Source: an uncultured Anaerolineales bacterium (GTDB lineage Bacteria > Chloroflexota > Anaerolineae > B4-G1). Taken from it: a DNA stretch of 32,152 nucleotides. The stretch's first letter is position 1; each line of letters begins with the position of its first letter. Positions 1 through 32,152 of the stretch are shown here, in pieces. The position numbers and the translations under genes were made by a program. Under the pieces are notes generated by a model. That model was not told the origin of the DNA. It was given only the letters and a program-made list of their open reading frames with translations, and did not search any database. The stretch covers positions 191 to 32,342 of the forward strand of contig CAZYSK010000067.1 in NCBI GenBank assembly GCA_964649415.1. Direction: 5' to 3'.

Positions 1-113
1 GCGGTCAGACGGAGGATGGAGCGCCATCGGACGTACGAACAGACGCCCCACCAACCTACGAACCTAGCGATCTACCGAATTCCGATCAAGCGGATCGTCC
101 CAATCCGAGGGTT

Positions 114-1061
114 GTGATGTGCGTAGATGACGATGAAGGAGTGATCGGTCTCTTCCGCCGTTACCTGAGCAGACAGGGCTATCGGGTTGCCAGCCTGACG
201 GACAGCGCAGCGGTGGTGCAGACCGCCCGGCGGCTTCAGCCGTTTGCCATCACCCTGGATGTCGTTATGCCCGGCAAGGACGGCTGGCAGATCATTCAGG
301 AACTGAAGGCCGACACGGCGACACGGCATATCCCGGTCATTGTGTGTACGATCGTAGGTGACAAGAAAGAGCGTGGCCTCAGCCTGGGTGCCGCCGGCTA
401 CCTGATCAAACCGATCCTCGAAGACGACCTGATAGATGCCTTGGAACGTCTAGACCAGGCGGATGCCCGGCATGAAGCGTCAGTGGAAGCGGCCGCTGAG
501 CTTCCCTCAACGGTGGGAAGAAATCGTCTGGAAGAAGAAGCGTGCCGGGTGCTGATCATCGACGACCATGCAGACGACCGAAAGCTCCTACGCCGAATGA
601 TCGAGGGGCAGGATGGTACGGACGTGGAACGGCAGCGTCGATATGAGGTTATGGAAGCCGCCGGAGGCGAAGAGGCCATCACCCTGATTCAGGAGGCCCG
701 TCCCACCATCATCATTCTAGACCTCATGTTGCGGGACATGGATGGCTTCGCTGTCCTGGAATCCATCAAGGGGGATGAAGCCACTCGCTCCATTCCCATA
801 ATCATCGTGACTGCCAAGGACCTGACGCCGGAGGAACAGGACACCCTGCATCGAGGCGCAGAGTCTCTGTTGCAGAAAGGGCTCTTCAAACGGCAGGATC
901 TGTTGGCAGACGTGGCTGCGGCTCTTGAGCGGATGCAGACGTCGACATCTGGCGTCGGGCGTCAGCGGAAGGGCCTTGATCATTCGGACGTTGATCCCGA
1001 CCGTCTGCCCGACCGTCCGCGGTCGACGTCGGCTGCGTCCGAGGCAGAAGACGGAGTCTAG
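114..1061 (+). CDS. Response regulator with two tandem CheY-like receiver (REC) domains. The last ~25 aa are encoded by a family-2 GC-rich repeat. The start may be the ATG at 117, which has a GAGGG RBS.
   Basis: The 315-aa ORF has two REC signatures: VDDDEG...LDVVMPGKDGW...KP, and LIIDDHADD...ILDLMLRDMDGF...IIIVTAKDL. The acidic pocket, phospho-acceptor Asp, conserved Thr and Lys are present in both domains. The ORF ends 5 nt before the next gene. Confidence 0.8.
   Translation: MMCVDDDEGVIGLFRRYLSRQGYRVASLTDSAAVVQTARRLQPFAITLDVVMPGKDGWQIIQELKADTATRHIPVIVCTIVGDKKERGLSLGAAGYLIKPILEDDLIDALERLDQADARHEASVEAAAELPSTVGRNRLEEEACRVLIIDDHADDRKLLRRMIEGQDGTDVERQRRYEVMEAAGGEEAITLIQEARPTIIILDLMLRDMDGFAVLESIKGDEATRSIPIIIVTAKDLTPEEQDTLHRGAESLLQKGLFKRQDLLADVAAALERMQTSTSGVGRQRKGLDHSDVDPDRLPDRPRSTSAASEAEDGV
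987..1041. repeat. Family-2 GC-rich dispersed repeat (GACGTTGATCCCGACCGTCTGCCCGACCGTCCGCGGTCGACGTCGGCTGCGTCCG) forming the C-terminal tail of the tandem-REC gene
   Basis: Related copies at 4055..4127 and 9538..9620 are in the same orientation. The element contains the palindromic CCGCGG / GTCCGCGGTC core. Confidence 0.5.
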
Positions 1062-1066
1062 GAGAA

Positions 1067-2788
1067 ATGAACGAATCTACTGAACAAGAGCGATTCAGAC
1101 ACCAAGTCTGGTTGGAGTGCAAAGCGTGTGGCCATCGAGTCCCATTCACCCATCCCGTGAAGGTGTGTGAGCAATGCGGAGGGGCCTGGATAGACGCCCG
1201 CTACGACTACGAAGCCGTACGGAAACTATGGCCCGCTGCCCTACGCGACCGCCCTTTCGACATGTGGCGGTATCGAGAGCTACTCCCGGTTCGTGACCAC
1301 GCGCACAAGGTGACTATGGGCGAAGGCGGGACCCCCCTGCTCCAGGCAGCCAACCTGGGAATGATGCTGGGCTGTCCGCACATTTACTTCAAAGACGAAC
1401 GCCAGGGACCGACGGGCTCCTTCAAAGACCGACAGGCCGCGCTGGCCATCTCGGTGATGAAGGAGCACGGCGTGATGGAGGCGGTGGTGGCATCTACAGG
1501 CAACGTCGCCATCTCATACTCGGCCTACTCTGCACTGGCCGGCATCAAGATGTGGGCGTTTCTCACCAGCCTGGTGCCCTCGGAGAAGATGCGCGAGGTG
1601 GCTCTCTACGGCAGCGAAGTGGTCAAAGTGACATCCACCTACGACGAGACCAAGAAGGTCGCAGCGGAGTTCGCGGCGCGCAAGGGGCTGTTCCTCGACC
1701 GGGGCATCCGGGGCATCTCGGCCCGAGAGGCCATGAAGACGGTCGCTTTCGAGACAGCTGAACAACTGCCCGCGCTCCTGGGCCTCAGGCCAAGCCATGG
1801 CGACACGCCCTGGCGCACACCGGACTGGTACATCCAGGCAGTGAGTGGAGGAATGGGGCCGGTAGGCGTGTGGAAAGCGTACGAGGAGTTGATGACGCTG
1901 GGCCTGGTCGACCGAATGCCGAGACTGGCGTGCATTCAGGCGGCGGGCTGCGCGCCGATGGTCCACTCATTCCAGAAAGGGCTGGACGAGGCGGAGACGG
2001 TGACCAACCCTCAGACACTGGTCATCACCATCGCCACCGGGAGCCCTGGCCCGGCCTATTCCTACCTGGCCCACGTTATCCGGGAGCATGGCGGCGCTTT
2101 CGAGGCAGTCACCGACGATGAGACGTTCCGTGCCATGCACGTGATGGCCAAGCTAGACGGCATATCAATGGAACCAGCGGCGGCGACAGCTTTCGCCGGG
2201 TTGTTCAAGCTGCTCAACAAGGGCGTCATCGGGCGCGATGAAGTCATCGTTGTCAACTGCTCGGGTCACACGTTCCCGGTCGAGAAGCACCTCCTGGGAA
2301 ACGAATGGGCGCGCACGGTGGAGTTGCCTGCGGAGAAGCCAACCGTCCAGGAAGGAGCCGCTTTGCTTCCCTTTGCAACAGAAGGGCTGCTCGGGACGCT
2401 GGGGCAACTGAACGGGCGGGTCCGGTCAATCGCCATCATCGAGGACGACTCACAAGCCCGGCTGCTGCTGCGGCGCATTCTACAGACGCGCGGCGAATAC
2501 CAGATCTTCGAGGCTCCCGATGGCGCTGCGGGGCTCGAGATGGTGCGCGCCCAACGGCCTGACGTCATCCTGTTGGACCTGATGATGCCAGGCATGGACG
2601 GCTTTGAGGTGTTGGACGCGCTCAAGGATGACGAGCAGGTAAGCGACGTGCCAGTGATCGTCATCACGGCCAAGGAGTTGACTGCGACGGAGCGAGATCG
2701 GCTCAGCAAGCAGACCGAGAAGTTGCTGGAGAAAGGCTCCTTCACCGACGAGGACCTGCTGGAAGAGATTCTGAAGCGGGCATCGTGA
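1067..2788 (+). CDS. Threonine-synthase-like PLP-dependent enzyme (fold type II) with an N-terminal Cys4 zinc-ribbon, fused to a C-terminal REC receiver domain
   Basis: The N-terminus has CKACGH...CEQCGG. The PLP-lysine motif PTGSFKDRQAA matches the ThrC / Trp-synthase-beta superfamily, and there is a glycine-rich SGGMGPVG loop. A ~130-aa linker follows, then a canonical REC domain (IAIIEDD...LLDLMMPGMDGF...VIVITAKEL). Confidence 0.75.
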   Translation: MNESTEQERFRHQVWLECKACGHRVPFTHPVKVCEQCGGAWIDARYDYEAVRKLWPAALRDRPFDMWRYRELLPVRDHAHKVTMGEGGTPLLQAANLGMMLGCPHIYFKDERQGPTGSFKDRQAALAISVMKEHGVMEAVVASTGNVAISYSAYSALAGIKMWAFLTSLVPSEKMREVALYGSEVVKVTSTYDETKKVAAEFAARKGLFLDRGIRGISAREAMKTVAFETAEQLPALLGLRPSHGDTPWRTPDWYIQAVSGGMGPVGVWKAYEELMTLGLVDRMPRLACIQAAGCAPMVHSFQKGLDEAETVTNPQTLVITIATGSPGPAYSYLAHVIREHGGAFEAVTDDETFRAMHVMAKLDGISMEPAAATAFAGLFKLLNKGVIGRDEVIVVNCSGHTFPVEKHLLGNEWARTVELPAEKPTVQEGAALLPFATEGLLGTLGQLNGRVRSIAIIEDDSQARLLLRRILQTRGEYQIFEAPDGAAGLEMVRAQRPDVILLDLMMPGMDGFEVLDALKDDEQVSDVPVIVITAKELTATERDRLSKQTEKLLEKGSFTDEDLLEEILKRAS

Positions 2789-2825
2789 CGGCACTCCGGC
2801 GGAGACCTGACGGGGCGAACAAAAA

Positions 2826-2976
2826 GCATGGAGCGCCATCGGAATGGCGCCTTCAAATGGAGCATGGAGCGCCATCGGAATGGCGCCTTCAAATGGAGCA
2901 TGGAGCGCCATCGGAATGGCGCCTTCAAATGGAGTATGGAGCGCCATCGGAATGGCGCCTTCAGATAGAGCATGGA
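2826..2976. repeat. Family-1 hairpin repeat: four tandem copies of a 36-bp unit (ATGGAGCGCCATCGGAATGGCGCCTTCAAATGGAGC) containing the perfect palindrome GCGCCATcggaATGGCGC
   Basis: Four directly abutting units fill the intergenic space between the ThrC-REC gene and the hybrid HK gene. A partial copy is also present at 15..32 of the window. Confidence 0.85.
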
Positions 2977-4447
2977 TCAAGCAATCAAAGTACTATACGT
3001 GGAAGACGATCCGGCAAGTGTGACGTTGGTGCGTCGCGTGCTCGAGAATGAAGGTTACCAGATTGTCGCCGCCCCTGATGGCCTTTCGGGCATCGAGGCA
3101 GCCAGGCAGGAACTGCCGGACCTGATCCTGATGGATATCGACGTCGGAGGACTGGACGGCTACGAGGTGAGCACCAGGCTACGGAGCATCGAGGAACTGA
3201 AGAAGGTACCCATCGTGGCCGTCACTGCCGCACGCATGCGCGGCGACCGAGAACGAGCGCTCATAGCCGGTTGCACTGGCTACATCCCCAAGCCCATCGA
3301 CGTAGATACATTCTCGGAGCAAGTGCGTTCTTTCCTCCGGGGGACCAAGGAGGATGTTGAGTCGGCGGAGGAGAAAGCGGGGTACCTGGTCGAGTACAGC
3401 CATAGGCTGGTGGACCGATTGGAAAAGAAACTGCGCGAGCTGGAGAAGGCTCATGCGGATCTCCAGCGCTTGGATAAGATGAAGACGGACTTCATCATCC
3501 TGTCCAGTCACGAACTTCGCACCCCTCTCACCGCCATTTATGGCTACGCCCAGATTCTCCGATCCAACCCCGCCATCCCCGGCTCCGCCGATGATGCTGG
3601 CAGTCCACGCTGCATCGTAGAGAGGATGGCGGAAGCGACGTGGCGCTTGAACCAGGTGATAGGCGATATCCTCAACGTCGCGCTGCTTGACGCCCGGGAA
3701 CTGGACCTGGCGACAGAGCCGGTCTTCCTGGACTCTCTGATACACAAGGCCGTGCGGAGCATCAGCGACTCAGCGCCTGATCGGCAACTGACCTTCGATC
3801 TCGGAGGGCTAGATAACCTCCCGCGGGTGACAGGGGACTCGAAACGCCTGTACCAGGCACTGTGGAACGTGATCAGCAACGCGGTGAAGTACACGCCCGA
3901 CGGAGGGCGTATCCGTATCACAGGAGATCAGATCGAGGATACGGCGCACGTGGCTGTCCAAGACAATAGGGGGCAGGATACAGGAGTACCACGGATAGGA
4001 GAAATACACGATGGGAGAGGCGGAGGGCAGGAGGCAGGAGGCAGGGAGACGGCAGACATTAACCCCGACCGTCTGCCCCCGACTGTCCGCGGTCGGCACC
4101 GTCCGCGGTCGACGCCGGCTGCGTCCGTGCACGTGGTCGTCCAGGACAGTGGAGTAGGAATTCCTCCAGAGGATCAGGAACGCATCTTTGATCGCTTCTA
4201 CGTGCTGGAGAACACGGATCTCCACTGCTCCAGCAAGACGGCGTTCAAGGGGGGCGGGTTGGGCGTTGGGCTCACCGTAGCACGGGGCATCATCAGAGCG
4301 CACGGGGGCAGAATCTGGGCAGAAAGCGAAGGGTACGACGAAGAGCGGCTGCCGGGCAGTACCTTCCACATCCTCCTGCCGCAGAGACAGGAAGAAGCGG
4401 GAGGCAAGAGGCAAGAGGGGTCGCCGGACATGCTGACAGATTGGTGA
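2972..4447 (+). CDS. Hybrid sensor histidine kinase: N-terminal REC, then HisKA (H-box SHELRTPLTAI) and HATPase_c, with a 61-codon in-frame repeat insertion before the G1 box
   Basis: The REC domain reads VLYVEDDP...LMDIDVGGLDGY...KP. The H-box is FIILSSHELRTPLT. The N-box-like segment is VISNAVKYTPDGGRIRI. The G1 box DSGVGIP and G2 box GGGLGVGL are present. The ORF is continuous across the insertion. Confidence 0.8.
   Translation: MDQAIKVLYVEDDPASVTLVRRVLENEGYQIVAAPDGLSGIEAARQELPDLILMDIDVGGLDGYEVSTRLRSIEELKKVPIVAVTAARMRGDRERALIAGCTGYIPKPIDVDTFSEQVRSFLRGTKEDVESAEEKAGYLVEYSHRLVDRLEKKLRELEKAHADLQRLDKMKTDFIILSSHELRTPLTAIYGYAQILRSNPAIPGSADDAGSPRCIVERMAEATWRLNQVIGDILNVALLDARELDLATEPVFLDSLIHKAVRSISDSAPDRQLTFDLGGLDNLPRVTGDSKRLYQALWNVISNAVKYTPDGGRIRITGDQIEDTAHVAVQDNRGQDTGVPRIGEIHDGRGGGQEAGGRETADINPDRLPPTVRGRHRPRSTPAASVHVVVQDSGVGIPPEDQERIFDRFYVLENTDLHCSSKTAFKGGGLGVGLTVARGIIRAHGGRIWAESEGYDEERLPGSTFHILLPQRQEEAGGKRQEGSPDMLTDW
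3965..4129. repeat. In-frame 183-bp composite insertion (purine-rich GGCAGGAGG repeats plus a family-2 GC-rich repeat), flanked by an 18-bp imperfect direct repeat at 3947..3964 and 4130..4147
   Basis: CACGTGGCTGTCCAAGAC and CACGTGGTCGTCCAGGAC match at 15 of 18 positions and flank the element. At protein level HVAVQD is duplicated as HVVVQD. Removing the insertion restores a canonical ..TAHVAVQDSGVGIP G1-box context. Confidence 0.55.
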
Positions 4448-4513
4448 GCCGGCGGGCCTTAGCGTAAACCGACGGTCCGGATCGTTCCAATCCGTGGATA
4501 TCCCGCGGCAGGC

Positions 4514-5431
4514 CTAACCGTGCTTCCACTCCAGGGGCTCGTTGCCCTGCGCCAGGTGCATACCCGGATCGCGCATCATCAATACCATGCCAACGACCAA
4601 CAGCGCGCCGCCGATCCATTGCACCGGCGACAGACGTTCACCCAGCAGCAGAAAGGCAAGCGCCAGGCTGATTAGCAGTTCGAGCAGGCCGAACAAAGCT
4701 GTCTCCACGCCTCCCACCCGCTGCAATCCACTGAACATCGCCAGCCGCGACAGGGCAGTCGTCAGTCCTAGCGCCAATATAGCGGATAGACCGGAAGGTG
4801 TGACGGGCTCCACCGGCTGTCCCTCCAACACCCGTGCCAGACCCACCACACCCGCCATGGCGGTCAGTATGTACAGCGTAGCGGTACGGGATGGCACATC
4901 GGCCAACACCCACTGCCCCAACACCAGATGCCAACCGTAGATAGCCGCCGACGCGACCATCATAGTCACTCCCAGCCAGTCCAACTTGCCCGTCCCTGAG
5001 CGCGTCAACAGAAAGACTCCCAGCATCGAAAGCGCCAGGCGAGCCAACGTGAGCATCGTCAGTGGCTGCCCAGATGCAAAGAGGAATAACACGACCCACA
5101 GCGGATAGAGCGTGTTGAGCAACGCGGCGAGGGAAGCGTCGAGACGCGAGAGGCTGGTGTAGTAAAACAGGGAGCCCAAACCATTGACTGCCCCCACACT
5201 GATGCACCCAAGCAGCCCACGCCAGGAGATGACAATCTCTCGACGCCACAAGAGCGCGAAGGCCAGCCAGATCAGAACGGCTGCGACAGCCGTCCGAAGT
5301 GCGGCGAGGGTGAAGGGCGTGACCCCGCTCCGATAAGCGAACTTGCCCAGAATGGGCGCCCAGCCAAGAAAGAAACTGGCCATACACGTGCTCACGATCC
5401 CATGACGCTGCTCGCGGCTCAAATGGTCCAT
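4514..5431 (-). CDS. DMT-superfamily (EamA-like) 10-TM transporter. The likely start is MDHLS at 5431 with a GGGAG RBS. The ORF extends to 5497.
   Basis: The ORF has about 10 hydrophobic helices in two repeated halves (EamA-like). The amino-acid composition is typical of drug/metabolite transporters. Confidence 0.7.
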   Translation of the reverse strand: MDHLSREQRHGIVSTCMASFFLGWAPILGKFAYRSGVTPFTLAALRTAVAAVLIWLAFALLWRREIVISWRGLLGCISVGAVNGLGSLFYYTSLSRLDASLAALLNTLYPLWVVLFLFASGQPLTMLTLARLALSMLGVFLLTRSGTGKLDWLGVTMMVASAAIYGWHLVLGQWVLADVPSRTATLYILTAMAGVVGLARVLEGQPVEPVTPSGLSAILALGLTTALSRLAMFSGLQRVGGVETALFGLLELLISLALAFLLLGERLSPVQWIGGALLVVGMVLMMRDPGMHLAQGNEPLEWKHG

Positions 5432-5487
5432 CTCACTCCCATCGGTTCCAGGCGGGCGCGGGGACCGCGCCCCTACGCGGTGGCTTG

Positions 5488-5645
5488 TGGACGCCATCAG
5501 AATGGCCTTCTTGGGTTGATCGGGGCCATCAGAATGGCCTTCTTGGGTTGATCGGGGCCATCAGAATGGCCTTCTTGGGTTGACTAGGGCCATCAGAATG
5601 GCGTCCTTGAACAGGACTGGTGCGCCACCGGAATGGCGCCATCCT
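5488..5645. repeat. Family-1 hairpin repeat array: three and a half tandem copies of a 32-bp unit (GGCCATCAGAATGGCCTTCTTGGGTTGATCGG) followed by a GCGCCACCGGAATGGCGCC variant
   Basis: The units are directly abutting and the GGCCATcagaATGGCC palindrome is visible. The array lies in the divergent intergenic region between the transporter and the 5684 ORF. Confidence 0.85.
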
Positions 5646-5683
5646 ATTGCGCGATGACGGCGTTTGTGATACACTCGCGCTTG

Positions 5684-6373
5684 ATGACTCAGAGACAAAG
5701 ACATACGATTGCCGCGCTGGCGATCGCCAACATCGTCATTATTCTCGCCTTGTCAGTGCTCGTGGCACCGTCTACCGGTGGGCGCAGTGACCGTGCCCAT
5801 TCCATCGTGAAGGGAAGCGATGCGGCCCATTCCACTATGGAGGGAAGCGAAGCGGCTCCTACCACTGTGAAGGGAAGCGAAGCGGCCCCCGGCCACGAAG
5901 ACCACGCCCCTGTTGAGCTGGTGTGCCAATGGAAAGCCACGCAGTTGCTCGCTCAAGCCGGCCTGGGCGGCAAACTGACCCTGGCTCCTGATGGACCGCT
6001 CCAGGTCGAGATCACCACAGACCTGACAGGGCAGATGCCACGGACGCATGCACCCGGTGGAGAACCTGTCAGGTCCGTTGACGAGGCCGCCCATTCCACC
6101 ATAGAGGGAAGCGAAGCGGCCCAATACGTATGGACAGCCTTCGACATCGCACTGGCCTTGCTGGAACAGGAGAAGGAATGCGCCACATTCACACAGGTCG
6201 AAGTCAGGATTCTGGCGCACGGCCACACCACCACTACGCAGATCAGCGCGATCGTCAATACGGCTGACCTGTCATCTTTCAGCGCAGGTGAACTCAGCGA
6301 GGACGCGTTCATCGAGCGCGTGGAATACACAAGCACCGCGATAAGTGAGAACGGATTGTTCCGATCCGAGTAA
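5684..6373 (+). CDS. Hypothetical membrane-anchored protein whose central region is built from 30-bp family-1-like repeats (the ORF extends upstream to 5633)
   Basis: The N-terminus has a TM helix, IAALAIANIVIILALSVLV. Three or more tandem 30-bp units (GCGGCCCATTCCACTATGGAGGGAAGCGAA) encode the repeat AHSTMEGSEAA. The C-terminal ~90 aa look protein-like. The upstream ATG at 5633 lies inside the repeat array. Confidence 0.35.
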   Translation: MTQRQRHTIAALAIANIVIILALSVLVAPSTGGRSDRAHSIVKGSDAAHSTMEGSEAAPTTVKGSEAAPGHEDHAPVELVCQWKATQLLAQAGLGGKLTLAPDGPLQVEITTDLTGQMPRTHAPGGEPVRSVDEAAHSTIEGSEAAQYVWTAFDIALALLEQEKECATFTQVEVRILAHGHTTTTQISAIVNTADLSSFSAGELSEDAFIERVEYTSTAISENGLFRSE

Positions 6374-6399
6374 GAGTATAGCACACTCGTTCCATCGGC

Positions 6400-6625
6400 A
6401 CAAGAGGGCAGGAGGCAGGAAGCAGGAAGCAGGAGGCAAGGGACAGGGATGAAAGACAGCGCGCCATCGGAATGGCGCCGTCTGATAATGGATGGCGCGC
6501 CATCGGAATGACGCCGCCTGATGGGGGATAGTGCGCCATCGGAATGACGCCGCCTGATGGGGGATAGTGCGCCATCGGAATCGCGCCGTCTGATGATGGA
6601 TGGTGCGCCACTGGTCAGAATGGCA
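6400..6625. repeat. Purine-rich GGCAGGAGGCAGGAAGCAGGA tract followed by four tandem ~37-bp family-1 units (GCGCCATCGGAATG(A/G)CGCCGCCTGATGGGGGATAGT)
   Basis: The array is directly visible and lies immediately upstream of the GH-like gene. The units degenerate toward the 3' end. Confidence 0.85.
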
Positions 6626-6648
6626 AGTCCAAAAGGGGTAAAGACACG

Positions 6649-9165
6649 GTGAAGCGATTGGTTCTGATGTGCGTCGCGGCCTTGCTGCTTCTGGTGGCTG
6701 CCGGTGCGCCATCAAAACGGTGCGCCATCGGAATCGCGCCGCCTGATAGGAGGTGGCACGCCATCGGGCGCACGGACAGCCGCAGCGTCCACAGAATGGA
6801 TCGCTTCGGCTCCCTCTACAGCGGAATAGCGACGTCCCAACAGGAATGGCCGGTGCGAACTCTGCACTCCGGCTATCACTTCCTCCCACCCTACGCGAAT
6901 CCCCGCGACCGCTTCGGCTTCGACTCGGGGAGCGACCTGACCACCTACGCAGTGGAGCAACTCCAGGCCGGTTGGTATAGCGATTGGAATACCAACCTCA
7001 ACCCACCCCACCCTGATGGCCTGACCTACGTCCAACTGGTGCGGCTCCACGCCGGGGCCGATCCGCAAGACCCAACCCAGGTCACAGTGGCTCCCAGCCC
7101 GGAGATCATCGCCCAGATCGCGGCCGCACACCCGGGATCCCTGTGGCTCTTGGGCAACGAGCCGGATTCCCTCTACTGCGGCAGTCCGATCTACCCTGCA
7201 GTGTACGCCCACGTCTACCACGACGTCTACACAACCATCAAGGCACTGGACCCCAGCGCACTGATCGCCAACGGCGCTGTTGTCCAGCCCACGCCCTGTC
7301 GTCTGGAGTACCTGGACATCGTGTGGGATACGTATGTCCAGGCCTACGGCGAGCCGATGCCGGTGGACGTGTGGAACACGCACGCTTTCATCCTGCGCGA
7401 GGTGTACGGCTCATGGGGTGCCAGCACACCACCGGGTGTGGACCCAGGCTGCGGCGTCGCTTATCCTGTCTACGACGGCGATAACGTGGACGTGATGCGA
7501 GATCACCTCGTGGCCCTGCGCCAATGGATGAAGGACAAGGGAGAACAGAACAAGCCCCTGATCATCAGCGAGTACGGCGTGCTGTGGCCAGAGTGGTTCG
7601 TGGACGAGCGGGGACAGGCTTTCACGGCTGCCCGGGTGAGCCAGTTCATGACCCAGACCTATGACCTGTTTCTAAACGAGACCTACCCGGATATCGGTCT
7701 TCCCCAGGACGAATACCGGCTGGTGCAAGCCTGGGCCTGGTACAGCCTGTCCGACGACCAAGACTACAACGGCTACTTGTTCCACAGCAACTCCAAGGAA
7801 ATCTCCCCAATAGGTCAAGCGTACGCCGACTACACCGCCGCCCTGACGGACACGCAGTACACCGACCTGACCGCCCAACTGTGGGCGGACGTAGAGCCGC
7901 TGGCACACCTCACCCCAACCCTACCCTACGACGCGCCATCAGAATGGAGCCTTTGTGGAGATAGCGGTGCGCTGACCGCGACGCTTCCAGTGACGGGAAT
8001 CGTCGCCAATCTCGGTCCGTTGACCGCCACAGGCGTGGTCATCGCATGCCCAGGGTCGGGATGCCAGCTCATCCAGGATGTGCCTGGACGATATGTGGAG
8101 GACATCGCCCCGCTGCCGCTGCCGACGCTTGCCATCACCGCACCCGGGGTATACGATCTGTCGCTCGTCGCCGACGCGCCGCAGTCGCTGCCCGACGTAC
8201 GCCGCTGGAACAACTCAAGCACCGTCAGCGTGGACGCTAGAGCCGATCTGACGGTCTTGGAAGCAGTCTGGTGCATCCATTCCCAGGAGCCCGCGAGCGA
8301 TGTGCTCTCCGTCACCCTGACGGTGGAGAACGAAGGGCTCTGGCCCACGCCGCCCATTTCCGGCGCGCTGCACTTGAACAACGCCCAAGGCTCCCTGGTC
8401 CCGACGGTGCGGCAGGTCTCCGTCCCGGCCATGGGATCTCGTGCTCGAGCAGTTTCGCTCCAGGAGATGCCCCTTCCCGGTTCCAGTGAGGATCTGTACC
8501 GTCTGACGATTGACGTAGACAGCGCTGCGGTCCTGGACGAGCAGGATGAGAGCAACAACCAGGCCCAGATTCCGATTCCCATCGTCGTCACGACCACGCT
8601 GCAACCCACCGCCACCGGCGCGCTAACCTCGGCCAGCGGCCACACAGCCTTCTTGTTCCCGGCCACGTCAGTGACGCTGCCCACAGAGATACGTTTCACG
8701 CCGCTCCTGACGTCTGAATTGCCCCCAGGCCCACCATTGGGCGTGTCGGCGTTTGACCTGCGCGCCTATCGGGGTGGCGAACCTGTGTCCCCAACGCTAT
8801 CCTGTCCCATCACCGTCACCTGGCAGTACAGCGATACGGAGGTGACAGGGCTGTACGAGAGCGGCCTGGGCCTGTATAGCCTGGCATCAGACGGCCTTTG
8901 GCAACGTGTGTACCACCCGGTCGAGCGACACGATCTGGAGATGAACCGGCTGAGTACCTGCGTCCACCACTTGGGCACGTATGTCTTTGGACAGGGCGAC
9001 GAAATCTATTTCCCATCCATGCTGCTCGGCCCAGAGCTAGGAAACTGGCTGAGACACCAAGGTCTTGAGAAAGCGCCAGTTTCTCCTGCCGTCTCTGCTG
9101 CAGGAAGTTGTCCCTCCGGTCTTCCGCCGCGACTGACACCGAACGTGTCCCCTGCAGGATACTGA
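6649..9165 (+). CDS. Secreted glycoside-hydrolase-like protein (clan GH-A TIM-barrel motifs) with a C-terminal CARDB-like domain. A family-1 repeat sits in-frame directly after the signal peptide.
   Basis: The signal peptide is MKRLVLMCVAALLLLVAAGA. WLLGNEPD is an acid/base NEP-type motif and LIISEYGV is a nucleophile-Glu-type motif. The CARDB signature is ADLTVLEAVW...NEG...DEQDESNNQAQIPI. Residues 18-45 are encoded by GCGCCATC.. repeat units, and DAPSEWSL at 7925..7948 is another repeat copy. Confidence 0.6.
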   Translation: MKRLVLMCVAALLLLVAAGAPSKRCAIGIAPPDRRWHAIGRTDSRSVHRMDRFGSLYSGIATSQQEWPVRTLHSGYHFLPPYANPRDRFGFDSGSDLTTYAVEQLQAGWYSDWNTNLNPPHPDGLTYVQLVRLHAGADPQDPTQVTVAPSPEIIAQIAAAHPGSLWLLGNEPDSLYCGSPIYPAVYAHVYHDVYTTIKALDPSALIANGAVVQPTPCRLEYLDIVWDTYVQAYGEPMPVDVWNTHAFILREVYGSWGASTPPGVDPGCGVAYPVYDGDNVDVMRDHLVALRQWMKDKGEQNKPLIISEYGVLWPEWFVDERGQAFTAARVSQFMTQTYDLFLNETYPDIGLPQDEYRLVQAWAWYSLSDDQDYNGYLFHSNSKEISPIGQAYADYTAALTDTQYTDLTAQLWADVEPLAHLTPTLPYDAPSEWSLCGDSGALTATLPVTGIVANLGPLTATGVVIACPGSGCQLIQDVPGRYVEDIAPLPLPTLAITAPGVYDLSLVADAPQSLPDVRRWNNSSTVSVDARADLTVLEAVWCIHSQEPASDVLSVTLTVENEGLWPTPPISGALHLNNAQGSLVPTVRQVSVPAMGSRARAVSLQEMPLPGSSEDLYRLTIDVDSAAVLDEQDESNNQAQIPIPIVVTTTLQPTATGALTSASGHTAFLFPATSVTLPTEIRFTPLLTSELPPGPPLGVSAFDLRAYRGGEPVSPTLSCPITVTWQYSDTEVTGLYESGLGLYSLASDGLWQRVYHPVERHDLEMNRLSTCVHHLGTYVFGQGDEIYFPSMLLGPELGNWLRHQGLEKAPVSPAVSAAGSCPSGLPPRLTPNVSPAGY

Positions 9166-9453
9166 GTGCCACATCCCACGTCATCACTGGCTGCATCGGA
9201 GTGGGGAGTAGACACTAGGCTGGCTCACCCCGCGGCAGACTACCGCGCGTCTGGTGGGGAAGGCTGACAGATAGTGGCCTGCCTCGCTTCGTCCAGACAG
9301 ATTCCATCTGGGGATTGGCAATCGGCCTGACGCCCCTTATGCCCGCGATTCTGCTCACGACAAGGGTGACGGCAGGATGGTGACGGTCGAGTTCGCCCTG
9401 GTTCGTGGTTCCTCTCTGCAGCGGGGCCAGGAATCAGACACGGACGTCCGCGT

Positions 9454-10746
9454 TCACCGGAAGTTGAGCCCCGGCAGGAACGAGGGCAGGGGAAACAGCG
9501 CCGGGATGATCTCACCCAACGTGCCTGAGACACTGCGGACATTGATCGTGCGTCCGCGGACGTTGACCGTGCGTCCGCGGACATTGATACCGACCGTCTG
9601 CGGTCGGCTGCGTCCGTCCGCTGGCGCTCCCATCACCAGCCGCGTTATCTCACCCCCGTCCAGTTCGAGCCGCTCCCGACCCAGCACGGCGCGAAACCGG
9701 TCCCCCTCCTGCTCAAAGCGAAGCCCGCGCCAAAGGCGCGCGTCGAAGCACGCCTCAACGTAGTCCCGGAGGTCGGACATCAGGCCAGGAAGATTGACAA
9801 TGCGCATGGTGTGCTCGGGCAGAGGCAGACGCACTCCGGCGACACCCCGTTCGTGAAGCAGACGCAGGAAGTCCGCATCCTGCCAAGGCACGAACATCCG
9901 CAGTCCCCGCAGATCCAGCCGGGCCATAACCTCGGCCAGCGCGCCGGCGAGCGCAACCCGGCTGCCAGCATACTCGTACACCTCCCGCACGCCCGAGTCC
10001 GGCTCGCGCAGATTCTCCCAGGGGAAACTCAGGAACAGGTAGGCCACCGGGCGACCTCTCAGTTCCACAATCCAATCCTCCGCCTGGGGGAACTCCTCAG
10101 GTTGGCAGAAGTGCCGGGTGAACACCTCTACACACCGCACAAAGCGCACCGGCTCTGTCTGGTAAAGACGGGAGCACAGAGAGGCATCCGACTCGGTCGC
10201 CGGGCGGAGCGCAAGGCCGTCTACCCTCAGATCGACCTGACCGGGCTTGAGCACCACGTGCTCAAACTCCTGGGAAGCGACACAGCCAGCCCGCCTGTAG
10301 AGCTCGCGGTCACCAGAGACGAGCATCAGACGAGCACCTTCGGCGGTCAATTGGCGGGCGCAGTGATCGAGCAGCCGTGTGGCTAGTCCTAGACCCCGGT
10401 AGTCCGGGTGGGTACACACGCTGCCGATGCTGGCGACGCGCAAGGGGCTGCCGTACACGCTGACCTGACTGTGCCAGATGCCGATCTGGGAGACAGGTTC
10501 CCCCTGGTGGCAGATGACCTGCATCCCACCACGCCGGGGCGGGGTGTGCGCGGATTCGCCGCACGCGGAGGCAGTTTCCCCCAGATGCAGTCCGTCCGCC
10601 TGCTCAGCCTCCCCCGCAAACTCCGGGAAGCACAACGCATCCAGTCGCCGCGAGGCCACCAGCTCCTCCCGCCGGAGGAGGCGCGGCCCGTCCAGATCAT
10701 CCAAGGAGATCGAACACCCAGTATCCATATCCATCATTGCAGTCAA
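9454..10746 (-). CDS. GNAT-family N-acetyltransferase, Eis-like (GNAT plus a second GNAT-like lobe plus an SCP2-like C-terminus). The last ~45 aa are encoded by a family-2 repeat.
   Basis: The acetyl-CoA binding motif is SVCTHPDYRGLGLATRLLDHC. The ~400-aa length and three-lobe layout fit Eis-like enzymes. The C-terminal tail VRGRTVNVRGRTINV comes from the tandem 21-bp repeat. Confidence 0.6.
   Translation of the reverse strand: MTAMMDMDTGCSISLDDLDGPRLLRREELVASRRLDALCFPEFAGEAEQADGLHLGETASACGESAHTPPRRGGMQVICHQGEPVSQIGIWHSQVSVYGSPLRVASIGSVCTHPDYRGLGLATRLLDHCARQLTAEGARLMLVSGDRELYRRAGCVASQEFEHVVLKPGQVDLRVDGLALRPATESDASLCSRLYQTEPVRFVRCVEVFTRHFCQPEEFPQAEDWIVELRGRPVAYLFLSFPWENLREPDSGVREVYEYAGSRVALAGALAEVMARLDLRGLRMFVPWQDADFLRLLHERGVAGVRLPLPEHTMRIVNLPGLMSDLRDYVEACFDARLWRGLRFEQEGDRFRAVLGRERLELDGGEITRLVMGAPADGRSRPQTVGINVRGRTVNVRGRTINVRSVSGTLGEIIPALFPLPSFLPGLNFR
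9538..9620. repeat. Family-2 GC-rich repeat with an internal 21-bp tandem duplication (CGTGCGTCCGCGGACGTTGAC x2) containing the 10-bp perfect palindrome GTCCGCGGAC
   Basis: The element shares GACATTGATACCGACCGTCTGC and GGCTGCGTCCG with the copies at 987 and 4055. Confidence 0.5.
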
Positions 10747-10811
10747 CGCAGAGGCTGTGAGGACACCCTGTGCCTATGGACGGCACCATCATTCCGCCAG
10801 CGGATGAGGTT

Positions 10812-13100
10812 TCATCGTGCATCCGGTGACGCTTCTTCCGCGTCCAGCCGCTCCAGGCGCGCGATATCCGCCATCAGCCGCTTCAGCCCGGCCTCGTCGA
10901 AGACCACCGTCACCATCTCGTCGCCGCCGTCGGGCCGGCTCTGGATGACCAATCCATCGCCGAAGGTCGCGTGCCGCACGCGCTGGCCTGCACGGAACTG
11001 CAACTCGCTAGAGGGGCGAGCGCGAACGCGGGAGAAACCGGGGCCTTCCCGAAAACCTTGGGTTCTGCTCCTGGGCGCGGCCACCACGCCCGTTGCGGGC
11101 TTTGATCGTGCGCGCGCGCCTCTACGTCCCCACGAACCACCAATCAGCTCAGGGGGAACGTCCTCCAGGAACCGGCTGGGCACCGAGGGCTCGCTTTCGC
11201 CGTAGCGGGTACGCCGGAAGGCGTAGGTCAAGAAGAGCCGATCCTCGGCACGCGTCAGCCCGACGTACATCAGTCGCCGCTCCTCGGCCATCTGCTCGGG
11301 ATCGTCCAGGGAGCGGCTGTGAGGAAGCAGGCCATCCTCCAGGCCGGTGATGAAAACGACCGGGAATTCCAGTCCCTTGGCGCTATGAAGCGTGAGCAAA
11401 GTCGGTGCATCCGCCTCGTCGCTCAGGTTGTCCACGTCCGAGACGAGCGCGACGTCAGCCAGGAACTCGGTCAACGTCATGTCCTCGTACTCGGCGGCCA
11501 CGTTGCGGAGCTCCAGCACGTTGGCCCAGCGATCCTCGCCTTCCTCGGTGCCATCGCGCAGATAATCGCCGTAGCGGGTGTCCTGCAACACGCGATCTAT
11601 CAACTGCGCCACATCCATGGCATCGCGTGCGGAGATCCAACCTTCCAGCATCTCCAGGAATGACTCCAACACCCGCCGCGCCCGCGCGCCCAGCTTCGGG
11701 CCCTGGCCCGTCGCGTCGACCACGTCCTGGATCACCTCGTAAACCGAAACGCCGCGTGTCCGCGCCGTCTCCTCCAGCGCCGCCACCGTCTTCTGGCCAA
11801 TGCCCCGGGGCGGGACGTTGATCACCCGCGCCATACTCACGCCCTCTGTGGGATTGTGGATCAGCCGTAAGAAGGCGATCAAGTCCTTGATCTCGCGGCG
11901 GGCATAGAACCGGGTCGCCCCGACCAGCTTGTAGGGCAGGCCCGCGCGGATGAAGGCATCCTCCAGTGCACGCGACTGGGCGTTCGTCCGATACATCACC
12001 GCGCAGTCGCCGGGGTGCCCCCCCTCCTGGGCGACCAGTTGGGCGATGGTATTCACCACGAACAAGGCCTCGTCGTCCTGGTCGTAGGCCTCGTGGACGA
12101 CGATCTCGGGGCCACGCCCCCGGCGCGTGAACAGCGACTTGTCCGTCCGATCGGGATTGTGACGGATCACCGCGTGGGCGGCGTCCAGAATCGTCTGCGT
12201 CGAGCGATAATTCTGCTCCAGGAGGATGGTGAGGAGGTCGGGGTAATCGTCCCGCAGGCGGCGGATGTTGCGATAGTCCGCGCCTCGCCAGGCATAGATG
12301 GACTGATCCTCATCGGCGACGCAGAAGAGGTTGTGATAACGGCTCGCAAGCTGCTGCAACAGCGCGTATTGAGCCTGATTGGTGTCCTGAAACTCGTCCA
12401 CCAGGATGTACCGGTAGCGCTCCTGATACTTGGCCAGTACATCCGGGTTCTGCCTGAAGGCCCGCACAGTCACCATCAGCAAGTCATCGAAGTCAAGCCC
12501 GCTGTTGGCCGCCAGCAGGGCCTGGTAGCGTTCGTAGATGCGCTTGACGACCTCACCGTAGTAGGAGCCGGTGGTGTATGCCTCCGGCGTGATCAGCTCG
12601 TTCTTGGCCCGAGAGATGGCCCCATGCACCGCCTGGGGACGATAGCGCTTGTCGTCCAGGTTCAGGTCGCGGATCGCCTGCTTGACCAGGCGACGCTGGT
12701 CATCGGCGTCGAAGATGGCGTAGTCGCGCGGGATACCCGCGGCGTCGGCATCGCGGCGCAAAATACGGGCGCACGTGGCGTGGAACGTGCCCAGCGTGAG
12801 ACTGCGAGCGCGAGAGGGTCCAAGTAACCGCTCCAGCCGCTCTCGCATCTCACGGGCCGCCTTGTTGGTGAAGGTGACCGCCATGATGCGCCAGGGGGCG
12901 ACGTCTAGCTCCAGAACCAGCCAGGCGACGCGGTGTGTGAGCACGCGGGTCTTGCCGCTGCCCGGCCCGGCCAGCACCAGCACCGGGCCGTCGGATGCGG
13001 TGACGGCTTTCTGTTGTTGAGGGTTGAGTCCTTTGAGAGTGTCCACGGCGTCAGATTGTAACACAGGTGCACACAGCGCGCCAGTCTTGCCGTTCGGCAA
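10812..13100 (-). CDS. pcrA: ATP-dependent DNA helicase, PcrA/UvrD family (SF1). The ORF-finder start is TTG, and the true start may lie a few codons downstream.
   Basis: Walker A is AGPGSGKTRVLTHR. Motif II/III is DEFQDTNQAQY. The conserved GLNPQQQKAV N-terminus and a C-terminal Tudor-like extension are characteristic of PcrA/UvrD. Confidence 0.88.
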   Translation of the reverse strand: MPNGKTGALCAPVLQSDAVDTLKGLNPQQQKAVTASDGPVLVLAGPGSGKTRVLTHRVAWLVLELDVAPWRIMAVTFTNKAAREMRERLERLLGPSRARSLTLGTFHATCARILRRDADAAGIPRDYAIFDADDQRRLVKQAIRDLNLDDKRYRPQAVHGAISRAKNELITPEAYTTGSYYGEVVKRIYERYQALLAANSGLDFDDLLMVTVRAFRQNPDVLAKYQERYRYILVDEFQDTNQAQYALLQQLASRYHNLFCVADEDQSIYAWRGADYRNIRRLRDDYPDLLTILLEQNYRSTQTILDAAHAVIRHNPDRTDKSLFTRRGRGPEIVVHEAYDQDDEALFVVNTIAQLVAQEGGHPGDCAVMYRTNAQSRALEDAFIRAGLPYKLVGATRFYARREIKDLIAFLRLIHNPTEGVSMARVINVPPRGIGQKTVAALEETARTRGVSVYEVIQDVVDATGQGPKLGARARRVLESFLEMLEGWISARDAMDVAQLIDRVLQDTRYGDYLRDGTEEGEDRWANVLELRNVAAEYEDMTLTEFLADVALVSDVDNLSDEADAPTLLTLHSAKGLEFPVVFITGLEDGLLPHSRSLDDPEQMAEERRLMYVGLTRAEDRLFLTYAFRRTRYGESEPSVPSRFLEDVPPELIGGSWGRRGARARSKPATGVVAAPRSRTQGFREGPGFSRVRARPSSELQFRAGQRVRHATFGDGLVIQSRPDGGDEMVTVVFDEAGLKRLMADIARLERLDAEEASPDAR

Positions 13101-13138
13101 GCCATGGACTATAATAGCACCACATATCAGGGGGGAGG

Positions 13139-13555
13139 ATGGTTGTCACTCAGGAACTACGCATACACACCCGCGGCCACTGCGATATCCAGGACATCAC
13201 CGCACAGGTGGCTGGCCTGGTGAGTGACTCGGGCCTGCAGGCCGGTATCGCCACCATCTTCTGCCCCGGCTCGACCGGCGGTCTGACGACGATCGAGTAC
13301 GAGGACGGCGCACTGGCCGATCTCCAGCAGGTCTTCGACGAGATCGCGCCACCTGACCGGGCCTACCGCCATCACCTGCGCTGGGGCGACGACAACGGCC
13401 ACTCTCACGTGCGTGCAGCCCTCATCGGCCCCTCACTCACGGTGCCTTTCGTCGAGGGCCATCTCACACTCGGCACGTGGCAGCAGATCGTTTTCCTCGA
13501 CTTCGACACCCGTCCCAGGTCGCGCCGGTTAGTCGTGCAGATCATGGGCGAATAG
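13139..13555 (+). CDS. YjbQ/UPF0047 family protein (secondary thiamine-phosphate-synthase-like)
   Basis: The 138-aa ORF has the conserved DITAQV, GSTGGLTTIEYEDGALADLQ and HSHVRAALIGPSLTVP segments typical of YjbQ. Confidence 0.8.
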   Translation: MVVTQELRIHTRGHCDIQDITAQVAGLVSDSGLQAGIATIFCPGSTGGLTTIEYEDGALADLQQVFDEIAPPDRAYRHHLRWGDDNGHSHVRAALIGPSLTVPFVEGHLTLGTWQQIVFLDFDTRPRSRRLVVQIMGE

Positions 13556-13594
13556 CGCCCTCGGACACTTGTCGCGTCCATCGGAGATAGATCG

Positions 13595-15448
13595 GTGAAC
13601 GTCCCGGATCACGTCCGGACTCAGATCGAGACAATCCCCCGCAGGCCCGGCGTCTACCTGATGCGCGACGTCAGCAACACCGTCATCTACGTCGGCAAGG
13701 CGGTGGACCTGCACAGCCGCGTACGCTCCTATTTCCAGCCTTCCGCCTGGGACATCCCCAAGGTACGCGCGATCGTGTCTGAGGTCGCCGACGTGGATTT
13801 CCTGGTCACGGACTCAGAGCTGCAGGCGCTGATCCTCGAGGCGAACCTGATCAAAGAGCACCGTCCCCGCTACAACGTGCGCCTCAAGGACGACAAACGC
13901 TATCCATACATCAAGATCACCTGGGCCGACCCCTTTCCCCGGGTGCTCATCACGCGCCGCATGGAACAGGACGGCAGCCGCTACTTCGGCCCCTTCACCT
14001 CCAGTTCGGCTATGCACCAGACGCTCGATCTGCTGCGCAAGTCATTTCCGTACCTGACCTGCAATCGGGAGATCACTGGCCACGACGAGCGTCCCTGCCT
14101 GTACTACGACATCAAGCTGTGCCTGGGACCCTGCATTGGCGCGGTGACGCAGGAGGAATACCGGGCCATGATTCGGGGACTGGCTCGCTTCCTCGAAGGG
14201 CGGAGCGAGGAGGTGATCTCGGACCTGGAACAGCGGATGAAGGCGGCCTCCGAGGGGTGGGACTTCGAAAAAGCGGCTTCACTGCGGGACCAATTGCAGG
14301 CAGTGCGGCAGGTCGTCGAGCGGCAGACGATCGTCTCGTCGGTTGGCGCCGATCAGGACGTGGTCGCCTTCGCCCGCGAGGAGAACGACGCATGCGTGCA
14401 GGTCTTTTTCATCCGGAGCGGCAAACTGCTGGGACGGGAATACTTCCTGCTGGAGGGGACACAGGACGAAGACGAGCGGGAGGTGATGGCCGCCTTCCTC
14501 AAGCAGTTCTACGAGGAGGCAGCGTACATCCCGCCCGAGGTGCTGCTGCCGGAACAGATCGAGGAAGCTCTGATCATCGAGCAGTGGTTGAGAACCAAGC
14601 GCGGAGCCAAGGTGGCGCTCCAGGTCCCCCGCCGGGGCCAGAAGCGCCGGTTGGTGGCGCTGGCGGCGGAGAACGCCACGGAGACGCTCGCCGCCCTGCG
14701 TGCCCAGTGGCAGGCCGACGCCCACAAGCACGAGCAGGCGCTGGCCGAGATCCAGAAGGCACTGGAACTCCCAAAGCCCCCGGCACGCATCGAGTGCTAC
14801 GATATCTCCACCACGCAGGGGACAGAGATCGTCGGCAGCATGGTCGTGTTCGTGCAAGGCGTGCCGCGCAAGTCGGGCTACCGGCGCTTCGTCGTGCGCA
14901 GCGTCCACGGGCAAGACGACTACGCCAGCATGCGCGAGGTGCTCGAGCGACGCTTCCGCCGCTGGCAGATCGCCACGTCGGACGAGGCGCTGGGTAGCCG
15001 GGACATCAAGGGATGGGCCAAGCTGCCTGATCTGCTCATCGTGGATGGCGGCAAGGGGCAGCTAGGCGTGGCGGTCGAGGTGCTGAAGGCCTTCGACCTG
15101 CTTGACAGGATCCCCGTGGCCGGGCTCGCCAAGCAGCGCGAGGAGATCTTCCTCCCAGGGCGGGGGAAACCGGTCCTGCTCCCCCGCCGCTCCCAGGGCC
15201 TGTACCTGGTGCAGCGCGTGCGGGACGAGGCGCATCGCTTCGCCATCACACACCACCGCACGCGCCGGCGTCGGGCAGGCGTGGCGTCACAACTGGACGG
15301 CATCCCCGGCGTGGGTCCGGCGCGGCGCAACGCGCTCCTCAAAACCTTTGGATCGCTCAGCGCGATCCGCGCGGCCAGCGTCGAGCAGTTGGCTGCCGTG
15401 CCCGGCGTCCCACGCACTGTGGCCGTCTCTATCAAGGAGAACCTGTAG
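13595..15448 (+). CDS. uvrC: Excinuclease ABC subunit C (UvrC)
   Basis: The N-terminal GIY-YIG motif is PGVYLMRD...IYVGKA. The protein is 617 aa, the canonical length. The UvrBC-interacting region, the RNase-H-like domain and the HhH are present at the C-terminus. Confidence 0.92.
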   Translation: MNVPDHVRTQIETIPRRPGVYLMRDVSNTVIYVGKAVDLHSRVRSYFQPSAWDIPKVRAIVSEVADVDFLVTDSELQALILEANLIKEHRPRYNVRLKDDKRYPYIKITWADPFPRVLITRRMEQDGSRYFGPFTSSSAMHQTLDLLRKSFPYLTCNREITGHDERPCLYYDIKLCLGPCIGAVTQEEYRAMIRGLARFLEGRSEEVISDLEQRMKAASEGWDFEKAASLRDQLQAVRQVVERQTIVSSVGADQDVVAFAREENDACVQVFFIRSGKLLGREYFLLEGTQDEDEREVMAAFLKQFYEEAAYIPPEVLLPEQIEEALIIEQWLRTKRGAKVALQVPRRGQKRRLVALAAENATETLAALRAQWQADAHKHEQALAEIQKALELPKPPARIECYDISTTQGTEIVGSMVVFVQGVPRKSGYRRFVVRSVHGQDDYASMREVLERRFRRWQIATSDEALGSRDIKGWAKLPDLLIVDGGKGQLGVAVEVLKAFDLLDRIPVAGLAKQREEIFLPGRGKPVLLPRRSQGLYLVQRVRDEAHRFAITHHRTRRRRAGVASQLDGIPGVGPARRNALLKTFGSLSAIRAASVEQLAAVPGVPRTVAVSIKENL

Positions 15449-15662
15449 ACCCCATCCACAGCCGACGTCGACCGCGTGCAACCGAGGGCGTGTTGCGCAT
15501 TTGGCAACGGGCGGCGGGGTGACTACCCAAACTGAGTCTTCTGTGGTATAGTTGCACTGGTCAGGTCTGGGCCAGAGACCCCCCAATAAGAAGCCAGGTT
15601 TGTCACTGTCGAATTGTTAACAAGAAACCGGGTTTTTCGGAAAGACCTGGTTTCTGCTGCTG

Positions 15663-16478
15663 GTGTCACAAGAGGTGTACTTGGCCGCCCCGTATCCAGT
15701 CTGGTTGCGCTGGTTCGCATACACGTTGCTGCTCACCTCCGCCATCCCGGCAGGGCTGACCATCTACCAACTCATCAGAGCACGCCACGCCCCGTATTAC
15801 GTCTTGCGCCGGGAAGCCTTCACGCGCGCCAAGCGCTGGCTCCTGGCGTCCCTGAGCCTGGAGGCCGTGGCCGTCTTGCTGCTGCTGGCGGCTGCGTACA
15901 TCCCGAACCTCATGCCCGTCTCGCTTCCCACCTCGACCATGACGCCGACGGCCACGGCGACACGCGCGCCCACGGCCACCCCACGCCCGACTCGCACGCC
16001 AACCACGACGCCCACGCGTGCGCCCACGGCGACCCCGCCGTTTATCCCTACCCCGACGCAGGCGGTGCCTGTACCGGAGATGGCGCTCAGCCCGCTGCCC
16101 TCGGCCGTGCCGGCGGGGGAGGACGCGCGTATCGCGGTCATCACCCTCGCCACCGAGGAGGACGCCGCCGGCCAGCCCGTGGATCCGGGCAATGAGTTCG
16201 CGCCCGGCGATCACCGGGTGTACCTGTTCTTCACGTTCGAAGCCATGCAGCGCGGCGTCCCGACGACCTTCGCATGGTACAGAGACGAGGAATTGATCGA
16301 ATTCTGCTCGGACACGTGGCTCTGGGGGCAGGCCGAGGAACGCGACTGGGGCGAGAAAGGCAGAACCTCGTACTACTGCAAGCCGCCGGTGGGGTGGGAG
16401 CCGGGGACGTACGAGATCCGCGTCTTCATCGAGACGCGGCTGCAGGGCATCGCGCAGTTTGCGATCAGGGAGGAATGA
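15663..16478 (+). CDS. Hypothetical membrane-anchored protein with a Pro/Thr-rich linker and a C-terminal globular domain (start uncertain, GTG)
   Basis: It has two N-terminal hydrophobic helices and a PTATATRAPTATPRPTRTPTTTPTRAPTATP linker. The C-terminal ~110 aa are Trp-rich. No RBS is obvious. Confidence 0.4.
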   Translation: MSQEVYLAAPYPVWLRWFAYTLLLTSAIPAGLTIYQLIRARHAPYYVLRREAFTRAKRWLLASLSLEAVAVLLLLAAAYIPNLMPVSLPTSTMTPTATATRAPTATPRPTRTPTTTPTRAPTATPPFIPTPTQAVPVPEMALSPLPSAVPAGEDARIAVITLATEEDAAGQPVDPGNEFAPGDHRVYLFFTFEAMQRGVPTTFAWYRDEELIEFCSDTWLWGQAEERDWGEKGRTSYYCKPPVGWEPGTYEIRVFIETRLQGIAQFAIREE

Positions 16479-16554
16479 GAGGTGTTGCGGGCTGCGTGAT
16501 GCGTGTTGCTCAATCCTGGCCCGCCACAACGCAATCGTGAGCATGCATCAAGCA

Positions 16555-17220
16555 CTACATCAGCATCAGCACGAGGGCCAGTGCCGATACGGCCGGCACG
16601 GTCAAGTTGTCGATGCCCCACGGTGAACATGCCTCGACGAGTACGGCGGCCAGCGCCGTCACGGCCGCGGCTCCCGCAGCAGTGACCGCGCCCAACGATC
16701 CAGGGCCCAGCAGCAGGAGCGGCACGAGCGTCGCGATCCAACTGATGAGGAACAGCACCACAGACCCCTCCAGCGAGCGGGTGCTCCCGGCGACGGTGTA
16801 GCGCCGCTGCCCGATGCGCCGCCCCACCACCGCGGCCAGCGCGTCCCCCCACGTCATGGGCATCAGGCTGGCCACCAGCAGGTCGGGCCTGCCCCACAGC
16901 AGCCAGATCAGGGCCGCGAACGATATCGGGAAATAGACGGTGCCCAACTGGCCCTTCTCCCCGGTCTCCATGGCCTTGAACGTCCCGCGCCAGTAGGACA
17001 AGGCGTTGATAACGACGAAGGCCAGCGGCGGAATGATGGCGAAGGCGCGGCGCTCGAACAGCAGTACCGTCCCGAAGGCCCACATGCCGACGGCGATGTG
17101 GATGAACTTGCGCGTGAAGTCCACGGAATAGCCGCGCCACATGCGCAGCCCCTCGGCGACGCCGATGGCGGCGAAAACGTAGGCGAAGGAGGATAGTAGA
17201 GCGATGGTATCTTGGGGCAT
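16555..17220 (-). CDS. CTP-transferase-1 family membrane protein (CdsA / phytol-kinase / dolichol-kinase-like)
   Basis: It is a polytopic membrane protein. The motifs TRKFIHIAVG, GDALAAVVGRRIG and EGSVVLFLIS match the VTE5/DolK/CdsA family. Its start lies 9 nt after the REC-CHAT stop. Confidence 0.55.
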   Translation of the reverse strand: MPQDTIALLSSFAYVFAAIGVAEGLRMWRGYSVDFTRKFIHIAVGMWAFGTVLLFERRAFAIIPPLAFVVINALSYWRGTFKAMETGEKGQLGTVYFPISFAALIWLLWGRPDLLVASLMPMTWGDALAAVVGRRIGQRRYTVAGSTRSLEGSVVLFLISWIATLVPLLLLGPGSLGAVTAAGAAAVTALAAVLVEACSPWGIDNLTVPAVSALALVLMLM

Positions 17221-17229
17221 CGTTGCACC

Positions 17230-18732
17230 TTACACTTGATGGATGAGGATGGGCGACAGCCACGTGGTATCGTTGCGATCAATGGACAATTCGCACCTTG
17301 CATGCCAAAGCGCAACTTCTGGTCTGCCCTGGTCCAGCAGGGACTTATAGAAGGCCAGGGCCAATCGCCGAGCGCCGTCGTCGGATACAGGCCAGCGATA
17401 GCCCACCACCGAGGGCACACCGGCCTGGGCGACTGCATCGGCCAATCCGAGGAAGTCATCATCGAGCAGAGCAACCTTTCCACCCGACGCTGTGCCGTAG
17501 CAACTGCTCAGATAGACGAGGCGCACCCCCGATTGCCCAAGTAGCAGCCTGACTTCGGTCGCCCGCATAGGCACGATGCCCCCTTGCTTGTCCGCCTCAG
17601 CCCAGAAGTAGAGGCTACTTTCTTCGGGAGAGTCGGCCTCATAGGAACCATGCCCTGCATAATGTACCACGTCGTAGTTCTGTGCCTTCAACTCTGCTCT
17701 GACGCGTTCGTATGTGGCTTGTTCCGTGGCGATGAGCTTCACGTCAACCGGGATACGATCCTGGCCTTTCAAATAACTGGATAGCTCTTGTGCCTCGGCA
17801 TCAGCCCCATCAATCGGAGGCAGAGTCTTCGAAGTCGTGTTCGACGCGATGATCAGCACGCGCAGTTCTTTCGTCAGTGCCAGCACGCGAGGCGAGATCG
17901 CTTCGCGCTTTGGGGTAGCCTCACACACAAACCGGGCAAGCGGATGCTGAAGCACCAGGTATTCCTGAGGGGCATCCGAGTACATGAACTCCATTGGAAG
18001 ACACACATACTCCCTGGGAGTCTCAAATTGCAGCGAGAGCAACTGGCTGCTGGCACGGGCCGTCAGATAGGTCTCTTTGGCCTCGGGTTGCTCACCGAAT
18101 ACGTCACGCCATAGGTCGCGACCGATCTGCTCGACCTGCAAACGCAGGTTGTTCCAGTCTTGCCTGGCAACTTCGGTCCTCCTCGCATATCGCTCGACGT
18201 CTAGCACCAGCGCCCTGCCCGACCGCCGGGAGCAAACGTGATAGCCACGCGATCTTATCGCCAAGTGCTGCCTTGCCACAAGAGACAGGGACAGCCTGGA
18301 TTCATCGCCGAAATTCTTAAGCTGTGGTTCTCTTGGCTCGTCGCATATCCCCGGCCTGTCTCTCGTCTCCGCGATGATCTCCAAGACTTGTTTGACCACA
18401 TCTGGCGTCTTCTCGACGAATTGCTCTACCCCAAGATACCGAATCGCGCGGACGATTTGCTTGGCCCTCACATAGCGCGTTAGCAAGATGACGTGGACCT
18501 TCGGATCCAGAGCGCGGAAAGCCATCGCCAGACTCGAACCACTTTCGTCCTCCTCGCCACCTTCGTGCAGACGTACATCAATGAGCGCAAAATCGAAGGG
18601 CTCCTGTATGACCGCGTCCAGTGCCTGTCCCTCATTGGATGCCACCCGCACGGTATGCCCCTCATCGGAGAGCCGCCCGCGCAATGTATCCCGGAAGTCA
18701 GGCTCATCGTCTACTACCAGTATCTTGTACAT
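17230..18732 (-). CDS. Response regulator with N-terminal REC and C-terminal CHAT (caspase-like) protease domain. The start is MYKIL at 18732 with a GAGGGGG RBS. The ORF extends to 18834.
   Basis: The REC domain reads ILVVDDEPD...LIDVRLHEGGEEDESG...ILLT...K. The CHAT His/Cys dyad context is VVHYAGHG and RLVYLSSCYGT, with the typical ~400-aa CHAT layout. Confidence 0.75.
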   Translation of the reverse strand: MYKILVVDDEPDFRDTLRGRLSDEGHTVRVASNEGQALDAVIQEPFDFALIDVRLHEGGEEDESGSSLAMAFRALDPKVHVILLTRYVRAKQIVRAIRYLGVEQFVEKTPDVVKQVLEIIAETRDRPGICDEPREPQLKNFGDESRLSLSLVARQHLAIRSRGYHVCSRRSGRALVLDVERYARRTEVARQDWNNLRLQVEQIGRDLWRDVFGEQPEAKETYLTARASSQLLSLQFETPREYVCLPMEFMYSDAPQEYLVLQHPLARFVCEATPKREAISPRVLALTKELRVLIIASNTTSKTLPPIDGADAEAQELSSYLKGQDRIPVDVKLIATEQATYERVRAELKAQNYDVVHYAGHGSYEADSPEESSLYFWAEADKQGGIVPMRATEVRLLLGQSGVRLVYLSSCYGTASGGKVALLDDDFLGLADAVAQAGVPSVVGYRWPVSDDGARRLALAFYKSLLDQGRPEVALWHARCELSIDRNDTTWLSPILIHQV

Positions 18733-18797
18733 CGCTACGCCCCCTCGCGCCATCGCCTGCGACTGTGGAAAAGGATCACCGGACAAGCCACTCAGAC

Positions 18798-19688
18798 TCA
18801 CTCGACTGCGTCCCACCTCTCCCGTATGTAGCACATGGCCGCCCTAACATCCAGGTTCCGCGTCGAATTGCCCATACGCACCCAGAACTCGTGAGAGTCA
18901 CCCTTGCCCAAGAAAACCGGCCTTGGGCTTTCGTCAATGGAGACGGCGCAGATGCGCTTGCCATCCATCAACTCGAAACGTGGGTGGATATACAGCACGT
19001 ATTCCGCACCCAAATTGACCTGGACAATATCGGTCAGCAACAGTTGGAATCCGTCGATATCTGACTTGCGCAGGGTCTGCAAGTCTCTTTCAATACCCAG
19101 TATCGTGCCATCGTCAGCGACGCCAAGGAGCAGATGCCCGCCCCCGCAATTCAGCATCCCGGCTATCGCCCTGGCAATCTCCTCCTGCAATCTCTTGTTG
19201 ACTCTGTTCTGCCTGTAGTCCCAACGAATACTGGACTTAAACTCCACCCGGTCATTCTCACCCTGGGCGATCAATTCGACGACATCTGGGGCCGCGCATT
19301 CAACCGCGCGCTTCACATATCCCGGCAATTGACTCACTTCGGATTTCTCCAGGAAGCCAAAGGCTGGCGCAACCCCGTCGTGGTCCGGTTGGAGGGCCTC
19401 ACGCACCATCTTGACGTCCGCGTAGCCGGTCAAGATGATGATAGCCACGCTGGGGTCCTTCTCTCTGATCTCGTGCATGAGCACAAGGCCGTCGCGGTTT
19501 TCTTCGTCAGCCTCGTCCAGGCGGACGTCCAGGACTGCGACGTGAAAACGCTCGGCATCCACCATGTGCAGAGCTTCGGCTCTGCTGGACGCCAAGCGTA
19601 CGTCGTAACCATCGTCTGACAGAAGACCCGACAGCGTCACGCGCACGTCGGGCAGATCATCCACGACAAGAACGCGCCCTCTGTGCAC
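18798..19688 (-). CDS. Response regulator with N-terminal REC and C-terminal AlbA_2 (Schlafen-like) domain. The start is GTG.
   Basis: The REC domain reads VLVVDDLPD...VLDVRLDEADEENRDG...IILTGY...EKS. The C-terminal segment ENDRVEFKSS...AIAGMLNCGGGHLLLGVADDGTILGI...FWVRMGNSTRNL matches the AlbA_2 / Schlafen core. It lies 24 nt downstream of the preceding REC gene. Confidence 0.7.
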   Translation of the reverse strand: MHRGRVLVVDDLPDVRVTLSGLLSDDGYDVRLASSRAEALHMVDAERFHVAVLDVRLDEADEENRDGLVLMHEIREKDPSVAIIILTGYADVKMVREALQPDHDGVAPAFGFLEKSEVSQLPGYVKRAVECAAPDVVELIAQGENDRVEFKSSIRWDYRQNRVNKRLQEEIARAIAGMLNCGGGHLLLGVADDGTILGIERDLQTLRKSDIDGFQLLLTDIVQVNLGAEYVLYIHPRFELMDGKRICAVSIDESPRPVFLGKGDSHEFWVRMGNSTRNLDVRAAMCYIRERWDAVE

Positions 19689-19712
19689 CAGACTCCGCCT
19701 ACCCCCTCTGCC

Positions 19713-20114
19713 CTACCGCGCTAGTACTTCCCCCACAACCCGCACCAGATCCTCAGTTTCTGTCTTGGGGATATAGTTGGCCACAAGTCGCTGGCCCTGT
19801 GCATCCGGTTCCATCGCCCGACGCATTATATCAGATGTACCATAGCCCGTGATCATTACGACTCGGATTGCAGGCCAGCGGTGCCTGATCTCGGCTGCCA
19901 GATCCAGTCCCTCAGTGTTACCTTCGTCCGTCTCGTCCAGTCGCACGTCCAGCAGCGCTAGATCAAAATGACCAGTCCCAAGCAATTCCAGCGCCCTCTC
20001 CTGAGACCCGGCGCACTGGACGTCATATCCTGCGTCCTCCAGCAAGCCACTGAGCGTCGCGCGCCAGTCGGGCAGGTCATCCACTACCAAGACTCTGTTA
20101 GGTCCATCTGTCAT
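19713..20114 (-). CDS. Stand-alone CheY-like response regulator (REC only)
   Basis: The domain reads VLVVDDLPD...LLDVRLDETDEGNTEGL...VMITGY...IPKT. It shares the DVRL(D/H)E-acidic insertion with the REC domains of the CHAT and AlbA_2 proteins. It overlaps the upstream gene by 4 nt. Confidence 0.8.
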   Translation of the reverse strand: MTDGPNRVLVVDDLPDWRATLSGLLEDAGYDVQCAGSQERALELLGTGHFDLALLDVRLDETDEGNTEGLDLAAEIRHRWPAIRVVMITGYGTSDIMRRAMEPDAQGQRLVANYIPKTETEDLVRVVGEVLAR

Positions 20115-20503
20115 TGTCCCCCTCCTTCGCGGTTATCATGACGTCGATGCCCTATCGCGGCGGACGAGGGAATAATACCCTCGACGTGCTCAACCAGGTC
20201 CCGGTCACCGAAGGATTTGGCGAAATAGCGCTTGGCCCCCAGCCGGTAAGCCGCCAGGGCCTCCTCAGTCGTGGGCTGGACGGTCGTCACCACGACCCGC
20301 TTATCGGCGTATTTCTCGGCGATGATCTCAAGCACGTCCAGGCGGCGGGAACTCGCGATGACCAGATCGAACTGGTTCGCCTCAAGCTCGGTGATGGCAG
20401 TCTCCTTGTCAGGCGCGACGACTATCTCGAACTGGTTCAAGTCGTTCTTGGCGAACTCTATCCAGCAAGGTTCATCGTCGATGATCAGAATGCGCGTTCT
20501 CAT
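20111..20503 (-). CDS. Atypical (pseudo-)receiver domain protein that apparently lacks the phospho-acceptor Asp
   Basis: The REC fold is recognisable: ILIIDDEP in beta1, VVVTTV carrying the Thr, and YFAKSF carrying the Lys. Beta3 reads FDLVIASS, so the acceptor Asp position holds Ala. It overlaps both the HK stop and the next REC gene by 4 nt. Confidence 0.65.
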   Translation of the reverse strand: MRTRILIIDDEPCWIEFAKNDLNQFEIVVAPDKETAITELEANQFDLVIASSRRLDVLEIIAEKYADKRVVVTTVQPTTEEALAAYRLGAKRYFAKSFGDRDLVEHVEGIIPSSAAIGHRRHDNREGGGQ

Positions 20504-23500
20504 CGCGACACCTCCCCTCCTGCCCCTGGCGCTGGGATATGAACCAGCATGGTCGTTCCCGTGGAGTCGCTGCGCTCTATTTTAACATCACCGCCCAGAC
20601 TTTGCAACATCAGGCTGTTCAACCACAACCCCAGCCCGCTCCCCCCTCTCGGCTCCTTGGAAGGGACGGGCTTGGCGAACAGGCGTTGCTGAACTCTGGA
20701 TGGAATGCCTGGCCCCGTATCCCGAACGCGCACGCAGATGCTGCCGTCCGTCAGACGGCTGGCAACAGTCAACCGACCGCCGTCCTCCATCGCACGATAG
20801 GCATTGTCAGCCAGGTTGCGAAAGACCTCGGAGACCTGCCCAATGGGGGCCTGGATCTGCGGAATGGAGTCGTCCAGGTCCAGAGTAACCGCTATCGCCG
20901 AACGAACCGGGTCGGCTTGCCATCGCTCTCTCGTCCTGCCCACCACGTCATTCAGCACGGCATTGACGTCCACCGCCTGAACCTCGATCTCCCGCAGCGG
21001 CTCCTGGATGCGCGCGATGATCTCCGAGGTATAGCGGGCGTTGCGCTCGATGATGTCGAGGATCTCGGCGATGGTTTCGTCCGCGACGTCCACGCGCTTG
21101 CGCAGGCGCGTCACGTTGGGGACGATGATGTTGAAGGTGTTGTTGATGCGGTGCCGCAGCGCCGCCATTGCGGTGCCCAGCGTCGCCAGTTGCTTGGCGG
21201 CGATGGCCTCGCCGCGCGCTTGCTCATACAGCCGGGCGTTGTCCAGGGCGATGGCAGCCTGGCTGGCCATGGAGAGTAGGACTTGCAGGTCCTGCTCATC
21301 GTAGGCATGTTCTCGCTCCCAATCCTGCATAGCGATCACGCCCAGCGCCCTCTCGCCTATGACCATAGGAACACCTAGCCAAGAACCTGACAAACGTCCA
21401 ATGAACTCTTGGTGTCCGGGTTGCCCATACCACGCCTCGGCCTCCGCCGACGTGCGATGCAAGATGGGTTCCTTGGTGAGGATGATCTCTTCGGTCTTGC
21501 CCCGCCTCTCCATATCCGCCTGGCGGGATTCGTAGTGTACCCGTTCTCCCTGCTCCGTCGCCAGGCCGAAGTGGATCGTGTTCGCTTCCCCATCGTACAA
21601 GGCGATGTACATGTCCTGCGCGCCCGTCAGCCTCTTCGCCTGTTCGTAGATCAGTTCCAGGATCTCGTCTTGCTTCAGGCGAATCCCCGACGTCAATGTT
21701 CTCCCCACCTCGTTGAGCGCCGCCAAGGCCTCCACGCGACGCGCCAGCTTGCGGTTGACGTCGTAGTAGAGCTCTGCGTTGTCCAGCGCGATGGCGGCCT
21801 GGCTGGCCATGGAGGAGAAGACCTGCAAGTCTCGATCATCGTAGGCATGCTCTCGCTCCCAATCCCACAGGGCGAGCACGCCCAGTACTTTCTCACCCAC
21901 CACCATCGGAACACCCAGCCAAGAGAGTGGAACTCGTCCAATGAACTCTTGGTGTCCCGGCTGCCCATACCAGGCTTCGGACTCCGCCAGGGTGCGATGC
22001 AAGATGGGTTCCCTGGTAAAGATGACCTCTTCGGTCTTGCCTCGCGTCTCCATATCCGCCGGGCGGGATTCGTATTGCACCCGTTCGCCATGCTCCGTCG
22101 CCAGGCCGAAGTGGATCTCCCCCTTTTCCTCATCGTATAAGGCGATGTACATATCCTGTGCGCCAGTCAGCCTCTTCGTCTGTTCGTAGATCAACTCCAG
22201 GATCTCGTCCTGCTTCAGGCGAATGCCGGACGTCAGTGTCTGCCCAACCCCATTAAGCACCTGCATAGCATCGCTAAACGCCTGCATAGCCCCATAGGCA
22301 CGTGCGCTCTCAATGGCCACCGCGGCTGCCCCGGCAAGCGCCTCAACCAGGCGCACGTGATCCTCTGCGAATGCTCCAGCCTCCGTGCTCTCCAGGTCCA
22401 GGATCCCAATCACCCGGTCACCATAACGCAAGGGTGCCGCCAGTTCAGACTGCACCTCGGCGTACCATTCCTGGTAATACGGATCGTCCTGGACATCGCG
22501 GCAGACGTAGGTTTCTCCCGTCGCAACCACGTGCGCGCTGATGCTGTTCCCAGAGAGAGGCAGACGGGACGTGCTGCGCGTCGGTTCCTTCTCCACCGCG
22601 TTCATGGCCCCGAAGCGCAGCTCAGTGCCGTGCTCGTCCAGCAACCAGACGCCGGTGTAGGTGGCCGGGGTAAGCCGGGCCGCGTATTCCGCGATGCGCT
22701 TCAGCAAGCTTTCCAGCGGCGCCTTTCCAATGAGGGCGTATATCTCCTGGAGGACTCGAATATCGTCCACACGTTCCTGGAGCCTGGCCCGGGTCTCCTC
22801 GTACAGCTCGGTGGTGCGGAATGCCACGGCCGCTTGCGCCGCCAGGGCCTCTGCCAGGTGCTGGTCGGCCTCGCTGAAGGCGTTCAGCCGGCTGCTTTCG
22901 GCATTGAGCACGCCGACCAGCCTATCGCCCGCCAGCATCGGAACGTCCAACTCCGACCGGGTGGCCTCCACGTGACACTTGTACCGGGGATCCTGCGACA
23001 CATCCGTGACGCGCACCGGCTCGCGCGTCTGGGCTGCGGTGCCGATCAATCCCTCACCCAGATCGATGCTCCTGTCGGGAGACTTGCCCATCGCGTACCT
23101 GAATTCCAGGCTTCCGGTTCCCGGATCGAACACGCTGATGGACCCAAACTCGCAATTCAGGAGTTCTAGGGACCGCTCCAACGTCCGCTGCAGCAATTTG
23201 TCTCTGTCCAGCACGGAGGTGATGTCACGTGCGATATCTTGAAGCGTCTCGCGTTGCTGGAATAGCTGAGCGTTGCGAATGGCGACCGCCGCCTGGTTGG
23301 CGAACAACTGGATCAGTTCCTGCTGTTCCGCCGGGAACCCTTGTGGTGTGCGGTAGTTGACGAACAAGATACCCACCGCCTCGTCGCCGACCAGCAACGG
23401 AATCGCGGCCGTGGAGGCGATCTGCTCCCTGAAGATGAAGCGCCGCTCCGGCATGCCCTCTCGGGCGATTTTGAAGGGGGCCGAAAGAAGCGGTTCATGC

Positions 23501-25281
23501 TGCGCGTCCGCAGCGAAGAGGGGGCGACTCAACGTAAGGACCTGCATCGCCACGTCGTCAGGCAGGATTTTCTTGGACGGCTTGACTTCCACCAGCATTC
23601 TTCCTCCAGAGACGTGATCAGCGACGCGATCCCGTCTGCCTGGACTGTAGCGATACAGCTCAACCAGATCAGCGCCTAACACACCCCTGGCCTGTTGTGC
23701 AATCTGCTGCAGCAGATCCTCAAGACTTTCCCCCGTCACCTCGACGGTGCTCAGACGCTGCCCCACCTTGTTCAGCGCTTCTAGCGCCTGGATCCGCCTC
23801 TGGATCTGCTCATACACGCGGGCGTTGTGGATCGCCATGGCCGCCTGGTTGGCAAGCAGTTCGATGACCCTCCGTTGATCAGGTGGAAACTCCTGGCGGG
23901 TCCGGTAGTTGACGAACATGACACCTACGGTCTCGCCAGCGGCCTTGAGCGGCACGGAAGCCGAAGACAGGACCCCCTCGCGCACGACGAAGCGCCGGTC
24001 CGGGCGCTCAGGACGCTCGACGGTGAACGAGCCGCTGAGCAAGCGATCAGCCTGGGCATCGCGCGTATAAAGCGGCTCGCCGCGCTTGACAACTTCTACC
24101 GCGATGTCGTCCCCGAAGATGTGCTCCTTGACGACATCGGGGACCCGCCGCTCCCCTTCCAGGATCGGCGGGAGGATGTACCGCTCCTCCCTTTCGACGT
24201 ACTGATACACGTCAACCAGGTCGGCACCCAGCACATCCCTGGCGCTCCGCGCCACGTGCTGCAATACCCTTGGCAATCCTCTCGCCGACACCTCGGCCGA
24301 TAGCAGTTCCTCCCCGATCCGATGCAACCTCTCCAGGGCCGCCGACCGGCTGGTCTCCTGCTCGATCAGCCTGGCGTTGCGCAATGCGGCCGCCGCCTGA
24401 CCTGCCAGTGTCTCCAGGAGCACCTGGTCCCGTTCGTCAAAGGCCGCCAGGCCGTCCTTGTCGGCCGAGATCACCCCGACAACCTCGTCGCCCAAGGTCT
24501 TGATGGGCACCACGAGCATTGAGCGTTCAGAGGCCTGTGAAGACCAGCCACGGACAAACCGCGGGTCATGCACCGCGTCCATGACGAGCGCCGGCTCCCC
24601 ATTCTGGGCTACCCAACCGGCCAATCCCTCCCCAATGGCAAAGCTCCTCTGCTCCACGCCCTCCGCGGACCGCGCCGCCATTTTGAGCACATCGGCGCTC
24701 TCATCCATCCGGAATATGCTGACGTGCTGGCAATCCAACACGCGCGCCGCAGACTGTGTGATATGCTCGAGCAGCCTGGGCAGTTTCAGGTCGGAGTTGA
24801 TCCAGAGGCTCACTTCGTTCAGGACCGCCAGATCCCGTATCCATCGCTGCGCGACAGCTACCTGCGCGGCCAGACCCTGGGCCAGAGCCTGCTGAGAATC
24901 GCTGAAGTCTCTAGCCTCGTACGCATAGACGTCCATGACTCCCACGACCGTGTTTTTCACCCGTAACGGCACTACCATGGCCGACTCAAGCCCCACGGCG
25001 GATGCCTCTTCCTTGAACGCCCAGCGGGCGTCCGAGGCGATGTCTTTGACTACAATCGGGCGCCCCGTCTTGAACACCTCCGACCCGACGCTGATTTCGT
25101 CCAAAGGCAGGGCCGCCGTGCGCATATAGTCACCCGGCAGGCCCTCGGATGCAACAAGGCGCAGAGCTTGCTTGACCTCATCGAGGAGCCAGATGCCGAC
25201 CGGCAACTCCAGGATCGAGCCGATTGTACCTACCAACGGTTGAAGAAACCGCTTTTCGCCAGGCCCTGTAGAGGCAGACAT
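20500..25281 (-). CDS. Soluble multi-GAF sensor histidine kinase (about 8-9 GAF domains, HisKA and HATPase_c), 1593 aa
   Basis: It has no TM helices. GAF-like units with inter-domain ALxNARLYEQ linkers recur along the protein. The C-terminal H-box is AALRHRINNTFNII. HATPase_c reads RNLADNAYRAMEDGGRLTV...VRDTGPGIP...GGSGLGLWL. A strong GGGGGGAG RBS precedes the ATG. Confidence 0.85.
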   Translation of the reverse strand: MSASTGPGEKRFLQPLVGTIGSILELPVGIWLLDEVKQALRLVASEGLPGDYMRTAALPLDEISVGSEVFKTGRPIVVKDIASDARWAFKEEASAVGLESAMVVPLRVKNTVVGVMDVYAYEARDFSDSQQALAQGLAAQVAVAQRWIRDLAVLNEVSLWINSDLKLPRLLEHITQSAARVLDCQHVSIFRMDESADVLKMAARSAEGVEQRSFAIGEGLAGWVAQNGEPALVMDAVHDPRFVRGWSSQASERSMLVVPIKTLGDEVVGVISADKDGLAAFDERDQVLLETLAGQAAAALRNARLIEQETSRSAALERLHRIGEELLSAEVSARGLPRVLQHVARSARDVLGADLVDVYQYVEREERYILPPILEGERRVPDVVKEHIFGDDIAVEVVKRGEPLYTRDAQADRLLSGSFTVERPERPDRRFVVREGVLSSASVPLKAAGETVGVMFVNYRTRQEFPPDQRRVIELLANQAAMAIHNARVYEQIQRRIQALEALNKVGQRLSTVEVTGESLEDLLQQIAQQARGVLGADLVELYRYSPGRRDRVADHVSGGRMLVEVKPSKKILPDDVAMQVLTLSRPLFAADAQHEPLLSAPFKIAREGMPERRFIFREQIASTAAIPLLVGDEAVGILFVNYRTPQGFPAEQQELIQLFANQAAVAIRNAQLFQQRETLQDIARDITSVLDRDKLLQRTLERSLELLNCEFGSISVFDPGTGSLEFRYAMGKSPDRSIDLGEGLIGTAAQTREPVRVTDVSQDPRYKCHVEATRSELDVPMLAGDRLVGVLNAESSRLNAFSEADQHLAEALAAQAAVAFRTTELYEETRARLQERVDDIRVLQEIYALIGKAPLESLLKRIAEYAARLTPATYTGVWLLDEHGTELRFGAMNAVEKEPTRSTSRLPLSGNSISAHVVATGETYVCRDVQDDPYYQEWYAEVQSELAAPLRYGDRVIGILDLESTEAGAFAEDHVRLVEALAGAAAVAIESARAYGAMQAFSDAMQVLNGVGQTLTSGIRLKQDEILELIYEQTKRLTGAQDMYIALYDEEKGEIHFGLATEHGERVQYESRPADMETRGKTEEVIFTREPILHRTLAESEAWYGQPGHQEFIGRVPLSWLGVPMVVGEKVLGVLALWDWEREHAYDDRDLQVFSSMASQAAIALDNAELYYDVNRKLARRVEALAALNEVGRTLTSGIRLKQDEILELIYEQAKRLTGAQDMYIALYDGEANTIHFGLATEQGERVHYESRQADMERRGKTEEIILTKEPILHRTSAEAEAWYGQPGHQEFIGRLSGSWLGVPMVIGERALGVIAMQDWEREHAYDEQDLQVLLSMASQAAIALDNARLYEQARGEAIAAKQLATLGTAMAALRHRINNTFNIIVPNVTRLRKRVDVADETIAEILDIIERNARYTSEIIARIQEPLREIEVQAVDVNAVLNDVVGRTRERWQADPVRSAIAVTLDLDDSIPQIQAPIGQVSEVFRNLADNAYRAMEDGGRLTVASRLTDGSICVRVRDTGPGIPSRVQQRLFAKPVPSKEPRGGSGLGLWLNSLMLQSLGGDVKIERSDSTGTTMLVHIPAPGAGGEVSR
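21236..22315. repeat. Intragenic tandem duplication: two ~540-bp (180-codon) GAF-domain units with high nucleotide identity inside the multi-GAF HK gene
   Basis: Unit 1 starts with GCGTTGTCCAGGGCGATGGC at 21236 and unit 2 with GCGTTGTCCAGCGCGATGGC at 21776, a period of 540. The encoded peptides LTSGIRLKQDEILELIYEQ(T/A)KRLTGAQDMYIALYD...GQPGHQEFIGR... are near-identical. Confidence 0.85.
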
Positions 25282-25486
25282 ATGCTACTCCCCCCCAAGT
25301 TTAGCTAGACCTAGTGCAGAATCGGTGATGTTTGCGTAAACCAATTGCTAGAGCGCCAACGGGGCCGCATTGGCGTTCACTCGGCCTGGAGAAACACCCA
25401 CGCTCTGGCTACAGATATCCCCCCAGGTTATACTCAAGCCCAGATCGTCTGGGCCAGAGCGGAACCCCCGGTCTTCGCACAGAACT

Positions 25487-26827
25487 TCAATTGCGCCGCG
25501 CTTGCCTCCAGGCATCCAATTCAGCCTGGTATTCCGCTTCTGCAAACGCCAACCCCTTTTCCCGTAGCATCATAGCTGTGAGAACGTGAGGCAGGCCCTT
25601 TCGCTTCTCCAGGAACAGGATTTGAGAACCAGTGAGCGTATGCCCACCATTATCACTCAGGAATCGGTCAAGTTGGCGTCGCCCGCGCACCACGGTTCTC
25701 ATGAAACGCTGGGACTCACCCAAGAAATAGGTCATCAAGCGCTTCTCGTCCTCCGGCGTCGCCCGCAGGGAGCGATGAACCGTCCGGGAAATACAGCCCA
25801 TCACTCCCGGCAGGAATTCCCCGGACTCGATGCCGAGGACAATTTGCCGCGTCACGATGCCCCGTATCAGTAGCTTGACGATTCTCTCCCGGCCGTTCTT
25901 GCCCGGGGGAGGAGCCCCGTCCGCGACCAGGGTATACAGTGCCTTGGAATAGTCCGCAATCACGTGCTCGCTGGCACGGACCAGTGATTCCGGCATGTGA
26001 GAGGCACGCACGAAACCATGGATCGTGTCCACAAGGGGCCGGTAGGCATCCGTCTCAAACACCGACGCAGCGCCCTGCGAAATCATGGCCACGCGCTCGG
26101 TGCCGATGACCGTCTCAGCGAAGGGCTCCGCCATCTGACGCAGAGACCTGCTCTGGGGATCGAGTTCGCGGGAGATGAAGAGGGAATTGGAGAACTCGAC
26201 AAAGCGTCCGCACTTGCAGCCCGGCCTGCAAGCCGGCCCGCAGGCCTTTTCGGCACCCAGGTCATAGAACAACTCCGTGTTCGGCCCTGCCTTGCGGGGG
26301 GTCTCCATACCGTCAATCCCGCCGCCTTGCACCCAGTAGTTGTCATCCGGTCCCAGGCCAATGACGTGATCCCCGGGCACCCCTACCTCGATCCAGGCTC
26401 GACGTGTGACCCCGTCCCCCGGCAGATGCTCGCCCAAGACCGCCCCGCCCTCAAAATAGGAGACCCAGATGCGGCTCTGATCTATGCCGAGAACAGACGT
26501 GGCCAGTGTCCACATACGCCGAATGGTTTCGGCTTTCCCGTTTGGACCAAAGACAAATGCACCGGGCATTTCGAACAAGCTCAGGTGCGTGCCGTCAGTT
26601 CCGACCTTGTCGAGATCGAAGTGGCGAAAACACTCCTGAACGAGGACGAATTGGTCGCCGGGTCTTTCGTCCACCCGGGCCAGGGAGGTCTCTATCTGAA
26701 CTAGGCCGGCACTCATCACGTAAGACATGGGAATAGATGGGTGAAGCATAGGGGCGCGGGGCAGCGGGTGAAAGCCAAGTCCTTCGTAGTAACCTACAAA
26801 GCGCCGACGGATTGCAGAAGCGTTCAT
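25487..26827 (-). CDS. Truncated, divergent alanyl-tRNA-synthetase-like protein (class II catalytic core plus tRNA-recognition domain only; no editing or C-Ala domains), 446 aa from the ATG at 26827
   Basis: Alignment to AlaRS is recognisable. N-terminal IRRRFVGYYEGLGFHPLP corresponds to IRQ.FLDFF..KGH. QECFRHFDLDKVG..THLSLFEMPGAFVFG corresponds to QRCVRAGGKHNDLENVG..HHTFFEMLGNFSFG. AGPNTELFYDLG corresponds to CGPCTEIFYD. RFVEFSNSLFI corresponds to RYIEIWNLVFMQF. LTGSQILFLEKRKGLPHVLT corresponds to the tRNA-recognition DAFKLYDTYGFPLELT. The AGGKHND ATP-binding segment is shortened. The upstream in-frame ATG at 26881 lies upstream of the predicted promoter. Confidence 0.65.
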   Translation of the reverse strand: MNASAIRRRFVGYYEGLGFHPLPRAPMLHPSIPMSYVMSAGLVQIETSLARVDERPGDQFVLVQECFRHFDLDKVGTDGTHLSLFEMPGAFVFGPNGKAETIRRMWTLATSVLGIDQSRIWVSYFEGGAVLGEHLPGDGVTRRAWIEVGVPGDHVIGLGPDDNYWVQGGGIDGMETPRKAGPNTELFYDLGAEKACGPACRPGCKCGRFVEFSNSLFISRELDPQSRSLRQMAEPFAETVIGTERVAMISQGAASVFETDAYRPLVDTIHGFVRASHMPESLVRASEHVIADYSKALYTLVADGAPPPGKNGRERIVKLLIRGIVTRQIVLGIESGEFLPGVMGCISRTVHRSLRATPEDEKRLMTYFLGESQRFMRTVVRGRRQLDRFLSDNGGHTLTGSQILFLEKRKGLPHVLTAMMLREKGLAFAEAEYQAELDAWRQARRN

Positions 26828-26861
26828 ACTGACCCCTCTCACAGCTACACGCGGAACAGAG

Positions 26862-26900
26862 GCTACAATATTGTACCACACTTATCGGGGTTATGCAACA
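26862..26900 (-). promoter_or_regulatory. Predicted sigma70-like promoter of the AlaRS-like gene: -35 TTGCAT, 17-bp spacer, extended -10 TGgTACAAT
   Basis: On the minus strand the sequence reads TTGCATAACCCCGATAAGTGTGGTACAAT. A ~35-nt 5'UTR with a GAGAGGGG RBS precedes the ATG at 26827. A second copy with TTGCAC / TATAAT is conserved at 32060..32088. Confidence 0.55.
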
Positions 26901-26996
26901 CATTCCAGTGTCCTGAGCTCAAGCGGTAACCTCGATGTGCCATTGCGCTTGCCAACGTAAACCAAGACCACCGGCACCGCGTTACCATCATCTGCC

Positions 26997-28037
26997 CTAT
27001 GCCGGCTTCAGAAGTGCGCTCACGATACCGATATCCTGCCACGTGACCGTTTCCTCCTCAGGCACGCCACCGATCACAATTGGGGCAACGGGGGGAAACT
27101 GGATCTTTCCCGTCCCCGGATCACGGACAAACCTGCCATACTCCCACTCTTTCTGATCGACGTTCCATACCACCGCGTGCCCCGTCGCCGGTGGGACAGC
27201 ACCTCGCGCCCAGGCCGCCAGGACGTAGTCCCCCTCGTTGCTGTGTGGTCCAGCCCACCGATCTCGTGGGACGCGGACTGCAAAGCTGCGAGCATCCCAC
27301 GGGAGCCACAGGTTGGTGCCAAACGGCATGCCGTCTTCCGGGTGATACAAACGGTATCTCCGCTCATCGATATCGATCTCCGAGGGGATCAAGCAGCCTC
27401 TCGGCTCCGCACGCAGGAGCCCATAGCCGTTCCCTGTGACCACGGGGATATGCACGGCTGCTGCGCCATCGACCAGCGAAAGGTCATCCGCCAGACACCG
27501 GCACAGGGCGTTGATCCAACTGAGTGCGTGCTGGCACTTGTCTATCTGCTGACTGCATTCTTGTGTTCGCGATGGGTCTCTGAAGCGATTATCCTCCCAA
27601 TACTTGATCGCTTCGCCAAAGGCCTTGATCGCACGCTGGTAATCGACCAGCGCCTTGGTCCTGGATCCTAGCGCACAGTGGAGCAAGCCCCGCAGGTACA
27701 CGACGACAGCTTCGATATGGCGCTTGTTCTGGTAGCCAGGCAGTAAGCCAAGCGCTTTGGCAGCCTCTTGACAACAGTCCAGCGCCGGTCCCCATCGATC
27801 AGTCTCTCGATACAGGTCACCCATCCAGATACAAAGGACGCTCTCACTTGCAGAATGATGACAGGCTCGCGCGAACGCGTGGGCCTCTTCAATGCATCGA
27901 ATAGCCCTATTCACGTCGCCCAGGCACCAGTACTCTGAGCATTTCATCGTGGCAGCGGAGACTACAGATGGCAGCCCATTCTCGCACACCAGTGCTCTAG
28001 GCGCCAGGTCTGGGGGCAATCCCGTGATCACAGGCAT
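26997..28037 (-). CDS. Hypothetical protein with an N-terminal Cys-rich TPR-like helical domain and a C-terminal LexA/S24-peptidase-like beta domain that lacks the catalytic Ser and Lys
   Basis: The N-terminal ~190 aa are helical with TPR-like A/L/Y periodicity. The C-terminal HIPVVTGNGYGLL...FAVRVPRDRWAG..GDYVLAAW...GHAVVWNVDQKEWEYGRF...VTWQDIGIVSALL aligns to LexA segments LPLVGRVAAGEPLL, LLRVSGMSMKDIGIMDGDLLAV, GQVVVARIDDEVTVKRL and GLAVGV, with Ser replaced by Arg and Lys by Gly. A GGAG RBS is 8 nt upstream. Confidence 0.45.
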   Translation of the reverse strand: MPVITGLPPDLAPRALVCENGLPSVVSAATMKCSEYWCLGDVNRAIRCIEEAHAFARACHHSASESVLCIWMGDLYRETDRWGPALDCCQEAAKALGLLPGYQNKRHIEAVVVYLRGLLHCALGSRTKALVDYQRAIKAFGEAIKYWEDNRFRDPSRTQECSQQIDKCQHALSWINALCRCLADDLSLVDGAAAVHIPVVTGNGYGLLRAEPRGCLIPSEIDIDERRYRLYHPEDGMPFGTNLWLPWDARSFAVRVPRDRWAGPHSNEGDYVLAAWARGAVPPATGHAVVWNVDQKEWEYGRFVRDPGTGKIQFPPVAPIVIGGVPEEETVTWQDIGIVSALLKPA

Positions 28038-28265
28038 GGTTACACTCCAGTGGCTCTATGCCGGTCTGCCAGAACACCACCAATCACCGAATAGTCCTTG
28101 ATCTCGCAAGCTCTTTCAGACTACACTGCAGAAGCATCTGCATACCGCAGCATGGCCGCGTAGCGGAGTAACTCAGATGCGCCGGTTGAGGCAGCAAGTT
28201 GATCGTGTCGCCTCCAGCGATCCAGGATCTCGGAGAGCGCCATCATCCTGCGCTGGTGGCAACTC

Positions 28266-29714
28266 TCATGCCCCTCGTATCTCTGGCAGCAGACGTCCAA
28301 GCTCGGAGCCAGCATCATCCGTGCCCGGTAGCCCATCGCCAACCAAACTATGCGTATTCGCCAGCAGTTGCTCCAATTGGCTCAGCATCCGCAGCGTCTC
28401 GGGCGGCAAGAACATACGCTTATGCGGATCGTAGGCCATCCAGCGCAAGGTCTCAGTGAAACGCATGGCCATCAGGTAGGGATGTAGTTCTTCTTCACTG
28501 CTGACAAGTGGCCGGATCGTCTCAATAAGCGTCAGCACCATCTCTGCTTGTGCCTGCACCCGCGCAGCATCCAGACGCGCTATCTCCGCCTCCCCCTCTG
28601 CCTGGTCCTCTACTGCCCTCCGTCTCCAATCGGCCTGCCAGGCTTCGACCCACTGGGCATAGATTTTCTCATCCTTTACGTCAATCTCACCCAGATCAAC
28701 GTTGAGGATCCGGGCCCCCTTGTCATTGCCCACCGAGAGTTTCTCGCGCAAGCGCTTTTCAAGACGTTCCCGGATCTCCTCACGGGGATTCCCCCGGCCT
28801 GGCCAGGGCGGCTGCATCAGCCAATCGAGACGGTAGTCAGCCAAGACCATCCGCAGGATCCCCTCAACCTCGCCAATCATCACGCGCCCCGTCCATTTCC
28901 TGGTCTGTTCCGGGTGATCCGGCTCGTGGATACGGACCCATGTGCTTGTGGCTGCGTTGAAGACCGCCTCATCCGTGTGCGCCAGCGACCTCGCCGGCAC
29001 CTCGCCCTGTTGGCCAGCGTCCCGGTCGTCAATCTTGAAAGTGATGTCAGCCTGGCAGGAAACAGGGATTCCCTCCTTCGTCATCGCCGTAACCGCAAGT
29101 GGCCAGTGCTGTTGTCGCAGGTCAATGACCTCCCAGACCCGCTCGTAGCGCTCAAGGAAGCAAAAAGCGGGGCCCAAGACCCGGCTCAGTCTTCCACCTC
29201 TCTCCAGAACCGCCGCGCTGTCACCGTGAACCACCACAAACCCTGGACCGCCGATGCGGTCACAAGTCGTGCCCGCCCCAAGCGTGATATGCCCTTCTTC
29301 CACGATCAGCAGCGGCTTGAGCGCATCCCCTGGCATGCCGAACATGCTCCGATGAGCGACACCTTGGGCCTCCTCCAGATCCTCCGTGTCGTAGAGGTCG
29401 CGGACAAAACGCGAGGCCAGGCGTGAGATAGCTATCAAAGCTATCAGCAATGGAACGGAACTGAAGAAGCTCCTGACAAGAAAGATGAAGCCGTAGCGGA
29501 TGCAGTCCTTCACCAGTCTCAGAAGACTCCCCACGTAGGACAGATCAAACGGGGCATGGAGAAACTCGATGGCGCATCCAATGAACACCACTAATAGGAT
29601 TGGCCCATGTACCGCAAACATGCGCCAGCGATGCTGACGCTTCAACCTCAGGCGCGTCGACCGCCCGCGTCCGGACAGGGCCCACCTAAGCAGATCTTCA
29701 GGCAGTGAGATCAT
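28266..29714 (-). CDS. SPFH/band-7 (stomatin/flotillin-like) domain membrane protein, 482 aa, with an N-terminal TM region
   Basis: The N-terminal hydrophobic helices are ILLVVFIGCAIEF and VPLLIALIAI. The SPFH core reads LLIVEEGHITLGAG...GPGFVVVHGDSAAV...EVIDLRQQ...VTAMTKEGIPVSCQADITFKID. A coiled-coil Ala/Glu-rich tail follows (AEGEAEIARLDAARVQAQAEM). Its ATG overlaps the upstream gene's TGA (ATGA). Confidence 0.7.
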   Translation of the reverse strand: MISLPEDLLRWALSGRGRSTRLRLKRQHRWRMFAVHGPILLVVFIGCAIEFLHAPFDLSYVGSLLRLVKDCIRYGFIFLVRSFFSSVPLLIALIAISRLASRFVRDLYDTEDLEEAQGVAHRSMFGMPGDALKPLLIVEEGHITLGAGTTCDRIGGPGFVVVHGDSAAVLERGGRLSRVLGPAFCFLERYERVWEVIDLRQQHWPLAVTAMTKEGIPVSCQADITFKIDDRDAGQQGEVPARSLAHTDEAVFNAATSTWVRIHEPDHPEQTRKWTGRVMIGEVEGILRMVLADYRLDWLMQPPWPGRGNPREEIRERLEKRLREKLSVGNDKGARILNVDLGEIDVKDEKIYAQWVEAWQADWRRRAVEDQAEGEAEIARLDAARVQAQAEMVLTLIETIRPLVSSEEELHPYLMAMRFTETLRWMAYDPHKRMFLPPETLRMLSQLEQLLANTHSLVGDGLPGTDDAGSELGRLLPEIRGA

Positions 29715-31714
29715 CTCCCCCCTACCCTCCTTTGCAGCCGCCGCATGATGCTGTCCACGTCGCCTGGAAGGAAATCGCGCAGCGCCGATCGTTGAAGCAG
29801 GCTCTCCAGCGCCTCAACGAAGTATTGTAGGATAGCATCCGTATGGACAGGGGGGGCCTCGTCCCGTATCCGCTCAATGCGTTTAGCGATATCCAGTATG
29901 ATTTCCACCTGGGCCTGTGCCCGCGCTTGTTCTACCCGACTTATTCGCACAGACTGTCCTTCTGCCCTCTGTATCGCGATTCTGCGTGCCCAATTGGCCC
30001 GCCAGGCCTCGATGCGTTTCTCGATCACGTCGTCGTCCATCGGCACCAGGTCGCTGATCCCCCCGCCCACGCGCTTGATGCCGAACTTGGGCAGTTCGGT
30101 GTCCAGTCTTTGCCGCAGTTCATCGGCGATCCGAGCACGCGGGTGTTTCCTCAAGTCTTCATATAGCTCAAAGGGCGCGTAGAGTTCGTCGAACTCGTAG
30201 TGAGAGATGATGTCGCGCACGATAGGCTCACCAACCAACTGGGGCAAGTCGTACCACTCGCACTTCGTGTTGTCTTCAGGGGTCTGGGCCAGGCACACCT
30301 GCATTGTTTCCGCAGTCACCGCCTTGTAGACATCGCTAGCACGATAGGGAAAGCCCTCGCCAAGCTGAGGCCTAGCATCGCCCGTGCTCATCTGGAATGG
30401 GACGAAAGTGACAACCCGGATGCCGATGCCGTCCTTGGTCCACGCATCAACGTGAAAGGCGCGTAACTGAACTCGCAGATCGATCACGTGCGTGGGCGTC
30501 TCGTACGCGTTCGTGAAGACAAGACCAGGCCCTCTGGCCCCTCTGATATCGGTGCTGGTGCATACGACGACGAGGTGATCGCAGCCGGTGAGGACGATAC
30601 CCGGCCCGGCCAGGAACTCCGCAAAGACGTCTCCCTCCAACCGCTGTATCAGCCGCTCCCTCGCTTCCAACCACGTTCGTGTTCCTTCAGTGCGTTCGGT
30701 GATTCGTTCGTCTACGACAACGTGGTATGGGTAGTTTGTGCCCAACGCATACGTCACAAGGCAACGGAGAGCTGTGCGATGCTGTTCGTACCACTCTCTT
30801 CGCGCTTCCCTGTTCCGTGAGCGGCGCAACAGATCAACGAAGTCAAAAATCTCATCGCAAAAGGTAGGGATGGTGCCCGCATCCCGTGGGCTACGGCTAC
30901 CTCGATACAGATCAAGCGGCGGTAAAGGCAGGAGTGAGGCAGACCTGAAGAAGAGCGTCCCCACAGGCATGAGAAGCGCTGGCAGCGTGATAAACAGCAG
31001 CCCAGACCAACCACACCGCCAGCCAATACAGACCGTGTCCCAGTAGTAGACCCACACGGCAGAAAGCATCCACCGACGGAATCTGTCATGGTTGGGTTCC
31101 AGACGGAGAGAAGGGCGAACCTGCTCAGGCGAGAAGACTACAGCGAGCAAGAAGAGGATCAATGAGCCTTCGCCGTCGAGCGCCAATGCCAGCACCAGGG
31201 CGACGAAGGCACCAAACGATGCCGGAATGAGCAAACGTCTTTCTCGCCACTTCCACGTAACCGTCTCTTTCCATCGCCATACAAGTCCCTGGGAGACCTC
31301 TACCTTGTCCCTTCTCGCGCTTTGCCTTACACAGGAAAGCCAGAAGCGGATAGGAAACAGGAGATAGGCAAGAACCAAAGCCAGCACGAGAAGGAACGCC
31401 AGGAATGCCAAGATCGCCAGTTGCGCATCGAAAGGCAGGCCGGAGGTACTCAAGAAGAGGTCGTGCAACCTTCCATGGAACCTGAAGAGGATACCAGATG
31501 CCAGCAGGAAGTACAAGAGTATGCACTTCAGGCCTGTTCGTATCCACTGAGCAGTCTGGGCTGATGCGCTTTTCCCCGAGAACCCGGCCAGCCGGAGAAA
31601 CGCACAAAGTGCCATAGCGCCCGCGCCGGCAAATGCAGCAGGCACCAACAGCAGAGCGAAGTTGCCCCAAGCATCCAGAAGGGTCTCGTCCAGAACCGCC
31701 ACGATCTCAGCCAC
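29711..31714 (-). CDS. SPFH/band-7 domain membrane protein, 667 aa, with a large polytopic N-terminal membrane region; a paralog of the downstream gene (GTG start)
   Basis: The N-terminal ~250 aa contain multiple hydrophobic helices. The SPFH core reads GPGIVLTGCDHLVVVCTSTD...VIDLRVQLRAFHVDAWTKDGIGIRVVTFVPFQ. The coiled-coil tail IEAWRANWARRIAIQRAEGQSVRISRVEQARAQAQVEIIL parallels the paralog's AQWVEAWQADWRRRAVEDQAEGEAEIARLDAARVQAQAEMVL. A GAGGTG RBS is present. Confidence 0.7.
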   Translation of the reverse strand: MAEIVAVLDETLLDAWGNFALLLVPAAFAGAGAMALCAFLRLAGFSGKSASAQTAQWIRTGLKCILLYFLLASGILFRFHGRLHDLFLSTSGLPFDAQLAILAFLAFLLVLALVLAYLLFPIRFWLSCVRQSARRDKVEVSQGLVWRWKETVTWKWRERRLLIPASFGAFVALVLALALDGEGSLILFLLAVVFSPEQVRPSLRLEPNHDRFRRWMLSAVWVYYWDTVCIGWRCGWSGLLFITLPALLMPVGTLFFRSASLLPLPPLDLYRGSRSPRDAGTIPTFCDEIFDFVDLLRRSRNREARREWYEQHRTALRCLVTYALGTNYPYHVVVDERITERTEGTRTWLEARERLIQRLEGDVFAEFLAGPGIVLTGCDHLVVVCTSTDIRGARGPGLVFTNAYETPTHVIDLRVQLRAFHVDAWTKDGIGIRVVTFVPFQMSTGDARPQLGEGFPYRASDVYKAVTAETMQVCLAQTPEDNTKCEWYDLPQLVGEPIVRDIISHYEFDELYAPFELYEDLRKHPRARIADELRQRLDTELPKFGIKRVGGGISDLVPMDDDVIEKRIEAWRANWARRIAIQRAEGQSVRISRVEQARAQAQVEIILDIAKRIERIRDEAPPVHTDAILQYFVEALESLLQRSALRDFLPGDVDSIMRRLQRRVGGR

Positions 31715-31810
31715 AGGCTAGACACCTCGTGTCAGGTTCATCAAGCCGCGAGAACACGTGGGGCCGGGCGCGTCTCACGACTTCTCGTTGTTCAGCATCT
31801 ATCGAAATGG

Positions 31811-32017
31811 CTAGGTTGAGGCTGCGATGAACAAACAAGCGGGACGGAATCGGGCCAGGCTGACGCCAGTGCAGAGCAGGAACTCGCAGGCCCAACTGAC
31901 AATACGCACACTTGCCACTGTGTTGAGGAGCGAAGTACGGGGGCATGACGGAGCGGGCACAAGCCAGGCTCTTTGAAAGCAACTCACAAAGCGCCGCCGG
32001 ATCTGCAGTGAATCCAT
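31811..32017 (-). pseudogene. Remnant of the 5' end of an AlaRS-like gene (68-codon ORF MDSLQIRRRFVSCFQRAW...), homologous to the N-terminus and 5'UTR of the gene at 26827
   Basis: MDSLQIRRRFVS is compared with MNASAIRRRFVG. Nucleotide homology of about 80% extends from the promoter through ~35 codons and then decays. An AGAGGG RBS is retained. The ORF reaches a stop 95 nt upstream of the SPFH GTG. Confidence 0.4.
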
Positions 32018-32120
32018 ACTGCCCTCTATCACGATCACGTGCAGAACAAAGACTGCACCATTATACCACACTCGCGCGGGTTGTGCAACAGATTCAGTGC
32101 GACCGTCACACATTGGGGAC
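31935..32120. repeat. Direct repeat of ~190 bp: second copy of the promoter, 5'UTR and first codons of the AlaRS-like gene (first copy at 26745..26925), flanking the SPFH-SPFH-TPR/S24 cassette
   Basis: The two regions align at about 80% identity, with ACAAAGCGCCG(A/C)CGGAT..GCAG..TCCATACTG..CACGCGGAACAGA / CACGTGCAGAACAAAGA..TATACCACAC..CGGGTTGTGCAACA.ATTCAGTG conserved. Confidence 0.7.
32052..32090 (-). promoter_or_regulatory. Predicted sigma70-like promoter (copy 2): -35 TTGCAC, 17-bp spacer, extended -10 TGgTATAAT. It may drive the remnant ORF plus the SPFH operon.
   Basis: The minus-strand sequence is TTGCACAACCCGCGCGAGTGTGGTATAAT, with the same 17-bp spacing and position as copy 1 at 26870..26898. 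Confidence 0.5.
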
Positions 32121-32152
32121 AAGCTCCTGAAAAGCCAGGCTGGGCCACTGGA

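Follow-up and report, generated by a model that had tools for sequence, protein, structure and literature searches.

Partial gene duplications are known that leave behind a 5' pseudogene stub with a promoter captured by a neighbouring gene. The window, i.e. the whole stretch of 32,152 nucleotides analysed here, contains a case with the same features: a direct repeat spans promoter, leader and first codons of an AlaRS-like gene, one copy is intact, the other is frameshifted and truncated, and the duplicate is absent from the orthologous loci. It differs from the known cases in that an insertion sequence hides the upstream side and the duplicate replaces an ancestral PLP-enzyme context.

Three other described systems resemble parts of the locus. 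The two SPFH genes between the copies of the repeat are adjacent paralogues with overlapping stop and start codons, the first encoding a membrane-spanning N-terminal region, as in the paired SPFH operons of the HflK/HflC or flotillin type. The AlaRS-like protein aligns over residues 2-444 with N-terminal catalytic fragments of bacterial AlaRS (E. coli residues 1-441/461; PDB 3HXU, 1RIQ, 9JDN) with E-values of 1e-36 to 1e-41, and the editing and C-Ala domains are missing from it as from them. In addition, promoter targeting is documented for TnGBS, ISLre2 and ISKra4, prokaryotic Mutator-like DDE elements with a published offset of 15-17 bp to the -35 hexamer (Guerillot et al. 2014, PMC3942029).

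Overall organization of the repeat

Local alignment revealed a direct repeat on the minus strand, in which 26736..26910 pairs with 31925..32099 over 177 columns (Table 1). Its score of 61 compares with 10.0 ± 1.3 (maximum 16) for 500 dinucleotide shuffles, and a blastn self-search of the whole window returned the core of the repeat (26796-26910 versus 31986-32099) with 75.6% identity over 119 nt and E = 4.7e-7. The similarity is far above chance, and the repeat is an ordinary lineage-specific partial duplication. The two copies are identical at 59 of 83 positions (71%) from -83 to -1, at 64 of 94 (68%) along the first 92 nt of the coding sequence, and at only 22 of 29 (76%) in the -35..-10 block, where the original prediction had expected identical promoters. 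The homology thus includes non-coding DNA. The predicted repeat of about 190 bp at roughly 80% identity is real, but it is shorter (about 175 bases) and more diverged (about 70% overall), a value still above the 60% below which the prediction was to be given up, and the matches are not of low complexity. Homology is absent in the outer 15-20 nt of the ranges first proposed (26911-26925 and 32100-32120); on the side of copy 2 this stretch (32100-32120) belongs to the end of a multicopy insertion sequence. The copy 2 stretch is identical in seven contigs from JGI, ENA and Logan assemblies and is therefore not a chimera of one assembly.

Table 1. Features of the locus, with positions in the window
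Feature	Position	Strand	Content or basis
Downstream cluster	17230..25281	-	gene calls and Pfam; syntenic with the AlaRS-like gene
AlaRS-like gene, 446 aa	25487..26827	-	Pfam tRNA-synt_2c (PF01411), 1.4e-55, 189 bits
Copy 1 of the repeat	26736..26910	-	promoter P, 5'UTR, Shine-Dalgarno, ATG 26827, first 31 codons of the intact gene
Copy 1 translation signals	Shine-Dalgarno ~26840..26833; ATG 26827	-	read directly
Promoter P (copy 1)	TTGCAT 26898..26893; 17-nt spacer; TGgTACAAT 26878..26870	-	read directly from the sequence
TPR protein, 346 aa	26997..28037	-	Pfam TPR_2, 4e-8; N-terminal TPR region
SPFH2, 482 aa, SPFH/Band 7	28266..29714	-	Pfam Band_7, 2e-11, 44.7 bits (cut-off 23.6)
SPFH1, 667 aa	29711..31714	-	Pfam Band_7, 1.2e-7, 32.4 bits (cut-off 23.6)
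Stub ORF, 68 codons, MDSLQIRRRFV...	31811..32017	-	ORF list; frame lost from codon 14 on
Copy 2 of the repeat	31925..32098	-	promoter P', 42-nt 5'UTR, Shine-Dalgarno, ATG 32017, about 31 decayed AlaRS-like codons
Copy 2 translation signals	Shine-Dalgarno 32027..32022; ATG 32017	-	read directly
Promoter P' (copy 2)	32060..32088: TTGCAC 32088..32083; 17-nt spacer; extended TGgTATAAT 32068..32060	-	read directly
Right end of multicopy insertion sequence	32099..32152	-	last codons of DDE transposase (...QELVPNV*, TGA) and 7 terminal nt, CGGTCGC

As predicted, copy 1 runs into an intact AlaRS-like gene. Coding integrity is lost in copy 2, where 68 codons stand against 446 in copy 1. The frame of copy 2 is broken, relative to copy 1, by a 1-nt insertion after codon 13, clear nucleotide homology is gone near codon 31, and a weak similarity in the shifted frame extends to about codon 50 (E 0.22). 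The decay had been placed after about 35 codons, which is later than found, whereas the stop at 31811 was given correctly. This stop lies 96 nt before the GTG of SPFH1 at 31714, so that the operon does follow closely, at a distance one nucleotide larger than the 95 nt first given. The stub ORF showed no match in Pfam or NCBIfam, and its peptide none by tblastn in any other fetched locus. Gene callers render the stub as a 100-aa "hypothetical protein", an annotation that should be read with caution.

The cassette between the copies

Three genes, SPFH1, SPFH2 and TPR, lie between the copies and are referred to here as the cassette. Pfam matches (Band_7 twice, TPR, and tRNA-synt_2c for the neighbouring AlaRS-like gene) bear out the gene identities of the original prediction. 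SPFH1, with a GTG start and GAGGTG 8 nt upstream, consists of a long hydrophobic N-terminal half (about 300 aa, polytopic) and a C-terminal SPFH/Band 7 domain, and its homologues of 550-720 aa are found in Chloroflexota. The start of SPFH2 overlaps the stop of SPFH1 by 4 nt, and the two proteins share 27% identity over about 300 aa. Compared with pairs of the HflK/HflC or flotillin type, the polytopic half of SPFH1 is unusually long, no NfeD or FtsH partner is found nearby, and a conserved TPR protein follows the pair. A PADLOC search gave no match for the SPFH pair. The C-terminal domain of the TPR protein is beta-rich and of unknown fold, with pLDDT below 50 throughout in a single-sequence AlphaFold2 model, and a PDB profile search matched the TPR part only. 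An S24-like character, also proposed for this protein, is not supported by sequence and profile searches, as Pfam gave no S24 match and hhalign against LexA/UmuD a probability of 0.1%.

The cassette genes differ in their affinities. The TPR gene is nearest to that of locus L065 (44%), whereas the closest SPFH genes are those of the L092/L006 type (55-60%), identity to the L065 pair being only 37%. The cassette is therefore a mosaic, and a more complex recombination history is possible. The gap of 228 nt between SPFH2 and TPR is the largest among the relatives.

Comparison with relatives and origin of the duplicate

In L005, L006 and L065, the AlaRS-like gene is immediately preceded by SPFH1-SPFH2-TPR. 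In L007 two SPFH genes are upstream and an unrelated 627-aa ORF occupies the place expected for TPR, and in L040 all three cassette genes precede a stub of the AlaRS-like gene. None of these five loci contains a second copy of its own AlaRS-like 5' region. L076, with an AlaRS-like orthologue of 81% identity, also has the TPR gene upstream, and its promoter cannot be aligned with copy 1 beyond position -14. Since copies 1 and 2 still agree at 71% of promoter positions, the duplication postdates the junction of TPR and AlaRS-like gene and took place within the lineage. A gene for a PLP enzyme (PALP) precedes SPFH1 in L005, L006, L065, L092 and L094. In the window, the 440 nt that can be seen ahead of SPFH1 lack it, suggesting that P' replaced the ancestral context.

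The original prediction offered two origins, insertion of the cassette into the AlaRS-like gene or duplication of the promoter to drive the cassette, and called for a comparison with empty sites in related genomes. The nearest relatives keep TPR, and the SPFH genes, at the junction without a duplicate. Insertion could have occurred by a Campbell-type integration of a circle carrying the cassette and an AlaRS-like 5' fragment, as a single crossover yields exactly a truncated 5' copy, the insert and an intact gene, and the discordant affinities of the SPFH pair and TPR as well as the 228-nt gap would agree with it. However, the junction of TPR, P and AlaRS-like gene is common to L005, L006, L065, L040 and L076, all without the duplicate, and it is older than the duplication. 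The segment between the copies contains no genes other than SPFH1, SPFH2 and TPR and has no integrase, transposase or inverted repeats, and to our knowledge no transposon makes a target duplication of at least 175 bp. We regard insertion of the cassette as extremely unlikely. Duplication of the promoter fits the comparison, since the stub is absent in the relatives and P' is the sole consensus promoter match upstream of SPFH1.

The size of the duplication is a separate matter. A large tandem duplication might have doubled the block from SPFH1 through SPFH2, TPR and P to the 5' stub, by unequal recombination of a site ahead of SPFH1 with one near codon 31-50 of the AlaRS-like gene, in which case copy 2 would be the junction. 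The layout of stub, about 150-200 nt, SPFH1 to TPR, P and intact gene is the expected product, tandem AlaRS-like genes are known in L049, and the discordant SPFH and TPR affinities could reflect exchange between two cassette copies. This origin predicts a second, diverged cassette ending in a TPR gene just past the insertion sequence. Among the SPFH1 homologues listed, the next full-length one after the window's own protein is 60% identical, and the sole closer one is a partial protein of 69% (P0142), which argues against a second cassette. Seven contigs with copy 2 were read, and each one shown ends 0-90 nt past the window end, inside the insertion sequence; a small copied segment and the junction of a large tandem duplication therefore look the same in them. 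A tandem duplication is a possible but less favoured origin; it bears only on how the duplicate arose and leaves room for P' as the promoter of the cassette.

Promoters and leaders

The -35/-10 pairs with 17-bp spacing, ribosome-binding sites and ATG codons predicted for both copies are all present on direct reading. P and P' both have the properties of sigma-A/sigma-70 extended -10 promoters, with hexamers 17 nt apart and a TG ahead of the -10. A promoter scan of 25200..32152 gave P' as its single consensus match. P was missed by the scan, its -35 agreeing at only 3 of 6 positions, and the -10 of P' is nearer to the consensus than that of copy 1. The AlaRS-like orthologues have a promoter of the form TTGCAx-16/17-TGnTAnnnT at the same distance from the ATG as in copy 1. 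The interval from TPR to P showed no terminator, and transcription may therefore read through from the cassette into the AlaRS-like and downstream genes.

Two blocks are conserved between the copies, GAATnTGTTGCAyAACCC around the -35 and AGTGTGGTAyAAT at the extended -10, and a candidate anti-Shine-Dalgarno pairing, CCUCU/AGAGG, is present in the leaders. These features, together with the recurrence of the cassette near the AlaRS-like cluster in 7 loci, would be expected if both copies were kept by selection as a shared regulatory module, with a common regulator or RNA leader making cassette and cluster one regulon. However, the conserved blocks outside the core promoter are not kept in the orthologues, and no shared operator was found in the two copies. 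The leader RNAs fold no better than shuffled sequences (z-scores +0.59 and -0.31), their consensus structure has an energy of -1.4 kcal/mol with little covariation, and cassette and cluster are more often apart than together. Such a module is doubtful.

P' is probably now the promoter of the SPFH1-SPFH2-TPR operon, as judged from its sequence and position. Against this, identity is hardly higher in the promoter part (71-76%) than in the decaying coding part (68%), as expected if copy 2 were a relic without present role and transcription of the cassette came from elsewhere, either by read-through from the insertion sequence or from a promoter within 31715..31925 that went unrecognised. The transposase gene does point into the cassette, its stop lying about 40 nt from the -10. 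On the other hand, the -35, the 17-nt spacing, the TG, TATAAT, the Shine-Dalgarno sequence and the ATG all survive about 30% divergence, there is no other consensus promoter upstream of SPFH1, and the insertion is recent, so that the cassette needed an earlier promoter. We therefore consider a relic unlikely.

An insertion sequence upstream of P'

The homology of copy 2 stops exactly at the end of the insertion sequence, which replaces everything upstream of about -46 and runs on past the window end. Ten JGI contigs end with a 100%-identical end of the element and diverge right after GGTCGC; these copies and that of the window are identical over the shared 120-130 nt. This identity suggests a recent insertion, and the cassette would have needed a promoter before it arrived.

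The end of the element is 10 nt from the -35 and 33 nt from the -10 of P', and the same geometry was found at 12 other sites. A -10-like hexamer lies 37-41 nt after the transposase stop in 9 of 10 distinct flanks and in 4 of 4 diverged relatives, and at 13 of 14 independent insertions the element is 33-34 nt upstream of the -10 box, with an offset to the -35 of 10-12 bp. The genes downstream of the other insertions, judged from flanks translated by eye, look like ordinary host genes (epimerase, RNase PH, Tex-like protein).

Similar to TnGBS, ISLre2 and ISKra4, this is a multicopy DDE element whose insertions share one orientation and a constant distance to the sigma-A-type promoter downstream, which is left intact. 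ISKra4 itself originates from a Chloroflexota genome. The present element differs in its offset of 10-12 bp, compared with 15-17 bp, and in its transposase. Transposases recovered with a profile of the C-terminal peptide are 818-864 aa long and give DDE_Tnp_IS66, IS240 and Mutator-type matches. The matches to Transposase_mut and MULE are weak (1e-4 to 1e-5), those to IS66, IS6 and ISL3 are stronger, all below the NCBIfam cut-offs, and the ISKra4 and ISLre2 models gave no match at E <= 0.01. As a promoter-seeking element chose the site, P' appears to look like a sigma-A promoter to such an element. In addition, the transposase gene reads towards the cassette, so that read-through could add to or replace the activity of P'.

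The position of the element also raises the question of whether it brought the duplicate along. It might first have landed ahead of an AlaRS-like promoter in a related genome, then have used an alternative right end inside the gene, in the manner of ISEcp1, and so have carried promoter and first codons here as passenger DNA. The element abuts copy 2 at the canonical distance, the duplicate is exactly what follows such an insertion, and the L040 stub breaks off at almost the same codon. However, the insertion-sequence copies are identical whereas copies 1 and 2 differ by about 30%, so that a foreign donor would be required, and ten other insertions carry no passenger, their flanks leading straight into different host genes. 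Transport by the element is very unlikely.

A proposed history of the locus

Based on the repeat, the relatives and the insertion geometry, we propose, with a probability of about 0.6, that an old lineage-specific partial duplication put the AlaRS-like promoter before the cassette, that P' drives the cassette and that the insertion sequence came later. The 5' end of the AlaRS-like gene would have been copied to about 200 nt upstream of SPFH1, the segment comprising the extended -10 promoter of sigma-A type, a leader of 42-45 nt with its Shine-Dalgarno sequence and the first 31-50 codons. The coding part would then have decayed to the frameshifted stub, with promoter, ribosome-binding site and ATG left intact. 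P' would drive the SPFH1-SPFH2-TPR operon with a leader of about 340 nt that includes the 68-codon remnant ORF, and P would still drive the AlaRS-like gene and probably the GAF-kinase, response-regulator and CHAT genes behind it. Much later, the multicopy DDE insertion sequence would have landed 10 nt upstream of the -35 of P', setting both the visible upstream limit of the repeat and the ends of the assemblies. An independent instance of a promoter with an AlaRS-like stub, here of 33 codons, persists ahead of other genes in L040.

The AlaRS-like family and its downstream cluster

The AlaRS-like protein consists of the aminoacylation and tRNA-recognition domains only. Against TIGR00344 (alaS) it scores 196 bits, below the cut-off of 457, over profile positions 2-425 of 847, and it lacks the full alaS architecture, with no editing or C-Ala domains. 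Its family comprises more than 600 proteins with a length of about 446 aa. In comparison with the AlaRS fragments, its motif-2 loop is four residues shorter (QECFR----HFDL versus QRCVRAGGKHNDL), and ETVIG replaces DTGMG in the alignment to 9JDN. DTGMG is the Asp/Gly segment of the alanine pocket (D235/G237 in E. coli numbering). In addition, the AlaRS-like proteins carry an inserted four-cysteine motif that is invariant in the family. They form a separate conserved paralogue family and, unlike AlaRS itself, are encoded beside a GAF histidine kinase and not alone.

The downstream cluster encodes a multi-GAF histidine kinase of 1593 aa, two receiver proteins, a receiver-AlbA_2 and a receiver-CHAT protein, and the same gene order is found in many loci. 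In Chloroflexota, cyanobacteria, Bacteroidota and Gammaproteobacteria, the gene that directly follows an AlaRS-like gene is almost always one for a multi-GAF histidine kinase. The cassette is a less constant companion. It occurs near the AlaRS-like cluster in 7 of about 45 informative loci, is without an AlaRS-like gene immediately downstream in L092 and, within the about 240 nt before the contig end, in L094; the cluster is usually without the cassette. The prediction that all four genes belong to a single functional system thus has no more than patchy support from the gene neighbourhoods.

It is improbable, in our estimate, that a single signalling system unites the cassette with the AlaRS-like/multi-GAF-kinase/receiver/CHAT cluster, a system where the AlaRS paralogue makes or senses a signal read by the GAF kinase and for which the promoter duplication was selected. 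If so, the signal might be a small molecule or tRNA-linked, by way of the remodelled amino-acid pocket and the Cys4 motif, and through the duplication the membrane module would come to share its control with the enzyme and kinase module.

The repeat itself is ordinary genome history, in which a promoter and a gene stub were copied ahead of another operon, and it matters less than two other features of the locus. The insertion sequence probably adds a diverged lineage, with another spacing, to the small number of bacterial transposons described as homing to sigma-A promoters, and would be useful for working out the targeting mechanism. The AlaRS paralogues, reduced to the catalytic core, are a large and unstudied family, and their synteny with the GAF kinase across phyla is a clear lead to a non-translational role of the aminoacyl-tRNA-synthetase fold.

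Duplication of the AlaRS-like 5' region

All genes described here lie on the minus strand (Table). Their assignment as SPFH, SPFH, TPR and AlaRS-like genes agrees with Pfam, which found Band_7 in both SPFH proteins (E-values of 2e-11 and 1.2e-7), TPR in the third and tRNA-synt_2c in the AlaRS-like protein. The original prediction had proposed to align the 5' region of the intact AlaRS-like gene (copy 1, with promoter P, leader and first codons) with its frameshifted counterpart upstream of SPFH1 (copy 2, with promoter P'). This alignment revealed a score of 61 over 177 columns, compared to 10.0 ± 1.3 and a maximum of 16 for 500 dinucleotide shuffles, indicating that the two copies are homologous. 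A blastn self-search of the whole window recovered the core of the repeat at 75.6% identity over 119 nt (E = 4.7e-7). By segment, 71% of positions match 5' of the ATG and 76% within the -35 to -10 block, while the coding part matches at 68% over its initial 92 nt. The repeat is therefore real, but of about 175 bp at about 70% identity overall rather than the predicted 190 bp at about 80%. As predicted, TTGCAy and TGgTAyAAT, 17 nt apart, are kept in each copy along with a Shine-Dalgarno sequence and an ATG; the two promoters, described as identical, are similar only.

Features of the region, in order of transcription, followed by a called ORF and the short tandem arrays
Feature	Coordinates	Strand	Remarks
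End of repeated element	32152..32099	minus	
Copy 2 of repeat	32098..31925	minus	
68-codon ORF from copy 2 ATG	32017..31811	minus	
SPFH1, 667 aa	31714..29711	minus	Pfam Band_7
SPFH2, 482 aa	29714..28266	minus	Pfam Band_7
TPR protein, 346 aa	28037..26997	minus	Pfam TPR
Copy 1 of repeat	26910..26736	minus	
AlaRS-like gene, 446 aa	26827..25487	minus	Pfam tRNA-synt_2c, 1.4e-55
Multi-GAF histidine kinase, 1593 aa	25281..20500	minus	
Two receiver proteins, receiver-AlbA_2, receiver-CHAT	downstream of kinase, to 17230	minus	
Spurious ORF, 100 aa	31822..32124 (129..431 of matching contig L001)		public gene calls
Tandem array, period 36 nt	2825..2976		3-4 copies
Tandem array, period 32 nt	5493..5609		3-4 copies
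Tandem array, period 30 nt	5795..5888		3-4 copies
Tandem array, period 36 nt	6461..6610		3-4 copies

The reading frame of copy 2 is broken by a 1-nt insertion after codon 13 and clear homology to copy 1 stops near codon 31, making copy 2 a pseudogene stub; a weak shifted-frame match runs on to about codon 50 (E 0.22). The stretch 31700..31930 between the stub and SPFH1 showed no significant similarity to the window or to the other fetched loci. A 100-aa ORF in public gene calls begins in the end of the insertion sequence, some 30 nt before P', then crosses this promoter and the stub; the called protein is almost certainly spurious. As the contigs shown from JGI, ENA and Logan carry this stretch in identical form, the copy 2 region is not an assembly chimera.

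The units of the short tandem arrays form hairpins, for example GCGCCATCGGAATGGCGC, and contig L085 has a similar array at its far end. They were rejected as CRISPR arrays for having no spacers.

Age of the duplication

A one-genome-per-species scan for the AlaRS-like gene gave 68 loci, to which the window proteins were mapped by tblastn. In L005, L006 and L065, the AlaRS-like gene is immediately preceded by SPFH1-SPFH2-TPR. Locus L007 has both SPFH genes upstream, followed by an unrelated 627-aa ORF with no recognisable TPR gene, and in L040 all three cassette genes precede an AlaRS-like stub. In none of these five loci is the local AlaRS-like 5' region duplicated. Across the relatives, self-blast of the AlaRS-like 5' regions and a tblastn search of all loci with N-terminal peptides turned up just the L040 in-situ stub and the tandem genes of L049. 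The closest AlaRS-like orthologue (L075-L078, at 81% identity) likewise follows a TPR gene, and its promoter DNA is unalignable with copy 1 beyond -14, whereas the alignment between the two copies of the window extends to -83. Based on this difference and on the lack of a duplicate in the relatives searched, the duplication appears to be younger than the TPR-AlaRS-like junction, and specific to this lineage. Therefore, the proposal that the cassette was inserted into the AlaRS-like gene is ruled against, as relatives share the junction without the duplicate; the other proposal, that the promoter was duplicated, is borne out by the alignment and by the restriction of the duplicate to this lineage. 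A PLP-dependent enzyme (PALP) gene precedes SPFH1 in L005, L006, L065 and two further loci, L092 and L094; in the window, the stub is found there instead.

In L040, an intact promoter, leader and 33 in-frame AlaRS-like codons (5690..5904) are followed by unrelated DNA and a GAF kinase, and the stub ends (...MLHPSI) at nearly the same codon as the strong homology of the two window copies. L040 is thus an independent parallel, with a promoter and a 33-codon remnant persisting before the GAF kinase. L049 (1241..2898) carries two tandem AlaRS-like genes directly after a GAF kinase, the second cut by the contig end.

Proposed role of promoter P'

The repeat is an ordinary partial duplication specific to this lineage. 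An old duplication, with about 30% divergence, would have set the AlaRS-like promoter, leader and first codons before SPFH1; the copied coding part would then have decayed, and the promoter, Shine-Dalgarno sequence and ATG would have stayed. Since these three elements remain, and a consensus promoter scan of 25200..32152 matched the copy 2 promoter only, with no other upstream of SPFH1, P' is most likely the promoter of the cassette, with a leader of about 340 nt.

The original prediction had further suggested that the cassette and the AlaRS-like gene form one co-regulated system. The cassette lies within 10 kb of the AlaRS-like cluster in 7 of about 45 informative loci, on its upstream side in five (L005, L006, L007, L040, L065) and on its downstream side in L010 and L030; this co-occurrence is patchy. 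RNAfold of the two leaders gave z-scores of +0.59 and -0.31, with no significant structure, RNAalifold over six sequences gave -1.4 kcal/mol, and Rfam found nothing in the window; an RNA element in the shared leader was thus rejected as unsupported. A T-box or other long leader was rejected as the leader is only about 42-45 nt, and orthologues do not have the blocks that the two copies share beyond the core promoter. A functional link between the cassette and the cluster may exist.

Composition of the cassette

The closest SPFH1 homologues (58-60% identity) were found in PALP-SPFH1-SPFH2-TPR blocks of L092, which has no AlaRS-like gene downstream of its block, and L094, which has none in the approximately 240 nt between TPR and the contig end; the partial homologue P0142 is 69% identical. 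The window SPFH genes share 50-60% identity with the L006/L007/L040/L092/L094 type and 37% with those of L065, the nearest type for both being L092/L006 (55-60%). The TPR gene shares 44% identity with that of L065 and 26-29% with the others. With a TPR gene nearest to L065 and SPFH genes nearest to the L092/L006 type, the cassette is a mosaic. The SPFH2-TPR gap of 228 nt is the largest in comparison with L005, L006, L007, L040, L065, L092 and L094.

The "S24-like" label once given to the TPR protein is not sustained by Pfam, PDB-profile or hhalign tests, all negative, and its AlphaFold2 single-sequence model was too poor for fold comparison. A role of the cassette as a defence system was rejected, as PADLOC gave no match for SPFH1, SPFH2, TPR or the AlaRS-like protein; its only matches were weak CHAT and receiver-type ones in downstream genes.

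An insertion sequence upstream of P'

The seven contigs read that carry copy 2 each end, in the places shown, 0-90 nt past the window end, all within an insertion sequence, and a metagenome scan for sequence past copy 2 returned only other right-end junctions of this element. A 27-nt pattern from the terminal stretch of the window matched 10 JGI contigs, each about 12 nt from the contig end. Up to ...AATGTGTGACGGTCGC the ten agree exactly, and beyond it they are unrelated, indicating that 32099..32152 is the right end of a multicopy element, which ends exactly where the copy 1/copy 2 homology stops. The copies being identical to each other, the insertion is recent. The terminal ORF fragment (...QELVPNV*) matched only short fragments in a word-indexed search; a profile search placed it at the C-terminus of 818-864-aa transposases with weak DDE_Tnp_IS66, IS240 (IS6), ISL3 and Mutator-type similarity, all below NCBIfam family cut-offs. 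A full-length relative of the element measures about 2.6-2.7 kb, and Rfam found nothing in the relatives L090 and L091.

Nine of ten distinct flanks of the identical element show a TATAAT-like hexamer 33-34 nt and a TTGxxx -35 about 10-12 nt past the element end. In all four diverged relatives from other metagenomes (L090, L095, L097, L098), a -10-like hexamer lies 37-41 nt past the transposase stop. Taken together, 13 of 14 independent insertions (L079-L088, L090, L095, L097, L098) have a -10 box 33-34 nt and a -35 10-12 nt downstream of the right end, and the flanking promoters point away from the element into seemingly ordinary host genes, as translated by eye. TnGBS, ISLre2 and the ISKra4 group are documented to insert in one set orientation, with 15-17 bp between the element and the -35 of the sigma-A promoter downstream (PMC3942029). 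Similar to these, the element inserts upstream of promoters, but with a shorter offset of 10-12 nt to the -35; it is a diverged example of a known promoter-targeting behaviour. This promoter-seeking element treated P' as a promoter. The insertion also hides how far upstream the duplication truly reaches; the duplicate may have arisen as a small segment or as the junction formed when the whole block was duplicated in tandem.

The AlaRS-like family and its GAF kinase

The AlaRS-like family comprises proteins of about 446 aa (608 matches at E <= 1e-10). Solved AlaRS catalytic fragments can be aligned with the protein from end to end, but it differs from them in a motif-2 loop four residues shorter, in ETVIG in place of DTGMG and in a family-invariant Cys4 motif (C196, C200, C204, C206); together these differences suggest an altered substrate pocket. 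A multi-GAF histidine kinase lies directly downstream of this catalytic-core-only AlaRS paralogue in about 50 of the 68 loci (L005-L072), spanning Chloroflexota, cyanobacteria, Saprospiraceae and Thiothrix-type Gammaproteobacteria. Receiver, receiver, receiver-AlbA_2 and receiver-CHAT genes often come next, as in the window (17230..26827). The window's kinase gene contains a 470-nt direct repeat (21236..21707 and 21776..22246, 84.6% identity), consistent with recent duplication of a GAF-containing module. No description of the AlaRS-like/GAF-kinase association was found in the literature searched. This synteny and the insertion sequence are better leads than the repeat itself.
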